DNA from: a virus
Lineage: Duplodnaviria; Caudoviricetes
Length of the DNA stretch: 64,000 nt
Virus record (IMG/VR): IMGVR_UViG_3300014656_003390
Coordinates: 1,780-65,779 of that record
Strand: one strand, 5' to 3'
Positions within the stretch are counted from its first letter, which is position 1. Each line of letters opens with the position of its first letter. Below, in pieces: positions 1 through 64,000 of this stretch. The position numbers were made by a program, and so were the translations under genes. Below the pieces are notes generated by a model. That model ran no database searches. It had not been told where the DNA came from and saw nothing but the letters and a program-made list of their open reading frames with translations.

Positions 1-109
1 TAAGATTGGAGTGATTATGGTCGATAATGATAAACAAATGGCTTATATCATTCGTAGAATAGTGGATAGATGTGGTTTAGAAGGGCAAGAAGGAGCAATT
101 GTAGAATAG
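1..109 (+). CDS. 3' end of a truncated hypothetical gene
   Basis: Open frame from nt 2 (KIGVIMVDND...EGAIVE) ending at TAG 107-109. Confidence 0.4.
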   Translation, partial: KIGVIMVDNDKQMAYIIRRIVDRCGLEGQEGAIVE

Positions 110-283
110 ACTAATATAATTATGGTTAAAAACGAAAACTTAAATTTGATGGGCTTACAAGTGAATTTGAATGTACTAAAATAATTTAAATGGTATTTTT
201 GATTATATATAGCAAATTATATAATATATAAGTTAATATTTATAAATAATATATTCAGTTATATATTTAGTTTATAGTAAGTT

Positions 284-505
284 ATGGAAAAAGATGAGTT
301 TAAGTTTAAGGGCATAACAATTAGGCAAGACCAAATTGAATTTATTGATAGTATTAAGGCATTAGGTGGTAAGTTTAATTTATCTAAGTTTGTTCAAGTG
401 AAGATAGATGATTGGATTAAGTTTATGAAAGAGACACAAGCATTTACAAAGGAGGTTGAAGTCAATGAAGTTAATAAGGTTAATGAAGTTAGACAGAGAA
501 ATTAG
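284..505 (+). CDS. Ribbon-helix-helix (CopG/Arc-like) DNA-binding protein
   Basis: Beta-strand KGITIR, helix, then NLSKFVQ, as in small RHH regulators of archaeal viruses. Confidence 0.55.
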   Translation: MEKDEFKFKGITIRQDQIEFIDSIKALGGKFNLSKFVQVKIDDWIKFMKETQAFTKEVEVNEVNKVNEVRQRN

Positions 506-507
506 AG

Positions 508-852
508 ATGGTAAAATCAAATAGAAGACCTTTGAGTAAAGTTGAAGTGAATATTAATCAGAAGCAAATTGAGAATATTGAAAAAAGAAATATGTGGTTG
601 AGTTTTCAAGTTGAATATTATGATTTGATGTTGAATAAAGGATTGGAACAGAATTATTTAAAGACAATTAGAGAATATAAGGAAATTAGAAAAGGTTTTG
701 ATGATGAATTGAAATTAAATGAGAGAGTTGTAAAGGAATTGGGAATACAAATTGCTGATGGTGTAGAGATTAAGAATGTTGTAGAAGTAAAAAAGAAAAC
801 TATTGAAGAAATTGAAGATAATAAAGAGAGAGATAGAAGTTATATAGGATAG
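508..852 (+). CDS. Hypothetical coiled-coil protein
   Basis: ORF in operon context, no recognised motif. Confidence 0.6.
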   Translation: MVKSNRRPLSKVEVNINQKQIENIEKRNMWLSFQVEYYDLMLNKGLEQNYLKTIREYKEIRKGFDDELKLNERVVKELGIQIADGVEIKNVVEVKKKTIEEIEDNKERDRSYIG

Positions 853-925
853 TGAAGTGTTTATGAAGTGTTTATGAGGTGTTTATGAAGTGTTTATGAG
901 ATGATGAGGTGTTTATGAGGTTATG
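853..925. repeat. Intergenic 11-bp tandem repeat TGA(A/G)GTGTTTA, ~5 copies plus degenerate units
   Basis: Units at 853, 864, 875, 886 and 905, without unique spacers. Confidence 0.9.
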
Positions 926-979
926 AGGATAAAAGAAATAATGATAGATAATGGTGAAAGGAGGAATTAAAAAAATATA

Positions 980-1420
980 ATGGAAACAAATATTGAAAGA
1001 CCACAATCAGTTGTTGAAAGGTCTGATTTTATTTTGCTTGGAACAAAAACAATTTTTGATATATTTAATGCTAAATTAGCAAGTAAAGCTCAAGAATATG
1101 TAAAGAAAAGATTACCATTTGATGAACCTTGTGCGAGATTAGATTTTAGAGATAAGATAGAAAATATGCAAAAGGAAAGTCAAAGAATTTATGGATTTGT
1201 TAATGAGAATTTAAAGTTAGATATAAGCGATTTGGATAAATATGGAAAAGAGAGTAGATTTGATTTGATTGAAGACCAAGAAAATAAAGAAGATATTTTA
1301 GTAAATGGTTTAAGAACAAGTGTTATATCTGGACATACCTTGAGTTATAAATGTAAAGATAGAGGACATGGTATTGCTGTTTATATACCAATTGAAGAAT
1401 ATAAAGCGAGGAAGAAATAA
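980..1420 (+). CDS. Hypothetical protein
   Basis: 146-aa ORF preceded by TGAAAGGAGG (955-964). Confidence 0.7.
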   Translation: METNIERPQSVVERSDFILLGTKTIFDIFNAKLASKAQEYVKKRLPFDEPCARLDFRDKIENMQKESQRIYGFVNENLKLDISDLDKYGKESRFDLIEDQENKEDILVNGLRTSVISGHTLSYKCKDRGHGIAVYIPIEEYKARKK

Positions 1421-1454
1421 TTGATATTAATTTTATATTAATTATATAATAAAA

Positions 1455-1874
1455 ATGTCAAATCCTGATATAAAGAATTATGGGTTTGGGACTTCTGGAA
1501 GAACCAAAGAATATGATGACGAAGTTCGAAAACAAGGACAAGAAGCAAGAAAAGAAAAGGCAAGAATTTGGACTAAGGAAAAGTGTATTGAAGAATTAGA
1601 TGATATTCTTCAATGTTTTAAACGAATTTTACGCGAAGACGAAAAGCTTAATAAAGATAATCCTGGAAAATTAAAACAAGAAAGTATTAGAGATTTAAAT
1701 TCAATGATGAATAGACTTTTAGATTTTATGAAATATTTATATCCTGTACCACAAACTAATGTTAATGTAAATGTTGAAACAACAGTAGAAAATGTTATTC
1801 AACGTTTAAAGAATTATAAACAAAGTCAAGTTATAACAGAAGTTATTCCATCAGAGATTATGGAGAAGATATAA
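1455..1874 (+). CDS. Probable terminase small subunit
   Basis: Size, helical character and position upstream of TerL; preceded by the ATTATATAAT motif. Confidence 0.5.
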   Translation: MSNPDIKNYGFGTSGRTKEYDDEVRKQGQEARKEKARIWTKEKCIEELDDILQCFKRILREDEKLNKDNPGKLKQESIRDLNSMMNRLLDFMKYLYPVPQTNVNVNVETTVENVIQRLKNYKQSQVITEVIPSEIMEKI

Positions 1875-2446
1875 TGAGAATATATAGTAAAGAAAGAAAT
1901 AAAAAAATTAGCAATACAATTAAAAGAAGAATAAATGAAGGAAAAATACATCCATTTAAAAAAGGAAATTCTCCTTGGAATAAAAATAAAAAAGGATATA
2001 AGTTTTCAGAAAAAGCAAAAATAAATATATCAAATGGGCATAAAGGACATATAGTTTCTGAAAACACCAGAAAAAAAATAAGTTTATCCAATAAGGGGAA
2101 AAAAAGAACAAAAGAACAAATAGAAAAAATTAGTAAATCACATATAGGATTAAAACAAAACGAAGAAACAATTAAAAAAAGAATAAAAAAAGGTAAAGAA
2201 CATTATAATTGGAAAGGAGGAATTTCTTTAGAACCTTATACTACAGATTGGACAAACACTTTAAAAAGAGCCATAAGAGAAAGAGATAAATATATTTGTC
2301 AAATTTGTAATAAATATGGTTGGTGTATACATCATATAGATTATAATAAGAAGAACTGTAATTCAGATAATTTGATAACATTATGTAAAAGTTGTCATGC
2401 TAAAACTAATTTTAATAGAAATTATTGGAAAAATGTATTTAAATAA
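1874..2446 (+). CDS. HNH homing endonuclease with NUMOD3-like repeats
   Basis: SENTRKKISLSNKGKKRTKE repeats; RDKYICQIC...IHHIDYNKKN...NLITLCKSCH HNH motif. Confidence 0.85.
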   Translation: MRIYSKERNKKISNTIKRRINEGKIHPFKKGNSPWNKNKKGYKFSEKAKINISNGHKGHIVSENTRKKISLSNKGKKRTKEQIEKISKSHIGLKQNEETIKKRIKKGKEHYNWKGGISLEPYTTDWTNTLKRAIRERDKYICQICNKYGWCIHHIDYNKKNCNSDNLITLCKSCHAKTNFNRNYWKNVFK

Positions 2447-2678
2447 AGAAGATTATAAAGAATATCTGTGTTCAGAAGATTGGCAAGAAAGAAGAAAATT
2501 GTTAATGGAAGAAACAGATTGGACATGTTGTGAGTGTGGTGCAAAAGCAACGCAACTTCATCATTTGAGTTATGAGAATTTAGGTGAAGAGGAATTAGAT
2601 ATAGATGTTGTTGCATTGTGCAGTCATTGTCATAAAGAAATTCATCATAAGGATGAGGATGATTATGGCGAATGGTAG
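2433..2678 (+). CDS. Small HNH endonuclease (possible packaging-associated, HK97 gp74-like)
   Basis: CCECG...QLHHLSY...VALCSHCH; directly upstream of TerL; ATG at 2433. Confidence 0.75.
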   Translation: MYLNKEDYKEYLCSEDWQERRKLLMEETDWTCCECGAKATQLHHLSYENLGEEELDIDVVALCSHCHKEIHHKDEDDYGEW

Positions 2679-4002
2679 AGAAGTATTAATGGAATTATCT
2701 GTCGAAGATTTCTATGACCCAGTTGGGTTTCAAGTTGCTTATTTGAATCAGATACCACATAAGAAACAGATTGAGGTTTTAAGAAGTAAGAATAAAAATA
2801 AAATTGTTGTTTGTGGCAGAAGAAGTGGAAAGAGTCAGATGATTGCTGGTGAATTAATAAGAGGAGGAGTTTTACAATTATTTCCAAAACAAATTCTTAT
2901 AACACCACAATATAAGCAATGTATGATTATTTTTGATAAGATTGTTGAACTCACTGCTAAGTCTAAAACAGATTGTGATATAGAAAAAGTTATTCATTCT
3001 CCTTATCCTAAAATTATTTGGAAGAACGGCAGTTTTATTGATTTTGCTTCTGCTGATAATCCAAATAGTTTGAGAGGAGATGCTTATGATAGAGTGTTTA
3101 AAGATGAAAGTGCTTTTATTAAAAAAGGAGCAGATAATGCTATTAAACCTTTGACTTATGATAAAGGTGCACCAGTTTGGGAAACAACAACTCCTTGGGG
3201 AAAAGGTGATGTTTGGGAAAAATGGGATAGAGGAAAGAAAGGTGATGAAGATTATGGTTGTTTTCATTATAATTATAAAGATAATCCTTATTTGAATGCA
3301 GAAGGAGTAGCAGAGATTGAAAAGGATATAATTGAATATGGAGAAGATAGTTTATATGTTCAGTGTGAAATATATGGTAACTTTGTAGAGGATAGAGATT
3401 GTTATTTTAGTAGAGAGTTAGTTGAAAGTTGTACTGAAGAATATAATATTCCTGAAGAACCAAATATAAGATACGATTATGGATTGGGTAATGATATTGC
3501 AGGAGAAGGTGAAGATGAAAGTGTTTTTATAAGTGTTTTGAGTTGTGGTGGCAAATACAGAGTGGTTAGTATTGATAACTATGAGAAGAATAAACCAAGA
3601 GAAGTTGTTGGTAAAGATATAGAGTTATATCAGAAATATAAGTTTATTAAAATATGTCTTGATAAAACAGGAATGGGTGATGGACCTACAGATTGGTTAA
3701 AAGAAGAGTTAGATAAGATTGGAGTTTGTGGAGATAGTATAGTTGAAGGAATTAGATTTACAATTCAAAGCAAAATGGATATGTATAGTAATTTAAAGAA
3801 AATTATGGGACAGGGAAAATTGAAGATACCTAAACATAAGAAATTGGTTTATCAGCTTTTAGATTTAAGATATGAGATTATGAGTAATGGTGGAATAAAG
3901 ATACATCATAGTGCCAATAAACACGATGATTATCCTGATGCATTAGCATTGGCATGTTGGGCATGTAAAGATGAAGATAATTATTGTCCAATGTTAGGAT
4001 AA
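2665..4002 (+). CDS. terL: Terminase large subunit
   Basis: Walker A CGRRSGKS, Walker B VFKDESAF, TTPWG coupling motif, RNase H-like C-terminus HDDYPDALALA. Confidence 0.95.
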   Translation: MANGREVLMELSVEDFYDPVGFQVAYLNQIPHKKQIEVLRSKNKNKIVVCGRRSGKSQMIAGELIRGGVLQLFPKQILITPQYKQCMIIFDKIVELTAKSKTDCDIEKVIHSPYPKIIWKNGSFIDFASADNPNSLRGDAYDRVFKDESAFIKKGADNAIKPLTYDKGAPVWETTTPWGKGDVWEKWDRGKKGDEDYGCFHYNYKDNPYLNAEGVAEIEKDIIEYGEDSLYVQCEIYGNFVEDRDCYFSRELVESCTEEYNIPEEPNIRYDYGLGNDIAGEGEDESVFISVLSCGGKYRVVSIDNYEKNKPREVVGKDIELYQKYKFIKICLDKTGMGDGPTDWLKEELDKIGVCGDSIVEGIRFTIQSKMDMYSNLKKIMGQGKLKIPKHKKLVYQLLDLRYEIMSNGGIKIHHSANKHDDYPDALALACWACKDEDNYCPMLG

Positions 4003-4010
4003 TTAAATAA

Positions 4011-4051
4011 TATTAATTATATAATTTAAACATTTATATTTAAAAATAAAT
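4011..4051 (+). promoter_or_regulatory. Conserved late-promoter element, copy 1 (41 bp identical to 8238-8278)
   Basis: TATTAATTATATAATTTAAACATTTATATTTAAAAATAAAT: palindrome ATTATATAAT plus TATA-like TTTATAT. Confidence 0.7.
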
Positions 4052-4146
4052 ATTTTTATAATTAATTATTCATGAAGATTTTAATATGAAGTATAAACAA
4101 ACAAAGGAACGCAAATTAGAATGTTCTTTTCTAAGAATAAAAGATT

Positions 4147-7047
4147 ATGATTAAACTTCCTTGGAGCAAAAGAGTGAATGAGAATAGTAGTATTGTAAAT
4201 TTTGATTATAAACCTACAATATCTAATGATATTAAAGAATTTGTTGATAGTATATCTGAAAAGTTTAAAGGTGCTGTAGAGAAAAAAGATGTTAAATTTC
4301 CTAATGAATTAGGTGAAGAACATCCATTTGATTTTAAGCAGATGGAAGAGTTATGTAAGAGATGTGGATTGTATGGTGCTGTTCTTGATAAGTATAATGA
4401 TTTTATTTGGGGGTCTGGTTTTTATATAACTTGTGAAGATGAGAGAGCAAAAACAATTATTGAAGATTTTATAGAAGATGTTGATTTACCTACATGTGGA
4501 AGAGCTTGGACTAAAGAAGCATTGAATAAAGGAAGTGGATTCTTAGAACTTGGTGGAAGTATGAAAGAGGGAATTAAAGGAGTTAAGGTTCTGAATGCTA
4601 ATAATATGTATGTAAAACGAACTGATACTGGCGACATTCTTGGTTATAATCAGTATGTTGGGGGATTTAAGAATTTTAATATGGATAAACTTGTTAGAGA
4701 TAAAAAAGTTATTCCATTTGATAATGAACAAATTGCACATTTAGCATTTAATATTATTGGGGATTGTGCATATGGTTTAGGTCTTGGATATCCTGCAATG
4801 AGAGATATGGATAATTTATTAACGAATGAAAATGATATGCATAAGATTTATCATAGAAAAGCAAATAGTCCTCTTCATGCAAAATTGGGATATGTCGATG
4901 GTAATACTAAGATATTACCAAAAGAAAGCGATGTAATAAATTATGGTCAGAAGATGGAAATTATGGATAATAGAACTAATTGGGCAACAGATGCTCTTGT
5001 TGAATTGAAAGTTGTTGATTTTGGAAACATTGGAGATAAATTTAGCGTAGTTCTTGAACATGATATGCAGAAATTACTTTATGACTTTCAGATACCACCA
5101 GAATTGATGGGAATGGCTAATATTCCAGAAGGATTAGCTCGTGTTCGTATGGAAGCATTTCAAAAAAGAATACAATCAATGCAAAGTGAAATAGAAAAGA
5201 TTATAGAACAAAAAATATTTCGTCGTGTATTAATGGCTAATGGATTAGATGTTCATGTAGAATTTGAATGGGGGACACCATCAATTCTTGAAGTAGAAGG
5301 AAGATTAAAATTAATTACTGATATGATTAAGTCTCCAACTGTATCTATGCCAATGAGAGAGATATTAGAAGACGAATTAATAAATCAGCTAAAATTAGAT
5401 AAAGATACTTGGGAACAATTAAAAACGAAAGATGAAGAAGCAAGAGCAAGAGAAGAACAAAGAGCACAACCATTAGTGCCAGGACAGAATAAAGGATTTC
5501 CACAAAAGCCAATATCTAAAGCAGAACAACCTAAACAATCATCACCAAAAGAAATATTAGATGGATTTATAGAAGTATTGATGAAGCAAGAAGAAAAAAG
5601 GAATGAGCAGTGGATTAAGCAACAAGAAATTGATAAAAATAATTTAATTAAGAGAAAGGAAACAGATAATGAACTTATGAAATCTATGATAACTCAAATG
5701 ATGCAAGTTGCACAAGAAAAAGAAATAAAGATTAGAGAAGAGCAAAAAATAGATAGTATTAGTGGTACTAATAGTGAAAAGAAAAAGCAGAATAAAGTAA
5801 GAAGAATATTTAATAAGAAGAATGGGGTGTTGAAGAACGGGTTATTGCCTAAATTTAAGATAACAAGAAAGACAGAGTCTGTTAAAAATATTGATAGATT
5901 AAATAATGATATGCATAATGATATGAATAATGATATGAATAATGATATTAAAGTAATTGAAAATATTGAGAAGGTAGTTAAAAAAGAGAAAGAAGTAAAG
6001 TATATTAATAAAAACTATGAGCATATGAAAGAGTGTAAACATTGTCAAGAGAATTGGGATAATGTAAATGATATTGAAGAATGGTTAGGGTTTAAATATA
6101 AGGATTATATAAATCAAATTTTGAGCAAAGTAAAAAGTTATGATTTTAATCAAATTAAAGCAACGACAGAAGCAGAGAGAGTAGCTGGGTATTTATCTGA
6201 TAAACAAATTGATGAATTAAGAGCAATATTAGAAAATGGATTTAAGAAAGGTTTGAGTATGAAAGATATGGCAAAGGATATTGATAAGAAACTTGAATTA
6301 AAAGATTTATATCGAATGAATGAAGAAGGAGATATAAAGAAAGGTGCAAGTGGATTGCCAATATTACAGAAGACAAAAGAAAACAGAAGTATTGGAATTG
6401 TAAGAAGTGAAGTAACAAGGTTAGCTAATCAAGGAGCAGTTGAATACTATAAGGAAAATGGTATTAGTAAAATAAAATGGGTTGCATCATTCGGTGATAG
6501 AACATGTCCAGAGTGTGAAGCATTGAATGGACAGATATATGATATTGGTGAACAAGAAGAAATGCCTTTGCATCCGATGTGTAGATGCACTTATAGTCCA
6601 GTTGTGGATTTATATGGAGCAAAAGTAAAAGGACCTTCCGAAGAAATTGAATGGAAATCAGAAATGGTTGAGAGCGATGCAAATAAATTTATAAAAAACA
6701 GTGTTATAAAAGAAGATTTATATCATGGTTCAACACCTGAAAACATCAAAAATATAAAAAAATTAGGATTTAATGATGCTAATAAAGCTGGAACTTATTT
6801 ATCTAATTCAAAAAAATATAGTGAAACATATATTAAAGACAGAGGAGTTGGAGAAATTATTAAAGTAAAAGTAAATGCAAAAAAAGTTTATGATTTAACA
6901 TCTAATGATAAATCATGGCCAGATATAATAAAATTAAAAAAAGAAGGATATGAAGCATTAAAATATGAAGGTGCAACACTAGATTCTGGAGAAAAAGTAA
7001 TGTTTTATCAAATATTTAATAAAAAATCAATGGTGGTAATAAAATGA
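4147..7047 (+). CDS. Portal protein fused to MuF (SPP1 gp7-like) domain and a C-terminal ART-like domain
   Basis: Portal-like N-terminus after TerL; MuF motifs IVRSEVTR, DRTCPEC, PLHPMCRC; C-terminal LYHGS...GTYLS...GYEAL. Confidence 0.8.
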   Translation: MIKLPWSKRVNENSSIVNFDYKPTISNDIKEFVDSISEKFKGAVEKKDVKFPNELGEEHPFDFKQMEELCKRCGLYGAVLDKYNDFIWGSGFYITCEDERAKTIIEDFIEDVDLPTCGRAWTKEALNKGSGFLELGGSMKEGIKGVKVLNANNMYVKRTDTGDILGYNQYVGGFKNFNMDKLVRDKKVIPFDNEQIAHLAFNIIGDCAYGLGLGYPAMRDMDNLLTNENDMHKIYHRKANSPLHAKLGYVDGNTKILPKESDVINYGQKMEIMDNRTNWATDALVELKVVDFGNIGDKFSVVLEHDMQKLLYDFQIPPELMGMANIPEGLARVRMEAFQKRIQSMQSEIEKIIEQKIFRRVLMANGLDVHVEFEWGTPSILEVEGRLKLITDMIKSPTVSMPMREILEDELINQLKLDKDTWEQLKTKDEEARAREEQRAQPLVPGQNKGFPQKPISKAEQPKQSSPKEILDGFIEVLMKQEEKRNEQWIKQQEIDKNNLIKRKETDNELMKSMITQMMQVAQEKEIKIREEQKIDSISGTNSEKKKQNKVRRIFNKKNGVLKNGLLPKFKITRKTESVKNIDRLNNDMHNDMNNDMNNDIKVIENIEKVVKKEKEVKYINKNYEHMKECKHCQENWDNVNDIEEWLGFKYKDYINQILSKVKSYDFNQIKATTEAERVAGYLSDKQIDELRAILENGFKKGLSMKDMAKDIDKKLELKDLYRMNEEGDIKKGASGLPILQKTKENRSIGIVRSEVTRLANQGAVEYYKENGISKIKWVASFGDRTCPECEALNGQIYDIGEQEEMPLHPMCRCTYSPVVDLYGAKVKGPSEEIEWKSEMVESDANKFIKNSVIKEDLYHGSTPENIKNIKKLGFNDANKAGTYLSNSKKYSETYIKDRGVGEIIKVKVNAKKVYDLTSNDKSWPDIIKLKKEGYEALKYEGATLDSGEKVMFYQIFNKKSMVVIK

Positions 7048-7205
7048 CAATAATGTTTGATTTAATTTGTAAAGATTTTAAAATAAATAAAGAAGATAAA
7101 GAAATATTATTAAAAATGATATTAGATATAAATAATATTAATGAAATTATTTTTAAAATTACATTTTATTTTAATGAATTAAAAAATAAAGTGGAGATTA
7201 AATAA
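7044..7205 (+). CDS. Small protein (53 aa) translationally coupled to the portal-MuF-ART gene
   Basis: ATGA overlap at 7044-7047; MTIMFDLICKDF...KVEIK; not in the supplied track. Confidence 0.5.
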   Translation: MTIMFDLICKDFKINKEDKEILLKMILDINNINEIIFKITFYFNELKNKVEIK

Positions 7206-7448
7206 ATGGTAAATAAAATAATTGATAGAACAGGACATACTTGTATAGATTTAGAAAATTTACTAAAGGATGAAAGAGAAGTTATAGAAGGACATATAGA
7301 CGAACACAAATGGTTTCACCACATTTCAAATAAAGAAGATGGGATAAAAGATTTTATTCAAGAGTATGGATGGATTATGAAAGAGATGTATTGTAAGTAT
7401 GTGTGTAAGAATAAATGTTTATATGAATATAAAGGAGAAAGCAAATGA
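7206..7448 (+). CDS. Hypothetical protein
   Basis: Tightly packed ORF; HIDEHKWF motif. Confidence 0.65.
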   Translation: MVNKIIDRTGHTCIDLENLLKDEREVIEGHIDEHKWFHHISNKEDGIKDFIQEYGWIMKEMYCKYVCKNKCLYEYKGESK

Positions 7449-7594
7449 ATATACCAAAATGTGCAGTTAAGAATTGTGAAGGAAATGGGTTTGTATTGTA
7501 TGGCAGTAATTGGATATGTGGAGATTGTATGTTAAAGATTATGAATAAGGAGACAGAAAAGAAAAATAAAATGGTGGAGGATTTAGAGATATGA
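7445..7594 (+). CDS. Small Zn-finger protein (49 aa)
   Basis: MNIPKCAVKNC...WICGDC; ATGA overlaps at both ends. Confidence 0.6.
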   Translation: MNIPKCAVKNCEGNGFVLYGSNWICGDCMLKIMNKETEKKNKMVEDLEI

Positions 7595-7926
7595 CAATTC
7601 ATTACTGCCCACATTGTAATAAAAGGTATATAGTTAGTTTTGATACTACTGATTATATTCATGAATGCAATTCAGGAAACTTGACATTAGACCAAGACGA
7701 TGTAGTTATTGTTGGTAATTGGGAAGATAGTGATGGAAGTAGTGGAGTTAGGCATCCTCAAGAAGTTATGAGAGCAGGAATGGTTAATGAATTGCAAGGA
7801 AGAAGACCACAAATTGAAGAAGGTAAAGATAAAGAAGCAATAACAAGAAGAGGAGTAAGAGCAAGTACAAGGAGACAAACACAGCATAGTGAATTTATTA
7901 ATTTGAAAAAAGGAGGGCTAGATTAA
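7591..7926 (+). CDS. Hypothetical protein with N-terminal Zn-ribbon
   Basis: HYCPHC...IHEC. Confidence 0.7.
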   Translation: MTIHYCPHCNKRYIVSFDTTDYIHECNSGNLTLDQDDVVIVGNWEDSDGSSGVRHPQEVMRAGMVNELQGRRPQIEEGKDKEAITRRGVRASTRRQTQHSEFINLKKGGLD

Positions 7927-8256
7927 ATGAAAACAAAAGAAGAACTAATAGTTATGAATACAGTAGAATTGATATCATATAGAGATTCAACAGATTTAGA
8001 TGAGGTTGAAAAGAATATAAATTGTATAAACTGTGAAAAGATGGAAGATTGTGAAAGTTGTGAAGGATGTGCCAATTGTGTTAATTGTATAGGTTGCATT
8101 AATTGCAGTAATTGCATTAATTGTAATTATTGTAGAAATCTAAACGATGGAAAAAAGTATAAAGGATATGTATGCAATGTTAAAGTAATAGAAGATGTTG
8201 AAGAGATTGTAGAAATAACAGAAGATGAAATAAGGGATATTAATTATATAATTTAA
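7927..8256 (+). CDS. Cys-rich repeat protein
   Basis: CINCEKMEDCESCEGCANCVNCIGCINCSNCINCNYC, Cys every third residue. Confidence 0.7.
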   Translation: MKTKEELIVMNTVELISYRDSTDLDEVEKNINCINCEKMEDCESCEGCANCVNCIGCINCSNCINCNYCRNLNDGKKYKGYVCNVKVIEDVEEIVEITEDEIRDINYII

Positions 8257-8278
8257 ACATTTATATTTAAAAATAAAT
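8238..8278 (+). promoter_or_regulatory. Conserved late-promoter element, copy 2
   Basis: 41/41 identical to 4011-4051. Confidence 0.7.
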
Positions 8279-8300
8279 TTAATTTAAAAAAAATATTATA

Positions 8301-8654
8301 ATGAATAAGATGGTAGAAGAAGTAAAAAGAGAGGACAAATCAATGAATAATTCAGTAGATAAAGTAGATGTAGTAGATAAAGTAGATGTAGTAAATGAAA
8401 TAGATGTAGTAAATGAAATAGATGATGTAATAGATGATGTAGCAGATGATGTAGCAGATAAAAGAAACGATTTAAATATTCAACAATTTATGAATGATAT
8501 GCAATTGCTTGGTGAACAAGTTAATAGTAGAGAGTTGGTTAAACCAACATTTCATTATGGCGATGCAAGCGTTACCAATTATTTATTGTGGTTAGTATTG
8601 GGTGAATTGATGATGTTAAATAATAAACTGGATGGGAGTATAGAAGCAGAATAA
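8301..8654 (+). CDS. Acidic low-complexity protein
   Basis: VDKVDVVDKVDVVNEIDVVNEIDDV repeats. Confidence 0.65.
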   Translation: MNKMVEEVKREDKSMNNSVDKVDVVDKVDVVNEIDVVNEIDDVIDDVADDVADKRNDLNIQQFMNDMQLLGEQVNSRELVKPTFHYGDASVTNYLLWLVLGELMMLNNKLDGSIEAE

Positions 8655-8655
8655 A

Positions 8656-9771
8656 ATGCCAGAAGTAATTATATCAGCAAGTGGACCACAATATGGATTA
8701 GTTATAAATCCAGATGGAAGTATTAATGCTAATGTTAGTGGAGTAGATATTAGTATTGGTAGTTTAGCATTAAGTCTAGAGAATATTTATATAACAAGTG
8801 GTAATAATTTGCATTTAGGTAGTGCTTGGACAAATATTGGAAGTGTATTGATATCAAATGATTTAGGTTCAACAGCATATATTATAGGAAGCGTAGCAAT
8901 TACAAATATGGGTTCTATATTATTTGGTGGTGGAGTTGGTTCTGTTATGATATCAGGAACATCACAACCAGTGTGGAGAGGAATAGGTTCAGTAATGATT
9001 GGAGCAGGAGTAGGAAGTGTAGTAATTTCAGGTACATCAATACCTCCATTTAGAGGGATTGGTTCTGTTTATATTACAAATTCTTATTTAGGAAGCGAGA
9101 CTTATGTAACTATTTTAAGTGGAACACAATATGCCGACATTATGAATAGAGTTGCAGGTTCTATTGTAAATATGCCAATTGTTGGAGTTAGTGGACAAGT
9201 TGGAATTAGTGGTATCATAGGAGCAACAGTTGGTTCTGTAGCATTATATGATTTAGGGTCTACTGCATGGGTTGTTGGTAGTGTTGCTATAACGAATATT
9301 GGTTCATTTTATTTTGCAGGTGGAACAGGAAGTGTTATGATTTCTGGAACGAGTATTCCTGTATGGAGAGGAATCGGAAGTGTATTACCTACAGGAATTG
9401 GTAGTGTATATGTTGTCGATATAAATAATGATAATGGAATTGTAGATGTTGGTTCACCAAGTTTTAAGAGAGGATTATTAACAGCAAGTGGAACTTATAT
9501 TAATGTTTGGCCAATAGATGGTGTTGGTAGTCGATTAGAGATGCATGGATTTCATATATCAACTAATAGTGCTGGATATGTTAGTCTTTGTAGAAGTGGA
9601 ACTATTCCTGTTGTTATTAGTGATTGGAATTTGAATTATACTTCTGGAGCAACAATAGAAAAGACTTTTGTAAATCCTATTATACCTAATGGAGCTAATG
9701 TTCCTGTCGGTATTGGTGCAACAATTGCTGGAAGCACTATTTGTACTATTTATGGTAGAGAGGTGAAATAA
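8656..9771 (+). CDS. Virion structural protein with Gly/Ser-rich internal repeats
   Basis: Repeated GSVMISGTSxPVWRGIGSV units; beta-strand-rich. Confidence 0.65.
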   Translation: MPEVIISASGPQYGLVINPDGSINANVSGVDISIGSLALSLENIYITSGNNLHLGSAWTNIGSVLISNDLGSTAYIIGSVAITNMGSILFGGGVGSVMISGTSQPVWRGIGSVMIGAGVGSVVISGTSIPPFRGIGSVYITNSYLGSETYVTILSGTQYADIMNRVAGSIVNMPIVGVSGQVGISGIIGATVGSVALYDLGSTAWVVGSVAITNIGSFYFAGGTGSVMISGTSIPVWRGIGSVLPTGIGSVYVVDINNDNGIVDVGSPSFKRGLLTASGTYINVWPIDGVGSRLEMHGFHISTNSAGYVSLCRSGTIPVVISDWNLNYTSGATIEKTFVNPIIPNGANVPVGIGATIAGSTICTIYGREVK

Positions 9772-10484
9772 TGGTATTGACTGATGGTCTATTATCATAT
9801 TGGCCACTTGAAGATAATGCTGCTTCAACTACAGTTACAAGAAGTGCTGGTTCTCAAAATGGAACAGCATCACAGAATACAAATTTATTTAGTTCACAAG
9901 GAAAAATAAATAATGGATTTTATTTTCCTGGAAGTAATACAGGAATGTCTGGAACGAGATGTTATATTGGTTTACCTAGTAATGTATTGGGTAGTTCTAC
10001 AGAATTTACCGTGTCATCTTGGGCAAATACACAAGATTATGCTTATAATAATAATATTTTAGCTGCTTCTTTTAACTATGCTAATAATAAAGGGCTTATA
10101 ATAAGAGGTCCAAGAAGCACAGGATTTGAATTTTTTCTTGGGAAGTCAAGTTATGTTTTAACAAGTTTTATTGCATCTAATGATATATGGTATCATTATA
10201 TACTTACGCATTCAGGAGCATTATCTACTCTTTATGTTAATGGTGCATTCCAAGAAAGTAAAGCAACAAAAACAATTTCTGCAAGTGCAAGTTATAGTTC
10301 AATTGGAAACGAATATACGAGTTGGTTTAAAGGGTGGATAGATGAAGTAGGATTTTGGAATAGAGCATTATCAGGAACAGAAATAACAGAACTTTATAAC
10401 AATGGCAGAGGATTAACATATCCATTTATTAAAAATTCAGTAAGAGTTGGTGGAGCAGTTATGGAGGCATATTATGGACATTAG
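9771..10484 (+). CDS. LamG/concanavalin-A-like lectin domain virion protein
   Basis: GLLSYWPLED, GKINNGFYF, WYHYILT, LYVNG, GWIDEVGFWNRALSGTEITELYN. Confidence 0.85.
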   Translation: MVLTDGLLSYWPLEDNAASTTVTRSAGSQNGTASQNTNLFSSQGKINNGFYFPGSNTGMSGTRCYIGLPSNVLGSSTEFTVSSWANTQDYAYNNNILAASFNYANNKGLIIRGPRSTGFEFFLGKSSYVLTSFIASNDIWYHYILTHSGALSTLYVNGAFQESKATKTISASASYSSIGNEYTSWFKGWIDEVGFWNRALSGTEITELYNNGRGLTYPFIKNSVRVGGAVMEAYYGH

Positions 10485-10506
10485 AAATAAAAGGATGGTA
10501 AAGTAA

Positions 10507-11070
10507 ATGGTAGAGATGTATGATTTTGATAACCCTAATGAGTATAATTCTTATATCGTTGCAAGTACTCCTGTAGTATATGGACAACAATGGCGTTCAA
10601 ATATGAGGGGTCATGGGGGGAATTATAACCTATCTAGTATAAAATTAAAAGTATGTAGAGAAGGACTTCCTAATTTTTGTAATTTATATGTAAAAGAATA
10701 TGATTGGAATACAGATAATCCTATTGGTCCTATACTTTATACTGGTAGTTTCAATGGAAATATTGTAACAACAGACATAAATGGAGAACTTATAAATATT
10801 CCTTTGTCTGGTAATTCAATTCTTTATGTGGATGTCTATTATTGTTTCTATATTGATTGTATATCAGGAGCTCTCTATAGTTATATTAAATCCCCGATAT
10901 ATAGTGATTTTAACCCTGATTATTCATCATATGTCATAGATAATTGGAATGCAGGTTCTGGTACTGATTGGGATACATATGACAAGACTACTTATTGGGA
11001 GGCATGGGGAGCACATATTGGAAAACCAAATCCAACTAAAATAGGAGGCATGTTTGTAAAGACACATTAA
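10507..11070 (+). CDS. Probable virion beta-sandwich (carbohydrate-binding-like) protein
   Basis: YGQQW...LSSIKLKVCREG pattern, aromatic-rich, structural cluster. Confidence 0.5.
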   Translation: MVEMYDFDNPNEYNSYIVASTPVVYGQQWRSNMRGHGGNYNLSSIKLKVCREGLPNFCNLYVKEYDWNTDNPIGPILYTGSFNGNIVTTDINGELINIPLSGNSILYVDVYYCFYIDCISGALYSYIKSPIYSDFNPDYSSYVIDNWNAGSGTDWDTYDKTTYWEAWGAHIGKPNPTKIGGMFVKTH

Positions 11071-11085
11071 AAGAATAATAAAACA

Positions 11086-11640
11086 ATGACAATAGTAAAA
11101 GGAATAAATGCAGGATTTGTAAAGATTTCTCCTACAGCTGACCCATCAGGAAGTGCTAGCAATACAGATAATTATGCTGATGGTATAAGAGATGTTGCAC
11201 CTGCAGGAGCAGTAAGAGTAACAGAGATTGGTTGGTGGTGTGATAATGCTACTATTGAAACTAATTACGAAGTAGGAATTTATAGTCATGATGCTATAAA
11301 TAATAAACCTGACCAATTGATGGGTGTATCAAGAACAAATGCAAAAGGAACAGGTTCTGGTTGGAAAAAAGTAACAGGATTAAATATATCAATTAGTGCT
11401 GGGACAATTTATTGGATTGTTATACAAATTGACAGTACTCAACCTACTAATACAAATGGAAATTATACGGTTTCTGCAGGCGATTATGTTGTTGATGTAA
11501 TTGATGCAACAACATTACCTGACCCATGGAGTGGAGAAGATTCTATTGAAGGATATTATTATGCACGTTATGCTGTTTATGATACAACACATCTTCAAAC
11601 ATCTGGAGACGGATTAAATTGGGTAGTTTGTGAACAATAA
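11086..11640 (+). CDS. Probable virion structural protein
   Basis: Beta-rich (YEVGIYS...ISAGTIYWIVI), structural cluster. Confidence 0.55.
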   Translation: MTIVKGINAGFVKISPTADPSGSASNTDNYADGIRDVAPAGAVRVTEIGWWCDNATIETNYEVGIYSHDAINNKPDQLMGVSRTNAKGTGSGWKKVTGLNISISAGTIYWIVIQIDSTQPTNTNGNYTVSAGDYVVDVIDATTLPDPWSGEDSIEGYYYARYAVYDTTHLQTSGDGLNWVVCEQ

Positions 11641-11694
11641 TGAAAGAAAAAATGTGGTTATATCTGGATTGAAAATATAATGACTATAATTTAA

Positions 11695-11730
11695 AATTAT
11701 ATAATTTAAAAATATATATTTAAAAATAAA
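11695..11730 (+). promoter_or_regulatory. Late-promoter element, copy 3
   Basis: 34/36 match to the core, upstream of the protease gene. Confidence 0.65.
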
Positions 11731-11781
11731 ATATTTTAATATATATTAAAGTAAATATTCTAAAAGATAAAAAAATAAGAT

Positions 11782-12999
11782 ATGCCAACGGAATTTGATA
11801 AAATGGTGAATGCAATTAAACAATCACTTAGAAAAGCAAATCCCAAAATGAAGGAAGAGGATATTACTTCTAAGGCATATGCAATGGCAACAGCGTCGTG
11901 GAAAAAAAGTCATGGTGGGAAAGCACCAAGTGAAATGTTAAATAATTTAAATAATTTAGATAATGTAGATAATTTAGATAGTGTAGATAGTTTGAGTGAA
12001 AGGTTAAACGATTGGAGAGTTCTTGAGTTTTTTGTTCCTATTGAAGAAAAAGTATTTGATAAAGATACTGATGAATTTTTAATTAGAGGAGTTGCAATTA
12101 ATGAAACAACTACTTTGAATAATGTTAAGTATGTTGCACAAGAATTAGAGAAAGCATCAAGTTCTTTTAGAAATGTTCCTATTTTGTTAGACCATAAAAA
12201 CGAAATTAAAAATATTGTTGGTAGAACAACTAATAATGTAAATTTTAATTCAGCAAATAGAAGAATTGATTTTGAAGGTAAAATTATGGACAAAACAATT
12301 CGTGAAATGATTAAAGATGGTAGAATACAGAATGTTAGTATTGGTGCAAAAGTTGATGACTTAGTAGAAGAAACCGATGGAAGTAAAAAAGCTGTTGGTA
12401 TTAGAGGATTAGAAATTAGTTTAGTTGCTGTTCCTGGAGACAATCAAGCAAATTTAGCACAAGCAATTAACCATAATTTTCATTTAAAGGAAATGGCTAA
12501 TATTAATGCTAATAGATACAGTAAGCATATTGAACATACTGAAATTAGCAATGAGGAGATGTTAAAATTAGCACAAAATATAATTGATGAGTTTGATAAA
12601 AAAGAGAGTATAGATAATAGTTCTTCAGAACAAGTAAGTAAATTAAATTTAAAAGAGGACAACATGGCAGAAGATACAGCAGTAAAAGATATTGTTGATA
12701 GTCCTAAACAAGTTGAAAATCCTGAGCAGACAGAACAAAAATCTGAAAGTGTAAATACACAAAACCAGATTGATGAACTAAAGTCACTTATTATTTCTTC
12801 TTTTTCTGAAATGAAAAAAATACAAGAAAGTAAGAAAGAAGAAAAAGTTAATGAGACAAAAGGTATTGTATCAACAGAGAAAGTTGAAGCAAGTGAAAAC
12901 TCAAACGACTTTATTGTTGAAAGTGCTGAAAATGGAAAAGGATTTTCTTTGTATAGTGATTATAGCAAAAACTCTAAATTAAAAAGATTAAGCAGGTAG
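11782..12999 (+). CDS. Prohead maturation protease with C-terminal scaffold-like region
   Basis: PILLDH and VSIG / EISLVAVPGD motifs of HK97-type proteases; acidic tail. Confidence 0.85.
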   Translation: MPTEFDKMVNAIKQSLRKANPKMKEEDITSKAYAMATASWKKSHGGKAPSEMLNNLNNLDNVDNLDSVDSLSERLNDWRVLEFFVPIEEKVFDKDTDEFLIRGVAINETTTLNNVKYVAQELEKASSSFRNVPILLDHKNEIKNIVGRTTNNVNFNSANRRIDFEGKIMDKTIREMIKDGRIQNVSIGAKVDDLVEETDGSKKAVGIRGLEISLVAVPGDNQANLAQAINHNFHLKEMANINANRYSKHIEHTEISNEEMLKLAQNIIDEFDKKESIDNSSSEQVSKLNLKEDNMAEDTAVKDIVDSPKQVENPEQTEQKSESVNTQNQIDELKSLIISSFSEMKKIQESKKEEKVNETKGIVSTEKVEASENSNDFIVESAENGKGFSLYSDYSKNSKLKRLSR

Positions 13000-13075
13000 T
13001 TTAGGTAAATCATATTTAATATGAAAATAAAAATTTCATATTTATATTTAGAATTGAAAGGAGGTTAAAAAAGAA

Positions 13076-13579
13076 ATGGCAGGAGAAAGTTATGTAAATA
13101 CAAACGGAGCAGTTTGTATAGCAGAAGGTGGAGTACCAAGAACAGTTACTTTTAAAGCAAGATGTAATATATCTGGCGGTTATTGGGTTAATGGTTCAAG
13201 TGCAGCAAGTGCAGTAGTTGGTTCTGGAACAGAAACTTATATATCAAGTGATATTGAAGGGTATACAGTTTCGAATCAAATAGGTTCAGCAGTTATTGGA
13301 TTATGTTTAGCAGATACAGCATCTGGAACATATGGAACAGCAGCTATGAGAGGAACATATTTACTTCCAACATTAAGTGGAACTATTATAGGTTCAGTTA
13401 TGTCTGGATGGAAAGTTGCAGCAGGAAGTGCTGGAACAGTAGTAGCTTGGTGTTCAGGAACAATAGCAGGATTGAATGCAAATGGAGCACAAGTAGGACC
13501 AATTGATTTGACAGTAGGAAGAGCAATGTCTACAGCAAATTCAGATGGGCAATTTGCAGTCGTTTCATTAAATTTATAA
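13076..13579 (+). CDS. Capsid decoration/cement protein
   Basis: Position before the MCP; IGLCLADTASG...GRAM pattern. Confidence 0.6.
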   Translation: MAGESYVNTNGAVCIAEGGVPRTVTFKARCNISGGYWVNGSSAASAVVGSGTETYISSDIEGYTVSNQIGSAVIGLCLADTASGTYGTAAMRGTYLLPTLSGTIIGSVMSGWKVAAGSAGTVVAWCSGTIAGLNANGAQVGPIDLTVGRAMSTANSDGQFAVVSLNL

Positions 13580-13580
13580 A

Positions 13581-14444
13581 ATGGTAGAATATAAAGCAAT
13601 AAATGAATTATTGCAGACAGGCTTAGGAACAGAAGGTCAACTTTTGATTCCAAGACAGATTTATAATACATTAATTGACGAAGTTGATAAAACTTTAATT
13701 CCAAGAACAGAAGCAGCTATGTATTTTGGACCAGGAGATATTCCAGGTTCAAGTATTGATGTTGATTTAGTAACAGAGAATAAAGCAATTGTAAGAATTG
13801 TAGCTGAAGGTGCAGAAATACCAATAGACCAAAGTGAATATACAAGTTTTAATTTAAAACCAGTTAAATGGGGAGTTTCTGTAAGAATTACAAGAGAAAT
13901 GATAGAAGATGCGAAGTGGAATATGCTTCAACATAATCTAAAAATTTTCGGTAAAAGATTTGCAGAAAATGAACAAAAATTAATACTTCAAGATGCTTTG
14001 GACAATGCTACAAATACAGTAGCAGGTGGAGCAGCAATAACAATTGCAAATATTACAAGAGCTATTCAATATCTTGATGATGCAGACTACACAGCAACAA
14101 CATTGTTTGTTGGTATGGAAGTTTTGAATGATTTGAGAAATATTGATACTTTTGTAGAAGCTAATAAAGTTGGTAATACAGATATGATACGGAGAGGATT
14201 TTTAGGAACAATTTACGGATTGAGCGTTATAAAATTCTCAACTAATGCATGTCCAAGTACAACTTATAGCAAATATGCATATGTTACAGATAGAATGCAT
14301 GCATATGTTATAGCTGAAAAAAGACCAGTTACTATTGAGAATTTTGAGATGCCCGCATTCGATATGAGTGCAGCAACAGTTACTCAAAGAATCAAAGTAC
14401 GACATCTAAGAGCTAGTGCAATAACAAAGATTACAACTGAGTAA
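13581..14444 (+). CDS. Major capsid protein (HK97 fold)
   Basis: GQLLIPRQI, VAEGAEIP, KWGVSVRITREMIED; position after protease. Confidence 0.9.
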   Translation: MVEYKAINELLQTGLGTEGQLLIPRQIYNTLIDEVDKTLIPRTEAAMYFGPGDIPGSSIDVDLVTENKAIVRIVAEGAEIPIDQSEYTSFNLKPVKWGVSVRITREMIEDAKWNMLQHNLKIFGKRFAENEQKLILQDALDNATNTVAGGAAITIANITRAIQYLDDADYTATTLFVGMEVLNDLRNIDTFVEANKVGNTDMIRRGFLGTIYGLSVIKFSTNACPSTTYSKYAYVTDRMHAYVIAEKRPVTIENFEMPAFDMSAATVTQRIKVRHLRASAITKITTE

Positions 14445-14465
14445 ATAGGTTGTAGAGGAAGAATA

Positions 14466-14500
14466 AATTTTTATTTTTATTTTTATTTTTATTTTTTATA
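14466..14500 (+). terminator. Oligo-T terminator after the MCP gene
   Basis: (TTTTTA)n tract, archaeal-type; followed by hairpin AATTCCTT-ATAA-AAGGAATT (14516-14535). Confidence 0.55.
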
Positions 14501-14569
14501 TTTACAAAAAGAGAAAATTCCTTATAAAAGGAATTATAAATTAAATAACAAAGAAAGAAAACAAAAGAA

Positions 14570-15103
14570 ATGGTATGGAATAATACAATAGATGGGTTAG
14601 GTGGAGATAGATTTACACAACCCGGAAGTATATCTACGAATGTATGGGTAACTGGAAGTGTTATAACTAGTGAAAAAATTAGTGCAGCGGATTCAACATA
14701 TTCATCAGTAGGTAGTTTTGATAATTTAAATATAACAAATTTAATTAGTCAAGTTAAAACAATGTCATCAGTAAGTGGAGCATCCTTTAGAGATACATCT
14801 AAAGGAGGAGCATTATTACCAACAGCAATATGTAATGCAACAACTTTATATGGATATAGGGTAGTTGCAGGTAGTATATTAATGGGTAATAGTATTTCAG
14901 GTTTGATAGCATTTCCTTCTGCAGGTAGTTTTACATCAGCAAATTATTTCTTGGCTTTAACAGCAAGAGAATATAATGTTCCACAATTTAGTAGCACAGG
15001 AAGTCAGGCAATATATTGTGGCAGTGGAGTAAGAAGAGCAAGCGGATGTTGGATAGTTGGTGGTTCTGCTACAGTTGTAGATTGGATAGCAGTTGGAATA
15101 TAA
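14570..15103 (+). CDS. Virion structural protein
   Basis: G/S-rich; C-terminal VDWIAVG motif as in fiber-type domains. Confidence 0.55.
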   Translation: MVWNNTIDGLGGDRFTQPGSISTNVWVTGSVITSEKISAADSTYSSVGSFDNLNITNLISQVKTMSSVSGASFRDTSKGGALLPTAICNATTLYGYRVVAGSILMGNSISGLIAFPSAGSFTSANYFLALTAREYNVPQFSSTGSQAIYCGSGVRRASGCWIVGGSATVVDWIAVGI

Positions 15104-15139
15104 TTATATTTTATATAAACTGAAAGGAGGTAAAAACAA

Positions 15140-15391
15140 ATGGCAGATTCAACAACAACAGGAAGTGCAATGGCTGGAACAGTACCAGGTGGATTAAATC
15201 GTGGATTTGGACAAAGAACAACTGCATCACAAAATATGACTGATAAAGTTATTTTTGTATATGGTAGTCCACTCGATAATCTTACAGTTAGTGTAGGAAG
15301 TCAATTAGCATATGATGTAGAAAATAATGATATTTATATGGGTAAAGCACAAACTGGAAGTGAATGGGTAAGACTTGGTTCATTAACTTAA
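15140..15391 (+). CDS. Small virion protein
   Basis: Strong SD; C-terminal YMGK...SEWVRL. Confidence 0.6.
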   Translation: MADSTTTGSAMAGTVPGGLNRGFGQRTTASQNMTDKVIFVYGSPLDNLTVSVGSQLAYDVENNDIYMGKAQTGSEWVRLGSLT

Positions 15392-15406
15392 ATTTTTTAA
15401 TTTAAA

Positions 15407-15586
15407 ATGACAAATACAGCAAATTTAATAACAGGAAGCACAAGTGATTTTAGTATATTACAATTTAGTGGTACACAATTTGTTCATAATCAAACAATAA
15501 GTTTAACTTTACTTTGTGCATTAAGTGGGTTAGCAATTATACCAGTATATTGTGATAGTTTAGGTAGAATAGGTAGTGTTGCTTAA
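15407..15586 (+). CDS. Small protein (59 aa)
   Basis: MTNTANLITGS...GRIGSVA fills the gap; not in the track. Confidence 0.55.
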   Translation: MTNTANLITGSTSDFSILQFSGTQFVHNQTISLTLLCALSGLAIIPVYCDSLGRIGSVA

Positions 15587-15606
15587 ACTTATATTTGTTT
15601 TTTACA

Positions 15607-15978
15607 ATGGCAACTTTAACAGACATACAAATAAGAAGTATAGTAGCAGGAATGATTAGTTCTATACCAATTGGCATAAGTGGACTTTTAACAACAATTG
15701 TCGACCAACAAGTTTATTTTGCAGAACAATTAACTGATAATACAATAGGAACAACATCAATTTCTGAAGTATATCAACCTGGTATTATAAGTTTAAGTGT
15801 AGCTAGTGTGCTTAGATTAATGGAAGCACAAGGTATAGGAACAAAAAGTGTTTCTATTGGTGAATTATCTATATCAAAAGGATTAAGTGAAGGGTCTTCT
15901 AAACAATGGAAAGATTGGGGAATAGAACAATTAAATGCTGGTGGTGAAAAGGTGTCTTATTATCAATGCTGGGGATAA
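15607..15978 (+). CDS. Head-tail adaptor/connector
   Basis: Position; KSVSIGELSIS motif. Confidence 0.6.
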   Translation: MATLTDIQIRSIVAGMISSIPIGISGLLTTIVDQQVYFAEQLTDNTIGTTSISEVYQPGIISLSVASVLRLMEAQGIGTKSVSIGELSISKGLSEGSSKQWKDWGIEQLNAGGEKVSYYQCWG

Positions 15979-15983
15979 CAAAA

Positions 15984-16154
15984 ATGACATATAAAAAAGT
16001 TAAAGAATTGGATAGTAAATTCAATATTTTACTAGATAATCTTAATCATAAAGTCACACAGATAGAAAATGATATCAAATGGATGAGTAGAATTGGATAT
16101 TATATGGCAACAGCAGTAACAGCAATAGCAATTAAATCTATTTTTTTTAATTAA
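15984..16154 (+). CDS. Small coiled-coil protein with C-terminal TM helix
   Basis: Heptad region then IGYYMATAVTAIAIKSIFF. Confidence 0.6.
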   Translation: MTYKKVKELDSKFNILLDNLNHKVTQIENDIKWMSRIGYYMATAVTAIAIKSIFFN

Positions 16155-16155
16155 T

Positions 16156-16587
16156 ATGACTTCTTATTCTGATGATTTTGTTGCTGGAGTAAATGAAGCA
16201 ATTGGTTATGGACAGCAATTAAGGATTAAATATTATACTCAAAGTTTTGGGGCAGGTAGTTATTATGATGATGATATTACAGTAACTCAATCTGGAAATG
16301 ATTTATGGATATCAGGAGTTATATTACCTATAAATCAAAGTCGTGGTTCTAATGATGCTGTATTGGTAGAACAAGGAAAAGTTTTAACCAATGATAGTAA
16401 ATTGTATATTAAAGGTAGTGTAAATACTTCAGGAATTATTAAAATAGGATTAGGAAGTTATACTACCATGACAAACGAATATAGTGTTTTAGGTGAAGGA
16501 ATTATAAATTATTCTGTTAATGAAGTAGATATATTAAAAAAAGTTTATATAAGAAGACTAACAACAGGTTCTCTAATAGGAGAATAG
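16156..16587 (+). CDS. Head closure/stopper protein
   Basis: Position; beta-rich, size typical. Confidence 0.55.
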   Translation: MTSYSDDFVAGVNEAIGYGQQLRIKYYTQSFGAGSYYDDDITVTQSGNDLWISGVILPINQSRGSNDAVLVEQGKVLTNDSKLYIKGSVNTSGIIKIGLGSYTTMTNEYSVLGEGIINYSVNEVDILKKVYIRRLTTGSLIGE

Positions 16588-16588
16588 A

Positions 16589-16966
16589 ATGGCAACACAA
16601 GGAATTATAATTGCAGTAAAAGGTATAGATGAAGCAATTTCTAAACTTAAAGATATTGCATCGAATAAATTAAAGAACGTAGAGCAAGGAATTAAAAAGG
16701 CAGGATTTTATGTTCAAGCAGAAGTACAAGCATCAATTGCTGGTCAAAGAGCAGAAACAAGAAGTGTAGATACAGGACGATTTCTAAATTCAGTCAAAAC
16801 AACATTTCCCGAACCTTATACAGCAACTGTAGAAACAAATGTAGTTTATGCTACTCATTTAGAATTTGGAACATCAAAATTACAACCACGTTCTCATTTT
16901 AGAAATACGGCTAACAGAAATAAGGATAAAGTAAAAGATATTATAAAACAAGAAGTTTCTAAATAA
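16589..16966 (+). CDS. HK97 gp10-like neck/tail completion protein
   Basis: VDTGRFLNS, YATHLEFGTSKLQPRSHFR. Confidence 0.85.
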   Translation: MATQGIIIAVKGIDEAISKLKDIASNKLKNVEQGIKKAGFYVQAEVQASIAGQRAETRSVDTGRFLNSVKTTFPEPYTATVETNVVYATHLEFGTSKLQPRSHFRNTANRNKDKVKDIIKQEVSK

Positions 16967-16979
16967 TATATAAAATAAT

Positions 16980-17015
16980 AATTATATAATTTAAACATTT
17001 ATATTTAAAAATAAA
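16980..17015 (+). promoter_or_regulatory. Late-promoter element, copy 4
   Basis: 36/36 identical to the core of copies 1 and 2. Confidence 0.7.
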
Positions 17016-17166
17016 AAAAGATTGATTAATTTAACTAAATTACAAGCGAGTAATTTTAAAAAGAGAACAAGCGAGTTCAGAAGATGAAAAATACAAATTT
17101 CTATAATGTGTGTAATTATTTTCTTCAACCAAAGAGTTTTCTGAACTCGCATTATATTTATATCAA

Positions 17167-17631
17167 ATGACAATTACATCAATAACAGGTTCGGCATTTT
17201 TAGCAGATACTATTAATTTAATGAGAAATCTTTTAGTGACAAATATTACAGACCCAATTGTTTCGTCAAGAGCAGGTAATGAAAGATTTGTTATGACAAG
17301 TTATCCACAGCGAGTTGTTAAATATCCAATTATAACAATAATGGATAGAAATATATCACAACCTCAAAGATTAGGTATGGGTAGTGAAGGAACATTAATT
17401 AATATTACATTAGAAATTAGAATATGGGCACGAAATGTCAAAGAAAGAGATGAATTGTTTGATAATGTTTATAATTATTTGAAGAATAATCAATTAGATG
17501 ATACAACAGGATTAGTTGCAGCAAATCTTAATGGATTTAAGATGACAAGTGCTTTGAATATTAGTGAAGATGGAGAGCAAGGAATAAAATCAAAAGTCAT
17601 GGAAATAAATTTTATGTTTATAAATGAATAA
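17167..17631 (+). CDS. Tail terminator protein
   Basis: YPIITI...LEIRIWARNVKERDEL pattern; position before the tail tube. Confidence 0.7.
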   Translation: MTITSITGSAFLADTINLMRNLLVTNITDPIVSSRAGNERFVMTSYPQRVVKYPIITIMDRNISQPQRLGMGSEGTLINITLEIRIWARNVKERDELFDNVYNYLKNNQLDDTTGLVAANLNGFKMTSALNISEDGEQGIKSKVMEINFMFINE

Positions 17632-17658
17632 AAAATGAAAGGAGGTTTAATTAAATAA

Positions 17659-18627
17659 ATGGGAATAAAATATGTAGGAGATAACAATATATTGGCATTT
17701 CAATTTGAATCAGGAACTTATGCAGTAGCAAGTGGAACAAGACAATGGATTGGATTAGTTCAAGAACATTCGTCAACTATTGGAGTAGGAGCAGAACCAA
17801 TTAGATTTCAGGGAAATTATAGTAGAAATGTAGGCATGTTTACAGATGGAAAAATAGAATGTGAAGGAACATTTACTTATTATCCACAGGATTGGAAATT
17901 TCTAGCATTTGCAATTGGGAGTACTCAAAATATAGTAGGTAGTCATCTAATAAGAGAAACAAATAGTACTGATGCTAATTATGCAATACCAAACCAAACA
18001 TTGAGCAGTTTTACACTTGAGGATGCAAAGAAAACAGTAGCAGCAGGAAGTAATTTTATAAGGACTCTTAAAGGATGTATGGTAGATAGTTTGAAACTTA
18101 CAATGTCAGAAGGTGAAATAGCAAGTTGTGAAGTAGGATATAAAGCACAAAGTGTTGTGTATTCATCAGGAACAGTAACAAGTGTAACAGCAAGAACAAC
18201 AAAACCATATATGTGGAGTAATATTAATGTTCAGTTACCATCAGAAATAGAACTTACAAACTGTATAGAATATAGTTTAACTATAAATAACAATTTAGAA
18301 AGTAGATTTCCTCTTAATGGAAGTAGAACAATTGAAGCAGTAATACCTTTAAATAGAGACTATGAAGTTTCAGCAACTTTCTTAATGGATAGTGATAATG
18401 CAAGTAATTTATATAAATTGTATTACTTAAATGGTGATTCATTTAATAGTATGGTTAAAATCCATGCAGTTGCAGGAAGTGCTTATATTATAATGAGTGG
18501 GTGTAGAATTACAGATATGACAATACCAAGTCCAGTTGAAGGATTACATGAGCAAACTTGTACTATAATGCCAACAAATATTGCAGTAAATGTATATGAT
18601 GCAATAGGAAGTTATAATGCTTGGTAG
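17659..18627 (+). CDS. Major tail (tube) protein
   Basis: Size, position, beta-rich, preceded by strong SD. Confidence 0.75.
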   Translation: MGIKYVGDNNILAFQFESGTYAVASGTRQWIGLVQEHSSTIGVGAEPIRFQGNYSRNVGMFTDGKIECEGTFTYYPQDWKFLAFAIGSTQNIVGSHLIRETNSTDANYAIPNQTLSSFTLEDAKKTVAAGSNFIRTLKGCMVDSLKLTMSEGEIASCEVGYKAQSVVYSSGTVTSVTARTTKPYMWSNINVQLPSEIELTNCIEYSLTINNNLESRFPLNGSRTIEAVIPLNRDYEVSATFLMDSDNASNLYKLYYLNGDSFNSMVKIHAVAGSAYIIMSGCRITDMTIPSPVEGLHEQTCTIMPTNIAVNVYDAIGSYNAW

Positions 18628-18702
18628 CAAGAATGTGGTAAATATAAAGATTTATAAATGTATTTATAATTGTATATTTAGTTAAACTTAGGAGGATAAA
18701 AA

Positions 18703-18972
18703 ATGACAAACAAAGAAAGCAAGTTTTATACACAGTGGTGGTTTTGGGTAATTATTGCAGTTTGTGTACTTGGAATATTAAGTGCATTTAATACAAAGAA
18801 TTGTAATTGTCCAGCTACATATGAAGTAGAATATAAAGAATGCAGTCTGGTAGCAGAACGCTTATCAAATGGGTGGAATGATTATGTAATTGCATTATAC
18901 AATTATTGTGTATTAGATACAACTAATCCAATTTGTATAGCAAGTCAGGATGTATTTGACCGATATATATAA
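18703..18972 (+). CDS. Membrane-anchored Cys-containing protein (moron-like)
   Basis: FYTQWWFWVIIAVCVLG TM segment; own TATA-like AAAGATTTATAAA upstream (~18647). Confidence 0.65.
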   Translation: MTNKESKFYTQWWFWVIIAVCVLGILSAFNTKNCNCPATYEVEYKECSLVAERLSNGWNDYVIALYNYCVLDTTNPICIASQDVFDRYI

Positions 18973-19003
18973 TTTATTTTATTAAATTGAAAGGAGGATA
19001 AAA

Positions 19004-19387
19004 ATGACAGAATTAACAAAAAACGATTTAGTTTTTACAAGGGGAGAAAATGGTATTCTTATTGCACAGGAAGTTGTATTAGAGACACTACCAGATAAAC
19101 CTACTGTTAAAATTGTTCCTTTAACAAGAGGAAAATTACAGGAAGTGTTTGCTATGGCATCAAGCAATGATATAATAGAGAAAGCAAAGGCTGATGCTAT
19201 TATAATTAAGTATGGATTAATCAGCCCAAGCTTAACTGACGACGATATTGAGTTTATGAAACCATATATGTCTGCAGCAATAGTACAGGCAATATTATCA
19301 GTTAGCATGAACATTAGTCAAGCAGATTTAGGAAAGAAGACAGAAGAATTAATACAGGACCAGGAATATATCTTAAAAAAAAAATAG
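19004..19387 (+). CDS. Tail assembly chaperone (lambda G-like)
   Basis: Between tail tube and tape measure genes; ends in an A10 run. Confidence 0.75.
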   Translation: MTELTKNDLVFTRGENGILIAQEVVLETLPDKPTVKIVPLTRGKLQEVFAMASSNDIIEKAKADAIIIKYGLISPSLTDDDIEFMKPYMSAAIVQAILSVSMNISQADLGKKTEELIQDQEYILKKK

Positions 19388-19572
19388 AAAATGAACAGGA
19401 TATGATTTTGTTCTTACATGAACATGGTTATACAAATTTCAATATTCCAAATTTACTTTATTGTGAAATTGGAGGATTAGTTGATGCTTATAATAGGAAA
19501 ATGAAAAATCAAGAAAAACAATATAAAGAAGCAGAACGTAAAGCAAAAGCAAGCTCTGGGAGAAGACGATGA
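19004..19572 (+). CDS. Frameshifted chaperone (G-T-like), -1 slip at A10 19375-19384
   Basis: -1 frame is open: IENEQDMILFLHEHGY...SSGRRR, TGA 19570-19572 overlapping the TMP ATG. Confidence 0.75.
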
Positions 19573-20924
19573 TAGCAGATAGTGTTGTAGAAATAATAAT
19601 TCGAGCAAAGGATGAATTTAGTACAGTAATGAAGAATGCCCAAACAGAGATAGGTGGTCTTCAAGGGTTCGTTAAAAAGAATGCACTTGCTATCGGAGCT
19701 GTTGGGGCTGCCATGACAGCAGCAGGAGTAGCTAGCATAATGATTTTATCTGATTGGACAAAGGAAGCAGCAAAATATGAGGGAGTAGTAAATAGACTAA
19801 CTCAAATTACTAAAACATCAACTAATGCAAGTGATGCTCAAGTTAAATCGCTTATAAATCAAGCTAATGCTTTAGAACAAGTAGGAGTTGTTGGAAGAAC
19901 AACAGTTATGGTAACTCAATCTCAATTAGCTACTTTCGATATGACAACCGAAAGTATTGAAATGTTAACACCTGCTTTATTAGATTATATTGTAGCTGAA
20001 AAGGGAGTTAATGCTACTACTGAAGAAGCTAAAATGATGACAAATGGATTAGCCCAAGCACTTAATGGTAATTTTGCAAGTTTAACAAGAACAGGATTTG
20101 TTCTTACTGATGTACAAAGAAAAATGTTATCTACTGGAACAGAGACAGAAAGAGTTGCTGCATTAGTTGAAATTCTTAATTCTACTTATAAAGACTTTAA
20201 TAAAAGTGCAAGGGACACTGCAGAGGGAGGAATGGCAGTATTATCAAATAGTTTTCAAAGATTAAAAGAAACTGTAGGAATTGCACTATTACCTCTTCTT
20301 ACACAATTAGTTAATATATTACAAGCAGTAGTAACTTGGTTTAATGAATTACCTGGACCAGTTCAAACAGCAATAGCAATTATAGCTGCAATAGCTGCAA
20401 TATTATTAGTATTATCAGGTGTCATTTTAGTTGTTACAGCTGCAACAGCAGCATTTACAGCAGTTAATATTTGGTGGATTGCAATTATAGTTGCAGCAAT
20501 AGCAATTATAGCTGCTTTAATTGCAGCAGGAGTATGGTTATATAAAAATTGGGATATGATAAAGGAAAAGGCAATACAATTTGGTGTCGCTGTTCAAAAT
20601 GTTTTTATAGGCATAAGAAATGGTGTGGTTAGTGTATGGAATTTTATAGTTGATTTTATAGCTACTCAAATTAATAGGGCTATAGGTTTGATAAATATTT
20701 TAATTAAAGGGATTAATATGGTACCAGGTATTAATATTGGTATGATTGGCAAAGTCAGTTTGGATAATTTTAAAGGAGATATGTTAGAATATAAAACTTA
20801 TACTCCACCATCATCAGCTACAGTAACAAATGTTATAAATATAACTGGTGATAACTATGGCACAGACCCAGAAGAAATATCGTGGGCATTAGCAGATAAT
20901 TTAAGAGATAAAATATTAACATAA
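19569..20924 (+). CDS. Tape measure protein
   Basis: VEIIIRAKDEFS N-terminus, Ala-rich helical repeats, hydrophobic segment. Confidence 0.9.
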   Translation: MIADSVVEIIIRAKDEFSTVMKNAQTEIGGLQGFVKKNALAIGAVGAAMTAAGVASIMILSDWTKEAAKYEGVVNRLTQITKTSTNASDAQVKSLINQANALEQVGVVGRTTVMVTQSQLATFDMTTESIEMLTPALLDYIVAEKGVNATTEEAKMMTNGLAQALNGNFASLTRTGFVLTDVQRKMLSTGTETERVAALVEILNSTYKDFNKSARDTAEGGMAVLSNSFQRLKETVGIALLPLLTQLVNILQAVVTWFNELPGPVQTAIAIIAAIAAILLVLSGVILVVTAATAAFTAVNIWWIAIIVAAIAIIAALIAAGVWLYKNWDMIKEKAIQFGVAVQNVFIGIRNGVVSVWNFIVDFIATQINRAIGLINILIKGINMVPGINIGMIGKVSLDNFKGDMLEYKTYTPPSSATVTNVINITGDNYGTDPEEISWALADNLRDKILT

Positions 20925-20925
20925 A

Positions 20926-23130
20926 ATGGTAGTAGAAATACAAATAACAATATCGGGAGTTACAATTATTCCTGATACATGTAAAATAAAAAAATCAATC
21001 GGAGATATAGATACAATAAGTTCAATCAGTATTGGCATAAACAATTATACTGGTGCATATTCAACCGATTATACTATTGGTAATGAGATAAAGGCATATG
21101 TAAGTGGTATCAATGTTTTTACTGGGATACTTACTGATATTTCTCTTAAAGGAAAGGATTTAAAAGAAGATTTAACACTGACAGGTAGAGATTATTCATA
21201 TCAATTTTTAGATAGAACTGTTGAACCAGAAACTTATAGTAATCTTCCTGCTGGAAGTATTGTTAAGGATATAATTGAAAAATACACAATAGGGATTACA
21301 ACAACAAATGTAAGTGACGGAGATACAATCATTAAAAGAACATTTAATCAAATTCCAGTTTTCGATGCTATAAAACAACTAGCAGAAGATACTGCATTTA
21401 GTTTTTATGTTGATGAAAATAAAGATTTACACTTTGGAGATTTAAATTCTACATCATCTGGATACACATTTGGTTCTGGTATTGGTTCTGGTAATATTTT
21501 GAATGCAAGTTTTAGAGAAAGTAGAGATGGAATTTATAATGAAGTTTGGGTTTATGGAGATAGGTACCTTGACGGATTTAAAGAAACAATTGCTACTCCA
21601 GCAGGTGGAGGAAGTATATTTACTTTACTTTATAAACCACGTAATGTTGCTATAACAGTAAGTGGTGGTATTATACAGCCAGGAGGAATTTTTAATATGA
21701 CACCTGGTAGTGAAGTTAAATTTTTAGTTGATTATGATAGCAAACAAATTATATTTACATCTGGAACAACTCAAGGATATAATATTCCTTCTGAAGGTAA
21801 TTCCTGTGTATTTGATTATATGAGAGATTTACCTGTTATAAAGATGGGGCAAAATCATGATAGTGTAGAAAAATATAAAAAAAGAGTTAAAATAGTAGTA
21901 GATAAGAATATAAAAGATGCAGATACAGCAGAATTAGTTATGCTTTCTACACTTGAACAGTATTCAGACCCATTAAAGCAAGGAACATTAGTATTAAAAG
22001 ATATCTATAATTTAACTCCTGGAGAAAATTGTAATGTTAATATTCCGATATATGGAATTAATAATAATGAATACCAAATGACTGAAGTTGATTATAATTT
22101 ATCACAAGACAACCTTTTAAGAGGAACTATTATGACTGTTAAATTAAATAAAAATTTACCAGATATAACTGATAATCTAAAGGATATTCTTTTACAATTA
22201 AAGAAAATTCAAGGTGGTGATATATCAAATGCAGATTTAATAACTCGATTTCAATTAATAACAGGTAGTTTCGGTATAAGACAAAGTGGGTGTTCAATTT
22301 ATACAATTCCAATTAATGATAGTTTTATAGCAGGACATTCACAAAATAGTGTATTAGGAGTTGTTAATCCTTCTACAGTTGGAAGTTTGATTAGTGGTGT
22401 GAGTTGGGTAAGTGGAATTATGGGAACAGGATATGATAAAGCATGTAGTTTTAATGGAACCAATGGACAAATTAAAATAAATAATACTGGAATTTGGAGT
22501 AATGGTAGTTATACTATTTCTTTATGGACTTATCCTTATGTAATGACTACTGCTGCAGGAATTGGAAGAAGATTTTATTCAGAATGTAATAGTACTTTAA
22601 CTCCCCCTTTATTTTCTATAGAACAAACAGCTTCAATTATTGGTTCTAATGTAGAAGTAGTTATAAGAAATGATAATAATGATGTATATGTCTCTACTAT
22701 ATCCAACTCAGATATAAAAATAAATAATTGGTATAATATTATTCTTACAGAAAATGCAGGAAGTATTAATTTATATATAAATGGAAATTTAGATAAAACA
22801 ATTAATTATACTCATAGTGGAACATTAACAACAGATAGGATAGGCATCGGTGCAGTAGTTAGAAATTCTCCTGTAGGATTTGCATCCGGAATAATAGATG
22901 ATGTAAGAATTTATAATTATGCTCTCTCAGGAACAGAAATAGGAAGTTTATATTCAAAAGTAAATTATCCATTAAACGGATTAGTAGCATGGTATAAATT
23001 TGATGAAGGAATGGGTTCATTTGCTTATAATTCAGTTGGTTCAGGAAATACATCAGGCAATTATATTCAACCTTTTCTTGGAGATAGAAGAGGAAGTTCA
23101 GAATTAGTATATTCAGGAGGTTATTTTTAA
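20926..23130 (+). CDS. Tail tip/hub protein with C-terminal LamG domain
   Basis: After TMP; WYNIILT...LYINGNL...IDDVRIYNYALS, GLVAWYKFDEG. Confidence 0.75.
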   Translation: MVVEIQITISGVTIIPDTCKIKKSIGDIDTISSISIGINNYTGAYSTDYTIGNEIKAYVSGINVFTGILTDISLKGKDLKEDLTLTGRDYSYQFLDRTVEPETYSNLPAGSIVKDIIEKYTIGITTTNVSDGDTIIKRTFNQIPVFDAIKQLAEDTAFSFYVDENKDLHFGDLNSTSSGYTFGSGIGSGNILNASFRESRDGIYNEVWVYGDRYLDGFKETIATPAGGGSIFTLLYKPRNVAITVSGGIIQPGGIFNMTPGSEVKFLVDYDSKQIIFTSGTTQGYNIPSEGNSCVFDYMRDLPVIKMGQNHDSVEKYKKRVKIVVDKNIKDADTAELVMLSTLEQYSDPLKQGTLVLKDIYNLTPGENCNVNIPIYGINNNEYQMTEVDYNLSQDNLLRGTIMTVKLNKNLPDITDNLKDILLQLKKIQGGDISNADLITRFQLITGSFGIRQSGCSIYTIPINDSFIAGHSQNSVLGVVNPSTVGSLISGVSWVSGIMGTGYDKACSFNGTNGQIKINNTGIWSNGSYTISLWTYPYVMTTAAGIGRRFYSECNSTLTPPLFSIEQTASIIGSNVEVVIRNDNNDVYVSTISNSDIKINNWYNIILTENAGSINLYINGNLDKTINYTHSGTLTTDRIGIGAVVRNSPVGFASGIIDDVRIYNYALSGTEIGSLYSKVNYPLNGLVAWYKFDEGMGSFAYNSVGSGNTSGNYIQPFLGDRRGSSELVYSGGYF

Positions 23131-23511
23131 ATGGTATTAATGAATTGGGCTAAACAAACAATAGCAAATTTGATAGGCGGTAGTACAACTTTAATTCCAG
23201 CATATTTTATGATTGGAAGTGGTTCAGGTACAGTTGCTTTAACACAAACACAATTAGTTCATGCAGCAGATAGACAAATCTTTACGACTATTAATAATGA
23301 AACAGCATATAAAATAAAATATACGGGAGATTGGAATGCAATAGAAATGAGTGGATTAGGAGCACCAAACGCATTTCCTTTAAGAGAGATTGGAATTAGT
23401 ATAAGTGGAGCAGGAATTACAGGTAGTATGTGGAGTAATATTAATTTCCCAGCTATTAATTTTAATGGTTTAAATGAATTGAGAGTTGAAGAAAATTGGG
23501 AGATATTTTAA
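23131..23511 (+). CDS. Tail tip/baseplate-associated protein
   Basis: YFMIGSGSGT...LREIGI pattern. Confidence 0.55.
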   Translation: MVLMNWAKQTIANLIGGSTTLIPAYFMIGSGSGTVALTQTQLVHAADRQIFTTINNETAYKIKYTGDWNAIEMSGLGAPNAFPLREIGISISGAGITGSMWSNINFPAINFNGLNELRVEENWEIF

Positions 23512-23539
23512 TTAAAGTGAAAGGAGGTTTAAATAAAAT

Positions 23540-24010
23540 ATGACAGCAGAAGGAATTTTTCCAAAGGTAGATGGAGATATATTACATGCAAGCGAAGTAA
23601 ACCAGATGTATGATATTTCTAACCCATTTTGGAGTAAATATACAGTAGGAAGTTATGTATATAAAACAGAAACTAATGGTACCGTTAATGTAGGAAGTTT
23701 AGTATTTACTAATATTTCTGGAGTAAGTACAATAAATATAAATTATATATTTGATTTAAAGAATTGGTCATCGAGTAGCGATGCATCATTATATCAATGT
23801 GGTTCTCCTACTGGAGAAATAATTAAGACATATCCTGGAGGAAATTTTCCAAATGGATTTAGATGTAATCAATTTACAGCACCTATTAAAGAAAATAGTA
23901 TATACAATATCATATACAGTTTAGGTCCTGAAGGAGCAGGTTCGATATGGATAAAAGATATTTATATTTGGGGTGGAGTATCAGGAATAATAGTAGATTC
24001 AAGTTTTTAA
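23540..24010 (+). CDS. Tail fiber-like protein
   Basis: FPKVDGDILHASEVN N-terminal motif typical of fiber anchors. Confidence 0.55.
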   Translation: MTAEGIFPKVDGDILHASEVNQMYDISNPFWSKYTVGSYVYKTETNGTVNVGSLVFTNISGVSTININYIFDLKNWSSSSDASLYQCGSPTGEIIKTYPGGNFPNGFRCNQFTAPIKENSIYNIIYSLGPEGAGSIWIKDIYIWGGVSGIIVDSSF

Positions 24011-24107
24011 AATAAAACGAAAATCAAAATATTTATAAACTCTAAAATATTTAAATAATAGTTAAAATGTTCTATATTTATACAGATGTAAGGAGGTTAA
24101 AAGTTAA

Positions 24108-24761
24108 ATGGTAGAAACAAAAAATACAAACTGGCCAGTTGCATTATTGCTTTGTGCTATTATGATTGTTAGTATGTTAGTAATGGGATTAGCAATTAAT
24201 AATAGTATAGAGAAAAATGCAGACAAGCCAATTAATGTAGACCTAACACCAGTATTAAATGCTATTAATACAAATAATGAAAAGATTGATGTATTAGTAT
24301 CAACTTCATCAAGTGAAGTAACAGATGCTACTGAAAATAGTAGATTAGATAGTGCAGTTAATGAAATATTAAAAAGTGATGATGAAGAAAAAATCGCAGA
24401 AGATTTAGCTATAAGTTACATAGACTGTAAAGAATTTAAGAAAGCTCTTATGAGTTACTTGAATACTTTAAGTGAAGATGGAACTGATTTGAATATCGAA
24501 GATTATAAAGATATTTCAAGTATTGTGATTAAAGATACTGATGTTAGATTAAGAAGACATGGCGATAACGCAAATGTAGAATTTGAGTTGAAGATTACTT
24601 ATTTCAACGATGGAGATGATGACACTGAAGATGCTGAAACAGTAAGAGTTATTGTTACATTATCTATTGAAGAATTAGATGAAGACGAAGATTATGCAGA
24701 TGCAGAAGTTATCGAACCAGAAGAAGACGACTTCGAATTCGTTAAATTTTATTCAGATTAA
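24108..24761 (+). CDS. Membrane-anchored acidic extracellular protein (moron-like)
   Basis: N-terminal TM, very D/E-rich; own promoter AAACGAAAATCAAAATATTTATAAA (~24015-24039) and T-tract after. Confidence 0.7.
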   Translation: MVETKNTNWPVALLLCAIMIVSMLVMGLAINNSIEKNADKPINVDLTPVLNAINTNNEKIDVLVSTSSSEVTDATENSRLDSAVNEILKSDDEEKIAEDLAISYIDCKEFKKALMSYLNTLSEDGTDLNIEDYKDISSIVIKDTDVRLRRHGDNANVEFELKITYFNDGDDDTEDAETVRVIVTLSIEELDEDEDYADAEVIEPEEDDFEFVKFYSD

Positions 24762-24774
24762 TTCTGATTAAAAT

Positions 24775-24820
24775 ACTTTTTTAATTTTTTTATTTTTTTT
24801 ATTTTTTTTATTTTTTTATT
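24775..24820 (+). terminator. Oligo-T terminator
   Basis: Long interrupted T tract after the stop codon. Confidence 0.55.
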
Positions 24821-24854
24821 TAAGGATAAGTATAAAATGGTGAAAGGAGGATAA

Positions 24855-25064
24855 ATGGTAGAAGGAAAATCAAGATTTAGTATAGATAAAACAACTTGGA
24901 TAAAAGTTGGTAGAGGCTGTTTAATAGCAATAGCAGGTGGTATTTTAACATATGTAGAAACACTTGCAGGAATGCCAGATTTAGGAACATTAGGAACAAT
25001 TATACAATTTGCTATTAACTCAGGATTAATTAATTTAGCAAGAAAGTTTATATCTCAATATTAA
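24855..25064 (+). CDS. Putative holin
   Basis: 69 aa, two hydrophobic segments, upstream of a protease. Confidence 0.45.
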   Translation: MVEGKSRFSIDKTTWIKVGRGCLIAIAGGILTYVETLAGMPDLGTLGTIIQFAINSGLINLARKFISQY

Positions 25065-25101
25065 ATATATCAACACTAAATATTGTATTAATATAATTAG
25101 A

Positions 25102-25779
25102 ATGAATTGGATTAAAGAAATAGCAAAGATAGTTCTAAAAGAAGAAATTAAAATATTGGAAAGCCAAATTCCAAAGAAAAATTTTTATCAAGAATATTAT
25201 AATAATAAATATCCGAAAACTGATATTTTCTATAAAAGAACAGATAAACTTGGGACGATTAATATTGATGTTAGACAATTCTTAAATTTTAATAATTGTC
25301 TCTTTCCGAAAATAAATGGAGAAAATGATAATGAAAAAGTAATTAATTCATTAATATGGGTTATAGATAATATAAAATATATTCCTGATAAAACAGAATA
25401 TGGACTAGAAGAATATTGGGCATATGGATATGAAACTTTTAATTATAAAAAAGGTGATTGTGAAGATGGAGCAATATTACTTTATGATATTATGAGAGCA
25501 AATGGAATACCTGCTTGGAAATTAAGAATTAATGCTGGTTTAGTTAATAATCCTTTGAATCAGAAAGTAGGACATTGTTTTGTTGTATATTATAATGAAG
25601 AAACAAATAAATGGCAATTATTAGATTGGTGTTATTATCCATCAAAACTAGGTTTAGAATTTAGAGACGAATATAAAAATGAAGCAAATTATATAACTAC
25701 TTGGTTTAGTTTTAATGAAAATTTTTCTTATAATAAAGATATAAAAGATATTCCTAAAATGGAAAATATAACTAATTGA
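25102..25779 (+). CDS. Transglutaminase-like cysteine protease
   Basis: GDCEDGAIL (Cys), GHCF (His), LLDW (Asp) triad. Confidence 0.85.
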   Translation: MNWIKEIAKIVLKEEIKILESQIPKKNFYQEYYNNKYPKTDIFYKRTDKLGTINIDVRQFLNFNNCLFPKINGENDNEKVINSLIWVIDNIKYIPDKTEYGLEEYWAYGYETFNYKKGDCEDGAILLYDIMRANGIPAWKLRINAGLVNNPLNQKVGHCFVVYYNEETNKWQLLDWCYYPSKLGLEFRDEYKNEANYITTWFSFNENFSYNKDIKDIPKMENITN

Positions 25780-26902
25780 ATAATTGTTTGATACTTTCTA
25801 TTATTCTATTTGCTGAGTTATTCCAAGTAAAGATGGTAATAAATTCTTTTGCTTTTAATCCCATTTCTTTTACTCTATCTTGATGTTCATAACACCATCT
25901 CATTTTCTTTCGTAAATCGTTTATAACTATTGTAGCCCATTCTATTCCTTCATACATAATATCTTCTTTTACTTCTGATAGTTCTGCATCTACAAACAAT
26001 GCACAAGTACTATCCATATGCTCTATTTGACCACCATAATTAGTTGCTATAACAGGTAATCCACATGCCATTGCCTCTCCAGAACCTAAATCAAATGCTT
26101 CTGAACGAGTAGGACATATATATGCATCACCTAAATTATAGAAATCACATAATTTATCATATGGTACATTTTCTAGCATAACTTGTATGTCTGCTTTATT
26201 TGCTTGTAGATTTAATTGTTGTACTGATTGCTGTAACATTTGTGGACTTATATAAGCTGGGTTTAATCTTACTATAAGCCTTATGTTATCCTCCATTGTA
26301 AATTCTTCGTTAAATGCTTTAATCATATATTGAACTCCTCCTCTATCCCAAGAAGAACCTCTCCATCCCTTATTACAAACAAATGTAAATTTATCATGTT
26401 TCTTTTCTAATGATTTAAATATAGATAAGTCTACTCCATGCGGAATTACTTTTATTTTATCTAAAATTTCTAATCCTTGGGTCGATGTCATAATTTCTTT
26501 TTCATAATCGTTTATAGTATTTTCAATTGCTTGCTTTGTATGTTCACTCGGGACAAATATCAAATCAATCTTCGGATTTAACATCTCATCAATGTAACTT
26601 AGAGGGACTTTACTTCCTTCCCAAACACAATAAGCACAATTAATTCCTGTTCCTAAAAACAACTTCCACATATGAGGAGTTGTTATAATTATTTGAATAT
26701 CATTTTCTTTTCCTTGTTTTGTAATCATATCTAATTCATTATCATTAACCATTCTTTCCCAACCTTGCATTAGTTGAGTTGATAATTTTACATCTGCTAT
26801 TTTATATAAAGCATTCACTAAATTTCTTGTATGACTAGCATATCCAGTAGTCGAGAATATATCTCCTATGATATTTATTTTTAATTTTTTATCTTCATTC
26901 AT
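25772..26902 (-). CDS. GT-B (GT4-like) glycosyltransferase
   Basis: VIPHGVD, RSEAFDLGSGEAMACGLPVIATNYGG. Confidence 0.9.
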   Translation of the reverse strand: MNEDKKLKINIIGDIFSTTGYASHTRNLVNALYKIADVKLSTQLMQGWERMVNDNELDMITKQGKENDIQIIITTPHMWKLFLGTGINCAYCVWEGSKVPLSYIDEMLNPKIDLIFVPSEHTKQAIENTINDYEKEIMTSTQGLEILDKIKVIPHGVDLSIFKSLEKKHDKFTFVCNKGWRGSSWDRGGVQYMIKAFNEEFTMEDNIRLIVRLNPAYISPQMLQQSVQQLNLQANKADIQVMLENVPYDKLCDFYNLGDAYICPTRSEAFDLGSGEAMACGLPVIATNYGGQIEHMDSTCALFVDAELSEVKEDIMYEGIEWATIVINDLRKKMRWCYEHQDRVKEMGLKAKEFITIFTWNNSANRIIESIKQLFN

Positions 26903-27747
26903 TTTATTCCATACACTCCTTCAAGTAAATCTTTTGACTTTCCACTATTAGTCAAAAGAAATTTATTATATTCTTCTGCAGCTCTTAACATCTGATTAGC
27001 AAGAGTATTGCCACAAGTTTTTTGATATAAACTTCTAAATCCAGCAAAATCTTTTATAAAACAATGTCCACCTGCTCCTCTTCCACCTTGATGTTCGGCA
27101 ATAAGATGTGTTCTTCCAACTCTTTTATCTGCTCCCATCATATAAATCAACTTATCATAATCAATTTTATTTGCCTTTGCTACTTCATAAAAAGTATTCA
27201 TAGTTAAAACTTTTATATAAAACCAACAATTAATCATATATTTTACAAATTCACTTTCTTTACAATCACATATTTCTTCAAATGGTGAGCAAGGTAAAAT
27301 TCTCATAACTTTTCCTGCAACATGTTTAGATTTACTTGTTGTTCCGATGATATTCATCATTGGATTAGCAACATCGTATTTTGCTGTTGCTTCTGTTAAT
27401 AATTCCGGACTATGAATTACATATCTATCTGGAAACATCTTTTGCATTTTTTCTGTTGTGCCAGGCATTATTGTTGATTTGATAACAATTATTTGCCCTT
27501 TTCTTGTTGCTTTAATTGCATCTATGATAGCATTATCATCAACTTCAACACATTCTTGCCATCGCTTACTTATACTTGGAGTTGGCACAGCTATAAAAAC
27601 AATGTCACAATCTTTTATTTTTGCTTTATTCTTTTTATATTTGTCAATATCATAACGAATAACCTTAAATCCTCTTTCTTCAAAGTTGTCTGCATAGTTA
27701 GAACCTATCCAACCAATACCAATAAATCCAATTTTATTTGTTATCAT
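26899..27747 (-). CDS. UDP-glucose/GDP-mannose 6-dehydrogenase family
   Basis: GFIGIGWIG, IAVPTP, IKSTIMPGTT, PELL, GAGGHCFIKD. Confidence 0.9.
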   Translation of the reverse strand: MITNKIGFIGIGWIGSNYADNFEERGFKVIRYDIDKYKKNKAKIKDCDIVFIAVPTPSISKRWQECVEVDDNAIIDAIKATRKGQIIVIKSTIMPGTTEKMQKMFPDRYVIHSPELLTEATAKYDVANPMMNIIGTTSKSKHVAGKVMRILPCSPFEEICDCKESEFVKYMINCWFYIKVLTMNTFYEVAKANKIDYDKLIYMMGADKRVGRTHLIAEHQGGRGAGGHCFIKDFAGFRSLYQKTCGNTLANQMLRAAEEYNKFLLTNSGKSKDLLEGVYGIK

Positions 27748-27884
27748 ATAACTCCTAAATTTAGTTCTGTTCCTTTTAATTTAAATAAATAATGCATTTC
27801 CTTAATTGCATGTTTTCCTAACTCTTCATAATTATTAAATTCTTTTCCACAATTTTTACATATCATTTCTCTTTTCTTTTCCAT
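27744..27884 (-). CDS. C2H2-type Zn finger protein (46 aa)
   Basis: ICKNCGKEFNNYEELGKHAIKEMH; not in the track. Confidence 0.65.
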   Translation of the reverse strand: MEKKREMICKNCGKEFNNYEELGKHAIKEMHYLFKLKGTELNLGVI

Positions 27885-27898
27885 AATTAAATTACTCA

Positions 27899-28738
27899 TC
27901 ATTTGAATTGCTTCCTATAAGTTTCTAAAAAGTCTCCTTTTTCTTTATATATTTTTTGACAAAATCTACTTAACAAATCATGATTAGTTTGTAATCCATT
28001 TTGATATTGTTGTGTTCTTTCGCCCCCACTTGGAGTTGCTAAATGATAAGCAATAGCTCCTGTATTAATTCCAATTTTAAATCCTTCGAGAATTGCTCTA
28101 AAACTAAACCATTGTTCTTCTCTAAAACTACAAAAGCCAATATTATCTTCATATTTAACTTTTTGATGAACTTCCTTTTTAATTAATGCCATACTTCTAA
28201 AATTTACACTTGGTATAATTTCTTTTTCTATATACTCCATTCCACATTCATCACCAAAATATATTATCTCTCCTTTATCATTTAATCGAACATCACTTAT
28301 GAATGGTTTAACATACTTCGTTGAGCGTTTTATAAATGGTATTGCACAATGAGGAACTAAACAACCTGCAATATCATATCCTTGGTCTAATGTATCACAT
28401 AGTCTTTCAAGAAAGTCTGGTTGTAAAAGATTATCATCATCTAATCTTAAAATACAATCCCCATTCCCGACTTCTATTATTCTATCAACTATTATTTGTC
28501 TCAATCTTGTAACTCCATAAGCTATATCATTTCTCCAAATAGTAACACAGTGGTTTTCAAGTTTCAGTCTATTTACTATTGCTTGAATGAAGTTAAAATT
28601 TTGTATTGAAACACCACTTCGGTCATCCATAATATATAAATCCCAATCTTTATGAGTTTGTGTTCTTAAACTCTGAAGTAATAAAGCAACTTCGCTTGGT
28701 CTATCCTTTGTACATAACATGATATCTATTTTATGCAT
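27899..28738 (-). CDS. GT-A (GT2) glycosyltransferase
   Basis: MLCTKDRP, IMDD, LRLDDD. Confidence 0.85.
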   Translation of the reverse strand: MHKIDIMLCTKDRPSEVALLLQSLRTQTHKDWDLYIMDDRSGVSIQNFNFIQAIVNRLKLENHCVTIWRNDIAYGVTRLRQIIVDRIIEVGNGDCILRLDDDNLLQPDFLERLCDTLDQGYDIAGCLVPHCAIPFIKRSTKYVKPFISDVRLNDKGEIIYFGDECGMEYIEKEIIPSVNFRSMALIKKEVHQKVKYEDNIGFCSFREEQWFSFRAILEGFKIGINTGAIAYHLATPSGGERTQQYQNGLQTNHDLLSRFCQKIYKEKGDFLETYRKQFK

Positions 28739-30030
28739 ATTTTTCTTCTAACCTCTTTATCAATTTCTTCTCTTAGTCTTTTTAAATTTTTATTACTTAA
28801 TTCATTCGTCCTAACATTACTACAATCTTGTTTGTCAAATCCTCTATAAAAACTATCTTCAGTTGCATATCTTGGCTTATTAAAATATAAACCATTATAC
28901 TCCCATTTATAATCTTTAAACTTTTTGGATGGAATAGCATTATCATATATCTTACTACCAGGGTATGGAGTTATTAAATTAAAATCAAAATCATTTGGTT
29001 TATTTTTTAAAAGCCAATCTTTTGACATCATAATATCTTCAAAAGTTTCATCTGGAAACCCAAGCATCATAAATGCTTCATAATGTATTCCTGCATCTTT
29101 TATAAGTTTGCATGCTTTTGAATTTTCTTCACTTGTTGTTCTTTTATTTATATTTTTCAACATTCTATCAGACCCACTCTCAATACCTGTACAAAGTTTT
29201 ACAAACCCAGCATCTTTTAACCATTGAACGCTTTCAGGATATTTACAAATCATATCGCTTCTAACAAACCCTCTATGTTGATATTTTCTTTTTGACAACA
29301 ACTTACACAATTCTTTTAGTCTTTTGATATTAATATTAATCTCATCATCATACCACATAAAACTTTCATATCCATACTTTTTATTTAATTCATCTAATTC
29401 TTCTAAAATTCTTGTTGGAGAGTGTGTTCTTGTTTTATTATACATTTCAATATCTCTCCCACAACAAAAAGTGCATTGAAATGGACATCCTCTTTGTGTC
29501 ATAATACATGTTGTATCTTTTCCTAGAAGACTATAATGATAACTTTTAATATCTATGAAATCTCTATTTGGTATTGGGACATCATCTAAATTTTTGATAA
29601 GATTACCTTTTTGCCATCCAGATTTAAACATATTACTTGTTTCTTCTCCTTCACCAGCAAATATAGTATCAAACACTTCTAAATCTTTTATATTGATATC
29701 TTCTATACCTTTTTCTCGTAATGAATATAAAGCACTTGAATGTGCACCACCAATCATAGTTTTTGCCTTTGGATTATATTGCTTTAATATATTAAATATC
29801 TTCATTATATAAGGGAATTGTGGAGTGGTAGAACTAAACCCAAACCATTCGTAATTATTGGTATAAGGAATTATATCTTCTGCTTTTTTTCCTGTTAAAT
29901 CAATAACATCTACCAATTTTCCTTCATTTCGTAGTTGAGTTGCCACTCTTAATATACCTATATTTGGAAATGTTTTTTCATTAATTAAAAACGGACTATT
30001 TGAAATTATTAATGCTATATCTTTTTTCAT
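28726..30030 (-). CDS. B12-binding radical SAM protein
   Basis: IGGAH; TQRGCPFQCTFC (CX3CX2C); GIESGS. Confidence 0.9.
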   Translation of the reverse strand: MKKDIALIISNSPFLINEKTFPNIGILRVATQLRNEGKLVDVIDLTGKKAEDIIPYTNNYEWFGFSSTTPQFPYIMKIFNILKQYNPKAKTMIGGAHSSALYSLREKGIEDINIKDLEVFDTIFAGEGEETSNMFKSGWQKGNLIKNLDDVPIPNRDFIDIKSYHYSLLGKDTTCIMTQRGCPFQCTFCCGRDIEMYNKTRTHSPTRILEELDELNKKYGYESFMWYDDEININIKRLKELCKLLSKRKYQHRGFVRSDMICKYPESVQWLKDAGFVKLCTGIESGSDRMLKNINKRTTSEENSKACKLIKDAGIHYEAFMMLGFPDETFEDIMMSKDWLLKNKPNDFDFNLITPYPGSKIYDNAIPSKKFKDYKWEYNGLYFNKPRYATEDSFYRGFDKQDCSNVRTNELSNKNLKRLREEIDKEVRRKICIK

Positions 30031-30134
30031 TTGAAATAATTTTGTGGAAAAGGAAAATATGCATCTGTCTCTGCATCATAATAACCTGAACCACAAACCA
30101 CAACTCCATTTTGTTTTAATTCTTTTTTATTCAT
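30027..30134 (-). CDS. Small ORF (35 aa)
   Basis: MNKKELKQNGVVVCGSGYYD...; ATGA overlap. Confidence 0.4.
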   Translation of the reverse strand: MNKKELKQNGVVVCGSGYYDAETDAYFPFPQNYFK

Positions 30135-30135
30135 T

Positions 30136-30489
30136 TTATATTCCTCTTATTAATCCCCTATTGTCGTAATGTTTTGGGTCTAATTTACTTATAATATATC
30201 TAAATTGTTTATACTTATTTGTTTTAAGCCAAAATGTAAACCAAACTGCATTCATATGAGGACTACAAACATTCACTTTATGATGTTGGTAGCATAAAGT
30301 AATTCCATTATTTACATCCCATCTTGTTAATTTAATACCTTTTGGTATTATATGATGAGCATGACAATTATTCTTTTCTATTTTCTTTTGGCATATTTGA
30401 CAAGTATAATTATCTCTTTCTTTAACTTTTAGTTTCCAAGCATTATCTAAGTCGCTTATTTCTTTTTTATTTGTTATTTTTTTTGGCAT
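30136..30489 (-). CDS. HNH endonuclease (NinG-like)
   Basis: RDNYTCQIC, HAHHII, RWDVNNGITLCYQHH. Confidence 0.8.
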   Translation of the reverse strand: MPKKITNKKEISDLDNAWKLKVKERDNYTCQICQKKIEKNNCHAHHIIPKGIKLTRWDVNNGITLCYQHHKVNVCSPHMNAVWFTFWLKTNKYKQFRYIISKLDPKHYDNRGLIRGI

Positions 30490-30710
30490 TTTTTCTCCAG
30501 TTCACTTATCAAATATTTTATAATTGGTATATCATCTGTTATATCTACAAATTTATATTTTGTATTAACATGGTAACTCATATACAATTTATTCTTGTCT
30601 ATCCAATAATTATTAACTTTACCTACCATTGTTTTTTCCATATTACTTTCGTCTGTTCTAATATAAGGAATGTTTTCTTCATTAAAAGGCATGGCTATCT
30701 CCTCCATCAC
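30474..30710 (-). CDS. Hypothetical protein
   Basis: Overlapping ORF in operon. Confidence 0.5.
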   Translation of the reverse strand: MMEEIAMPFNEENIPYIRTDESNMEKTMVGKVNNYWIDKNKLYMSYHVNTKYKFVDITDDIPIIKYLISELEKKCQKK

Positions 30711-31305
30711 AAGTTATTATTGCACCATTAATATGGCTAGCTTTATTTGAACAAAGAAATGTAACTATATTTGCTATATCTTCTGGTTCTCCTAGTGATA
30801 ACTTATTCTTTTGTGCAAATTCTTTTATTGATGGTTTAGTATTAATACACCCAGGACATATAACATTAAAAGTAATTCCGTCATGTTTTCCTGCAATTGA
30901 TTTCATAAATCCAATTTGTGCTGCCTTTGATGCAACGAAATATGGATTAGGTCCTTTCTCTTTTCCATAAAAAGAAGATATAGTAATAACTCTACCCCAT
31001 GTTCTATCTTTTGCTAAAAAGAAATCTGTCAGTAATTGAGTTATCCTATAATTTTTAAATATACAATCATCAGCATCTTCTCTTGCACATGTACCCATAC
31101 CACCAATATTATTAATTAAAATATCTACCTCTAATAATTTTGATAAATCTACCAAATCAAGTGCTCTCATTAAATCTTGTCCTTCTTCTCTACTCCAACT
31201 AATAACTTTAACTCCTTCTGCTTCTAATGCTTTTTTAATTGCTAATCCTATTCCATGACTCCCACCAGTTACAATTGCTTTCTTTCCTTTAAGATTTAAA
31301 TCCAT
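30682..31305 (-). CDS. Short-chain dehydrogenase/reductase
   Basis: TGGSHGIG, LINNIGG, YVASK, NVICPG. Confidence 0.9.
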   Translation of the reverse strand: MDLNLKGKKAIVTGGSHGIGLAIKKALEAEGVKVISWSREEGQDLMRALDLVDLSKLLEVDILINNIGGMGTCAREDADDCIFKNYRITQLLTDFFLAKDRTWGRVITISSFYGKEKGPNPYFVASKAAQIGFMKSIAGKHDGITFNVICPGCINTKPSIKEFAQKNKLSLGEPEDIANIVTFLCSNKASHINGAIITCDGGDSHAF

Positions 31306-32222
31306 TTTAATATCTCCTTTACTATTGTATCATTATCTAAACCATTTAATTTATCAATCATTTCTCTCTTTCCGTAATTTTGTATATAATCTTTTACTCC
31401 AAACCTTTTAAATCTTATTGAAATATTATTATTACATATAAAATCTGCAATTGAACTTCCTATACCACCACATTCTAAATGCTCTTCTAGTGTTATAACA
31501 TTTTTAAAATTTTTTAAATATTTTAATAATAATTTTTTATTTAAAGGTGCTATTCTATACAAGTCAATAACACCAACACTTTTTATTTCATTTAATCTTC
31601 TACTAATTTCTAATGCTTTATGAACCATAATTCCTGTAGCAATAATTATTACATCTCTACCTCCACCTTCTATTAATGATAAACCATCATTAAAATTATT
31701 TTTCATATTATTGTATATTAAAGGCAACGGATGGTGGTCAAACTTAACATAGGATAAATGTGGTCTATTATAAAATATATTTGAAAGTTCTGCTAAACAT
31801 ATCGTATCAGCAACATTATAAATATTCATATTAGGAATTGTTTTTAATATTCCAATATCTTGAATTGAATGATGTGTTGGTCCTTCGTGACAATAAGAAT
31901 AACCAGCACCTATACCTATAATTGTTACTGGTAGATTTTTTACTCCCAAATCTAAACTTATTTCTTCAAAACATCTTAAAGTAACAAAGGGTGATATACC
32001 ATGAACAAATACTTTCTTTCCACATGTTGCTAATCCTGCAGCAACTCCAATTAAATTTTGTTCTGACGGTCCAATATTTATTAATTGTTCTGGAATATTT
32101 TCTCTAAACTTCTTGAATGTTCCTGCATTTTGGTCTCCAAGAAGTAAGATTACATCTTTATCTTTTAAAGCATTCTTATAAAGTTCTTCAAACATTGCAT
32201 CTCTCATATCATTATATATCAT
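31296..32222 (-). CDS. Transketolase, C-terminal (pyrimidine-binding) subunit
   Basis: NIGPSEQNLIGVAAGLA, GPTHHS, ITLEEH. Confidence 0.9.
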   Translation of the reverse strand: MIYNDMRDAMFEELYKNALKDKDVILLLGDQNAGTFKKFRENIPEQLINIGPSEQNLIGVAAGLATCGKKVFVHGISPFVTLRCFEEISLDLGVKNLPVTIIGIGAGYSYCHEGPTHHSIQDIGILKTIPNMNIYNVADTICLAELSNIFYNRPHLSYVKFDHHPLPLIYNNMKNNFNDGLSLIEGGGRDVIIIATGIMVHKALEISRRLNEIKSVGVIDLYRIAPLNKKLLLKYLKNFKNVITLEEHLECGGIGSSIADFICNNNISIRFKRFGVKDYIQNYGKREMIDKLNGLDNDTIVKEILKWI

Positions 32223-33040
32223 TCTAATTCTCTCCTTGCAATTTCCAATTGTTCTCCTTTTGGTATTCCGTGATGCCATGCAGGATTACCTTCCATATAT
32301 GAAATACCTTTTCCTTTTATAGTATTTGCAATAATTACCTTTGGTTTATTTAATTTTGAATATTTAAAGACTTTAAGACAGGTAAGAATTTCATTAAAAT
32401 TGTGTCCGTTACATTCTATAACATCCCAACCAAACGATTTCCATTTTTCTACTAATCCAAGTCCGTCTCCAACATAAGTTGATGTTAATTGATGAGTTCC
32501 AAATTTGTTATTATCAACAATCACAATCAAATTACTTAACTTTTGTGCAGAAGCAAACATAACTCCTTCCCAAATACTTCCTTCATTGCATTCTGTATCT
32601 CCTAGCATAACATATGTTTTATAATCTTTTTTATCTAATTTTGCAGCAAGAGCAATTCCACATCCTAATCCTAATCCATGTCCTAGTGAACCACCTGTCA
32701 TTTCAATGCCAGGAGTATGATAATCTGAATGTTCAGGCATAGATGTTTGTCCATATTTTTCTAAATCTGCAATAGTAAAGAAATTATTGTCAGCTAATAT
32801 TGTATATAATGCAAGAGGGCAATGCCCTTTACTATAAATCAATCTATCCCTATCTGGAGAGTTAATTGTCTTTGGAGTTACATTTATAATACCACCATTG
32901 TAAAGAGAAAGTAATAATTCAACACTTGACAATGCCCCACCAAGATGTGCCTGCCCGGTATTTATGGCAACATCAAATAGTTTTTTTCTAACCCATCTGG
33001 CTTTTTCTATTAATTGTTTTTCGTTAAGCGTTTTTTTCAT
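32219..33040 (-). CDS. Transketolase, N-terminal (ThDP-binding) subunit
   Basis: HLGGALS, DRLIYSKGH, GGSLGHGL, GDTECNEG, KGKG. Confidence 0.9.
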   Translation of the reverse strand: MKKTLNEKQLIEKARWVRKKLFDVAINTGQAHLGGALSSVELLLSLYNGGIINVTPKTINSPDRDRLIYSKGHCPLALYTILADNNFFTIADLEKYGQTSMPEHSDYHTPGIEMTGGSLGHGLGLGCGIALAAKLDKKDYKTYVMLGDTECNEGSIWEGVMFASAQKLSNLIVIVDNNKFGTHQLTSTYVGDGLGLVEKWKSFGWDVIECNGHNFNEILTCLKVFKYSKLNKPKVIIANTIKGKGISYMEGNPAWHHGIPKGEQLEIARRELE

Positions 33041-33735
33041 TTTATATTAATTAAATTTAATTGTTTCATTTCTTTATTTGATAATTTTGTTGGAAGACAA
33101 TATAAAATACCACGATATAATAATCTCGGAGCACTCCACATATATTGAATATTGTCAAATGTTTCACTATCAACATTTAGTCCAGCTTCTTCTATATTTT
33201 TTATAAATGGTTTTACAGGGTCACATCCTTCAAGAGTATTTGTATAAAAGTAAAATTTAGGATTGACTTTTAATAATGGTTTTCTAACCAAATCCATATT
33301 CAAATCAATTCCATCATAACAAATTCCTCCAAGAAAATGTTTAAAGTCGTGAATTATTATAATTGAGTTTTTCCTTTCTTTTAATGCTTCTAATTCTTGT
33401 AATATAACAAATCTTTCTTTATTTGTCTTACAACCTTTTACGAAAAAATGAGCGTCCAAATAATAACATAATATAGTTTTTTCTTGATTAATTCTTTTTA
33501 AAAATTCTGAACTATCATCTTTAAAAATAATAACATTTTTATAATCTTTCAATCTTTCTTTTGCTTTATTAAAATAATCTTCATTCTTCTCACAAGTTAG
33601 AACATAATCAAAATTCTTACTTTGAACTTCTGCATTTATTCCTCTGAAAGTTCCTGTTTCAATAAAAGTAGAAACATGATATTTATCTCTTAAATAACAA
33701 ATTGTTTTAATTGCACCCAAATCTGTCCAACTCAT
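33037..33735 (-). CDS. Class I SAM-methyltransferase-like protein
   Basis: FIETGTFRG, YYLDAH, IIIHDF. Confidence 0.65.
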   Translation of the reverse strand: MSWTDLGAIKTICYLRDKYHVSTFIETGTFRGINAEVQSKNFDYVLTCEKNEDYFNKAKERLKDYKNVIIFKDDSSEFLKRINQEKTILCYYLDAHFFVKGCKTNKERFVILQELEALKERKNSIIIIHDFKHFLGGICYDGIDLNMDLVRKPLLKVNPKFYFYTNTLEGCDPVKPFIKNIEEAGLNVDSETFDNIQYMWSAPRLLYRGILYCLPTKLSNKEMKQLNLINIK

Positions 33736-34418
33736 ATTTTATATTCTCCCACTTTCCATTTCTCTCTCATAAGTCTATAAGCCTCTTTTTTTAATTCTTC
33801 AATATTTGCAACCTTTTCATGTTGATGTCCTTTAATATAATCCGGCATATGGTCTACCCAGTAATCAACTTGATAAACTTCTAATCCTAATTGTTTAATC
33901 GCATAAGTATAATCTATATCCACTCCCCATCCTATTGGATACCTCTCATCATATCCTCCTAATTTTTCAATAGTTCTGTAAGGAATATAAGTACACCAAG
34001 CACCAACCCAATAAAATCCATTTATGAAATCGGAACCAGAATAATTACCTCCACCATAAGAAGTTATAATTCCGCAATCTATTCTTTCTTGTGCTAATCC
34101 TTTCATATGCATTAACCAATCTCTTCCTAAACATTTTGGAAAGATAACATCAGTTTGTGTAAGGAATAAATCTTCTTTTCTTTCTTTTGCTATCTGGAAT
34201 AATCTATTGTATGCCTTTAATGGACCTTCTTTTGGAGTATGTATTACTTCAACAAAGTCATAAAACTTTGCTAATTCATCACAAAATTCTGCACTACCAT
34301 CTATACTTCCACTTTCAAGAAGTATTATTTTATCTCTAACCATTGTTGAATTTATAAAACTATAAAAACAATATTTTAATCCTTGTAAGTTATTATAAAT
34401 TGGAATACCTATTATCAT
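33732..34418 (-). CDS. GT-A (GT2-like) glycosyltransferase
   Basis: IGIPIYNN, LLESGSIDGS, GGYDE, GVDIDY. Confidence 0.8.
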   Translation of the reverse strand: MIIGIPIYNNLQGLKYCFYSFINSTMVRDKIILLESGSIDGSAEFCDELAKFYDFVEVIHTPKEGPLKAYNRLFQIAKERKEDLFLTQTDVIFPKCLGRDWLMHMKGLAQERIDCGIITSYGGGNYSGSDFINGFYWVGAWCTYIPYRTIEKLGGYDERYPIGWGVDIDYTYAIKQLGLEVYQVDYWVDHMPDYIKGHQHEKVANIEELKKEAYRLMREKWKVGEYKI

Positions 34419-35689
34419 TTATTAGCACCTCTTTGTCTCAAGAACTCTTGTAACTCTAACATATTATTCATAATCTGTTTTCTTGTTAACCCTTTCCCTT
34501 CTTCATATTCATATGGAACAGCATCTTCAGGATTATCTTTGCTATCCTTAAACCTACAAACTAAATGATTCATTTTTCCCCAATCTTTACTTACCCATTT
34601 TATTCCATATTTTTCAGGAGTGTTATAAATAGGACTTCCTGGATATGGTTGAAGTGAAGACAATAAAACTAAATCAGGATTAATTTTATTAACAAATTCT
34701 TTTGTCTCTCTAACAATATCTATTGTCTCTCCAGGTAACCCATTAAGTAAATATATCCTTGTTTTTATATCATACTTTTTACAAAGAGCCATCATTGTTG
34801 ATGCATCGTCTATATTAATTTTCTTATCAGCAATTTCTAAAACCTTTTTGTTAACACTTTCAATACCAAAACTTAATTCAACTAATCCACTTTCTTTTGC
34901 TAATTTCAATATGTCTTCGTCTGTATTTAACCTTATCTGTCCTCTCCATTTTATATCTTTACTCTTGATTAAGTTTAGCCAATCTACTGCTTCTGTTTTA
35001 TTTAAAGGGATACATATTTCATCTTGAAGTGATAATCCTTTTACTCCATATTCTTTTTTTAGATAATCAATCTCATCTGATATTTTTTGTAATGAATTTC
35101 TTTTAATTGCTCCTCTTTGATAATTTGCACAAAAATTACAACCAAACGGACAACCAAAACTAAATTGTGCTGTTGTTGATGTCATTTCGTCTGTTTTAAA
35201 TAAATGTTCATTAATTATATGTTTTTTTGGAAGGAAGTGTCTTTTAGGAAAAGGATACTCACATATTGGTTTTTCTGATATAATATTTACATATCTTTCT
35301 TTTATATTAGGATAATCTTTTAATATTTGTTCTAATGCTCCTTCTCCTCTACCAATAACAATACTATCAAATCCTCTTGTTATGTCTGGAAGTATAGTAG
35401 GATGAGGACCACCTGCAATATGCTTTGAATTAGGATATATTATTTTTAAATCTTCTGCAATCATTTGACACTCAATTAAATCTGGACTTGCTATTGTATA
35501 AAAATATAAATCTGCTTCCTTTGGTATTAACTTTTTATTCTTTTCATCTCTAAAATCAGTAAAACTAACTTCACATCCTTTCTCTTCAAGTATTGTCGCA
35601 AGATATAATTGTGTTAATGGTTGTGCTCTTAAAGGTTCAGCCCAGTAGTGCCAAGTTGGTATAATAAAGTTTATAGAAAGTTTAGACAT
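34415..35689 (-). CDS. B12-binding radical SAM protein (second copy)
   Basis: AGGPHPT; FGCPFGCNFC; FGIES. Confidence 0.9.
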   Translation of the reverse strand: MSKLSINFIIPTWHYWAEPLRAQPLTQLYLATILEEKGCEVSFTDFRDEKNKKLIPKEADLYFYTIASPDLIECQMIAEDLKIIYPNSKHIAGGPHPTILPDITRGFDSIVIGRGEGALEQILKDYPNIKERYVNIISEKPICEYPFPKRHFLPKKHIINEHLFKTDEMTSTTAQFSFGCPFGCNFCANYQRGAIKRNSLQKISDEIDYLKKEYGVKGLSLQDEICIPLNKTEAVDWLNLIKSKDIKWRGQIRLNTDEDILKLAKESGLVELSFGIESVNKKVLEIADKKINIDDASTMMALCKKYDIKTRIYLLNGLPGETIDIVRETKEFVNKINPDLVLLSSLQPYPGSPIYNTPEKYGIKWVSKDWGKMNHLVCRFKDSKDNPEDAVPYEYEEGKGLTRKQIMNNMLELQEFLRQRGANK

Positions 35690-36722
35690 TTTCTCTCCAC
35701 CAATTTAATAAATCTTTCATAGTAGTTTCAAAAGAAATTGTTCTTGTCCATCTTGTATCTTTTATAAATTTATAACAATCAGGAATTTGTAATGTAACAT
35801 CGTATGGGCGAAGTAAAGTTGGGTCCAATTCTTTTTTAATTCTATCCTTTAAAGGGGAAAGAGATATAAGATAATCTAACATTTCTCCTATTGTCTTTGT
35901 TGTCTTGCCACCAATATTATAAACTTCTCCAATTGTTCCTTTTCTTACAAGAAGATAATATGCTTGAACTGCATCTCTTACATCAGCCCATGTTCTTATT
36001 GAATCTAAGTTTCCGTGTTTTAATATAAATTCTGCTTTTGTATTTACACAAGCATGTTCTAATGCATCTTCTTTATAATTTTTCTCAAACTCTGCAATCT
36101 GTTTAGCAAAATTAACTTCTGCACTTAACATAGTTCTTCTTGGTCCAGTATGCGTAAACATTCTTGTTCTTATTGTTTTTATTTTAAAATTTGTCCAATA
36201 CATTAATGCAATCATATCTTCTCCTACTTTTCCAACAGCATAAGGATTTGCAGGATTAAATGCTTGAGTTTCTTTTATTGGAACATCTTCTGCTTTAACA
36301 AGTCCGTATACTTCACTTGATGAACAAACATGAATGATTGGGTCGTAATGATATTTATATCCATAAGTCGGTACATTATATTTTGATTTCTCTCTAACAA
36401 TCCTAATTGCTTCTAATAAATTATAAGTTCCAAGAGTATTTGTTCTTATTGTTTCTTCAGGATAAATAAAACTTGCAGATGGATAACTTTGTGCTCCAAG
36501 ATGAAATATATAATCTGGTCTTACTTCATCAACTGCTTTAATACAAGAACTTAAATCATTTAAGTCCATTAATATCCAATGAACTTTATCTTTTATATGT
36601 TTAAAACTTTCTTGGTTATCAGTCCATCTATAAGTAACATAAACTTCTTCTTTCTTTTCAAGAAGTAAATCTGCAAGATGACTTGCTACAAATCCTGGTC
36701 CTGTTATTAAATTTTTAATCAT
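35682..36722 (-). CDS. gmd: GDP-mannose/GDP-heptose 4,6-dehydratase family
   Basis: HLGAQS, SSSEVYG, NPYAVGK, GNLDSIRTWADVRD. Confidence 0.8.
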   Translation of the reverse strand: MIKNLITGPGFVASHLADLLLEKKEEVYVTYRWTDNQESFKHIKDKVHWILMDLNDLSSCIKAVDEVRPDYIFHLGAQSYPSASFIYPEETIRTNTLGTYNLLEAIRIVREKSKYNVPTYGYKYHYDPIIHVCSSSEVYGLVKAEDVPIKETQAFNPANPYAVGKVGEDMIALMYWTNFKIKTIRTRMFTHTGPRRTMLSAEVNFAKQIAEFEKNYKEDALEHACVNTKAEFILKHGNLDSIRTWADVRDAVQAYYLLVRKGTIGEVYNIGGKTTKTIGEMLDYLISLSPLKDRIKKELDPTLLRPYDVTLQIPDCYKFIKDTRWTRTISFETTMKDLLNWWRENV

Positions 36723-37099
36723 TCTATAATCACATCCCTTACATCATTAAATGCAGCAGATATATAACTTTCACAAGCAGCATCTATAATTATACTATCT
36801 TCACTAAACCAGCCACCATGAGTTATTCTACCACTTCTAAATACAACATCTCCTGCTTCTAAATCAAAGTCTTCTACTTCTCCTGTATCAATATTTTTCA
36901 TTCTGTATTTTGATTTACCTTGTAAGACATACATAACTTCAGCATATGGATGCCAATGATTACCAAGTAGTTGTTCACCTTTTTTTATTTTTAATATTTT
37001 CATATTCTTAACTGCTAATTCTCCATTTATAATTTCAAATATGCATCTTCTTTCGTCTTCACTTACTAATTTTGCTTTTCTAATTGTTACGCCATTCAT
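36719..37099 (-). CDS. Cupin (sugar 3,5-epimerase/isomerase, WxcM-C/RmlC-like)
   Basis: GNHWHP...EVMYV...ITHG. Confidence 0.7.
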   Translation of the reverse strand: MNGVTIRKAKLVSEDERRCIFEIINGELAVKNMKILKIKKGEQLLGNHWHPYAEVMYVLQGKSKYRMKNIDTGEVEDFDLEAGDVVFRSGRITHGGWFSEDSIIIDAACESYISAAFNDVRDVIIE

Positions 37100-37100
37100 T

Positions 37101-37268
37101 TTAATAAACTTTTTGAGTATTTCCTCCAAATTGAGATTTTATATTTAAATCTACTTCCTGTTTAAGTTCTTCTTTAAATTTATCATCTTCTCCTGTTGCT
37201 GATACAATATACCATTTTATATATGCTACCTTTGGTTCTATTTCACATATGTATATTATTAAATTCAT
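37101..37268 (-). CDS. Small ORF (55 aa)
   Basis: Fills the gap; ATGA overlap with the upstream gene. Confidence 0.4.
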   Translation of the reverse strand: MNLIIYICEIEPKVAYIKWYIVSATGEDDKFKEELKQEVDLNIKSQFGGNTQKVY

Positions 37269-37819
37269 TTTCCAAATGCTCCTGTCGGTACTTCAATTAA
37301 TAAAGTTGACAACCCCTGGTTAGCCATATCTAATGCATATTTATAACTTGGTATTACATCCTTTTCATTCTTAATTTTTATTACTTTAACATTCTTTAGC
37401 ATTTTTTTTAATCCTGTCGTATAATCTCCTGTATGCTGTAATCCTCCATTCATTGGATATTTACTTCCAATTTGAGTTCGTATTATAACTCCAGGATAAA
37501 ACTCTCCTTTACTCATATCCTCTATTTTATCTAAATGATTTACTAACTGATTAATAGCGCATATTAAAAAATCAATTCTCGGAAATATTGTTATAGGTAT
37601 AAATCCTTCTAATGATAACCCAATACTTAATCCCATTTGAGTATCTTCAAAGACAGGCATTTCTATTTTCTTTTTATCTAAAATATTCTTTAAACTTCCG
37701 TATATTGGACTACCCTCATAAATAACTGTTTGTCCTAGGAAAACTGTATTTGTATCTCTTGCTAACATATCCATTGCCTTAACTAAATTTTGCTGATACT
37801 TTTTATTATTTATAGGCAT
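37265..37819 (-). CDS. 2-oxoacid dehydrogenase E1-beta-like subunit (short)
   Basis: VFLGQ, MPVFEDTQMGLSIG, NQLVNH, GLQHT. Confidence 0.85.
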   Translation of the reverse strand: MPINNKKYQQNLVKAMDMLARDTNTVFLGQTVIYEGSPIYGSLKNILDKKKIEMPVFEDTQMGLSIGLSLEGFIPITIFPRIDFLICAINQLVNHLDKIEDMSKGEFYPGVIIRTQIGSKYPMNGGLQHTGDYTTGLKKMLKNVKVIKIKNEKDVIPSYKYALDMANQGLSTLLIEVPTGAFGK

Positions 37820-38519
37820 TATAATCTCCTTGCGATTTAAATTTCTTTTTCTTAAATATTATCCATTCTCCTACTCCATAATGAGGATACACTCTATTAT
37901 AAGTATAATAAATACAATATTTATTTATAGGAAAACTTCTTTGACCCCATACTTCATATGTAGGAGTATTATTTGCAATACCATTATCCTCAATTATAAA
38001 AGTTATTGGTAAATCATGTCCTTTAGCATATTTAATTGCTTCATCAAAGCATCCCATTTCAGAAGCCATATCACCAACAAAGCACCAAACGTGTGGCATA
38101 TCCATACAAGTTCCTATTATTCCTTTTTCAACATCCATAGTAGACAGATTAACATTTCTCCATCCGTTATCCCAATTTCTTTTAATTCCCATAGCGGTTC
38201 CTAAAGCAATTGGAATACAACCTCCGACAATAGCACTTGAAAATATTTTATACTTCGCTGAATTAATATGACTTGAATTTGCATTAACTATAATTTCATT
38301 CATAAGCCAACTCCAATCTTCAGATTTAAGTAAAGCATGATAATGACTTCGATGTGTTGTAAATACCCAATCATTATCTTTTATTTTTTTGAATATTTTA
38401 ATAAGTTGGTCTTCATTTCCACCACTTAAATGAACAGGTCCATAAGTATTTCCTTCTTTATATTTTGCTATTACTTCTTGTTCAAAGTTAATTAAATCTT
38501 GTTTTGTTATTTGTTTCAT
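37806..38519 (-). CDS. 2-oxoacid dehydrogenase E1-alpha-like ThDP subunit
   Basis: GPVHLSGGNE, THRSHYH, AIVGG, GDMA...EDN. Confidence 0.85.
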   Translation of the reverse strand: MKQITKQDLINFEQEVIAKYKEGNTYGPVHLSGGNEDQLIKIFKKIKDNDWVFTTHRSHYHALLKSEDWSWLMNEIIVNANSSHINSAKYKIFSSAIVGGCIPIALGTAMGIKRNWDNGWRNVNLSTMDVEKGIIGTCMDMPHVWCFVGDMASEMGCFDEAIKYAKGHDLPITFIIEDNGIANNTPTYEVWGQRSFPINKYCIYYTYNRVYPHYGVGEWIIFKKKKFKSQGDYNAYK

Positions 38520-38836
38520 ATTTTATAACTATCCTCATCATCATGATGTGTTGATGCTTCTATAAATTTACAATATGGAGTTACAGAAGTGAATTTGTGA
38601 AGTGTAAAGGGAGGAATTCTAAATGAGTCTCCCTTTTCTAAGATTATACTGTATCCATCGACTACTAAATGTAACTCTCCTTCTAAAATAAAAAATGTTT
38701 CATCTTTATTTTTATGATAATGATACTTTCCTTTTGATGACCATTTATCTTTAAAACATATCATTACTTTACTACAATATAATTCATTATTTAATAACCA
38801 CATTTCACTTCCCCAAGATTTAATTACTAATTTCAT
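38516..38836 (-). CDS. Cupin-fold sugar isomerase
   Basis: KSWGSE, YHYHKNKDETF, HKF, EASTHH. Confidence 0.75.
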   Translation of the reverse strand: MKLVIKSWGSEMWLLNNELYCSKVMICFKDKWSSKGKYHYHKNKDETFFILEGELHLVVDGYSIILEKGDSFRIPPFTLHKFTSVTPYCKFIEASTHHDDEDSYKI

Positions 38837-39252
38837 TTTTCTTTTATTCCTGTTAGCCAAGATGATGACTGAATTTTATCTCCTAAATCATTAAGCATCA
38901 TAATTCCCAATTCATTACAAACTTTTGTTTCTCTATTATCTTTAATATCTCCACCATTTGCAAATATAAAAGTATTTTCTGGAAATGACTTAACTAAAAA
39001 TCTTAATGTTTCACAAACACTTCTATCTTTATCTATTGAAATAAATACTTTATCCACTCCTTTAATGTTTGTCATAATCTTAATTCTCTCATCTTCATTC
39101 ATAAAACTACCTCCTTTCTTTAATTTTGCTTGTTCATCATTATTAACTATTACCCATAACTCATTACTATAAGATTTTGATATTTTTAAATATTCTAAAT
39201 GCCCAATGTGAAGTGGGTCATAATATCCCGAACAAATAATTATACAATCCAT
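38833..39252 (-). CDS. Cytidylyltransferase-like nucleotidyltransferase (HxGH)
   Basis: SGYYDPLHIGH, FANGGD, SSS. Confidence 0.85.
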   Translation of the reverse strand: MDCIIICSGYYDPLHIGHLEYLKISKSYSNELWVIVNNDEQAKLKKGGSFMNEDERIKIMTNIKGVDKVFISIDKDRSVCETLRFLVKSFPENTFIFANGGDIKDNRETKVCNELGIMMLNDLGDKIQSSSWLTGIKEK

Positions 39253-40187
39253 GTTTCTACCCCATGAATACTGAAATTAAAATCAATAATTGCATTATAT
39301 TTATTTTTTAAAGCATCAATTAAATCTTTTCTATTTTCTGGTTTAACGAAAAATATAAAATGTCCTGCTTGTCCAGAACCACATAGTTTTCCTCCTTCTG
39401 CTCCATTCTTTAATGCCCAATTATATAAAATATCAATTCTTTTTGAAGAAGTAAATTTATTTCTTTTTAATTCCCAATTTGCTCTGAGTAGACTTGGTAT
39501 ATTTTTAACATCAGATTTTAGTAAAGCATCTCTCATTCTATAAGCCAATCCTTTTATATCTGCTGTTCTTTTCATTTCATCTTTATGTTTTTCACTATGT
39601 TCTCTTAATTCTTTATGAATATCTCTTCCTTCTTTAGAACCACCAATATAACATAAAACAAAATGTTCATTCAATTCTCTTATAAAAGAATACTTTAATT
39701 TTAATGGATAAACAGTTTGATAATCTTTTCCGAAGTCCATGAAATTAAATCCTCCAAGAGTTGTTGCATATTGGTCTTGCCAACCACCTTCTTTAATTGA
39801 TGTTTCAATTTCATATGCTTCTTTTATTAAATCATAATCATTAGTTCTTCCTCCATGAAGTTCATATAAAAGACGCAACAATAAAATTACAAAACTTGAA
39901 CTACTACCTAAACCACTTCCTGGAGGAATATCATTATAATAAATTAAGTTAAATCCTTTGGTTGGTTTAAAATATTCTATAACTTTGCTTGCTAATATTT
40001 CTGTACTATTTAATTCTTTATCGTTGATATAAATCTTTTTATCTTTTCTTTCTTCTATTGTCATGTGACAGAATTTATTAATTGTTGAACTAATGACTGC
40101 TCCACCATATTTTTCAAATATATAATTTAAATCAGTTCCTCCTCCAGTAAACGAAATCCTAAGCGGTGCTATTCCTCTAATTCTCAT
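39240..40187 (-). CDS. hddA: GHMP kinase, heptose-7-phosphate kinase family
   Basis: APLRISFTGGGTD, PPGSGLGSSSS, GWQDQY, GGKLCGSG. Confidence 0.85.
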   Translation of the reverse strand: MRIRGIAPLRISFTGGGTDLNYIFEKYGGAVISSTINKFCHMTIEERKDKKIYINDKELNSTEILASKVIEYFKPTKGFNLIYYNDIPPGSGLGSSSSFVILLLRLLYELHGGRTNDYDLIKEAYEIETSIKEGGWQDQYATTLGGFNFMDFGKDYQTVYPLKLKYSFIRELNEHFVLCYIGGSKEGRDIHKELREHSEKHKDEMKRTADIKGLAYRMRDALLKSDVKNIPSLLRANWELKRNKFTSSKRIDILYNWALKNGAEGGKLCGSGQAGHFIFFVKPENRKDLIDALKNKYNAIIDFNFSIHGVETWIV

Positions 40188-40473
40188 TTTCTTTTTTCCA
40201 TACTTGTTTTACTTTTTTTACTAAATCTGTATCCCTTGAGTTATGCCATATATCTTTTGGAAAATATTTTCTTGTATCTATAACTTTGTCTGCCCATTTT
40301 CTAAGTATATCCATTGTTTCTTTTGTAGAATATTTTTCTCCAATAGCTATTGCTTCATATTTTATAACTAAATTTGGGTCATTTGTTCTTCCATTCAAAC
40401 CTTTTATAAATTGTGCCAGAGCTACACTTCTTATATTTCCCCCATCACATATACATAATACTTTTGTTGTCAT
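40177..40473 (-). CDS. Small LMW-PTP-like phosphatase
   Basis: VLCICDGGNIRS = CX5R(S) P-loop. Confidence 0.7.
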   Translation of the reverse strand: MTTKVLCICDGGNIRSVALAQFIKGLNGRTNDPNLVIKYEAIAIGEKYSTKETMDILRKWADKVIDTRKYFPKDIWHNSRDTDLVKKVKQVWKKENEN

Positions 40474-41738
40474 TTCTTTTCTCCTATCAACAACTGATTT
40501 GAAAATAACCAATCCTGTGGTACATCTTTAACTAATATTCCATAACTACTTATTTTATCTATCCACCATTGTTTATCATGAAATTGTTTATGAGTGCTAT
40601 CTGCTTCTAAGTTTGGGTCTCCTTCAAATGGTATTGAGAATAAAAAATTATCACTATATGAAAGAATATTTTTTAATGCTTTGTCAAGTTGTTCATCTGT
40701 TAAATGTTCCAATATATCTATACATAAACAAACTTTATATTTCCATTTGTTCTTATTTTTTATTTTTGTAATATCTCCTTCACAAACATCCATTACTCCA
40801 CTATTAGTTCTAAAGGCATTATCAACTGCAAATTTACTAATATCAAATCCTAAATAATCATAATCATAACTAGCAATTGCAAACCCGAACGGTGCTCGTC
40901 CACAACCAAATTCTACAAAATTACATTCTCTATCATTATTATCAAAATAATTTATCCATTGTTTTGCCATAAGAAAATGTTTAACTTCTAATCCTCTATT
41001 AGCAAAATAAAATTCATCTTTATTAATTTCATATCTATCACAAATTTGTTTTGGTAATTCAACAGGATTAATTTGTTTAGTTGGATATAAACCAAGCAAA
41101 TGAGCCATCTTCCATTGTTTCAAGAAGTCCTGATTATGAATAATGCTATCCGATGCATGTTGTTTATATCTTTTTAAAATATAATCCATATATTCTACAG
41201 GCAAATGTCCAAGATGCCAAATAGTAGTATCTAAACAAGCACCTTTTAATTCTCCTTCTAATACTGGATGACTATGAAGTGGATATCCTTTTGCTTCTGA
41301 TATTTTAAATAACCTTCCTGGAACAACATGCACAGGACGAGTGTTATCTTCATGCCCTAAATCTCCAATGAAGTGTCTCATCTTAACATTATAAATTCCA
41401 GGTTCTCTTTCTGATATGAATTTCTTTATTTTTTCAATTCCTTCTTCTTCTAATATTTCATCTTCGTCTAAAACCAAACACCAATCATTAGGATAAGCTT
41501 GTTTTAAATAATCTAAATATTTCTGTCTACATTTTCCATTTGTTGCCATATCATTATCATCCCAGCCATTATAATGAACTTCTTGATTGTCTGGTAAATG
41601 TTTTAAGCACGGACTTATTGAAAAGCTATAATCGCTTGTAAAATATAAAATTTTATCTGCATCTTTTACACTATCAAAACACATATCAAGAAAATGTTGT
41701 TTTCCAGGTCCCATGATAACTATTACCAATTTATTCAT
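40470..41738 (-). CDS. Glycosyltransferase-methyltransferase fusion
   Basis: N-terminal LVLDEDE (DxD) and IWHLGH; C-terminal EFGCGR, GFDIS, IDILEHL. Confidence 0.85.
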   Translation of the reverse strand: MNKLVIVIMGPGKQHFLDMCFDSVKDADKILYFTSDYSFSISPCLKHLPDNQEVHYNGWDDNDMATNGKCRQKYLDYLKQAYPNDWCLVLDEDEILEEEGIEKIKKFISEREPGIYNVKMRHFIGDLGHEDNTRPVHVVPGRLFKISEAKGYPLHSHPVLEGELKGACLDTTIWHLGHLPVEYMDYILKRYKQHASDSIIHNQDFLKQWKMAHLLGLYPTKQINPVELPKQICDRYEINKDEFYFANRGLEVKHFLMAKQWINYFDNNDRECNFVEFGCGRAPFGFAIASYDYDYLGFDISKFAVDNAFRTNSGVMDVCEGDITKIKNKNKWKYKVCLCIDILEHLTDEQLDKALKNILSYSDNFLFSIPFEGDPNLEADSTHKQFHDKQWWIDKISSYGILVKDVPQDWLFSNQLLIGEKK

Positions 41739-42589
41739 TTCTTCTCCTCCCTTAAATAAAATTCAACAAGTCGTTTAATTCCTTCTTCTAACTTTATTTT
41801 TGGTTCATATCCGAATCTTTTTATTTTACTTATATCAATATTTACTTGTTGAGGTTGTGCTATTTCTGGTTCTTTCAGTTCTATATCCATATGACACTCT
41901 CCTATTTGGTCTGCAATTTCATGAGAAATTAGTTGAGCGACATCAATTAAATTTCTACTATCTTCTCCACTAATATCATAATCTGTATTTTTTGCTTCTT
42001 CCCAATTATTTAATAAACAAAATATCCCATCTACAAAATCACTAATGTAAGTAAAATCAAGTGTTTTATGACTATCACCACATAAAACTAAATATTCTCC
42101 TTTTAAAGCATTAATAACCCAAGTTGTTAAAAGTCGAGTTGTTATATCTTTACAAGGAGCATATACTGTGCTTGGCCGAATTATAATATAATCTATCCCA
42201 TAACAATTGTGGTATGCTTTACATAAATGTTCTCCATACTTTTTACTTGCTGTATAAGGATTTTCTTCTTCACTTAAAACTCTTGATGAAGAAAAATAAA
42301 CTATTTTCTTTATATGATTTCTTCTACAGTATTCTAAAACATGTTCTATGCCATCTGAATTTTCAAATGCTAAATCTGGGTTGCTTATTGTATCTTTTAT
42401 TTTACAATTACTTGCTAAATGAAACATAATATCGGCATTTAATTGTTCATCAATAACGGATAAATAATCTGTACTAATATCACTATTTCTCTTATCAACT
42501 TCTAAAATACATTCGCATCCTTGCTTATCTAATTCTCTTTTTAAATATTGTCCAATCATACCACATGAACCTGTAATAATATACTTCAT
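41735..42589 (-). CDS. NAD-dependent epimerase/dehydratase (extended SDR)
   Basis: TGSCGMIG, FSSS, PYTASK, RPSTVY, LDFTYISD. Confidence 0.9.
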   Translation of the reverse strand: MKYIITGSCGMIGQYLKRELDKQGCECILEVDKRNSDISTDYLSVIDEQLNADIMFHLASNCKIKDTISNPDLAFENSDGIEHVLEYCRRNHIKKIVYFSSSRVLSEEENPYTASKKYGEHLCKAYHNCYGIDYIIIRPSTVYAPCKDITTRLLTTWVINALKGEYLVLCGDSHKTLDFTYISDFVDGIFCLLNNWEEAKNTDYDISGEDSRNLIDVAQLISHEIADQIGECHMDIELKEPEIAQPQQVNIDISKIKRFGYEPKIKLEEGIKRLVEFYLREEKK

Positions 42590-43755
42590 CTTGTAATCTC
42601 CACAATTAATTTATTCCAGTCAGCACCAACCTTATCCCAATTATATAATTTATTTACTTTATCTATTCCAATTTTTCCATAATGTTCTCTTAATTCAGGA
42701 TTATCATATAAGAGTGTTAATGCTTTTGCTCCACTTTCATCATCCATAATTGCTCGTTCTACATTCCAACTTCCTGTTAATTCTGTTGCTATTTTTATAG
42801 GAATACCACACACACCATCCTCAACTAATAATTCCTGTGTTGTAGCATAATCAGTTACTATAGGTGTAATGCCACAAGCCATTGCTTCAATAGTAGGAAT
42901 ACCAAATCCTTCTCCAGATGTTGTTAAGAAGAATACATCCATAACATTATAAACTTCATTCATTTGTTTATAATCGAAACCATTAAAGAATGTCATTCCA
43001 GAAAACATAACCCTATTATTTATTTTATATCTGTTAATCAATTGAATTATATCTATTGGTGCTGCTACATCATATGGGTCAGTATGTAAAAATAAAATAG
43101 CATCTGGATGGTCTTTAGCAAATAGAGCAAATGATTTAATTAATCTATCAGGCATCTTTCTTCCTTGATTTCTTTGAACAACACCAACAACAAACTTTCC
43201 CTGAAGTCCCCACTTTGCTTTTATCTTTTCTTTTTCTTCTTTTGGTAATGGAAAATAAATCTTTGTATCTATAGCATGTGGAATATATTTTGTATCAAAT
43301 CCATAACATTCTTTTACTTGCCTTTGTCCATGCCGAGCCATAGCAACAGGACAATTAACTTTCTTTAAAATATTTTCACATTGAAGAGGTAATCCTCCAC
43401 CACCATCGCTTGGGTAATAGAATATAGTTTTTGCAGGTGAAAAATCAATATTCATTAACCATGGCCAACACATAAAAGTATCAAGTAAAATTCCAAACAC
43501 ATCTATATTATATTTCTTTATGTATGGTTGAATTAAATTTTGAGCATATGGAACATGACTTCCACCTAATATAGTAAAATTAAATTTTGTTCCATCTTTA
43601 AGAATTAATCCAGGAGGTATTTCTTGACCAACATAATTATGGCCTAGAAAATAAACATTATGTCCTGCTTCTGCAAGCTTATTACATATATTCCAAGATA
43701 TTGTCGCATAACCAGTACAACAAAGAGGAGAGTCGCTTAACCAAAGAATGTTCAT
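42586..43755 (-). CDS. GT-B (GT4-like) glycosyltransferase
   Basis: IPHAID, RNQGRK, GEGFGIPTIEAMACG. Confidence 0.9.
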   Translation of the reverse strand: MNILWLSDSPLCCTGYATISWNICNKLAEAGHNVYFLGHNYVGQEIPPGLILKDGTKFNFTILGGSHVPYAQNLIQPYIKKYNIDVFGILLDTFMCWPWLMNIDFSPAKTIFYYPSDGGGGLPLQCENILKKVNCPVAMARHGQRQVKECYGFDTKYIPHAIDTKIYFPLPKEEKEKIKAKWGLQGKFVVGVVQRNQGRKMPDRLIKSFALFAKDHPDAILFLHTDPYDVAAPIDIIQLINRYKINNRVMFSGMTFFNGFDYKQMNEVYNVMDVFFLTTSGEGFGIPTIEAMACGITPIVTDYATTQELLVEDGVCGIPIKIATELTGSWNVERAIMDDESGAKALTLLYDNPELREHYGKIGIDKVNKLYNWDKVGADWNKLIVEITR

Positions 43756-44012
43756 CTGAACATCACTGGCTTATTACCACTATACATTTTTGTTTGTCTA
43801 TCAAAATCATTTTGATATAATATATCTTCTTGTGTTAATTTACATCCACTTGTAAAAGTTAAAGACATTCCACTAACACTTAATTTAAAATAACAATCCT
43901 GAAATTGTTCTGCAAAAATTCTTGGAATTGTAATAGCATAACTATCACCAGTTTTATTGTTAATAGTAGTCTTTCTTATTTTATATTGTATCCCAAATCC
44001 TCTATATGCCAA
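43752..44012 (-). CDS. AbrB/SpoVT-like transcription regulator
   Basis: SYAITIP motif; first gene of the operon; GGTGA SD before a TTG start. Confidence 0.55.
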   Translation of the reverse strand: MAYRGFGIQYKIRKTTINNKTGDSYAITIPRIFAEQFQDCYFKLSVSGMSLTFTSGCKLTQEDILYQNDFDRQTKMYSGNKPVMFR

Positions 44013-44058
44013 AAAATCACCTTTTTTAATCTTATATTATATAATTAAATAACTCATG

Positions 44059-44083
44059 TTTAAATATATTATGATTTTCGTTT
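44059..44083 (-). promoter_or_regulatory. Promoter of the glycan operon
   Basis: AAACGAAAATCATAATATATTTAAA on -; 20 bp shared with both arms at 55808-55882. Confidence 0.6.
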
Positions 44084-44110
44084 TAAATATATATATATAT
44101 ATTTAAATTA

Positions 44111-45058
44111 TCACTTATATATATTATATTTACTCATAAATTTACAACCACTAATACAAAACCCATCTCTCTCTATGCTAACACATTTAGGAAATATTAA
44201 ATCATCTCTTTCAAATAAATATTGAAGTTGCTTTTCTTCAACTACACAATGTCTTAACTTCTTTTCAGATAAATGTTGTTTAAGTATTTCAAGGACCTCT
44301 TTTTTTGTATAACCCTTTTCCTTGAAATATAATATGATTAATCCTCGTTCTTTATAGTTCAAATCTTTTCGTTTCAACAATTCTTCTATACACAATGGCA
44401 ACTCTTTTATAACTATACTTTCTGAAGAACTAACATTAGAATTTATAAAAAGAGTTGGTTCTTCTTTTGTTTTGAAATCAAATTTTTTTAAATCAAACAT
44501 ATTATCTCCTCCAAGTAAAGAAGTATGTTTAATAAAATGTTGTTTTAATCCCCAATTCTTACAAAACAAATCTCCTTTATTAAATTCGCTTTCTGTTAAA
44601 GGAATACAAAATCTTTTTCTTTTAACATTAAAAGTATTTTCAATTCTATACAATCGAGCAATATCACCAACGACTGCCATATCGCATTTTAATTTTAATT
44701 CATCAATAAAATATTTTTGAGAGTTATAAAGACAACTCTTTGGATTTATTGGAACATAATCATTACAAAATAAAAATATATGATATCCTCCTCCACTCAT
44801 ATTAACCTTATGCCTCAATTTTTGTTTATTAAGTTCTTGATGAAGTTTGTTTGCTTCTTCCCAACTTCCTTCACCATCAAAGTCCCAAAATATTTTATCG
44901 ATGATAGCACTATTGTAATCTATTTTATTGTTTTCATTTAAATGTTCAAAGTCATATATTGTTCTATAAAGTGCTTTCTTTCCATTGTAAACATTTATAA
45001 ACTTAACCAATTCGCCTTTATCTTTACAAAGTTTACGAGGTAATCCTATTTCAAACAT
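44111..45058 (-). CDS. Archaeo-eukaryotic primase: PriS catalytic domain fused to a PriL-like Cys-rich C-terminal domain
   Basis: FWDFD, SGGGYH, DIARLYRIENTFN; C-terminal LPLCI...RHC...FPKC...FCISGC. Confidence 0.8.
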   Translation of the reverse strand: MFEIGLPRKLCKDKGELVKFINVYNGKKALYRTIYDFEHLNENNKIDYNSAIIDKIFWDFDGEGSWEEANKLHQELNKQKLRHKVNMSGGGYHIFLFCNDYVPINPKSCLYNSQKYFIDELKLKCDMAVVGDIARLYRIENTFNVKRKRFCIPLTESEFNKGDLFCKNWGLKQHFIKHTSLLGGDNMFDLKKFDFKTKEEPTLFINSNVSSSESIVIKELPLCIEELLKRKDLNYKERGLIILYFKEKGYTKKEVLEILKQHLSEKKLRHCVVEEKQLQYLFERDDLIFPKCVSIERDGFCISGCKFMSKYNIYK

Positions 45059-45785
45059 TAATATTATTACCTCCACATTTATCTTTAAATTGGCACCATT
45101 TACACCAAAAACTTGGTTTCATTTTATATTCACCACATTCCATTTCTAATCTAACTTTATTTATAATTTTTATAGCTTTTTGAATATACTTATCACTTAC
45201 TGATTCAAAGAAAAGTTTTCCTTTATCTAAAAAATAAATACCCCAATAACCTACTTCTACTCCATCAATTTTGTTTATTGTTTTATCATTATCGAAAAGT
45301 ATTTTATAAATCGCTAGTTCTAATCTATAATCATCGAGTTGATTTTGATTAAATTGCCCTGTCTTCCAATCAATAATTATTAATTTGTTATCTTTAGGAT
45401 TTAAATAAACTGCATCTATAATTCCTCTTAACATTAATTCAGGGCAACTAACTTTTAATTCTTGAAATACAGGATTAAAATACGCTGGATTAAACTCTCC
45501 AATTTCACTAACACAATCCTTTATTCTTTGATTTTCAAATTCAACAAACTTAACTAAGTCTTCATCTGGTTTCTTTAATTTAATTTCTTGCTTTCCATCG
45601 GCAGTTTTTGTGATATCAATATTCTTATAAAATCTTTCTACCTTTTTATGAATTAAACTTCCTCTATCTTGTGCAGGAGAAGCAATATTTTTAATTTCAT
45701 CTAAGTAAATATACTTCCATTTCATAGGACACTGTAAAAATGTCTTAATTTGACTTTTACTTAACCATCTTTTTTGTTGTTCCAT
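45051..45785 (-). CDS. PD-(D/E)XK RecB/Cas4-like exonuclease
   Basis: LSKSQIKTFLQCP, GIIDAV, IIDWKTG, CKWCQFKDKC. Confidence 0.85.
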   Translation of the reverse strand: MEQQKRWLSKSQIKTFLQCPMKWKYIYLDEIKNIASPAQDRGSLIHKKVERFYKNIDITKTADGKQEIKLKKPDEDLVKFVEFENQRIKDCVSEIGEFNPAYFNPVFQELKVSCPELMLRGIIDAVYLNPKDNKLIIIDWKTGQFNQNQLDDYRLELAIYKILFDNDKTINKIDGVEVGYWGIYFLDKGKLFFESVSDKYIQKAIKIINKVRLEMECGEYKMKPSFWCKWCQFKDKCGGNNINV

Positions 45786-45789
45786 ATTA

Positions 45790-46557
45790 TTATTTAAATA
45801 ATTTAGTATAAAGAGGACAAACATATTCTGTATTTTGTTTTCCTAACAATTTGTTTTCTTTTAGCTGCTGTTCATTCTCTCCTTTCATCATGCAATAATT
45901 TTGAACTTTACAAGGTGGACCAATCCATCTTAATATTCTTGGATCTATCTTGTTTGATATTTCTTCCATCATTAAATTAGCAACTTCTCTAAATTCTCCT
46001 TGTGTTTTTAAACATAATCTTTTGTTAAGCATTCCTATTAATGCTCGTAGTGAACAAGAAAATGTTACTGTAGAATAAATGTTCATTGGTAATAAGCCTC
46101 TTGCATCTTGAGTTGAAACATTTTCTTTCAATGCTTGTCTATATTCTTTTTGAATTTTAAGCATCTTGTTGTGATATCCAATATATTCTTTTGAATTTTT
46201 TTTAAAAGGATTAAAGTAATCCCCATTTTCTGCAAAGTTAGGAAGATTTATGCATCTTAAACTTTGGATTGAATATGAAAAACCAATTCTGTGTCTTGTT
46301 AATTGCTGTTGAAGTGCCCTTGATATATTTTCAAGTTTGAATGTTAATCCTACATATTCAAGAAATGTTGGCATTCCATCATTGAGTAAAACATCATTAA
46401 CATAATCATCAATACTTGAACCAAGCCATTTCTGTGGATCTTTTTTTAATTCTTCTAAAGTATCAGGAACAGGAGAGTGCATAACTCTTCTTGCCCAGCA
46501 CATAGTTTCTATGGGATCTGGTGTATAGTTAATAAGTTTTATATTTGGTTTTTTCAT
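45790..46557 (-). CDS. thyX: Flavin-dependent thymidylate synthase family protein
   Basis: RHRIGFSYSIQSLR, DARGLLP, NKRLC. Confidence 0.85.
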   Translation of the reverse strand: MKKPNIKLINYTPDPIETMCWARRVMHSPVPDTLEELKKDPQKWLGSSIDDYVNDVLLNDGMPTFLEYVGLTFKLENISRALQQQLTRHRIGFSYSIQSLRCINLPNFAENGDYFNPFKKNSKEYIGYHNKMLKIQKEYRQALKENVSTQDARGLLPMNIYSTVTFSCSLRALIGMLNKRLCLKTQGEFREVANLMMEEISNKIDPRILRWIGPPCKVQNYCMMKGENEQQLKENKLLGKQNTEYVCPLYTKLFK

Positions 46558-49500
46558 TTTATTATCTCTATGTCCATGAATGGTTCTTTATTCATTCTAT
46601 ATTTGACTTTTATTCCTGGGTATAATTTAACTAAAGATCTAAAACAAAGTCCTTCTATACCATTACTTAATTTTATTCTATAATATGATTTTTCGTTTTT
46701 ACTAACTGCTGGTGTCGACGATATTATTATAGTTTCTCCACTATTTAAGTTCTTCTTAAATTCATCAACATCATGCATTTTATCTGGAATTTGAAGTAAT
46801 TCACCATACATTTTTTGTCCTACTTTGTTGAATGTTCCATAAACAACAACTGGTTTTTTATCAAAGGAATAAATTAATTCTTTATATTTGTCATATGTAT
46901 GAGGTGATATTTGAATGGCAAGATTTCCTGTTCCATCATTTATATTAAGATATATCATATGAGGTTCAAAATTATGGATGTGCTTTTTATCCATTGGACG
47001 AATAAGTTTGTCTTTGTTTATGATTGCTGTAACAACTCCTCTAACATATCCTTGCTTTCCTCCATTGCTTTCTCCGAGATTTTCAATATTTATAAAATCA
47101 AAATCTCCAAAATTAAGTGATTTTAATATATTAATTTTTGGTCTTAGAGATGTATTCTCCATTATTAATTCTGCATATTCAATATCTGAATAATCAGCAA
47201 TTTCTTTTGTATAACAATTTCTTATTTCTTTTATGTCTCTTTCATAACATGCTCTTTTGTTAATTCCAAAATCTCTAAAACAATCAGCAATTACAAGTGA
47301 TTTAATTGTTGATGCTCCAATGTTACATCTTTTTGTAAAGTCTTCGAAATTTACAAATGGTTGTAGTTTAATTATTTTTTCTGCTGTTTTTTTACCAATT
47401 CCATTTATTGAATTAAAACCAGAATATATTGCTTTTTGTTTTGCAGAATAACTAAATTCAGAATAATTAATATTTGGATATTCAACTTTGACACCATTGT
47501 CTAAAGCATCATTTAAGTAATTTGAGATTTGTTCACTTTTGTTTTCAAATTTTAAAATTGCCTTATAAAATTCAAAAGGATAATATGTTTTAAGCCATGC
47601 ACACCAATAACTTATGATTGAATATTCAACAGCGTGTGCCTTATTGAATGAATATGAACCAAATGTTGATACAACATCATAAAGTTTTTCTGCATCTTTT
47701 TTTGGCATATTATGAAGTTTATTTGCATTTCTTACAAACTCTGCTCTCATTTCTTCAAATGCTTTTTTACCTTTGCTTTTAGTAATTACTTTTCTTGCCA
47801 TTTCTGCAGTTGCCCAAGACATTCCTCCAATTCTATTCATAATCTGCATTATTTGTTCTTGATATAAAATAATTCCTTTTGTATCTTTTGTTAATTCTTT
47901 AAGTAATGGATGTTCATAATTTGTTTCTGCTTTTCCTAAATGACGATTAACATATAACATTGTTTGTCCACTATGCAAAGCACCTGGTCTAAATAATGTT
48001 GTTGCATCATAAAGAGTTGAAAAATTATCTGTTTTTAATTCTTTAATGAGTTTGCTTAATCCTACAGTTTCAAATTGAAATATGCCAAGACTTTTACCAT
48101 TTGAAAAAACCTTTTTATATACTTCAGGATCTTCAAAATCACTTGGAAGTTTTTGTGGTACCATTTTCATACATTCCGAAATTACAGTTAGTGTTTTCAG
48201 TCCAAGAATGTCAAATTTTGTTAAACCAGCATCCTCAACTAATTGCTTTTCCCATTCAGTTACAATCTCTCCACCAATTTTATTTAAAGGTAAATATTCT
48301 GAAATTGGTTTGTCTGTTAATACCAAAGCAGCAGCATGAACACCTTTGTGTCTTATATGTCCTTCAAGTTTAATAGCTACATCAACAGCACTTGGATATT
48401 TTAATTTAAATGCTTTTGCTTCTTCAAATTCAGCAAAAGTATCAAGCAGTCCAAATGATGCTCTTGCATCTCCACCACTTCTTATTAAAACAAGATTGCA
48501 AATTTTTTCTATCTCACTTATTGATATGGAAAATATTCTTCCAACATCTCTTAATATTCCTTTTGGATGAAATCTTGAATATGTTGCAACTTTAGCAGAA
48601 TTATAAATTCCATATTTATTAATAAGATATTGAACAACTTCTTGTCTTCTATTGTCTTGATAGTCCATATCAACATCAGGTGCATCTCTTCTTATCTCAG
48701 AAATAAATCTATCAAATAATAAATTAAATTTAATTGGATCGCATTCTGTTATATTTAAAGCATAAGCTGCTAAACTTGCACCAACACTTCCTCTTCCTGG
48801 ACCAACCATTATTCCTTGCTGTTTTGCCCATCGTATCATGTCTTCTACAATTAGAAAATAATTTTCATATCCTTTTTCAAAAAATCTACTCATCTCTAAG
48901 TCAAGTTTTTCTTTTGCTACTCCTTCATATTTATATGGAGTATATTTTTCTAAACCAGTAACACACATTTCTTTAAGTTTAATTCGTGCTTCTTCTTTTG
49001 AAGAGAATAATCTTGGTAATGTTTCTTGATTGTTTGCTGTTTTAATTTCAAAATTTATTTTGCTCAAAACATTATAAGTATTATTTTTCAACTTTTCAAT
49101 AATTAATCCAAACCAATTATTCTCTTTATTTGTTAATATTCTTTGATTTATGTCTTCATCAGTCATTAAATAAAAACAATTGTCACCAAATCCTGCTTCA
49201 CCATATTTTTTTCTTAATCCAATTGCTTTAACTGCTTCATGATATTTTTTGTCTGATTGATAAGAATAGTGTGCATCTGTTGTTATAACAGATTTTATAT
49301 TATATTTTTGGTATAAAGCATAAGATTTTTTCATTATATTTTGATTGTTAATGCAAGTATGAAGTTGAAGCTCTCCATAAAAATCATCTTTCCAAGTTTC
49401 TTTATATCTTGCAATATACTTTTCAGCAACATCTTCTTTGTTCTCTTTTAATAAATTTGATATTGCACTATCAATACAGCCAGACAATATGATTAATCCT

Positions 49501-50699
49501 TCTGAATATTTAAATAAATTTTCAATTTTAACAATTGGTTTGTAATAAAAATCTTCACGAACAGCAATTTCATGTAGTTTCAATAAATTTTTATAACCAA
49601 TTTCATTTTTAACAAGCACTGTTTGGTGCATTCTTTTTTCACTTTCTGGAATTTGGATATATAGTTCACATCCAATAATTGGTTTAATTCCTCTTTCAAG
49701 TAATGCTTTTTGAAATTCCCAAACACCAGCTAGTGTTCCATGATCTGTTATAGCACATGCTTTAAATCCTTTTTTATATAAACTTTCAGCAATATATTTA
49801 CATGTTCCAAATCCATCACCAATTGAAAACTCTGAATGAACATGAAGAGGAACATAATTTTGCTGGACAATTTGTTCTTCTTGTTTCTCTTTTTCATATA
49901 TTTTAATCAAATCAGAAATTGGTTTATATTGCTCTGCAAAAATTCTTCTTATCTCTGAACTTTCTTTTTCTGAGTCATTTCCAATCATCTGAACAATTCT
50001 TGTATCAGCAACAATTTCTTTTGTTATGTAACCAACATACCAATACTCACCAGCCTTCATCTTACAACAAATGTATAAATCAATTTCAGGATGTTTTTTA
50101 TAATAACTTTCATATATCATCATGTCTTCATCAGACATTATATCTCTTGTATAAATCTTTACTTTTTTATTTCCCAAAAAACATTCATCTTTTTGATTTA
50201 TATCCTTAAAATAAACATCTGTTTGTTTACAAAAATTATGAAGACCAGCCAAAATTCCTGATATCATTTCTTTGTGTCCAAGATTTTCTGCTATCTGTTT
50301 GTTAATTATAAATTTTTCTTTTAGAGCTCTTGTTTCTTTAATTTTAAAAAATTGTAAATTCTGTAAATTGCTATCAACAACCATATAATAAAATTTGTTA
50401 TTTCTATAGATATCTCTTTTTGGAGTTGATAATAATTGCTCTTTTGAACACCATCCTGGTATTCTTGTTCTTGATGCTCCTGTTTTTACAAGAAGAAAAT
50501 TATCATATTTGTTAATAATACTTTCTGAAATTATTATGTCATCTGAATGATCGTAAGGATGATAATCAATAAACCATTTTTGATTATTAAATATAAATTC
50601 TTCTTTGCTTATTTTCTTGGTATTTATTTTGGTAATAAAATTATCAATAACTTGTTCTGTTGATTTTTCAGTCTCTTCAATTTGTTTTATAAATTCCAT
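46554..50699 (-). CDS. dnaE: Family C DNA polymerase (DnaE alpha) with ~280-aa N-terminal extension
   Basis: PHP LHVHSEFS.DG, PGRGSVGASL, PDVDMD, KFDILGL, FNKAHA, C-terminal OB fold. Confidence 0.95.
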   Translation of the reverse strand: MEFIKQIEETEKSTEQVIDNFITKINTKKISKEEFIFNNQKWFIDYHPYDHSDDIIISESIINKYDNFLLVKTGASRTRIPGWCSKEQLLSTPKRDIYRNNKFYYMVVDSNLQNLQFFKIKETRALKEKFIINKQIAENLGHKEMISGILAGLHNFCKQTDVYFKDINQKDECFLGNKKVKIYTRDIMSDEDMMIYESYYKKHPEIDLYICCKMKAGEYWYVGYITKEIVADTRIVQMIGNDSEKESSEIRRIFAEQYKPISDLIKIYEKEKQEEQIVQQNYVPLHVHSEFSIGDGFGTCKYIAESLYKKGFKACAITDHGTLAGVWEFQKALLERGIKPIIGCELYIQIPESEKRMHQTVLVKNEIGYKNLLKLHEIAVREDFYYKPIVKIENLFKYSEGLIILSGCIDSAISNLLKENKEDVAEKYIARYKETWKDDFYGELQLHTCINNQNIMKKSYALYQKYNIKSVITTDAHYSYQSDKKYHEAVKAIGLRKKYGEAGFGDNCFYLMTDEDINQRILTNKENNWFGLIIEKLKNNTYNVLSKINFEIKTANNQETLPRLFSSKEEARIKLKEMCVTGLEKYTPYKYEGVAKEKLDLEMSRFFEKGYENYFLIVEDMIRWAKQQGIMVGPGRGSVGASLAAYALNITECDPIKFNLLFDRFISEIRRDAPDVDMDYQDNRRQEVVQYLINKYGIYNSAKVATYSRFHPKGILRDVGRIFSISISEIEKICNLVLIRSGGDARASFGLLDTFAEFEEAKAFKLKYPSAVDVAIKLEGHIRHKGVHAAALVLTDKPISEYLPLNKIGGEIVTEWEKQLVEDAGLTKFDILGLKTLTVISECMKMVPQKLPSDFEDPEVYKKVFSNGKSLGIFQFETVGLSKLIKELKTDNFSTLYDATTLFRPGALHSGQTMLYVNRHLGKAETNYEHPLLKELTKDTKGIILYQEQIMQIMNRIGGMSWATAEMARKVITKSKGKKAFEEMRAEFVRNANKLHNMPKKDAEKLYDVVSTFGSYSFNKAHAVEYSIISYWCAWLKTYYPFEFYKAILKFENKSEQISNYLNDALDNGVKVEYPNINYSEFSYSAKQKAIYSGFNSINGIGKKTAEKIIKLQPFVNFEDFTKRCNIGASTIKSLVIADCFRDFGINKRACYERDIKEIRNCYTKEIADYSDIEYAELIMENTSLRPKINILKSLNFGDFDFINIENLGESNGGKQGYVRGVVTAIINKDKLIRPMDKKHIHNFEPHMIYLNINDGTGNLAIQISPHTYDKYKELIYSFDKKPVVVYGTFNKVGQKMYGELLQIPDKMHDVDEFKKNLNSGETIIISSTPAVSKNEKSYYRIKLSNGIEGLCFRSLVKLYPGIKVKYRMNKEPFMDIEIIK

Positions 50700-50944
50700 T
50701 ATTCAACTTCAGGAGTATTCTTTCTCCATCCTCCTTCTCCTGCTTTCCATGTCTTATATCTCTCACCATGTAGTTGAACCATAGATATTTTTCGTAGGAT
50801 CTCAAGCAAATCTTCTTCAGAATTGCACCATATTCCTTCGTCTTTGTAATTTACTGCCCAAGCAATTATGTTCTCTCCTTTCTTTTTTCCTTTGATTAAA
50901 GAAGTATGAACTCTTGCTCCAGCACATTCACTTATTTTTTTCAT
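50699..50944 (-). CDS. Hypothetical protein
   Basis: Preceded by TGAAAGGAGG. Confidence 0.6.
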   Translation of the reverse strand: MKKISECAGARVHTSLIKGKKKGENIIAWAVNYKDEGIWCNSEEDLLEILRKISMVQLHGERYKTWKAGEGGWRKNTPEVE

Positions 50945-51233
50945 TTTTATTTTTTCCTCCTTTCAATATAATTAATTCCATTATAGCATATATAGCAAGA
51001 TCCATCCAAGTATCAATTAAAGTTTCGTCTGGAAGATTTTGTTTATTCTCTCCTGAATAATATGTCTGAAGTCGTGCAATTTTTCTTCTTACTGAAAGCC
51101 ATCTTTCAAGTTCAGAGTATTCTCCTTCAAAATAATCATTGCCATAATGCTTATTTTTTGCTGAAAATTGACTTAATAATTCATTGCAGACTACAGCAAA
51201 TTCTTCATTCTTTTCCATAAATTTATCAGTCAT
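50928..51233 (-). CDS. DUF1599/nucleotide-modification-associated all-alpha domain
   Basis: KNKHYG...RKIARL...DTWMDLAIYAIM. Confidence 0.7.
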   Translation of the reverse strand: MTDKFMEKNEEFAVVCNELLSQFSAKNKHYGNDYFEGEYSELERWLSVRRKIARLQTYYSGENKQNLPDETLIDTWMDLAIYAIMELIILKGGKNKNEKNK

Positions 51234-52186
51234 ATTTTTATATCCTTTAATGTTTTAATTCTTACAATATTTTTGTGTTGAATATTTTGATTATAGGTCT
51301 TATCAATTAAGTAGACTTTATAACCTTTATTGGCGATTTTCAAAGCAATCTCAGCACAATCCTCTATCATGAAATTCATATTTGGAAATTTGTTTATAAT
51401 CTTCTCTTCTTTATTTTCATCAAAGATTATTGCATCACATAGAATATTCTTCTTTTTTAACCATTCAATTGTATCAGCAAATACTCTTGAATATTCTTTA
51501 TATGGACGAGCAGATAAAATGATTATTTTATATCCTTTCTCTTTAAGATTTTTTGTAAATTCATCAGGATTATTTATTGTTTTTATAAATCTTTTTTCTC
51601 CACTTTCTCTATACTCTCTTTTTAGCTGTTTTGCTCTTTCTTCACCAAGAACATCTGAAACATTTTTAAAAATATTGTATGTACCATCATCTTTTATTCT
51701 TTTTCCTGTTTTTTTAAATATGAAGTTGTAATAACTTTTTGGATAATCAGCAATGCATCCATCAAGGTCTAGACCAATAATTTTTTTGTCTTTAAGTAAA
51801 TTTAATTGCTTTTCTTGTTTATATCTTTGTTCAACAACTTCAGACTTTCTATTAAATTCAGAAATAAATTCTTTAGGAGACATATTCCAAAATTGAGCAA
51901 TACTTAACCAATATTTAAAAATGTCTATTATTTCATCTTTTAATCTGCTTTCTTTAATTGGATTATATTTATTGTATACTTTTTCTCTGTGCATCTTCCA
52001 ATTAATTTCATTGAGTAATTCTGTTGCTTCTGTTATTAAGTGCAGAATAAATTCTTTTGTTAATGCTTCTTTCTCTTCAATTGTATTTGCTTTATTCTTA
52101 AGAAGTTCATTAAAGTCTTTTTGCCTTTTCCAAATCTTATTTAATTCTTCCATTTTATTGTTTTTATTCCTCCATTTGTTATCCAA
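51230..52186 (-). CDS. Dimeric dUTPase/MazG-like pyrophosphatase fused to HAD 5'(3')-nucleotidase
   Basis: EATELL...WK...DEIID; GLDLDGCIAD; FMIED. Confidence 0.85.
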   Translation of the reverse strand: MDNKWRNKNNKMEELNKIWKRQKDFNELLKNKANTIEEKEALTKEFILHLITEATELLNEINWKMHREKVYNKYNPIKESRLKDEIIDIFKYWLSIAQFWNMSPKEFISEFNRKSEVVEQRYKQEKQLNLLKDKKIIGLDLDGCIADYPKSYYNFIFKKTGKRIKDDGTYNIFKNVSDVLGEERAKQLKREYRESGEKRFIKTINNPDEFTKNLKEKGYKIIILSARPYKEYSRVFADTIEWLKKKNILCDAIIFDENKEEKIINKFPNMNFMIEDCAEIALKIANKGYKVYLIDKTYNQNIQHKNIVRIKTLKDIKI

Positions 52187-52557
52187 TATTTTAAATCTTC
52201 TTTATTATAGTCTTCAAGATATATAATTTTTTTAATTCCTGCTTGAATACATAATTTATAACATATTTCACAAGGCAATAAAGTTGAATATAAAGTTGCT
52301 CCTTCTGCTTCTTTTCCTGCTTGAAGAAGAGCATTCATTTCAGCATGAAGAACTCTTATGCAATGATTGTCTTTCATAAGACAGCCAACATCAGTACAAT
52401 GTTCCATTCCTTTAGGTGCTCCATTGTAGCCAGAAGCAATTATTCTATTATTCTTTGTTATTATTGCACCAACTTGTTTTCTTGGACAAGATGCCTTTTT
52501 GCTTATAAGTTTTACAATTTCAATAAAATATTCATCCCAGCTTATTCTTTTTTGCAT
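52141..52557 (-). CDS. dCMP deaminase
   Basis: SGYNG, HAEMNA, PCEIC. Confidence 0.9.
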   Translation of the reverse strand: MQKRISWDEYFIEIVKLISKKASCPRKQVGAIITKNNRIIASGYNGAPKGMEHCTDVGCLMKDNHCIRVLHAEMNALLQAGKEAEGATLYSTLLPCEICYKLCIQAGIKKIIYLEDYNKEDLKYWITNGGIKTIKWKN

Positions 52558-53434
52558 ATTCAATTGCCTCTTTTATTACTTTTTCAGTTTTATATGCTCT
52601 ATTCCATGTACCATATCTTCCTGAAAATATAATATTTTTTATGCTAGGTATTTTTTTCAAAGTTATTATTTGAACATCTTTTAAAATTTGAGAATTAATA
52701 TAATTCATACCAAATTCTTTTCTACACTCTTTTTCTGTATGCTCTCCAAACCATTCTACAACAAGTCCTTTTTCTGTTTTTGTAATTCTATGGAATTTTT
52801 CATTTAAGCAATAAACAAAATTAAATTCTTTAATATCAAAAAAATTGTTCTGCAATAAAATATAAGTAATATCTTCTGATGCTAATTTTTCTTTTTTGAT
52901 TTCAGGAGAAGTTATTTTATAAAATGTGTTTAATGGTATGGTGTTTATAAGTTTGCTATAACAGAATGTATTGCTCTGATTTTTTAAAAAGAAACACTTA
53001 TATTTTAAATTAATTTTTGCTATCTCTCCTACGATTATTCTATCAAATAATTTTATTTTTAAAGCATGAATTATCTTGTCAAAATCTATATTGAAAACTT
53101 GCATCTCTTTCTTGTCTGAATTCATTAATGTTTTATCAGAAATATTTTTATTTGTTCCTCTACTTTTCTTAAAGTACTTTTTTTTAAAAGAATTATCTGG
53201 ATCAATAAATTGATTATCATAATATCCAACTTTAATTATTTTTTTATCTGTTATAATATTTAAGTCTTTTAATAATTTCTGTGTGTCTTTTGTAACTTCA
53301 AGATATCTAGGACCAAGCTGAAAAGAATAATTGTATTGTCCTCCAATTTCTGTGCTAATAATTTTATATTCTTTGTTATAAAATGCCCAAATAAGTCCTG
53401 CAATTCCACCACCTAAGATATAATTATTTTCCAT
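52532..53434 (-). CDS. FAD-dependent oxidoreductase (Glf/amine-oxidase-like fold)
   Basis: ILGGGIAGL dinucleotide motif; C-terminal GRYGTW. Confidence 0.75.
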   Translation of the reverse strand: MENNYILGGGIAGLIWAFYNKEYKIISTEIGGQYNYSFQLGPRYLEVTKDTQKLLKDLNIITDKKIIKVGYYDNQFIDPDNSFKKKYFKKSRGTNKNISDKTLMNSDKKEMQVFNIDFDKIIHALKIKLFDRIIVGEIAKINLKYKCFFLKNQSNTFCYSKLINTIPLNTFYKITSPEIKKEKLASEDITYILLQNNFFDIKEFNFVYCLNEKFHRITKTEKGLVVEWFGEHTEKECRKEFGMNYINSQILKDVQIITLKKIPSIKNIIFSGRYGTWNRAYKTEKVIKEAIEYAKKNKLG

Positions 53435-53435
53435 T

Positions 53436-53606
53436 TTATTGCTCTTTTATTTGTTTTTCTGTCTGGATTTTTCTTTCATTTAATTTTAGTAGTTTGTTTT
53501 GTACTACTGGACTATCTTTAAAGTTATATTTTAAATCCCATTCACAATTTTTAATTTCACTTTGTATTCTTTTTAATTTTAACTGCATTTCCTCTTTTAT
53601 TTCCAT
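53436..53606 (-). CDS. Small coiled-coil protein (56 aa)
   Basis: MEIKEEMQLKL...KQIKEQ fills the gap. Confidence 0.5.
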   Translation of the reverse strand: MEIKEEMQLKLKRIQSEIKNCEWDLKYNFKDSPVVQNKLLKLNERKIQTEKQIKEQ

Positions 53607-53609
53607 AAA

Positions 53610-54398
53610 TCATTTTAACATCTCCTTTAATTTGTCAATTGTAGGGCTTTCTATAATCTTTCCAATTAAATCTCCATTTTGACGACACTTCTCTATTTTA
53701 GCTTGGAATGTTATTCCTCTTGCTCCAAGGAATTTGATTTCATGATAAAGAACAATATCAACAAAAAATGGAATTTTCTTTTGGACTTCTGGTTTATAAC
53801 GACCAGTTGGTTGTCCTGCTCCAGCATAAATTTCTCCTTCTCGTGCTGTAAAAATGATATTACAATTTTTATTTATAAGTTTTAAAACATTTTTTCGCAT
53901 AAGTGAATTTGGAACACCCCAATCAAATTGTTGTTTGAAACGCTCTTCAATCGGAATTTTGAATACTTTTGTTTTAGCATAAGCTTGACACCAACTCCAG
54001 ATATCTGTCATAGAGTCAACAATTATTGTTCCTATCTGTTCATCTGGAAGTGAAGTTAATTGTCTAACTGCTTCTTGGAAATTTTCAAAATTTCTTACTT
54101 CATCTTTTTCATCTGTATCTTCTCCTGACATATCGCATATATTAATAACATTAGCTTCAGGAAACTTATTAGCAAGTGGTCCTGTTCCATTTTCAGTATC
54201 AATAACATAAATTGGTTCAGTTGAAGTAAGTGCAAAGTGAGTTTTGCCTGTACTAAAATTTCCATAACTGAGAATTTTTATTCCTCTACTTTGTTTTACA
54301 TCTTTTAATTTTTTAAATTCCATTTTTGCTTCTTGCTTTGCCTCTTGTTTTGCTTTTATTTCTTCTGGTTTAATATTTGCTTGTGTATTCCAACTCAT
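53610..54398 (-). CDS. AAA_24/Sak4-like ATPase (probable recombinase)
   Basis: YGNFSTGKT, VIDTE, IVDS, TARE. Confidence 0.75.
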   Translation of the reverse strand: MSWNTQANIKPEEIKAKQEAKQEAKMEFKKLKDVKQSRGIKILSYGNFSTGKTHFALTSTEPIYVIDTENGTGPLANKFPEANVINICDMSGEDTDEKDEVRNFENFQEAVRQLTSLPDEQIGTIIVDSMTDIWSWCQAYAKTKVFKIPIEERFKQQFDWGVPNSLMRKNVLKLINKNCNIIFTAREGEIYAGAGQPTGRYKPEVQKKIPFFVDIVLYHEIKFLGARGITFQAKIEKCRQNGDLIGKIIESPTIDKLKEMLK

Positions 54399-54411
54399 TT
54401 TCTTTTTCTCC

Positions 54412-54477
54412 TTTATTTTGTTTTTCGGCTCATGCCTCATCAGCAACCAGACTTTTACTGGTTGGAAACAAAATAAA
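54412..54477 (-). ncRNA. Type III hammerhead ribozyme
   Basis: 12-bp stem III, UUC cleavage triplet, 7-bp stem I, CUGAUGA, 3-bp stem II, GAAA; all core nucleotides present. Confidence 0.9.
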
Positions 54478-54509
54478 ATAACAATTTTATTAATCTTCTT
54501 TAATCTTCT

Positions 54510-54650
54510 TTAATCTTCTTGGTGTTCTAAACAACATTCGCTCTGTTTACTCTTAACTTCATCTTTTTCAATTGTATCTACACTTTCCAATATTTCATCA
54601 ACCTTAATTTCTATCTTTTCGAAATCTTGTATTGTTGTTTGTTTTTCCAT
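54510..54650 (-). CDS. Small acidic protein (46 aa)
   Basis: MEKQTTIQDF...EHQED; followed by AGAAGATTAA x3. Confidence 0.45.
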   Translation of the reverse strand: MEKQTTIQDFEKIEIKVDEILESVDTIEKDEVKSKQSECCLEHQED

Positions 54651-54651
54651 T

Positions 54652-55722
54652 TTATATATTTTCTTCTGTTATCTCTTCAACTTCAGGAAGTTCAATTTTG
54701 TATTTGGGAATTGCATAAATACCAAAAGTATTTATTGTTACATTACTAAGTTCATCAGTTAAATTTCCCATATCATCTCTCTTTTTTCCTTGAGATGTTC
54801 TTCCTACTACAAGCACTTTACTACCTTCTGCAAAATCTATATTTATTCTTGAAGGTATCCAACAAGTAATACCATTGTTTGCTTCTATATCTTCTAGAGC
54901 AAGTGTTTCGTCTTCTATATTCATAATTCTGCTACCAATACTTGTTGGTTCAAGTCTTAAACTACTAACACTGCCTTCAGTTATGACAAATCTATTGAAG
55001 TTATCTTTAGTTAGTAGATGATACTCTGCTAAATCTTTTATCTCAACAAAAACATTTGTTATTTTTAATAAAGTTTCAAATTCAGGTATTTTTAGTTCAT
55101 TATCAACATTAAATGTTGTAAATGACGATGGATTTAACACATAACTTGATGTATTTTCTTTTGGTGTTTTATCAATAGCCATAAATCTTACTGGCTGAAA
55201 TATTGGTAAGTTTTCATCCTTTGCTTTATCACCTGATAAGTTCATTGTAAAAACTTTTGGTATATCATTAACATTTTTTGAATTAATAGCAATACCTATA
55301 ATATTTCTTAAATAGTTATGCTCTGGTAATGGTTTACCATATGATGAATTTCTTCTTCCCCCAGCCCATTCTTTTCTTGTATCAAGAGGTATTCCTTGTT
55401 CATCAACAATTCCTTGAAGGATGGCTTGTTGTGGATCATTTTTGTATTTTTCTAAAGCATCACGTTTTTGTTTTGCTACTATATCAACACAATCACCCAT
55501 TCCAATTATAAATCCTTCAAACCCTGTTGCTGGACTTCTTAATTGTTTCTTATAAAGAAGTGCTAATCTACTAAGTGCTCTTTGGTTCTTATCTTCTTCT
55601 GATAAATCTTTGTGAATATCATTTTCTTCAGCTAGAAGAATTTGATAATCTTTTTCAATATCTTTTTGAGGCATGGAAAGTTTATCACTCCATTCTTTTA
55701 TAAGCTCGTTAAATTGTTTCAT
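54652..55722 (-). CDS. Probable single-stranded DNA-binding protein (RPA-like OB folds)
   Basis: Next to the recombinase; helical N-terminus, beta-rich OB-like C-domain (ITCWIP...KVLVVGR), acidic tail. Confidence 0.45.
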   Translation of the reverse strand: MKQFNELIKEWSDKLSMPQKDIEKDYQILLAEENDIHKDLSEEDKNQRALSRLALLYKKQLRSPATGFEGFIIGMGDCVDIVAKQKRDALEKYKNDPQQAILQGIVDEQGIPLDTRKEWAGGRRNSSYGKPLPEHNYLRNIIGIAINSKNVNDIPKVFTMNLSGDKAKDENLPIFQPVRFMAIDKTPKENTSSYVLNPSSFTTFNVDNELKIPEFETLLKITNVFVEIKDLAEYHLLTKDNFNRFVITEGSVSSLRLEPTSIGSRIMNIEDETLALEDIEANNGITCWIPSRINIDFAEGSKVLVVGRTSQGKKRDDMGNLTDELSNVTINTFGIYAIPKYKIELPEVEEITEENI

Positions 55723-55807
55723 TTTTTAACCTCCTTTCAACTATATTTTGGAACATAATAAAATGCATCATATCTTTTTTTTCAACCATAGAAGATATAA
55801 AAATCGG

Positions 55808-55882
55808 ATATTTAAATATATTATGATTTTAAATTTAATGGTTTTTATTATCTACAACCAAAATCATAATATATTTAAATAT
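55808..55882. promoter_or_regulatory. Divergent promoter pair forming a perfect 23-bp inverted repeat
   Basis: ATATTTAAATATATTATGATTTT (55808-55830) / AAAATCATAATATATTTAAATAT (55860-55882) at the strand switch. Confidence 0.75.
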
Positions 55883-55967
55883 TATTATATTTTTAACATT
55901 ATTATGTTATCAAAAGAGTGGATAGGTGGTTTTATTTCTGGAGAAGGATGGTTTAATTAGATAAATT

Positions 55968-56264
55968 ATGGCATACAAAATAAAACACAAATGCGATTTA
56001 TGTTCTAATAAAAGCAATAATACAGTTGTATATAAAGGAAAAGAACTTTGTAAAAGTTGTTATCGTAGAACAATGATAAAGTGTTTAAGTTTAAATAGTG
56101 TTCATAAAAGAAAAACAATTGAACAAGCATTAAATAAAATTTATGAAATTCGTGGATATGGAATAAAGAGAAATGGACGAGGATTTATAAGAGCTGTTTG
56201 TAGCTTTCCTGCTATATTAATAGGTCATAAAGTTAAATTAGTTTTGATTGATAATATTAAATAA
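55968..56264 (+). CDS. Zn-finger plus DUF2080-like small DNA-binding domain
   Basis: CDLC...CKSC; C-terminal FPAILIGHKVKLVLI. Confidence 0.5.
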   Translation: MAYKIKHKCDLCSNKSNNTVVYKGKELCKSCYRRTMIKCLSLNSVHKRKTIEQALNKIYEIRGYGIKRNGRGFIRAVCSFPAILIGHKVKLVLIDNIK

Positions 56265-56302
56265 GTTAAATAAGTTAAATAAGTTAAATAAGTTAAATAA
56301 GT
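56258..56302. repeat. 9-bp tandem repeat TAAATAAGT x5
   Basis: Five exact units. Confidence 0.95.
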
Positions 56303-56316
56303 TAAAACATATTAAA

Positions 56317-56646
56317 ATGGGATATATAAAATGGAGATGTACAAAATGTGGAGACATTATTATAAGTAATACTAATAGGCGACATCAAGCAGATTTTTGT
56401 AAATGTGGGCAAGCAATGTGTGATTCTGAAAACGATTATGTTAGGTGGGGTGGTAATGTAGAATATTTAAATAAATTTGATTATAATTTCTTTAATGAAT
56501 TAGTGTATTGTATGGATAAACAAGGATTTATAGCAATAGGAATTAAATGGAATGATGGACATTTTTGGATAACATTACAAGAAAGTATGTTTATAAGAAA
56601 ATTAGAAGACGAGATTTGTAAAAAGTTGAAAGGAGGAGATATATAA
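56317..56646 (+). CDS. Zn-ribbon protein
   Basis: RCTKCGDIIIS...FCKCG. Confidence 0.7.
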   Translation: MGYIKWRCTKCGDIIISNTNRRHQADFCKCGQAMCDSENDYVRWGGNVEYLNKFDYNFFNELVYCMDKQGFIAIGIKWNDGHFWITLQESMFIRKLEDEICKKLKGGDI

Positions 56647-56649
56647 AAA

Positions 56650-56832
56650 TTGGATATGGGAATTGAATTAGGATTTATAGGATTATTAACAATTATTTTA
56701 GTTTTTTTAAAGGCATTTAATATTATTGATTGGTCTTGGATTTGGGTATTGTCGCCATTATGGATTAGTGCATTAATTGGAATGTTAATTGTTATATTGC
56801 TTATTATAATTGGTTATTGTTGGTTGTTATAG
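56650..56832 (+). CDS. Small two-TM membrane protein
   Basis: IDWSWIWVLSPLWI. Confidence 0.7.
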   Translation: MDMGIELGFIGLLTIILVFLKAFNIIDWSWIWVLSPLWISALIGMLIVILLIIIGYCWLL

Positions 56833-56888
56833 TTGAAGTAATTGTTAATAAAAAGTAAAAAGGTTGATAGTAGACTTAATTAATGTTA

Positions 56889-56916
56889 GGTTAAAGGTTA
56901 AAGGTTAAAGGTTAAA
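56889..56916. repeat. 7-bp tandem repeat GGTTAAA x4
   Basis: Four exact units before the helicase ATG. Confidence 0.9.
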
Positions 56917-56927
56917 ATATTAAAAAA

Positions 56928-58250
56928 ATGATAAAAACTAATTTTGATGAATGGTATAAAACATTTGAAAAAGCATGGAATGTTAGAATGATTGAAAATG
57001 AACACTTGAAAACCATTTGTTTTTTAGAAATGTTGAGTTGTATTAATAGGGTGAGATATATTTATGGGGGGCAATATAAGACAACAAATATTAGTAGTTT
57101 TAAGGTTCAACAATCAGGAACAGGAAAAGGGGTAGCAGATAAAATTGTTGGAGATTGTTTAAGACATATGGGTTATAATGTTTGTAAGATTAATAATTTT
57201 ACTGAAGCTGCAATTATTGGTAGTTTAACAATAGATATGGTAGGAAAAGCTCATATAATTAAAGGAGCATTAGGTGAATATGATTTTATATGGATTGATG
57301 AAGCAAGAAATTTAATAGTTGGTAATAATTGGACACAAGGTTTATTAGAAGTAATTAATGGATATTTAGATGATGGAATGATTTTTAAGAGATTAGCAAA
57401 AGGAGAGATTAAGTATTGGAGTAATTGTAATTTTGGAACAGGAACTTTCTTTTTTGATAAATTAAAACCAACAATATTAGCAACTGGTATATTTCAAAGA
57501 ACACTTTTTAGTTATAAGGTTTTTGATAAAGAAGATATTTTAAGGATTAGTGGAAAATTTAATAATTTAGCCGAAAAGAGTTATATTGAAGATTTATTGC
57601 CAATATTAAATAATTTAAAAAAGTTAAAAGAACAACTAAGTTTTGAAAAATATAACATAAGTAAGAATAAGGACCATCCAAATTATGTCATTAGAATGAA
57701 GATAGAAGCAAGTAAATATTTAGGTGAAAAAATTGATAAATATTTTAATGAAGAAATTTTTGAAAAAGTTAAGGACAAAAGATTGAATGATATATTAACA
57801 AGTTTTTTGATAAGAAGTAAAGAAATGGGTCATAGAATTATGTGTATTTACGCAGTTTGGAACAATAAGGATGTTATAGATGAAGAATGTGCTGAAGTAG
57901 TGTATCCTATAATTAAAGACCAATTAAGTTTTGTTCTTGAATTTGTAAGTGATATTTTTGAAGGAACTGGATTTGATAGTGATGATTTAGTTAAGGAAGA
58001 GTTAAAGAAGAAGAAGGTTAAGCAAACAGAATTAGCTTTGTTAAAGTTGATTAAAGACCATCCTGGATTGACGAAGTTGGAGATTAGAGAGTTGATTAAG
58101 AAGAATAAAGAGTTATTTAGTTTAGGAGAAAGTCAAATTTTTAATAAGATTTTGCCATATCTTATAGAAAGTTCAGGAAAGGTTAGATTAGAACAAGGAG
58201 ATACGGCAGCAGAAAAGAAGATTTTTTTAGTTGAAATTAAAACAAAATAA
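56928..58250 (+). CDS. AAA+ ATPase, probable MCM-like replicative helicase with C-terminal wHTH
   Basis: QSGTGKG Walker A, IIKGALG..FIWIDE Walker B, GIFQR Arg finger, C-terminal HPGLTKLEI. Confidence 0.55.
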   Translation: MIKTNFDEWYKTFEKAWNVRMIENEHLKTICFLEMLSCINRVRYIYGGQYKTTNISSFKVQQSGTGKGVADKIVGDCLRHMGYNVCKINNFTEAAIIGSLTIDMVGKAHIIKGALGEYDFIWIDEARNLIVGNNWTQGLLEVINGYLDDGMIFKRLAKGEIKYWSNCNFGTGTFFFDKLKPTILATGIFQRTLFSYKVFDKEDILRISGKFNNLAEKSYIEDLLPILNNLKKLKEQLSFEKYNISKNKDHPNYVIRMKIEASKYLGEKIDKYFNEEIFEKVKDKRLNDILTSFLIRSKEMGHRIMCIYAVWNNKDVIDEECAEVVYPIIKDQLSFVLEFVSDIFEGTGFDSDDLVKEELKKKKVKQTELALLKLIKDHPGLTKLEIRELIKKNKELFSLGESQIFNKILPYLIESSGKVRLEQGDTAAEKKIFLVEIKTK

Positions 58251-58670
58251 TATATATTTAGATATATGTTAAATATATATTCTAAAATATTTAACCCCAA
58301 AAAAACTTTTAAATATTTTAAATATATTGGGTGGTTTTAGGTGATTTTGGTATATAGTTGATATATAAGTATCTCAATATATTTAAATTATTTAATATAT
58401 TTAATAAATATATTACTATACTAATTAAATATATTGGGAAAAAACACTAAAAAACCCTATAAGGGTATAATAAAAAGTAAATATTTTAAATATATTAAAT
58501 ATTTCAGGATTTGTGCCTCTTTTATTGTGTTTTGAGGACTAAAATATATGTTTAGATATATAGTAGATAAATATTCTAAATCCACTTCAAAATAACCCTT
58601 TTTAAGCATTTATATTCTGTAGTATATAGTTAATATATACTAATACATTTAAATACTCTTTTAGTTTCAA
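58251..58670. other. AT-rich non-coding region, candidate replication origin
   Basis: No ORF; two 30-bp near-palindromic copies at 58257 and 58551. Confidence 0.4.
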
Positions 58671-58671
58671 T

Positions 58672-58832
58672 ATATTAGGTAGACAGAATGCAATCAATCA
58701 AACAGACTTTGTGTCTTGAAACTTGCTAATGGTCTACCTAATATTCGCCGATTGCAAAAATTTATTTCCATCTTTTTTAACCAAAAGATTGGGAGATGGT
58801 GGTTCGCACTCTCACATAATAAAAAGCGACCA
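58672..58832 (+). ncRNA. Candidate structured RNA (pseudoknot plus two hairpins)
   Basis: 13-bp stem 58672-84/58732-44 crossed by 7-bp stem 58689-95/58750-56; TTTAAATA at 58648-55. Confidence 0.5.
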
Positions 58833-58854
58833 AATCATAATCAAAAAAACAAAC

Positions 58855-59899
58855 ATGGAAAACGAAAAACAAAAACAAGCAAGTGAAAATATCTCAAAGA
58901 TATTCAATCCTAATAATAAGTTTAAGAGAGTGCAGAATGAAATATTGGAGAGTATATTCAAATGATAAAGGAAAATGATGAGATGATAAAAGAAATTAAA
59001 TCATATTGGTTTCATACTCAGAATGTTGCTGAGATAAAAGCAAGCAAATTAAGTGTGCATTATAGTGATATTGAAATTAAGAAAGTAAAGTCAAAAGTAT
59101 ATGGAGATATATATTTAGTGCTTTATGGGAGATTGAAATTATGATACAAAAATTTAAATGTCCAAATTGCTTTAGAACAAGCGAAGTTGAAACAAAGGAT
59201 GAAGAAATAACAATCTTGACTCTTTGTGGTTGTGGATATGAAATGTTGGAGGAAGAAGAATGACAGAACAATTTGAAATAGATGCAGAAACTCAATTGAT
59301 TTGGAGTAAGTGTGCCATTTGTGGAATTGGACTTCATAAAGACGAGATTAATAAGTTTGACGAATTTGATGTTTGCAATGAATGCTTTGAAGAACAAACA
59401 GGAGGAGTGAATTTAGAATGATAGAAATAAATAAAATACAAAAAATTCAGGAGACAATAGATTTATTAAGAGGCTTAACCATTGAAGATATGAAGGAAGA
59501 AAAAATGAGGTTGAGGATGTCAGACTTAAAAAGATTATTAGAAGACTATAGTTTAGTTTTCAAGAGGTTGAGAATATGAAAAGATATAAGTTTACAATTG
59601 AGGTTGAAACAGAAGAGAAGTTTAATTCAAAAGTTTTGGATAAAATTAAACAAAATTTAGAAGAAGAATTTATTATTGGTAATAAAGGTGGTGAACAAAA
59701 GATAAAGGTTGATTGGAGAAAAGGATTTCAATTTGTTAGTAAGCCTTTTGGAGCTATTCAATATATAGAAGGAAAAAACAAAGTAGATATTGTTAAGAAA
59801 TTAAAATCATTAGGAATAAAAACTAAAAATTTGAGTGATAATCTTGCTGAAAATCGGCAGATAATTAAACATAAAAGGAGGAAAAATGTCAATATATAA
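58855..59899 (+). CDS. Run of six small ATGA-coupled early ORFs (58855-58965, 58962-59144, 59141-59263, 59260-59421, 59418-59579, 59576-59899), two with Zn-binding Cys pairs
   Basis: Consecutive ATGA overlaps; FKCPNC...CGCG and KCAIC...VCNEC. Confidence 0.55.
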
Positions 59900-60113
59900 G
59901 AACGCAACAATTGGTAGAGTTCAGAACGGAGCTATGGCTGCTGTACCTTTCACTGATGGTGATTCAGTAAGTAGTTTGCTTCTAAAGGCAAAGATTAACT
60001 TAGTTCAAGGCGAAGAAGTTAATGATAGTTATGGTAATCCTGTAGCATTAACAGCACTTGCTTCGGAAATGACCTACTACATTGTTCGTAATATGAAAAA
60101 TGGAAAAAACTGA
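59886..60113 (+). CDS. Ubiquitin-like beta-grasp protein
   Basis: 75 aa; beta-beta-alpha pattern (ATIGRV..AAVPFTDGDSVSSLLLKA); last strand YYIV then MKNG-KN; upstream of E2 and JAB genes. Confidence 0.65.
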   Translation: MSIYKNATIGRVQNGAMAAVPFTDGDSVSSLLLKAKINLVQGEEVNDSYGNPVALTALASEMTYYIVRNMKNGKN

Positions 60114-60175
60114 AATCCGAAAGGATTTTGGCTTTGAAGATTTTTTTATTTTTCTTCTTTTTTCTTTTTCATAAA
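60113..60175 (+). terminator. Hairpin AAATCC-GAAA-GGATTT plus T-rich tract
   Basis: 6-bp stem with GNRA loop at 60113-60128, then poly-T/C. Confidence 0.55.
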
Positions 60176-60193
60176 AAGACATAAACAAAAACA

Positions 60194-61567
60194 ATGATAA
60201 CAGGAATTGAACAAATAACAAGATTAACAGGTAAAGAAGACTACAAGACAAAGTTAAACGATTGTTTAACTGAACTTGGGTTTAAGAAAGTGTTTTATAA
60301 CAAGAAGTTTAAATCAATATTAGATTATTATAACAAATTAACAATTAGTATAAGACCAAGTATTGGTGAAGATTGTTATAGTACTGAAATTTTAAAAGAT
60401 ATTCAAAACTTAGAAGGATATAGAACTAGTTATTCGAATAGTCCTATTTTTTATAATAGAAATATAACCTCTGATTTTCTATGGACAAATAGTATTGATA
60501 ATACTGAATATTTCATAGCTCGTTATTATAAAGAAAGAAACTTGTTAATGTTTTTTTATCCCATGTTTGATAATTTGAAATATGATATTGAAGCAAGTAA
60601 AAATAAAGCATTTGATTTTGTTTTAGATGTAATAAAGAAGATTTGTAAAGAAAGAGAAGTTGTAGAAATTGTACAAACAATGACTAAAGAGAAGTTGGTT
60701 GTTGAAGCATTTTTAGAACAATTTAGAAAAGAAGTAGAACATAATGAAAATAATCAAAATCAGAATTTGGTAGAAATAGTAAGTTATAGAGAGGCATTAG
60801 TAAGAAAGGAAAAAGATTTAATGATGTTAATTAACCGAAAAAAAGCAGCAGAAGAGTTTATTATTAAAGGTGAGGAGAATTTAAACACACAAATTAATGA
60901 TATTAAAACATTGCCGTTTGTTAAACAAGTGGTTTTAGAAGAAGGCATGATTAAAGTATATGTTGGTGAGATTGAAATAGTTCTTGATGCTACCAAGAAG
61001 GCAAGTCTTGGAGAAATGTTTTTTATGATAATGCCAAATAAAATTGAAGTTGATGCTGTTAAAAGAAAAAAGGTTTGGATAGATAATGGTTGGCGAGAAC
61101 TTATACATCCTCATATTAGAACTAATAATGTCGCAGAGGTTTGTCTTGGAGAAAGAAATAAAGATATTTATAATTTGTTGGCAAACTTTGAATTAAGAAA
61201 ATTGGTATTTGCTTTATATCTTTGGGCGAAGAGTTATAATCCAAATGATAAGTATCATGCTATTGGTTATTGGACAGGAGATTTAGGATTGTCTCCAGAA
61301 GAAATTAAAGCAAGAAGAGAAAAAGAAGAAACAGAAAGAGCAAGTGTTGCTTTTGGAAGCATTAATACTTTACCAACAGTTCAAGGTTTACAAGTTGTTT
61401 CTTCTGAGCTTAATGTTGTTACACCAGTTCTCCCTGTGTATAGAAGACCTTTTTTAACAAACTATGAAATTAATGACATTAGAAATATGCACACAGCTTA
61501 TATTGATGATGAAGACGATGAAGATGATAATGACGATAACGAGGAGGATGAAGATGATTTCATCTGA
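60194..61567 (+). CDS. Coiled-coil protein with C-terminal E2/UBC-like domain
   Basis: IHPHI...EVCLG matches the E2 HPN(H)I...CL active-site signature; SYNPND; acidic tail. Confidence 0.7.
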   Translation: MITGIEQITRLTGKEDYKTKLNDCLTELGFKKVFYNKKFKSILDYYNKLTISIRPSIGEDCYSTEILKDIQNLEGYRTSYSNSPIFYNRNITSDFLWTNSIDNTEYFIARYYKERNLLMFFYPMFDNLKYDIEASKNKAFDFVLDVIKKICKEREVVEIVQTMTKEKLVVEAFLEQFRKEVEHNENNQNQNLVEIVSYREALVRKEKDLMMLINRKKAAEEFIIKGEENLNTQINDIKTLPFVKQVVLEEGMIKVYVGEIEIVLDATKKASLGEMFFMIMPNKIEVDAVKRKKVWIDNGWRELIHPHIRTNNVAEVCLGERNKDIYNLLANFELRKLVFALYLWAKSYNPNDKYHAIGYWTGDLGLSPEEIKARREKEETERASVAFGSINTLPTVQGLQVVSSELNVVTPVLPVYRRPFLTNYEINDIRNMHTAYIDDEDDEDDNDDNEEDEDDFI

Positions 61568-62468
61568 AGAGTGTCCAATAAAAATTAATGTTTTTATGAG
61601 TTTTACTTTTAAGAACAAAATTGATTGGTTAAGTAAAAATTATGATAAAGAGATTGGAGGATTTATATTAGGTGTTATAAATACAGATGGTGTGTTTATG
61701 GAAGACTTGTTGATACCAAAACAAGAAGTTAGTAGTGCTTCTGTCGATTTTGATAAGAAAGATTTGATTGATATGAGAGTTAATAATGAAGAGAAGTGCC
61801 AAAGAATTATTGGCGAGTGGCATAGTCATAATGATATGGAAGCATATTGGAGTGCAACAGACGAAGAATTAATTAGTCAGTTTTGTGAAGGTAGAGATAT
61901 TAGTATGTTTATTGTGAGTAATATTAATAAGCATATAATAAGGTTGGAAATGAGAAATCCAATTAAGTTGAGCTTGAATAAATTAAGTTTTGCTGTTTAT
62001 GGTAATCCTATTGATGAAGAGATGAAGAAAGAATTAGAAGACAAGATTAAAATAAAAAAAGAAATTAAGGTTAATAAGTTTGCACCAACAAATTTAAAAG
62101 ATTTTATGAATGATAAAAATGTTGAAAGTATTGCAGATTATGATAATAATGTTTATGGTAGAAATGTTATGAGAAAGAATAAAATTGTTAAGGTGTTTGG
62201 TATTAATGAAATAACAAGGCAAGCAGTTATGGAAGCATTTGAAAGTTATACTCCTAAACTGGTTCAGAATAAAGATGTATTGTTTATTTTAGATGATATT
62301 AATGATGCGATAGAATTTTATATGGAAGTTTGTGATTTTGTATTTATGTTTAAGAAGAGAGTGGAGAAAGATATGAAAGATGATGGAGAAGAAGTTGATT
62401 TAGAAGAAGAAAGTGAGTTGTCATCTATTGAAGAAATACAGGAGGATTTTGATTATTATAGGAGATAA
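61554..62468 (+). CDS. JAB/MPN+ metalloprotease (deubiquitinase-like)
   Basis: EIGG...PKQEVSSASVD...GEWHSHNDMEAYWSATD (E, HxH, S, D). Confidence 0.9.
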   Translation: MISSEECPIKINVFMSFTFKNKIDWLSKNYDKEIGGFILGVINTDGVFMEDLLIPKQEVSSASVDFDKKDLIDMRVNNEEKCQRIIGEWHSHNDMEAYWSATDEELISQFCEGRDISMFIVSNINKHIIRLEMRNPIKLSLNKLSFAVYGNPIDEEMKKELEDKIKIKKEIKVNKFAPTNLKDFMNDKNVESIADYDNNVYGRNVMRKNKIVKVFGINEITRQAVMEAFESYTPKLVQNKDVLFILDDINDAIEFYMEVCDFVFMFKKRVEKDMKDDGEEVDLEEESELSSIEEIQEDFDYYRR

Positions 62469-62469
62469 A

Positions 62470-63906
62470 ATGACAGACCTTAAAACTTTGAAGGATTTAG
62501 AATTTGTAGATGAGGCAGTTAGAAATAAAACATCTTATTTGGTTAATTCTACTGATTTAAGACAAGAAGCGATTAAATGGGTGAAAGAATCTGATAAAAT
62601 AGCAGAAAATCCAGAATCATCACAAGATTCATTAAGAGATTTTTGGCTAGAAAGATTTAATCTAACAGAGGAGGATTTAAAATGATATTTTTTGAAACAC
62701 AAGGAGATGCAGGAGACGAAGAGAGAGTTAAACTTAATCTTATTCAATTAGCAGCAGAAGAAGGAACTTTAAAGAGAACTGAAACAGATAAAGAAATAAG
62801 ATTTCAAGGCACATTAAAAATTAAAGCAGATTTGATAACAGTAAAATGAACGACAAAGAATTAGAAAAGGCACTTAAGAAAGATATTGAAAGAGGCATAA
62901 ATAGTGGAGAATATCCTGAATTATTTAATGGAAATGAAGTTGTTCAATTAATGTTGCAATCACAACTCCTCGGAAGAAAAGAAGGAAGAAAACAAGCCAC
63001 ATCCGACTTGCAGGAGAAGATTGAAAAAATATTATCAGAATTTAATCTATTAAGAAATGATGTTAGGCATACTGAAGGGTTTAAAGGTGGAATATGTCTG
63101 GGAATAATAAGATTTGTAGAATTAAAGCAGGAAATTCAAGGGGTGGGGGAGAAATGACAAAGAAACTAAATGTGAAAGAAAATATTGAAATGAATAGAAT
63201 AGCAAATGAATTAAGAGAAATTCCAGATGAAGAAAGAACACTTAAAACTTTGAAAGATTTGAAAGTTTTATCTAAAAATCCAATGTTTAATATAGGAGCA
63301 GATGAACAAAGTAATTGGATAAAATTAGAAGCTGTGAAATGGTATAAATATTTTCAAGAAAATTATGAGAGAGAAGATTTTACAGATTTTGGCGGGGAAT
63401 TAAGTAGTTGGATTAAGCATTTCTTCAATCTAACAGAGGCGGATTTAAAATGAACGATAAAGAAATTGTTAAAAAGAAAAGATGGAAAAAAGGATTTAAA
63501 TTATTAAAAAAAAGATATAAACTTCTTTTCGACTGGCAGGAGAATATTTTAAATTTGCAGGAGAAGATTGAAAATTACAAAGCAATATTAGAACTTGCTA
63601 ATCCAGAAGATAAAGAATATTTATTAGAACAATTTAATGAAATCTTCGCAGAAGAATTAAAGCAGAAAATTCAAGGGGTGGAAAATGCCTAAAACTAAAA
63701 TTTGTCAAGTATGTGGAAAAGCAAAGACACGAATGATTTGTGACGATTGTGTAGCAAGAGATGTTAATGAAATTAATTCTAAATTAATTAAAAAAGATAA
63801 AGAGATGTTGGAGTTTTTAGAAGATATATATCAAGAAGCAAATGATAATAGAATAGAATTTAAAATTAGAGAATTAAAGCAGAGAATTCAAGGGGTGGGG
63901 GAATGA
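62470..63906 (+). CDS. Array of six small ORFs in two paralogous families (62470-62685, 62682-62849, 62846-63157, 63154-63453, 63450-63692, 63685-63906)
   Basis: Shared ends LKTLKDL...FNLTE(E/A)DLK and MNDKE...ELKQ(E/K/R)IQGV. Confidence 0.7.
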
Positions 63907-64000
63907 AAGTTGAATACGAAACACAAGAATATATCCAAGGTTGTATTAAAACCTGTGAAGGAAAGAAACATTTACAGCAAGTAGCATTTAGCACATTTCA

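Follow-up and report, generated by a model that had tools for sequence, protein, structure and literature searches.

The replication module of IMGVR_UViG_3300014656_003390, an uncultured tailed virus (Caudoviricetes), raises the question of how a bacterial-type polymerase came to lie among archaeal-type replication genes and whether it can work there without a sliding clamp. The original prediction, made from the window (the whole stretch of 64,000 nucleotides that was analysed), described a cross-domain hybrid replisome at positions 44111–58250, in which DnaE is combined with an AEP primase, an MCM-like ATPase and an RPA-like protein and DnaG, DnaB and a clamp are lacking. All elements of this gene set, assigned on the basis of Pfam domain searches and the further evidence listed in Table 1, are present. 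The absences extend from the window to the whole 65,779-bp record, where six-frame Pfam searches gave no match to DnaB_C, DNAG_N, DNA_pol_B, RNase_T (DnaQ), PCNA_N or DNA_pol3_beta. The combination as such is less remarkable than was proposed, since tailed viruses commonly mix bacterial and archaeo-eukaryotic replication parts (Kazlauskas 2016, PMC4889955). Nor is DnaE the exception among archaeal viruses that it was taken to be: PhiF1 ORF57/58 are annotated as DnaE, Pol III subunits have been reported in six DPANN viruses (PMC12647753), and DnaE in archaeal viruses is thus already known from PhiF1 and from DPANN virus surveys. As a whole, we consider it fairly probable that the locus is the replication module of a groundwater tailed virus of ~66 kb, probably archaeal, into which DnaE has been swapped.

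Table 1. Features of the replication module (positions in the window)
Feature	Position	Strand	Basis or remark
AEP primase, PriS-like and PriL-C-terminal-like domain	44111..45076	-	motifs, family profile
PD-(D/E)XK nuclease, Cas4/RecB-like	45051..45824	-	PF12705 E 1e-26; homologue of PhiF1 ORF56
ThyX, flavin-dependent thymidylate synthase	45790..46557	-	PF02511 E 2e-34
DnaE, family C DNA polymerase, 1381 aa	46554..50699	-	Pfam domains
Pair of small ORFs (81 and 101 aa) separating DnaE from nucleotidase gene	50699..51233	-	second: DUF1599, weak
Dimeric-dUTPase/MazG-like and 5'-deoxynucleotidase (NT5C/HAD) fusion	51230..52186	-	PF08761 E 1e-5, PF06941 E 7e-6; L022 homologue
dCMP deaminase	52141..52563	-	PF00383 E 1e-24; homologues in L022
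300-aa protein, N-terminal GxGxxG dinucleotide-binding motif	52532..53434	-	translation
Sak4-like RecA-fold ATPase (AAA_24), backbone gene	53610..54446	-	PF13479 E 1e-19, phrog_124 E 5e-27
Tandem-OB-fold protein, 356 aa, N-terminal helical domain	54652..55722	-	predicted structure, family HMM
Two small Cys-rich, zinc-ribbon-like proteins heading rightward operon	55968..56646	+	second: DUF7695, PF24749 E 3e-7
MCM-fold AAA+ ATPase, 440 aa, C-terminal winged-helix-like domain	56928..58250	+	predicted structure
AT-rich non-coding region, 470 bp, many direct and inverted repeats (TTTAAATATATT-type)	58251..58722	.	directly after MCM-like gene

The habitat, to judge from metagenomes of several studies, is groundwater. 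The record is classed as linear and CheckV puts its completeness at 46%; since four related contigs measure 63–68 kb, the comparison suggests that it is nevertheless near full length. Several of its ORFs have no assigned function, for example at 60194–61567.

The polymerase is encoded by one unsplit ORF free of inteins, with Pfam matches to PHP (3e-40), DNA_pol3_alpha (1e-71), the finger domain (2e-37) and HHH_6 (4e-16). An unassigned N-terminal stretch of 105 aa and a conserved linker of 180 aa are followed by PHP, palm/thumb, fingers, HhH, an OB-like region and a conserved, clade-specific C-terminal domain; the UDG domain found in relatives' DnaE is replaced in this protein. The catalytic aspartates D675, D677 and D830 are kept, and so are nine of the nine PHP metal ligands (H286, H288, D295, H320, E345, H358, C408, D475 and H477), of which the E. 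coli enzyme keeps four. We infer that this DnaE proofreads through its own PHP domain. DnaE1 with an active PHP exonuclease reportedly does so in Mycobacterium tuberculosis and Thermus, in work by Rock et al. from 2015 and in related work. These self-proofreading enzymes still bind the beta clamp. The viral DnaE resembles them in its full set of PHP ligands and in the lack of an epsilon/DnaQ partner in the record, and differs in the absence of the clamp motif segment; its activity is a prediction.

The primase is an AEP, as originally predicted, of the PriS-PriL type and not DnaG. Its translation contains the DxD and sGxGxH motifs, and among 45 homologues D65/D67 are invariant and H99/D132 nearly so. 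Pfam matches within the family are to PriL (PF04104, 19 of 45 members), PF01896 (6/45) and AEP-TOTE (15/45). The cysteines of the family profile align with those of Sulfolobus PriL 5of3_B (E 0.018), and the C-terminal domain with its conserved Cys/His residues is a putative PriL-like Fe-S cluster domain. A single polypeptide with a PriS-like AEP catalytic and a PriL-like C-terminal domain has been described in PolpTN2 of the Thermococcus plasmid pTN2 (PMC3973330). Both proteins are single-chain fusions of this kind; PolpTN2 is plasmid-borne and much larger, whereas the four-cysteine pattern of the viral AEP follows cellular PriL.

The helicase candidate has no Pfam match, and both the Pfam MCM search and an hhalign comparison with an archaeal MCM were negative. 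Its AlphaFold model (pLDDT 86.8) nevertheless has an archaeo-eukaryotic MCM fold, not that of DnaB, in agreement with the original prediction: among the 40 Foldseek matches listed, down to rank 49, there were only MCM chains (E 3e-12 to 5e-10). Invariant residues include G64, G66 and K67 (Walker A), D124 and E125 (Walker B), R191, which aligns with the arginine finger "SRF" of MCM, and R296; the MCM N-terminal domain is lacking. The protein is thus a putative replicative helicase or initiator by its predicted fold, and its gene also occurs in a PolB-type relative. The OB protein, likewise without a Pfam match, gave a tandem-OB model of pLDDT 95.6 that matches SSB, RPA, CST and HIN proteins. 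Its description as RPA-like holds in the generic sense of an OB fold and not as an identity with RPA, since the MCM N-terminal domain and RPA tie in VIA-align (Z 12.2 vs 11.6). The family comprises 603 clusters, and its HMM finds PhiF1 ORF61 as well as proteins of the relatives L006, L020 and L022. It is a new tandem-OB family and, to judge from the fold, a putative virus-type SSB that would bind ssDNA.

How DnaE may have entered this setting is suggested by sister viruses. In L004 (a 65,171-bp contig; ENA ERZ27245387 k141_1491018), PolB lies between Sak4 and the nuclease, and identities to the DnaE virus are 87% for Sak4, 82% for a glycosyltransferase, 64% for AEP and 58% for the nuclease. 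L020/L026 (68,067 bp; ERZ27247350 k141_422317) have the same divergent layout but carry PCNA and PolB; here the OB protein is 59% and Sak4 68% identical, and the MCM-like gene falls in a 69%-identity cluster. PolB and PCNA also occur in L021 and L003; PCNA, which clears the Pfam cut-off in the relatives, is present in three of the four PolB-type contigs examined. Across the PolB-type sisters, including the Heimdallarchaeaceae-binned JBQSKD010000196.1, backbone and order are as in the DnaE virus (OB 59%, Sak4 67–87%, MCM-like 69% cluster, PD-(D/E)XK 50–58%, AEP 49–64%). An ~18-kb sugar-biosynthesis block is common to both, genome sizes are similar, and so is the GC content of the two sampled sisters (28% and 31%). 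The sisters carry DNA-modification genes and PolB/PCNA where the DnaE virus has DnaE, ThyX, dCMP deaminase and the nucleotidase.

The backbone therefore consists of OB, Sak4, a polymerase cassette, nuclease and primase with a divergent MCM-like operon, and by its gene layout the DnaE and thymidylate cassette (about 45825–53435) fills a hot-swap slot within it. Because in sisters with the same backbone this slot is occupied by PolB, mostly together with PCNA, the comparison indicates that the replicative polymerase was exchanged in situ, with the presumed helicase, primase and SSB retained. In the AEP tree, the DnaE virus and the PolB-type L004 fall in one clade (support 99), and at least two polymerase changes can be counted, direction and number being taken from short-search trees. 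The PolBs fall into three groups, 24–35% identical between groups. The new point is that one slot alternates between DnaE with thymidylate genes and PolB from three lineages, which PCNA accompanies in most cases, the clamp being lost or gained along with the polymerase. The same-slot PolB and PCNA, absent from the original prediction, are the most informative observation on this locus. In crAss-like phages of Bacteroidota, Yutin et al. reportedly found in 2021 that PolA and PolB replace each other at one locus of otherwise collinear related genomes; here the alternation is between PolB with PCNA and DnaE, and the viruses are probably archaeal.

The family C polymerase, called bacterial in the original prediction, branches apart from the sampled cellular DnaEs, in a virus-only clade (support 100) that also takes in bacterial phages, namely Streptomyces phage Forrest gp62, Geobacillus phage GBK1 gp29 and Pectobacterium phage PcaP2EGY ORF44. 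These are 29–36% identical to it, have bacterial hosts and lack the N-terminal 281-aa extension; in the Streptomyces phage, DnaE is accompanied by a phage SSB and by a protein annotated as "DNA primase". Within the clade, the protein groups with DnaEs of PhiF1 and of Nanoarchaeota and Methanobacteriaceae bins (97 in FastTree, 92 in IQ-TREE); one sub-clade of this group is labelled Proteobacteria.

The closest cultured system is PhiF1 (GenBank MK994522, ORF61–ORF54), whose host is a cultured archaeon and whose gene order is the same: OB (ORF61, HMM E 2e-13), AAA_24 (ORF60), thymidylate synthase, DnaE (ORF58/57), PD-(D/E)XK (ORF56), AEP (ORF55) and an ERCC4 nuclease. Its DnaE is 32–35% identical to that of our virus and its AEP 30% over the full length (E 1e-48). 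The differences are that in PhiF1 two ORFs share the DnaE, with a UDG domain at its N-terminus, that the thymidylate synthase is a methanogen-type ThyA-like enzyme instead of ThyX, and that the MCM-like gene is missing. The structural genes are barely related, and GC is 45% in PhiF1 vs 28% in the DnaE virus.

If the host is archaeal, DnaE was expected either to work without a beta clamp or to have adapted to PCNA. A scan for both kinds of motif revealed in DnaE neither a clamp-binding motif nor a PIP box, canonical or relaxed, and the ends of the replication proteins had none either. In the alignment, the segment that holds the clamp motif in cellular DnaEs (QISLF, QLNLL, QPSLL) is deleted in the clade of this virus, and an HMM built from the relatives' PCNA matches nothing in the genome. 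The first alternative is thus the better supported, and since the beta motif is lost, no PIP box is present and no clamp is encoded, DnaE may be clamp-free; at roughly an even chance, this is the weakest step of our reading. It follows from the absence of recognisable motifs, and non-canonical binding would escape such scans. A rather doubtful alternative, still to be taken seriously, is that the replisome is clamp-dependent like those of the PolB sisters, DnaE either docking on host PCNA by a non-canonical or structural contact or relying on a viral processivity factor that escaped recognition. That the sisters encode their own PCNA implies that processive synthesis matters in the lineage; residues 1–281 and the clade-specific C-terminal domain could be docking modules, and unassigned ORFs such as 60194–61567 leave room for a viral factor. 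The missing PIP boxes, the deleted segment and the negative searches with the relatives' PCNA HMM, PCNA_N and the beta-clamp profile speak against it, although given the CheckV estimate a clamp gene could lie beyond the contig ends.

The host has to be judged from relatives: no CRISPR spacer match, integrated copy or tRNA links the DnaE virus to one directly. The balance of this evidence makes an archaeal host quite probable. The DnaE-nuclease-primase block is syntenic with that of PhiF1, a cultured Methanobacterium virus. TerL has its best match in Halogranum tailed virus 1 (3e-42), and homologues bear the names Heimdallarchaeaceae and Woesearchaeota. An ordinary phage replisome mixing DnaE, AEP and an AAA+ helicase in a bacterial host, such as low-GC groundwater Patescibacteria or Bacillota, seems improbable to us. 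Phages as a rule combine bacterial with archaeo-eukaryotic parts, and family C was at that time known from phages only (Kazlauskas 2016, PMC4889955); the DnaE clade is nested among bacterial phage DnaEs, the DnaE-PD-(D/E)XK pair recurs in GBK1, and the strong GGAGG-type ribosome-binding sites fit bacteria and archaea alike. However, the one cultured virus related to the module has a methanogen host, and the TerL match to the haloarchaeal virus is better by 27 orders of magnitude than that to any phage (best 2e-15). Of ten GTDB bins with the AEP family, two are bacterial (Bacillota, Chlorobiaceae), none of those listed is Patescibacteria, and eight are archaeal, in a database where archaea make up only a small share of the species; that a viral contig falls into a bin is weak evidence on its host. 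Sisters with backbone proteins 50–87% identical encode PCNA and, in L003, ribosomal protein S27e, archaeal/eukaryotic genes that belong to the relatives and not to the DnaE virus genome.

In the replisome that we propose, the MCM-fold AAA+ protein would unwind DNA, possibly from the repeat-filled, AT-rich stretch that adjoins its gene, a candidate origin or promoter cluster. The single-chain AEP, whose motifs are conserved, would lay primers, and DnaE would extend them and proofread through its intact PHP site. The tandem-OB protein would coat ssDNA and partner the Sak4-like ATPase, a putative single-strand annealing protein; the PD-(D/E)XK nuclease may serve recombination-dependent steps or end processing, and ThyX, dCMP deaminase and the dUTPase-like/nucleotidase fusion would supply dTMP. 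It is very unlikely that DnaE is instead an accessory or repair polymerase and that bulk replication falls to host PolB/PolD, which the viral MCM-like protein and primase would recruit. The fusion of relatives' DnaE to a UDG repair domain would fit such a role, but DnaE is the sole polymerase in the record, full-length with catalytic and proofreading sites intact, occupies the slot of the only polymerase of the sisters and travels with dNTP-supply genes.

Several details of the neighbourhood recur among relatives. In every one of them the nuclease gene is placed between those of polymerase and primase, in most cases immediately after the polymerase; nuclease and polymerase adjoin in L003, L004, L006, L007, L020, L021, L022 and in GBK1, where the nuclease follows DnaE directly, whereas in the DnaE virus ThyX separates them. 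L022, a DnaE-type relative, likewise has ThyX in this position. The Sak4-like ATPase is 67–87% identical to those of L004, L020 and L022, and in both PhiF1 and L006 an AAA_24 gene likewise adjoins that of the OB protein. L026 has two small ORFs at the position of the Cys-rich pair. The match of the 101-aa ORF to DUF1599 (nucleotide-modification-associated; PF07659, E 0.004) is under the cut-off. The 300-aa GxGxxG protein has neither a Pfam nor a PHROG match; in L022 a 300-aa gene, likewise without a Pfam match, adjoins dCMP deaminase, and by this likeness in length and position the protein seems to accompany the DnaE cassette.

Family C polymerases are a textbook marker of bacterial replication, and the original prediction was that in this virus a full DnaE works with an archaeal-type AEP primase, an MCM-like ATPase and an RPA-like protein in a cross-domain hybrid replisome. 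The observation is confirmed: every part named is present, and the noted lack of DnaG, DnaB or a clamp extends from the window to the whole record, in which six-frame searches for PCNA, beta clamp, DnaB, DnaG and PolB were all negative. The reading built on it is supported in part, since bacterial and archaeo-eukaryotic parts are usually mixed in phages (Kazlauskas et al. 2016; PMC4889955) and a hybrid make-up alone is unremarkable. The main new result is that DnaE is exchanged against PolB and PCNA on one shared helicase-primase-SSB backbone.

Features of the virus record (positions are those of the window unless stated)
Feature	Position	Strand	Size	Remarks
ERCC4-type nuclease, homologue of PhiF1 ORF54	1-109 (gene: record 1445-1888)			
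Portal with Mu-F-like head-morphogenesis domain and C-terminal ART-PolyVal fusion	4147-7047		966 aa	ADP-ribosyltransferase match weak (E 0.001)
Large terminase, portal-MuF fusion, HK97-type capsid protein, tail tube				Encoded in the record
Transglutaminase-core cysteine-protease-like protein	25102-25779			PF01841, E 7e-10; kept in relatives
Sugar-nucleotide/glycan biosynthesis block	25772-43755	minus	~18 kb	More than a quarter of the genome
AEP primase, single-chain PriS-PriL type	44111-45076			DxD and sGxGxH motifs
Variable cassette	about 45825-53435			
DnaE family C polymerase	46554-50699	minus	1381 aa	PHP, Pol III alpha, finger and HhH domains full-length
OB protein	54652-55722		356 aa	Helical head and two OB barrels (model pLDDT 95.6)
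Tandem repeat of TAAGTTAAA	56244-56306		9-nt unit, five copies	At start of ORF 56248-56646
MCM-like AAA+ ATPase	56928-58250		440 aa	Predicted fold; C-terminal winged-helix-like domain
Non-coding AT-rich region	58251-58722		470 bp	Directly 3' of the MCM-like gene
Prok-JAB domain protein	61464-62468			Downstream of the MCM-like operon
Small, apparently paralogous genes in series	62846-63906			

The relative closest by primase (64% identity) is a 65,171-bp contig, L004, in which the Sak4-like ATPase, a glycosyltransferase and the nuclease are 87%, 82% and 58% identical to those of the window virus and stand in the same order. Between the Sak4 and nuclease genes of L004 stand a PolB gene and genes for radical-SAM and acetyltransferase proteins and an amino-acid:DNA transferase (PF18724, ADDT). 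Another relative, of 68,067 bp, keeps the whole divergent layout, with the OB and Sak4 genes pointing left and the MCM-like gene, preceded by two small ones, pointing right. A JAB-domain gene comes next, and the slot of this relative holds PCNA, methyltransferases and a PolB different from that of L004. Two further relatives (L003 and L021) have PolB and PCNA, and the PolBs of the relatives form three groups that are 24-35% identical to each other. In the primase tree the window virus is nested with the PolB types (support 99), and the DnaE types, namely Methanobacterium virus PhiF1 and the contigs L006 and L007, branch deeper, a topology that would require at least two polymerase changes. The primase is exchangeable too, because the relative L022 combines a related DnaE cassette (DnaE 59% identical, with ThyX, dCMP deaminase and nucleotidase beside it as here) with a different primase, PF09250. 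In crAss-like phages, switching of the polymerase in situ is already known. As a separate observation, the slot of the relatives (L003 459-3584, L004 4455-5462, L021 1-5407) is rich in DNA-modification genes, including those of the 7-deazaguanine pathway (QueC, GTP cyclohydrolase I, PTPS and a TGT-like protein), the PF18724 ADDT and many N4/N6 and C5 methyltransferases.

The window DnaE is of the plain, unsplit form. Its Pfam matches (PF02811, 3e-40; PF07733, 1e-71; PF17657, 2e-37; PF14579, 4e-16) each span the whole profile and together give the DnaE-type set of PHP domain, Pol III alpha core, fingers and (HhH)2. The catalytic palm residues D401, D403 and D555 of the E. coli enzyme correspond to D675, D677 and D830, which do not vary among the 20 sequences aligned. 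All nine metal ligands of the PHP domain are kept, whereas E. coli lacks five of them, and the record encodes no DnaQ-type exonuclease, so that proofreading in cis by the PHP domain is the natural inference and apparently the way in which this polymerase corrects errors. The OB domain PF01336, which Pfam detects in the cellular matches, is undetected here; in the alignment, a stretch matching the cellular OB region is followed by a differing, clade-specific C-terminal domain. Many members of the clade, to which locus L006 4620-8566 belongs, carry an N-terminal UDG domain, and many contain one or more inteins or are split; in the split form, a UDG/PHP gene is accompanied by a polymerase gene of about 815-845 aa. 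A UDG domain was considered for the N-terminus of the window protein and rejected: Pfam gave no match, and by BLAST it is the linker of a UDG-bearing relative that residues 106-285 match; the UDG of that relative is replaced by residues 1-105, an unrelated segment.

This polymerase had been put down as bacterial. In both the FastTree and IQ-TREE trees, the viral DnaEs form a clade with support of 100, separate from the sampled cellular DnaEs, with phages of bacteria (Geobacillus/Pectobacterium and Streptomyces) as its earliest branches. The window protein clusters within it with DnaEs from a Nanoarchaeota bin, a Methanobacteriaceae bin and PhiF1 (97 in FastTree, 92 in IQ-TREE), and a sub-clade labelled Proteobacteria is placed among this group. 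The closest homologues (40-65% identity) are all on contigs of at most ~90 kb. Since in these trees the protein falls in a virus-only lineage and not with the sampled cellular bacterial DnaEs, it was more probably acquired from a virus than captured directly from a bacterium.

If the host is an archaeon, a DnaE was expected either to work without a beta clamp or to have adapted to PCNA. A regex search found no internal QL[SD]LF-like beta-clamp motif after the HhH region of the window DnaE, and the segment where cellular DnaEs read QISLF, QLNLL or QPSLL is deleted both here and in the 12 closest relatives. No PIP box, canonical or relaxed, is present in DnaE or terminally in any of the replication proteins, and the PCNA HMM of the sister viruses had no match in the window genome. 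The former alternative is therefore better supported than adaptation to PCNA, namely a DnaE that appears to have no recognisable clamp-binding motif in a virus that would supply no clamp of its own. A non-canonical clamp interface would be compatible with the lack of recognisable motifs and is a possibility to be kept beside this better-supported reading.

The translated AEP primase contains FWDFDGEG (motif I, DxD), SGGGYHIF (motif II, sGxGxH) and D132 (motif III, hD); D65 and D67 are invariant in the family, and H99 and D132 nearly so. PF01896 and PF22548 match 6 and 15 of the 45 family members, respectively. The PriL domain PF04104 matches 19 of the 45, at best with 2e-7, and the window protein scores 21.8 bits, below the cut-off of 22.4. 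In a profile alignment, the family consensus has a cysteine opposite each of the four cysteines of Sulfolobus solfataricus PriL (5of3_B), in line with a PriL C-terminal domain and a putative Fe-S cluster. Because of this C-terminal match and the aligned cysteines, we regard the protein as a single-chain PriS-PriL primase; the primase of plasmid pTN2 is likewise described as single-chain PriS-PriL (PMC3973330).

The MCM-like ATPase, whose assignment stands at the level of fold, had no sequence match in Pfam, PHROG or PDB. A six-frame search of the record with PF00493 was empty, and aligning the family profile with a Methanobacteriaceae MCM by hhalign gave a probability of only 0.5%. In Foldseek searches with the model (pLDDT 86.8), all 40 matches listed (to rank 49) are MCM chains, with E values of 3e-12 to 5e-10 and TM up to 0.59. 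Residues G64, G66, K67, D124, E125, R191 and R296 are invariant in the family, and a "QRT" stretch lies opposite the MCM "SRF" in local alignment; the model fits an MCM-type AAA+ fold with Walker A and B, arginine finger and sensor 2. The N-terminal domain of MCM (helical, zinc and OB parts; the DNA-binding collar) is absent from the model, in which the strands of the ATPase core start at about residue 43 of 440 and are preceded by two helices only. A peptide-pattern scan of IMG/VR found no relative of this protein. PDB sequence searches with it, with the OB protein and with the profiles of both returned only noise, and tblastn of the two proteins against phage records (50,697 for the OB protein) gave no match.

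For the protein predicted to be RPA-like, the OB folds are borne out by the model and by Foldseek matches to Thermus SSB, RPA70, CST, HIN and Pyrococcus abyssi RPA (E 7e-5 to 2e-3), and membership in RPA/SSB families by sequence was not found in Pfam, PHROG, PDB or the 50,697 phage records. VIA-align superimposed it on Methanococcus maripaludis RPA with Z 11.6 over 87 of 91 residues, a near-tie with MCM N-terminal domains (12.2) and AsnRS/AspRS anticodon domains (11.7). The family comprises 603 clusters, is unannotated and has no Pfam model; among 64 members the only Pfam match is ChaB, in one of them. Its gene invariably adjoins that of the Sak4-like AAA_24 ATPase, which fits a cognate SSB-annealase pair. 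The Z of 12.2 raised the idea of the protein as a detached N-terminal domain belonging to the MCM-like ATPase. We rejected this as the main reading, since the score ties with those of RPA and tRNA-synthetase OB folds, PhiF1 has the OB family but no MCM-like gene, and Sak4 accompanies the OB gene in every case.

The host is most probably an archaeon, on six independent indications, several of them seen in relatives only; no chromosomally integrated copy of the virus was detected. The gene order OB, AAA_24, thymidylate synthase, DnaE, PD-(D/E)XK nuclease and AEP, together with an ERCC4 nuclease, is common to the window virus and PhiF1, a cultured virus of Methanothermobacter whose AEP shows 30% identity along its whole length (E 1e-48). 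The ERCC4 gene follows the primase in PhiF1 and on contigs L006 and L008, whereas here 43 kb separate the two and the ERCC4 gene stands directly upstream of the terminase region. The large terminase subunit matches that of Halogranum tailed virus 1 at 3e-42 and the best bacterial phage at 2e-15. When GTDB was scanned with one genome for each species, the AEP family occurred in ten bins, of which eight are archaeal (Methanobacteriaceae, Nanoarchaeota, Woesearchaeota, two Bathyarchaeia, Archaeoglobi and two Methanoperedens) and two bacterial, bins being unreliable for viral contigs; the DnaE-nuclease-AEP block is also present on the Methanobacteriaceae and Nanoarchaeota contigs. Homologues named in NCBI are from Heimdallarchaeaceae and Woesearchaeota, and a Proteobacteria label was also returned. 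Sister viruses whose backbone proteins are 50-87% identical encode a PCNA above the Pfam cut-off, and one of them (L003) encodes ribosomal protein S27e; the window genome has neither. The two bacterial bins speak for a bacterial host, and the PhiF1 synteny, the terminase and the eight other bins for the archaeal one that we prefer. The tally of the OB family discriminates nothing (0 of 401 genomes in the phylum of the Nanoarchaeota bin against 1 of 401, the centre itself, in that of the Bacillota bin), and the major capsid and portal proteins, which among phage records matched bacterial phages only weakly or in part, are uninformative for the host. For low-GC groundwater, DPANN archaea are a reasonable guess at the host lineage, no more.

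We tentatively propose, rating the chance somewhat below even, that in one lineage of archaeal tailed viruses the replicative polymerase is a plug-in part, one backbone (the MCM-fold ATPase, the PriS-PriL primase, the tandem-OB protein and Sak4) running either with an archaeal-type PolB and its PCNA or with a phage-derived, clamp-free, PHP-proofreading DnaE. If true, this would be a natural demonstration of a "bacterial" replicase as the sole replicase in an archaeal cell, displacing PolB and PCNA together. Paired sister genomes make testable the interchangeability of non-homologous bacterial and archaeal replicases and the changes needed around them. In 2016, family C polymerases were reported in bacteriophages only (PMC4889955). 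DnaE in an archaeal virus is already on record in the annotation of PhiF1 and is mentioned in passing for six DPANN viruses (PMC12647753). The cases reported since 2016 in a few archaeal viruses are annotations only; we found no dedicated study of DnaE in viruses of Asgard or other archaea. New here, besides the exchange, are an unsplit DnaE without UDG or clamp motif from a distinct groundwater lineage and two unannotated families, the tandem-OB proteins and the N-domain-less MCM-fold ATPase, both worth defining as families.

The window covers positions 1780-65779 of a single 65,779-bp IMG/VR virus record and has ~28% GC; near-identical DNA is present in groundwater metagenomes from several studies. 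CheckV puts completeness at 46%, but four related contigs of 63-68 kb suggest that the record is about full size. It has no exact terminal repeat, a tRNA scan of it found none, and megablast of the 14-kb replication block against 50,697 phage records gave no match. The glycan block contains several GT1/GT2 glycosyltransferases, epimerase/dehydratases, UDP-glucose dehydrogenase, two B12-binding radical-SAM enzymes, a split transketolase, E1-type TPP enzymes, GHMP kinase, a cytidylyltransferase homologue and methyltransferases; the relatives examined share much of this content, irrespective of polymerase type. The transglutaminase-core protein is a candidate lysis enzyme, given the transglutaminase-like fold of the pseudomurein endoisopeptidases from methanogen viruses.

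The AT-rich region behind the MCM-like gene contains numerous TTTAAATATATT-type elements, both direct and inverted, and is a candidate replication origin or TATA-box-like promoter cluster. The TAAGTTAAA repeat, which would read LNKLNKLNK..., may be a regulatory or iteron-like element rather than coding sequence. In the PolB-type relative L026 (11021-12944), a ThiF/E1-like gene comes after the JAB gene, a hint of a ubiquitin-like modification module. Each of the small, apparently paralogous genes terminates in a conserved 33-nt element (AGAATTAAAGCAG..AATTCAAGGGGTGG...) that gives the next gene a strong GGGGTG/GGAGG ribosome-binding site. Since related repeats of 40-60 nt also occur within the first 330 bases of the record, the two contig ends probably adjoin.

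Follow-up and report, generated by a model that had tools for sequence, protein, structure and literature searches.

A GATC-bearing replication module in an otherwise GATC-free tailed virus genome suggests a recent exchange between related module alleles

The tetranucleotide GATC is absent from approximately 85% of the genome of a tailed virus (G000, circularly closing, ~65.8–65.9 kb), and its sites are confined to the other ~15%, a module of replication and nucleotide-metabolism genes that includes a DnaE-type DNA polymerase. The analysis covered a stretch of 64,000 nt, called here the window, together with the 1779 bp by which the genome exceeds it. The explanation we favor, with a probability of roughly 0.78, is that the resident replication module was very recently replaced by an allele from a GATC-tolerant relative that has not been sampled. 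Long-standing selection of the restriction-avoidance type would have purged GATC from the genome backbone by means of synonymous codons, while the module running from ThyX to a putative RPA-like SSB gene (~45.8–55.8 kb) would have evolved in a related lineage without selection against GATC and under strong selection against GAWTC. Recombination at the module borders, or close to them, would then have put the incoming allele in place of the resident one, and, measured against the pace of synonymous change, the swap would be very recent. The features concerned are the following (a hyphen within a motif marks a codon border).

1–43755, no strand: GATC-free backbone, with a structural module (plus strand, 1–25.8 kb) and an ~18 kb sugar/glycosyltransferase cluster (minus strand, 25772–43755)
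43113–45942, no strand: left breakpoint bracket, from the last avoidance marker, GAC-CAT at 43113 (in GT389), to the first GAT-C at 45942–45945 (in ThyX)
44111–45076, minus: primase-large-subunit-like gene, a GATC-free backbone replication gene that lacks informative Asp-C contexts
45051–45824, minus: PD-(D/E)XK exonuclease, likewise a GATC-free backbone replication gene that lacks informative Asp-C contexts
45790–55722, minus: GATC-bearing tract, the replication and nucleotide-metabolism module, with nine called genes, two small ORFs, 12/12 GATC of the genome and no GAWTC
45790–46557, minus: ThyX, flavin-dependent thymidylate synthase (Pfam Thy1, E = 2.3e-34); 3 GATC vs 3.6 expected
46554–50699, minus: DnaE-type (family C) DNA polymerase of 1381 aa (Pfam PHP, DNA_pol3_alpha, finger, HHH_6), with a 270-aa N-terminal extension lacking a Pfam match; 5 GATC vs 6.6 expected
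50699–50944, minus: 81-aa ORF, function unassigned, with 85% identity to the homolog in L031; 1 GATC
50928–51233, minus: weak match to DUF1599 (nucleotide-modification-associated domain 1), Pfam E = 0.0043, under the curated cut-off, and phrog_1485 E = 7.5e-12; 1 GATC
51230–52186, minus: fusion of dUTPase_2 (MazG-like) and NT5C (5'-deoxynucleotidase), with the sole GAC-C of the tract at 51769
52141–52563, minus: dCMP deaminase (Pfam dCMP_cyt_deam_1, E = 1e-24)
52532–53434, minus: 300-aa protein (u300), no Pfam match, predicted structure with an amine-oxidase-like flavoprotein fold (Atlas TM 0.8–0.86 to Amino_oxidase/NAD_binding_8); 1 GATC
53610–54446, minus: Sak4-like RecA-family ssDNA-annealing ATPase (AAA_24; Pfam/PHROG profile matches)
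54652–55722, minus: u356, a 356-aa protein leading the leftward operon, candidate RPA-like OB-fold SSB; 1 GATC, at 55434
55437–57672, no strand: right breakpoint bracket, from the last GAT-C at 55434–55437 (u356) to the next GAC-C at 57672
55968–64000, plus: GATC-free right arm, with small ORFs that are mostly unassigned, DUF7695 and Prok-JAB

Although u356 has no Pfam or PHROG match, it is probably an RPA-like OB-fold ssDNA-binding protein; Atlas feature scores of 0.89–0.92 to archaeal RPA/SSB clusters provide a lead in this direction. Between u356 and Sak4 lies an acidic 46-aa ORF (pI 4.3).

An exact search located 12 GATC in the whole genome, all within 45942–55437 (at 45942, 46437, 46515, 46636, 48128, 48737, 49742, 50549, 50798, 50999, 53200 and 55434), and none in the 1779 bp outside the window. 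Dinucleotide-preserving shuffles predict 184 ± 13. Markov-based observed/expected counts are 0/111 for positions 1–45900, 12/19 for 45901–55500 and 0/15 for 55501–64000 (binomial test on the split by length, p = 2.9e-10), and for the backbone as a whole they are 0 vs 127 (z = -11.3), the lowest of all 4- to 6-mers. When the genes were shuffled synonymously with their codons preserved, the corresponding figures were 0/50.7 for the structural genes, 0/39.6 for the sugar cluster, 0/1.8 for the three genes at 43.75–45.83 kb, 12/17.4 for the cassette and 0/7.3 for the right arm; outside the tract, genes contain no GATC vs ~100 expected. An earlier sequence-only reading, made by eye, had described GATC as missing from ~54 kb and present 12 times in the polymerase/nucleotide module. 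The exact count bears this out at every coordinate, and the observed/expected comparison which that reading proposed shows that the sites are not evenly spread. A Markov-based contrast in CTAG between the two compartments was dropped since, relative to base composition, this motif is equally depleted in both.

Avoidance of GATC in the backbone operates by synonymous, context-dependent codon choice and affects all three reading frames. Asp codons preceding a C-starting codon are GAC in 38 cases and GAT in 0, as the sequence-only reading had remarked in view of the AT bias, while in other contexts GAT is the preferred form (896 GAT and 92 GAC; GAT = 91%). In the second frame xGA-TCN occurs 0 times vs 69 for xGA-AGY, and in the third there are 0 instances of xxG-ATC vs 52 ATC codons following a base other than G. 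The module behaves otherwise: Asp before a C-starting codon is GAT ten times and GAC once, and 10 of its 12 GATC sites arise merely from the use of GAT, the favored Asp codon, ahead of a codon starting with C. The proposal that the backbone evolved under a GATC restriction system is well founded insofar as the avoidance is of the restriction type and is also found in most relatives; that a restriction system was itself the selective agent is what we infer from this pattern.

The module also carries a signature of its own. It contains no GAWTC where 12–17 would be expected, while this motif is present elsewhere, at 15/28–34 in the structural genes, 5/8–11 in the right arm and 20/35 in the plus-strand modules together. 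GC content is nearly equal between the compartments (27.6% vs 28.9%). The tract is the strongest codon-usage outlier among all 10 kb blocks. However, GATC-free relatives display a similar codon-usage contrast between replication and structural genes, so the shift is no proof of import, and we rejected it as evidence of import or recency.

On the left, the breakpoint most likely lies at the junction between the exonuclease and ThyX genes, at ~45.8 kb. Synteny with the related genomes G001 and G002 stops at the exonuclease gene, and codon usage is of the backbone type in the primase-like and exonuclease genes and of the cassette type from ThyX onward. On the right, the bracket includes the divergent intergenic region 55723–55967, and GC skew flips sign near 55.8 kb. 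Sak4 and u356 resemble their G001/G002 counterparts as closely as backbone genes do, so that the right-hand limit of the presumed imported tract depends on a single GATC site together with the codon signal and the gap in GAWTC.

G001 and G002 share with G000 the structural genes, the sugar cluster, the primase-like gene, the exonuclease, Sak4 and u356. The slot between exonuclease and Sak4 is polymorphic: it is occupied by PolB cassettes in G001 and G002 and by DnaE cassettes in G000, L031, L030 and L113/L114. L031, which is GATC-free, includes homologs of u300, dCMP deaminase, the NT5C fusion, the DUF1599-like gene, the 81-aa ORF, DnaE and ThyX. Observed/expected GATC counts are 0/43.6 in L031, 0/27.6 in L113, 1/33.3 in L114 and 0/24.8 in L029 for relatives with DnaE cassettes on this backbone, and 1/170 in G001, 2/132 in G002, 1/54 in L125 and 0/30 in L012 for other avoiding relatives. 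L125/L126 is the closest relative in the backbone. Homologous modules are wholly GATC-free in L031, L113/L114, L029 and L117. GATC-tolerant lineages also occur in the same gene pool (L115, 29/40; L014, 20/38), and L010 and L011 are likewise not depleted. At conserved Asp-Pro/Asp-His positions (DnaE residues 319, 654 and 50; u356 residue 96) the avoiding relatives have GAC-C and G000 has GAT-C; the Asp-Pro of u356 is encoded by GAC-CCN in both G001 and G002. In the DnaE tree G000 is sister to L113 (support 100/99) and GATC status is scattered across the tips. Pairwise identities of backbone and cassette are both roughly star-like and so demonstrate no incongruence between gene trees of the two compartments, which few taxa carry together.

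Among 5.8 billion protein clusters no near-identical donor was found: the closest DnaE homolog is 65–70% identical and is itself GATC-free, and matches of at least 90% all come from the same virus population. Megablast of the 44–58 kb region against GenBank phages gave no match. A scan of IMG/VR with the DnaE alignment recovered only distant DnaE phages (33–38% identity), mostly without GATC avoidance (median observed/expected 0.88).

The sequence-only reading held that the DnaE module arrived recently as a block. A separate history for the module stands, and the contrast is no artefact, but the gene content is not new: in L031, L030 and L113/L114 this slot holds a homologous DnaE cassette that is free of GATC, and what arrived would be a different allele. 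Its recent date is supported only indirectly. We take the swap to be very recent because the module has not been purged and the backbone has regained no site. At 70% identity, the best match to the G000 DnaE is not a close donor. If selection had relaxed uniformly, sites would be returning all over the genome; that all 38 backbone GAC-C contexts are unreverted counts in favor of a swap.

An assembler might have produced the same picture by joining two co-occurring related viruses, one free of GATC and the other not. Such an artefact would be infinitely recent and would fit the total lack of amelioration; contigs at ENA end at ~40.19, 50.1 and 58.7 kb, and contig L118 opens with 38 nt of an alternative path, so that variants may co-exist in the sample. 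Independent assemblies were located by exact-protein look-up (Logan contigs, JGI contigs and MEGAHIT k141 contigs at ENA; the sources are one SRA run, one JGI sample and two assembly records at ENA). Six contigs from these three pipelines match the window over both junctions with zero base mismatches: L118, L119, L120 and L121 span the left junction and L123 and L124 the right, with L118 covering 40189–50103 and L123 50158–58688. Around the junctions, moreover, the genes are ordered and their reading frames overlap as they do in relatives. A chimeric assembly, which the sequence-only reading had itself named as one of two outcomes that would overturn it, is close to refuted, and both junctions are real.

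Three other explanations concern the biology of the virus. The module could have been imported together with a block on GATC cleavage that it encodes, so that avoidance became needless throughout the genome and the GATC-free backbone is a fossil; the block might be a small anti-restriction protein, or a base modification to which ThyX, the flavoprotein, the DUF1599-like protein, the NT5C fusion and dCMP deaminase contribute. Nucleotide-metabolism genes, the weak DUF1599 match and the amine-oxidase-like flavoprotein would suit this idea, as would the small acidic ORF and the viability of a virus with 12 sites, which is found in several samples. Nevertheless, GATC-free relatives possess homologs of all annotated cassette genes, so gene content alone does not lift the selection, and the additional modification-type genes of the relatives (Methyltransf_21 in L031, TAGT in L113/L114) are missing from G000. 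The whole genome contains no gene for an N6/N4, Dam-type (D12) or C5 DNA methylase. With neither a methylase nor a module-specific protective gene found, the earlier suggestion that the module brought DNA protection with it is unsupported, and we regard this explanation as unlikely. Slightly less likely still is its most far-reaching form, in which an unrecognised activity of the incoming module would make GATC uncuttable, a single swap lifting a genome-wide constraint, possibly in a DPANN-archaeal virus with a bacterial-type DnaE.

It is more doubtful again that the module was never imported and is instead tolerated because of its position, being shielded during infection, for example by entering after an anti-restriction function has been expressed. 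Restriction sensitivity that depends on position is documented for Autographiviridae (PMC12455610), and in L032 all five leftover GATC sites (5/5) fall within the replication module. The known cases, however, combine a short leading region that lacks sites with a tolerant remainder, while in G000 sites are missing from 85% of the genome; the assembly is self-closing, with no evident fixed ends; and the GATC-free modules of L031, L113/L114, L029 and L117 indicate that selection does reach the module in relatives. Leftover sites in G002, L114 and G003 lie outside the module. A related candidate, a family-wide tendency of replication modules to keep GATC, was rejected: it fits L032 and possibly L030 only. 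Finally, retention of GATC for methylation-dependent regulation or a replication origin is scarcely credible. A span of 200 bp at the ThyX/DnaE junction does contain three sites (46437, 46515, 46636), but the count is at or slightly under neutral expectation (12 vs 17–19) with no enrichment, most sites need no explanation beyond codon preference, they are not conserved in relatives, and no Dam-type enzyme is encoded.

These observations represent known processes in unusually clear form rather than a new mechanism. Restriction-site avoidance in phage genomes was reportedly described by Sharp in 1986 and by Rocha, Danchin and Viari in 2001, and GATC is reported to be completely absent from staphylococcal phage K. 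Avoidance of such short palindromes is among the subjects of Rusinov et al. 2018 (PMC6286503), and GATC is under-represented in Streptococcus thermophilus phages (PMC12322248). G000 resembles these in that a 4-bp palindrome has been removed genome-wide by synonymous choice and relatives share the avoidance; it differs in that avoidance is all-or-none and is broken by one sharply bounded module with sites at neutral frequency. Tailed phages are modular mosaics (Botstein's modular theory) in which modules are exchanged at conserved borders and replication modules undergo non-orthologous replacement. Here too, a single slot between conserved genes holds PolB or DnaE cassettes and the borders are those of genes or operons, but the swap in G000 would be between homologous DnaE-type modules, revealed by avoidance fingerprints instead of gene content or a donor. 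As in amelioration of horizontally acquired DNA, a concept of Lawrence and Ochman (as cited in PMC10359461), new DNA keeps the donor signature until recipient pressures erase it, although in G000 this signature consists of restriction targets (GATC, GAWTC) and not of base composition. In phage T5, the first-step-transfer region is one example of restriction-site content differing between genome regions. T7-like phages show position-dependent restriction sensitivity associated with a leading region (PMC12455610). G000 shares with these the variation in site content within one genome, but the geometry is reversed, sites being restricted to a small internal module that is purged in relatives.

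GATC found only in the module and GAWTC missing only from it suggest that restriction-target fingerprints can expose a module swap which base composition and gene content would miss. Avoidance profiles may serve as a record, module by module, of the defence systems met, and the unpurged module together with the unreverted backbone contexts provides a relative clock. The favored scenario of allelic replacement predicts that past hosts of the backbone had a GATC-directed system and those of the donor one directed against GAWTC/GANTC, and that the virus now has a host without GATC restriction or else one that methylates it. As to the host, no terminase relatives were detected in GTDB representative genomes and no literature mentioning the sample accessions was found; a weak link to DPANN archaea provides a hint.

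The tetranucleotide GATC occurs 12 times in the window against 184 +/- 13 expected from dinucleotide-preserving shuffles, and an exact search placed all 12 at precisely the positions reported in the sequence-only reading. Their distribution is uneven: a maximal-order Markov model gives observed/expected values of 0/111 for positions 1-45900, 12/19 for 45901-55500 and 0/15 for 55501-64000. The sites are confined to a module of nine called genes at ~45.8-55.8 kb (p = 2.9e-10 for the module/backbone split, tested by length). The window covers nearly all of one 65,779 bp virus contig, whose remaining 1779 bp also contain no GATC. In the backbone, that is, the rest of the genome, no other 4-6-mer is as strongly under-represented as GATC (z = -11.3). 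The genome is arranged as follows:

1-25.8 kb, plus strand: structural genes (terminase, portal/Mu-F fusion, capsid, tape measure, baseplate hub)
25.77-43.76 kb (25772-43755), minus strand: sugar cluster of about 18 kb (glycosyltransferases, NDP-sugar enzymes, methyltransferase)
44.1-55.7 kb, minus strand: replication genes, in the order PriL-like primase gene, PD-(D/E)XK exonuclease, ThyX, DnaE (1381 aa), 81-aa ORF, DUF1599-like gene, dUTPase_2/NT5C fusion, dCMP deaminase, 300-aa amine-oxidase-like flavoprotein, Sak4 and a 356-aa protein; the module runs from ThyX through the last of these
55.97-64 kb, plus strand: right arm (small ORFs of mostly unknown function)

When synonymous codons were shuffled within each gene, preserving protein sequences and per-gene codon usage, observed/expected GATC was 0/50.7 for the structural genes, 0/39.6 for the sugar cluster, 0/7.3 for the right arm and 12/17.4 for the module. 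Within the latter, ThyX (3/3.6) and DnaE (5/6.6) are therefore undepleted. The avoidance is visible in codon choice. The sequence-only reading had correctly remarked on repeated GAC in one context: backbone Asp preceding a codon that starts with C is always GAC (38 GAC, 0 GAT); elsewhere in the backbone GAT is used in 91% of cases (896 GAT vs 92 GAC). Backbone Arg and Gly codons of the form xGA are followed 69 times by Ser AGY and never by TCN, and ATC is absent after codons ending in G and present 52 times elsewhere. In the module, the same Asp context has 10 GAT and 1 GAC, equal to the context-free preference, and the module is thus without any avoidance. Mapping every such context puts the left breakpoint within 43113-45942 and the right one within 55437-57672; the latter interval takes in the divergent promoter region around 55.8 kb.

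Codon usage was also compared with GATC-constrained codons masked. Module-type usage was found in 9/9 module genes and was absent in 61/67 backbone genes (p = 3e-6), the shift starting at the exonuclease|ThyX junction. GATC-free relatives show a contrast between replication and structural genes in the same direction. The shift is therefore a family-wide property of the module; it was rejected as proof of recent import and was used solely to help place the module borders.

GAWTC (GAATC/GATTC) is avoided too, again unevenly: under codon-preserving shuffles the module, at 0/12.2 observed/expected, compares with 3/18.5 for the sugar cluster, 15/27.8 for the structural genes and 5/7.7 for the right arm, and a window scan found none from 45202 to 56422. 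The module is GATC-tolerant, yet nowhere else in the genome has GAWTC been removed so thoroughly, a profile consistent with the module having met different restriction systems in its past. Depletion over the whole window extends to GAATTC (4 observed vs about 23 expected), CTAG, ACGT and, more generally, CpG.

The junctions are present in independent data. Exact-sequence look-ups found the exonuclease, ThyX and the 356-aa protein in further assemblies, and six contigs from ENA, Logan and JGI together reproduce both junctions with no base mismatch, which speaks against an assembly artefact and all but refutes the chimera that the sequence-only reading had allowed for:

Contigs of the same virus and the window positions that they match
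L118, ENA ERZ27247128: 40189-50103, 100% match
L119, Logan SRR6514274: 43300-48695, 100% match
L120, ENA ERZ27247121: 44311-46532, 100% match
L121, JGI 3300014613: 44311-46064, 100% match
L123, ENA ERZ27247128: 50158-58688, no mismatches, one repeat-copy indel
L124, Logan SRR6514274: 50968-56286, 100% match

The indel lies in a 9 bp tandem repeat, CTTATTTAA, at ~56250-56300 (5 copies here, 3 in L123), whose copy number is the sole difference over 8.5 kb. L118 begins with 38 nt unlike this genome (L118:1-38), opening with ATG, at window position ~50103 (DnaE residue ~199); this may come from a variant that co-exists with this genome and whose DnaE N-terminal domain is different or missing. The 270-aa N-terminal extension of DnaE has no Pfam match. 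Further breaks in the ENA contigs lie at about 40.19 and 58.68 kb.

Most terminase relatives in IMG/VR avoid GATC, while L010, L011 and L014 do not. The closest backbone relative is represented by ENA ERZ27247350 k141_422317 and JGI 3300035208 Ga0376279_0000191. Synteny with this phage is seen in two long relatives, G001 (61 kb) and G002 (49 kb), which share its structural genes, whole sugar cluster, primase-like gene, exonuclease, Sak4 and 356-aa gene. In both, a family-B polymerase cassette fills the exonuclease-Sak4 interval that corresponds to window 45.8-53.6 kb, in G001 with a DNA-methylase island and a PCNA-like gene (L021:1-11000) and in G002 with UDG and ThyX-like and Tmk-like genes (L027:2279-10175); both genomes are GATC-free overall (1/170 and 2/132 observed/expected). 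On the same backbone and in the same slot, L031, L030 and L113/L114 carry a homologous DnaE cassette with identical gene order and DnaE proteins 59-70% identical to that studied here. The replication slot is thus polymorphic within one virus family, with family-B and family-C (DnaE) cassettes on the same backbone. The DnaE module therefore represents no new gene content for this backbone; the unusual feature is the allele of it that this phage carries. The homologous DnaE cassettes listed here are GATC-free, with a single site in L114:

GATC in DnaE cassettes of relatives (observed/expected)
L031: 0/43.6
L113: 0/27.6
L114: 1/33.3
L029: 0/24.8
L117: 0/29.8

At DnaE Asp50-His, Asp319-His and Asp654-Pro and at Asp96-Pro of the 356-aa protein, avoiding relatives have GAC|C and this genome GAT|C; GATC-tolerant L115 and L030 have GAT|C, as here, at some of the four. 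In the DnaE tree the phage is sister to GATC-free L113 (support 100/99), and GATC status is scattered over the tree; it therefore changes faster than the DnaE protein diverges.

DnaE is interrupted or split in some relatives, with an insert of about 1 kb in G003 (L024:2631-7752) and as 924 aa + 502 aa in L113/L114 (L113:984-5263), and many homologs carry intein domains or an N-terminal UDG domain. DUF1599 is present in G003, L116 and other relatives. In the closest cassette relative a TAGT (PF20691) gene lies immediately upstream of DnaE (L113:253-987; L114:8166-8900), which suggests DNA base glycosylation in that lineage.

Simple relaxation of selection would return sites everywhere. It was rejected since GATC stands at neutral frequency in the module while all 38 backbone GAC|C contexts have kept GAC instead of returning to the strongly preferred GAT; this absence of reversions puts C-to-T change since any relaxation at roughly 0.08 per GAC|C site at most. 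Position-dependent tolerance, which has been described for leading regions in T7-like phages (PMC12455610), does not fit because sites are missing from 85% of this genome and the homologous module is itself purged in relatives. The suggestion that the module brought protection against GATC cleavage is unlikely, finding no positive support: an acidic 46-aa ORF and the flavoprotein are uncharacterised module products, but the genome has no gene for a DNA methylase of the N6/N4, D12 (Dam-type) or C5 type, and GATC-free relatives possess homologs of all annotated module genes together with extra modification-type genes (Methyltransf_21 in L031, TAGT in L113/L114) absent here.

The remaining coherent explanation, we infer, is a swap. 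The module would have evolved in an unsampled relative that tolerated GATC and avoided GAWTC, and would have taken the place of the resident module through recombination close to the module borders, so recently that change has begun in neither compartment; timing and direction are likewise deduced from these patterns. Both processes, the avoidance of restriction targets over whole genomes and the exchange of modules between phages, are already established. This phage is a very clear case of the two combined, and a useful example of how avoidance fingerprints can trace the history of individual modules.

The sugar cluster contains GT1/GT2 glycosyltransferases, epimerases, a methyltransferase and a GDP-mannose 4,6-dehydratase (35682-36722). 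It is kept in G001, G002, L031, L113 and L125, and relatives add radical-SAM enzymes, a cytidylyltransferase, a GHMP kinase, a TPP enzyme and UDP-glucose dehydrogenase. Host-surface remodelling and DNA or virion glycosylation are candidate roles. The nearest named cellular homologs of the dehydratase are from DPANN MAGs (Pacearchaeota, Nanoarchaeota; 62-65% identity), the primase (44111-45076) resembles PriL, and the 356-aa protein (54652-55722) resembles archaeal RPA, a lead towards an RPA-type SSB. Together with the PCNA and PolB of relatives, these similarities hint at an archaeal host, although the polymerase of this phage is a bacterial-type DnaE.

ENA contig L122 joins the contig end (window 64000) to the contig start, upstream of window position 1, through a 138 bp link (L122:3911-4048); the genome thus closes at about 65.9 kb and is a circle or circularly permuted. 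Small paralogous genes lie at both contig ends, each preceded by the motif GCAGARAATTCAAGGGGTGGGG. The right arm encodes a Prok-JAB domain protein (61464-62468), and L122 has a ThiF-like gene and an ERCC4 nuclease gene close by, a short way beyond the window on its upstream side; the JAB and ThiF pair is reminiscent of ubiquitin-like conjugation modules.

Follow-up and report, generated by a model that had tools for sequence, protein, structure and literature searches.

Intergenic hammerhead ribozymes have been described by the hundreds in bacteria and their prophages, and at least three in archaea (Perreault et al. 2011, PMC3088659). Those of prophages cleave polycistronic RNAs both in vitro and in vivo, and the role proposed for them is the cutting of long transcripts into shorter mRNAs (PMC3088659). 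In the haloviruses HF1 and HF2, a hammerhead is located 13 nt upstream of the start codon of an early helicase gene, and its cleavage site lies no more than 3 nt from a mapped transcript 5′ end (PMC3088659); a comparative study from 2020 still listed its function as unknown (PMC7230728). An earlier note on the DNA analysed here had regarded hammerheads as little documented in archaeal viruses, which overlooks this halovirus case (PMC3088659; PMC7230728).

We analysed a stretch of 64,000 nucleotides of a viral contig (hereafter, the window), whose minus strand carries a type III hammerhead motif at the Shine-Dalgarno (SD) sequence of a Sak4-like gene. As in the phage and prophage hammerheads of Perreault et al. 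(2011), a canonical core is combined with a sense-strand intergenic position, varying neighbour genes and a tailed-virus genome. The clusters of at least two copies flanking genes found in that study have their counterpart in the relatives L018, L098, L144 and L162, whereas the ribozyme of the window is single both in the window and in the 65.8-kb contig. It also differs from the earlier collection by a 3-bp stem II, an AUGA loop 2, a UAAAAGU loop 1 and a 12-13-bp A/U stem III lying on a T-tract; the stem II/loop 2 string did not occur in the searched part of the supplementary files of Perreault et al. (2011), a part that may not include the large alignment file. Compared with HHphage of HF1/HF2, a core-insertion variant from high salt that precedes a helicase gene, the window ribozyme has a fully canonical core, belongs to a low-GC groundwater virus and precedes a Sak4 annealase. 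It shares type III topology, core, A15.1-U16.1 and G10.1-C11.1 with the Rfam family RF00008 (Hammerhead_3, comprising viroid, satellite, retrozyme and some bacterial members), but lies far below the threshold of that model and is encoded by a DNA virus, not in a circular RNA replicon. A further parallel is RiboJ, an engineered sTRSV type III hammerhead used in synthetic biology as a 5′-UTR insulator, which is likewise placed directly upstream of a ribosome-binding site (RBS) and whose cleavage strips the upstream RNA context. RiboJ has a designed hairpin that presents the RBS, while in the window an unpaired A-rich leader would precede the SD once the fragments separate. Phage hammerheads are already well known, and what is distinctive here is a subclass invisible to Rfam, its position between an SSB-like gene and a Sak4 gene, the existence of relatives with and without it, and a probable non-halophilic archaeal host.

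Anatomy of the hammerhead and its gene context

All core nucleotides and the three stems were present on the minus strand (Table 1), in agreement with the complete type III hammerhead claimed in the earlier note, whose minus-strand letters were as given. The stem lengths stated there (12, 7 and 3 bp for stems III, I and II) and the G10.1-C11.1 pair were borne out as well; U54478 and G54411 provide a possible thirteenth stem III pair, a G.U wobble, so that stems I/II/III amount to 7/3/12(+1 G.U) bp. A15.1 (A54423) was paired to U16.1 (U54466). Cleavage had been predicted after C54465, which agrees with the family rule that H17 is not G, and the predicted ends are a 2′,3′-cyclic phosphate on 54465 and a 5′-OH on 54464. 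According to both the fold and a structural descriptor, loops cap stems I and II and stem III is open, as in type III topology. When 54485..54405 was folded with ViennaRNA, the MFE and centroid structures were exactly the three-way hammerhead junction (-20.3 kcal/mol, z = -3.0), and 0 of 200 shuffles were equally stable.

Table 1. Features of the hammerhead locus and its surroundings. Positions are those of the window except in the last row.
Feature	Position	Strand	Remark
Type III hammerhead	54478..54411	-	Core nucleotides all present, read from the sequence
Stem III, 5′ strand UUUUAUUUUGUUU	54466..54478	-	Within a T-rich tract common to ribozyme-less relatives; strand proper UUUAUUUUGUUU, 54477..54466
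H17 = C	54465	-	Predicted cut C54465/C54464, by the family rule
Stem I CAACCAG/CUGGUUG, 7 bp	54464..54458 with 54450..54444	-	Sequence and fold
Loop 1 UAAAAGU	54457..54451	-	Caps stem I
Core strand C3-U4-G5-A6-U7-G8-A9 (CUGAUGA)	54443..54437	-	Sequence
Stem II GGC/GCC, 3 bp, with loop 2 AUGA	54436..54427	-	Sequence and fold; closed by G10.1-C11.1 = G54436-C54427
Core G12-A13-A14 (GAA)	54426..54424	-	Sequence
Stem III, 3′ strand AAACAAAAUAAAG	54411..54423	-	Sequence and fold; strand proper AAACAAAAUAAA, 54423..54412
Shine-Dalgarno AAGGAG	54408..54413	-	Overlaps distal stem III by its first two or three bases
Three perfect tandem copies of AAGAAGATTA	54491..54520	-	Extend across the ORF46 stop codon, shortly before the ribozyme
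ORF46, small acidic, conserved in relatives	54510..54650	-	L167 shares the N-terminus MEKQTTIQDFEKIEI
ORF356, probable tandem OB-fold ssDNA-binding protein	54652..55722	-	Conserved partner gene of Sak4
Sak4-like/AAA_24 ssDNA-annealing protein, 262 aa	53610..54398	-	First gene after the ribozyme
DnaE-type polymerase, 1381 aa	46554..50699	-	About 270 N-terminal residues before the PHP domain without family match
Features of relatives named in the text	L166 8125-8152; L167 6374-7126; L165 204-608; L170 6045-6098

The contig, an IMG/VR record of 65.8 kb with 28% GC and rated about 46% complete, has genes for terminase, portal/minor head, prohead protease/capsid and tail. A spacer of 111 nt contains the ribozyme; it is the only sizable gap of a packed minus-strand block that runs from ORF356 and ORF46 through the ribozyme, the Sak4-like/AAA_24 gene, two unknown ORFs, a dCMP deaminase, a dUTPase/NT5C fusion, the DnaE-type polymerase, ThyX and a PD-(D/E)XK nuclease to a weak PriL-like ORF. 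The downstream gene, called a recombinase in the earlier note, is indeed a Sak4-like gene at the head of the replication operon (PF13479, 1.2e-19, 71.3 bits with a cut-off of 27; phrog_124, 3.5e-27). Likewise, the described AAGGAG/ATG arrangement at the end of stem III holds in the sequence, where the 3′ strand runs into the SD (GGAG, 54411..54408) and then the ATG (54398). Scans for sigma-70 promoters and terminators between 53000 and 57500 remained at shuffle level, and a tRNA scan of the window found none.

In L146 (reverse strand, ~330-385), a motif related to the tandem repeat, AGATTAAAGAA, occurs twice upstream of the hammerhead, overlapping a stop codon. Elsewhere in the window, an 18-kb auxiliary cluster on the minus strand (25772-43755) encodes several GT1/GT2 glycosyltransferases, a UDP-glucose/GDP-mannose dehydrogenase, a GDP-mannose 4,6-dehydratase, a NAD-dependent epimerase, two B12-binding radical SAM enzymes, a GHMP kinase, a methyltransferase, and transketolase-like and PDH-E1-alpha-like subunits, and looks like a complete sugar/glycan modification pathway.

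ORF356 had no match in Pfam, PHROG, NCBIfam or PDB sequences, and profile searches of PDB gave nothing meaningful. It belongs to an unannotated family of at least 117 proteins (117 homologs found). A first structural model built from 3 sequences (pLDDT 57) was discarded, and an AlphaFold model with 56 homologs aligned reached a pLDDT of 93.7. All 43 Foldseek matches of this model at E<=0.001 were OB-fold nucleic-acid binders, with TM values of only 0.2-0.33; most were tandem-OB ssDNA binders, with BRCA2-DSS1, Thermus/Deinococcus SSB, Pyrococcus RPA, RPA70 DBD-A/B, POT1, CST and Oxytricha TEBP among the matches. The nearest clusters in a protein atlas were archaeal RPA-like (0.89-0.92, to be taken as leads only). 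From the model, ORF356 is probably an SSB. In seven of seven further contigs, the ORF356 homolog was followed by one or two small, often very acidic ORFs and then by the AAA_24/Sak4 gene. An example of such an acidic ORF is MAEEEGTQVAEPEEKEEE... in L166, and the combination recalls DSS1 on the OB folds of BRCA2, or a bacterial SSB whose acidic tail is provided in trans. Annealing by Sak4 is stimulated by a cognate SSB (PMC5928155). The ribozyme would therefore most probably lie between the gene of an SSB and that of the annealase which works with it.

A hammerhead subclass and its visibility to Rfam

Both strands of the window were scanned with a type III descriptor that demands the core, GAA, a base other than G at H17 and stem lengths of 4/3/4 bp or more, and the locus was the single match. 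At these minimal stem lengths, the window shuffled 200 times with dinucleotides preserved yielded 0.025 hits per shuffle, the best of them with 17 bp in total, compared to 23 bp at the ribozyme. In independent assemblies of three additional groundwater samples, contigs spanning the locus showed 0 differences, so it is not an assembly artefact, and no micro-variation was found at the locus among DNA contigs of four groundwater runs.

The check with Infernal and Rfam models proposed in the earlier note turned out negative. Nothing in the whole window reached a gathering threshold, no hammerhead family appeared at E<=10 in the 301 nt around the locus, and RF00008 (gathering threshold 48.5 bits), run on the whole contig, gave no score at the ribozyme. 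As a control, RF00008 was run on five other viral records known to hold hammerheads. On the record of L018, whose three to four copies have a stem II of 4 bp, scores were 37-47 bits (22 bits for a fourth), and members of the window's subclass obtained 13.7 bits (record of L008) or no score (record of L017). RF00008 is thus nearly blind to the subclass with a 3-bp stem II, and the silence of Rfam reflects a limit of the model and not evidence against the motif. The sole match of RF00008 in the contig, on the plus strand at window 23993-24028 (contig 25772-25807), scored 17.2 bits (E 0.024) and is most likely noise, as the descriptor finds no hammerhead there.

The 21-nt string formed by the core, stem II, loop 2 and GAAA was found exactly in 9 other IMG/VR contigs and, when the middle pair of stem II was left free, in 14 other IMG/VR contigs and 66 metagenome stretches. 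This pattern fixes loop 2 as AUGA and the G10.1-C11.1 pair and leaves stems I and III unconstrained. A covariance model (R1) built from an alignment of 11 distinct sequences (A1) recognised full-length hammerheads in each of the 14 viral contigs and in 63 of the 66 metagenome stretches. In a larger alignment of 52 distinct sequences (A3), which was fitted to the model and thereby favours structure, 95.1% of the cells formed standard pairs, both sides had changed in 14 of 17 pairs and 208 cells were compensatory. Specifically, stem I was 98% paired, with six of its seven pairs covarying. None of 500 column shuffles reached the covariation score of A3, and pairing fell to 33-46% when partners were slid by 1-3 columns. 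In A1, compensatory changes affected 12 of 23 pairs, stem III being partly paired there by construction.

Among the 52 distinct relatives, H17 was C in 26, A in 24, U in 2 and never G, U16.1 was present in 51, and G10.1-C11.1 in all 52, a pair that the search pattern had fixed. The middle pair of stem II varied between GC, AU, GU and CG. Loop 1, free in the pattern, was UAAAAGU in 35 of 48 cases and fitted the looser UANAAGU in 43 of these 48; together with the pattern-fixed AUGA of loop 2, its conservation suggests a possible loop-loop tertiary contact, of the kind that hammerheads require to cleave fast at physiological Mg2+. Judged by sequence, the 3-bp stem II, AUGA loop 2 and UAAAAGU loop 1 mark a coherent hammerhead subclass.

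With regard to gene context, a same-strand ORF ended just upstream of the ribozyme in 58 of 67 cases, and an SD and start codon followed it in 55 of the 67; a tally of ribozymes within long open frames was left out as unreliable in AT-rich DNA. A terminator-like element recurrently precedes the ribozyme, its U-tract being the 5′ strand of stem III: a GC-rich hairpin plus U-run in a gut lineage and a T-tract in the window. In this human-gut viral lineage (L003, L004, L005, L007, L009-L011, L038, L050, L062 and many of L098-L163), the ribozyme directly follows a GGGTGTA...TACACCC hairpin and U-run, and the gene downstream encodes a Cys-rich 132-aa protein (MKKYKCTECRGNC...). The order of hairpin and ribozyme is the same in L008, with another hairpin. 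Two to four hammerheads lie within 0.3-2.7 kb in L018 (9729-11750), L098, L144, L162, L107/L137/L151, L133 and L155, where they flank small single genes and sometimes mix two different subclasses; in L018 the next start codon is 0-2 nt past the ribozyme. The human-gut members are on contigs with some similarity to a Clostridioides phage, and R1 had no hit in Clostridioides phage AR1086-1, which resembles the gut lineage in part. Among deposited phages, short-query blastn found none with this subclass and blastn of the 6 kb around the window locus gave no match. The presence of the subclass in human-gut contigs indicates that it is probably not specific to one domain.

Relatives with and without the ribozyme, and the probable host

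L106 and L146, two metagenome loci picked up only by means of the ribozyme pattern, carry ORF356 homologs (~55% identity) immediately upstream of the ribozyme. L106 reproduces the whole arrangement of the window, with ORF361, the acidic ORF35, the hammerhead and the N-terminus of Sak4, while in L146 the hammerhead is followed by an unrelated small gene. Stem I differs from that of the window by compensatory changes in both (CAUCCAG/CUGGGUG in L146 and CGACGG/CCGUCG in L106) and stem II of L146 is GAC/GUC; stem III is an all-A/U helix of 9-13 bp in all three.

No hammerhead was found in eight other relatives, namely L002, whose Sak4 is 72% identical, and L164-L170, as determined with R1 on the whole record of L002 and on L164-L167, and with the descriptor and all Rfam families on L164-L170. 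The ribozyme is therefore dispensable for the module. In these viruses the spacer is made up of a long T-rich tract and a TATA-like A/T stretch in front of the Sak4 start. An alignment places the T-tract opposite the 5′ strand of stem III of the window, ATTGTTATTTTATTTT being present in both L165 and the window, and the body of the ribozyme (45-50 nt) is an insertion or deletion relative to the ribozyme-less spacers. The T-tract and TATA-like stretch may act as an archaeal terminator and promoter. Insertion of the hammerhead into the loop of a pre-existing hairpin was considered and rejected, as the folds of the ribozyme-less spacers were not significant (z -0.5 to -1.7; L002 +1.0). The relatives also carry an S27e gene fragment at the edge of the locus, a weak PCNA_N protein, an ERCC4 nuclease, queuosine-type genes (PTPS, radical SAM) and a truncated tRNA-like hit (33.5 bits).

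An archaeal virus had been hinted at in the earlier note, and this is probably right given the terminase, Sak4 and polymerase matches and the gene content of the relatives. The best terminase match by far was Halogranum tailed virus 1 (3e-42, the next being 2e-15), eight of ten Sak4 matches were Haloarcula tailed viruses, and the best-covering polymerase match in the phage collection was the split DnaE of Methanobacterium virus PhiF1. ERCC4, weak PCNA_N and ribosomal protein S27e genes occur in the neighbourhoods of the relatives, and of the four MAG contigs that bear an organism label and encode an ORF356 homolog, three are archaeal (Aenigmarchaeota, Heimdallarchaeaceae and Nitrosopumilus). 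The DNA itself came from groundwater. Pei (PF12386) and PMBR (PF09373) were not found in the half-complete contig, and the PF12386 control matched nowhere; a scan of GTDB genomes with the polymerase returned only bacterial loci, 28-31% identical, and portal and capsid searches were uninformative on the host. Taken together, these sequence matches make an archaeal host probable, with a CPR-bacterial host as the main alternative.

Proposed action and alternative readings

The stretch from the ribozyme to the SD is too short for a promoter, and every Sak4 message must therefore include the ribozyme, except one initiated within it. The RNA would fold co-transcriptionally into the three-way junction and cut itself between C54465 and C54464, which would detach the upstream RNA, either the SSB/ORF46 cistrons or a primary leader. 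The upstream product would end in UUUGUUUC with a 2′,3′-cyclic phosphate; the downstream product would start with a 5′-OH cytidine that is base-paired in stem I, and would continue through the remaining ribozyme and an A-rich stretch into the SD and sak4. The Sak4-to-polymerase message would thus keep a 5′-OH end buried in the stem I hairpin. RNA ends that are base-paired and bear a 5′-OH are poor substrates for 5′-end-dependent RNases, and for this reason the fate of that message is probably uncoupled from that of the preceding RNA. Stability and translation of the two RNA halves may in this way become independent of each other, as with the RiboJ insulator and the role proposed for prophage hammerheads. 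The 12-13-bp stem III (-9 to -10 kcal/mol) could, on the other hand, keep the products together and favour religation. Other points against this proposal are a stem II of only 3 bp, the lack of an Rfam score and the absence of the element from eight relatives. The sequences themselves show the motif, its non-random occurrence, the covariation, the syntenic retention and the gene context; catalysis in vivo and an effect on expression are inferred. Altogether, the element is very likely a real, selected hammerhead, and it is likely that it both cleaves itself and uncouples the upstream RNA from the Sak4 message.

Long A/U helices form readily in DNA of 28% GC and Rfam gives no hit, so that the motif might be a chance resemblance in AT-rich intergenic DNA, or an ordinary hairpin or terminator. 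This reading has next to no probability left: minimal hits were rare in the shuffled windows and none had 23 bp, covariation extends throughout the family, and the terminator scan of the ribozyme strand was empty here. Shuffles and covariation effectively refute it. A different question is whether cleavage acts as a switch of the RBS, as suggested by the earlier idea that self-cleavage could alter SD access; stem III would then hide the SD until the RNA is cut and the 5′ fragment released, and Sak4 would be translated only from cut RNA. The AA and first G of AAGGAG do lie within distal stem III, and after cleavage and dissociation each SD base is at least 0.90 unpaired, the SD together with a 12-nt A-rich leader being at least 84% unpaired. 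However, partition-function calculations on uncleaved RNA of four lengths gave unpaired probabilities of ~0.03-0.08, 0.10-0.15, 0.39-0.45, 0.79-0.96, 0.73-0.99 and 0.90-0.99 for A, A, G, G, A and G, so the first G is already free at ~0.4 and the GAG at 73-99%, which weakens the idea. Furthermore, the stem III duplex still amounts to -9 to -10 kcal/mol after cleavage, which means that the fragments need not separate quickly and that release is not automatic, and the SD is found 3-66 nt beyond the ribozyme across the family, so occlusion is not conserved. Such a switch is therefore unlikely in the window. In L040 (523-584, minus), a type III hammerhead has a 10-bp stem III whose 3′ strand, ACGAGGAGGA, contains the whole SD (GGAGG) of the next gene, predicted to be fully sequestered (-14.7 kcal/mol); this favours the switch as a general idea, and the L040 copy is a better candidate for it than that of the window.

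The element could also be an inefficient hammerhead-shaped RNA, or a selfish or neutral cassette that moves between viruses without benefit to them. Its presence in three and absence from eight close relatives, the occurrence of the subclass in contexts as unrelated as probable gut bacterial phages and groundwater viruses, and the short stem II would fit with this. Against it, every copy found was intact, with compensatory changes, conserved loops and an H17 that is never G, and no decayed copies were seen in the spacers of the relatives, although the searches elsewhere demanded an intact core and would miss decayed ones. We thus regard a cassette devoid of benefit as improbable, and retain a self-cleaving hammerhead that separates the Sak4 message from upstream RNA. 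A more specific form of the latter is possible but rather doubtful: in one lineage, a hammerhead built on the T-tract may have replaced the usual spacer made of T-tract terminator and TATA promoter that separates the SSB-like and Sak4 genes, self-cleavage substituting for termination and re-initiation in setting the bounds of the two messages. The lineage concerned would be one of low-GC groundwater tailed viruses, probably archaeal (DPANN-, Asgard- or Thaumarchaeota-associated).

The subclass comprises about 80 metagenomic instances, from probable gut phages and groundwater viruses, that are essentially invisible to the Rfam type III model, and automated annotation will consequently miss it. 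Intergenic hammerheads of phages have been known since 2011 and their function is still unproven; this locus provides a clean natural comparison, in which the same SSB-like/Sak4 module occurs in three viruses with the ribozyme and in eight with a T-tract and TATA-like stretch, making a role in expression testable. It would also represent a probable second lineage of archaeal viruses with a hammerhead before an early replication gene. If the replacement of terminator and promoter were true, no earlier hammerhead would have been attributed to an archaeal virus outside the halophiles, and this one would have a specific job that can be tested.
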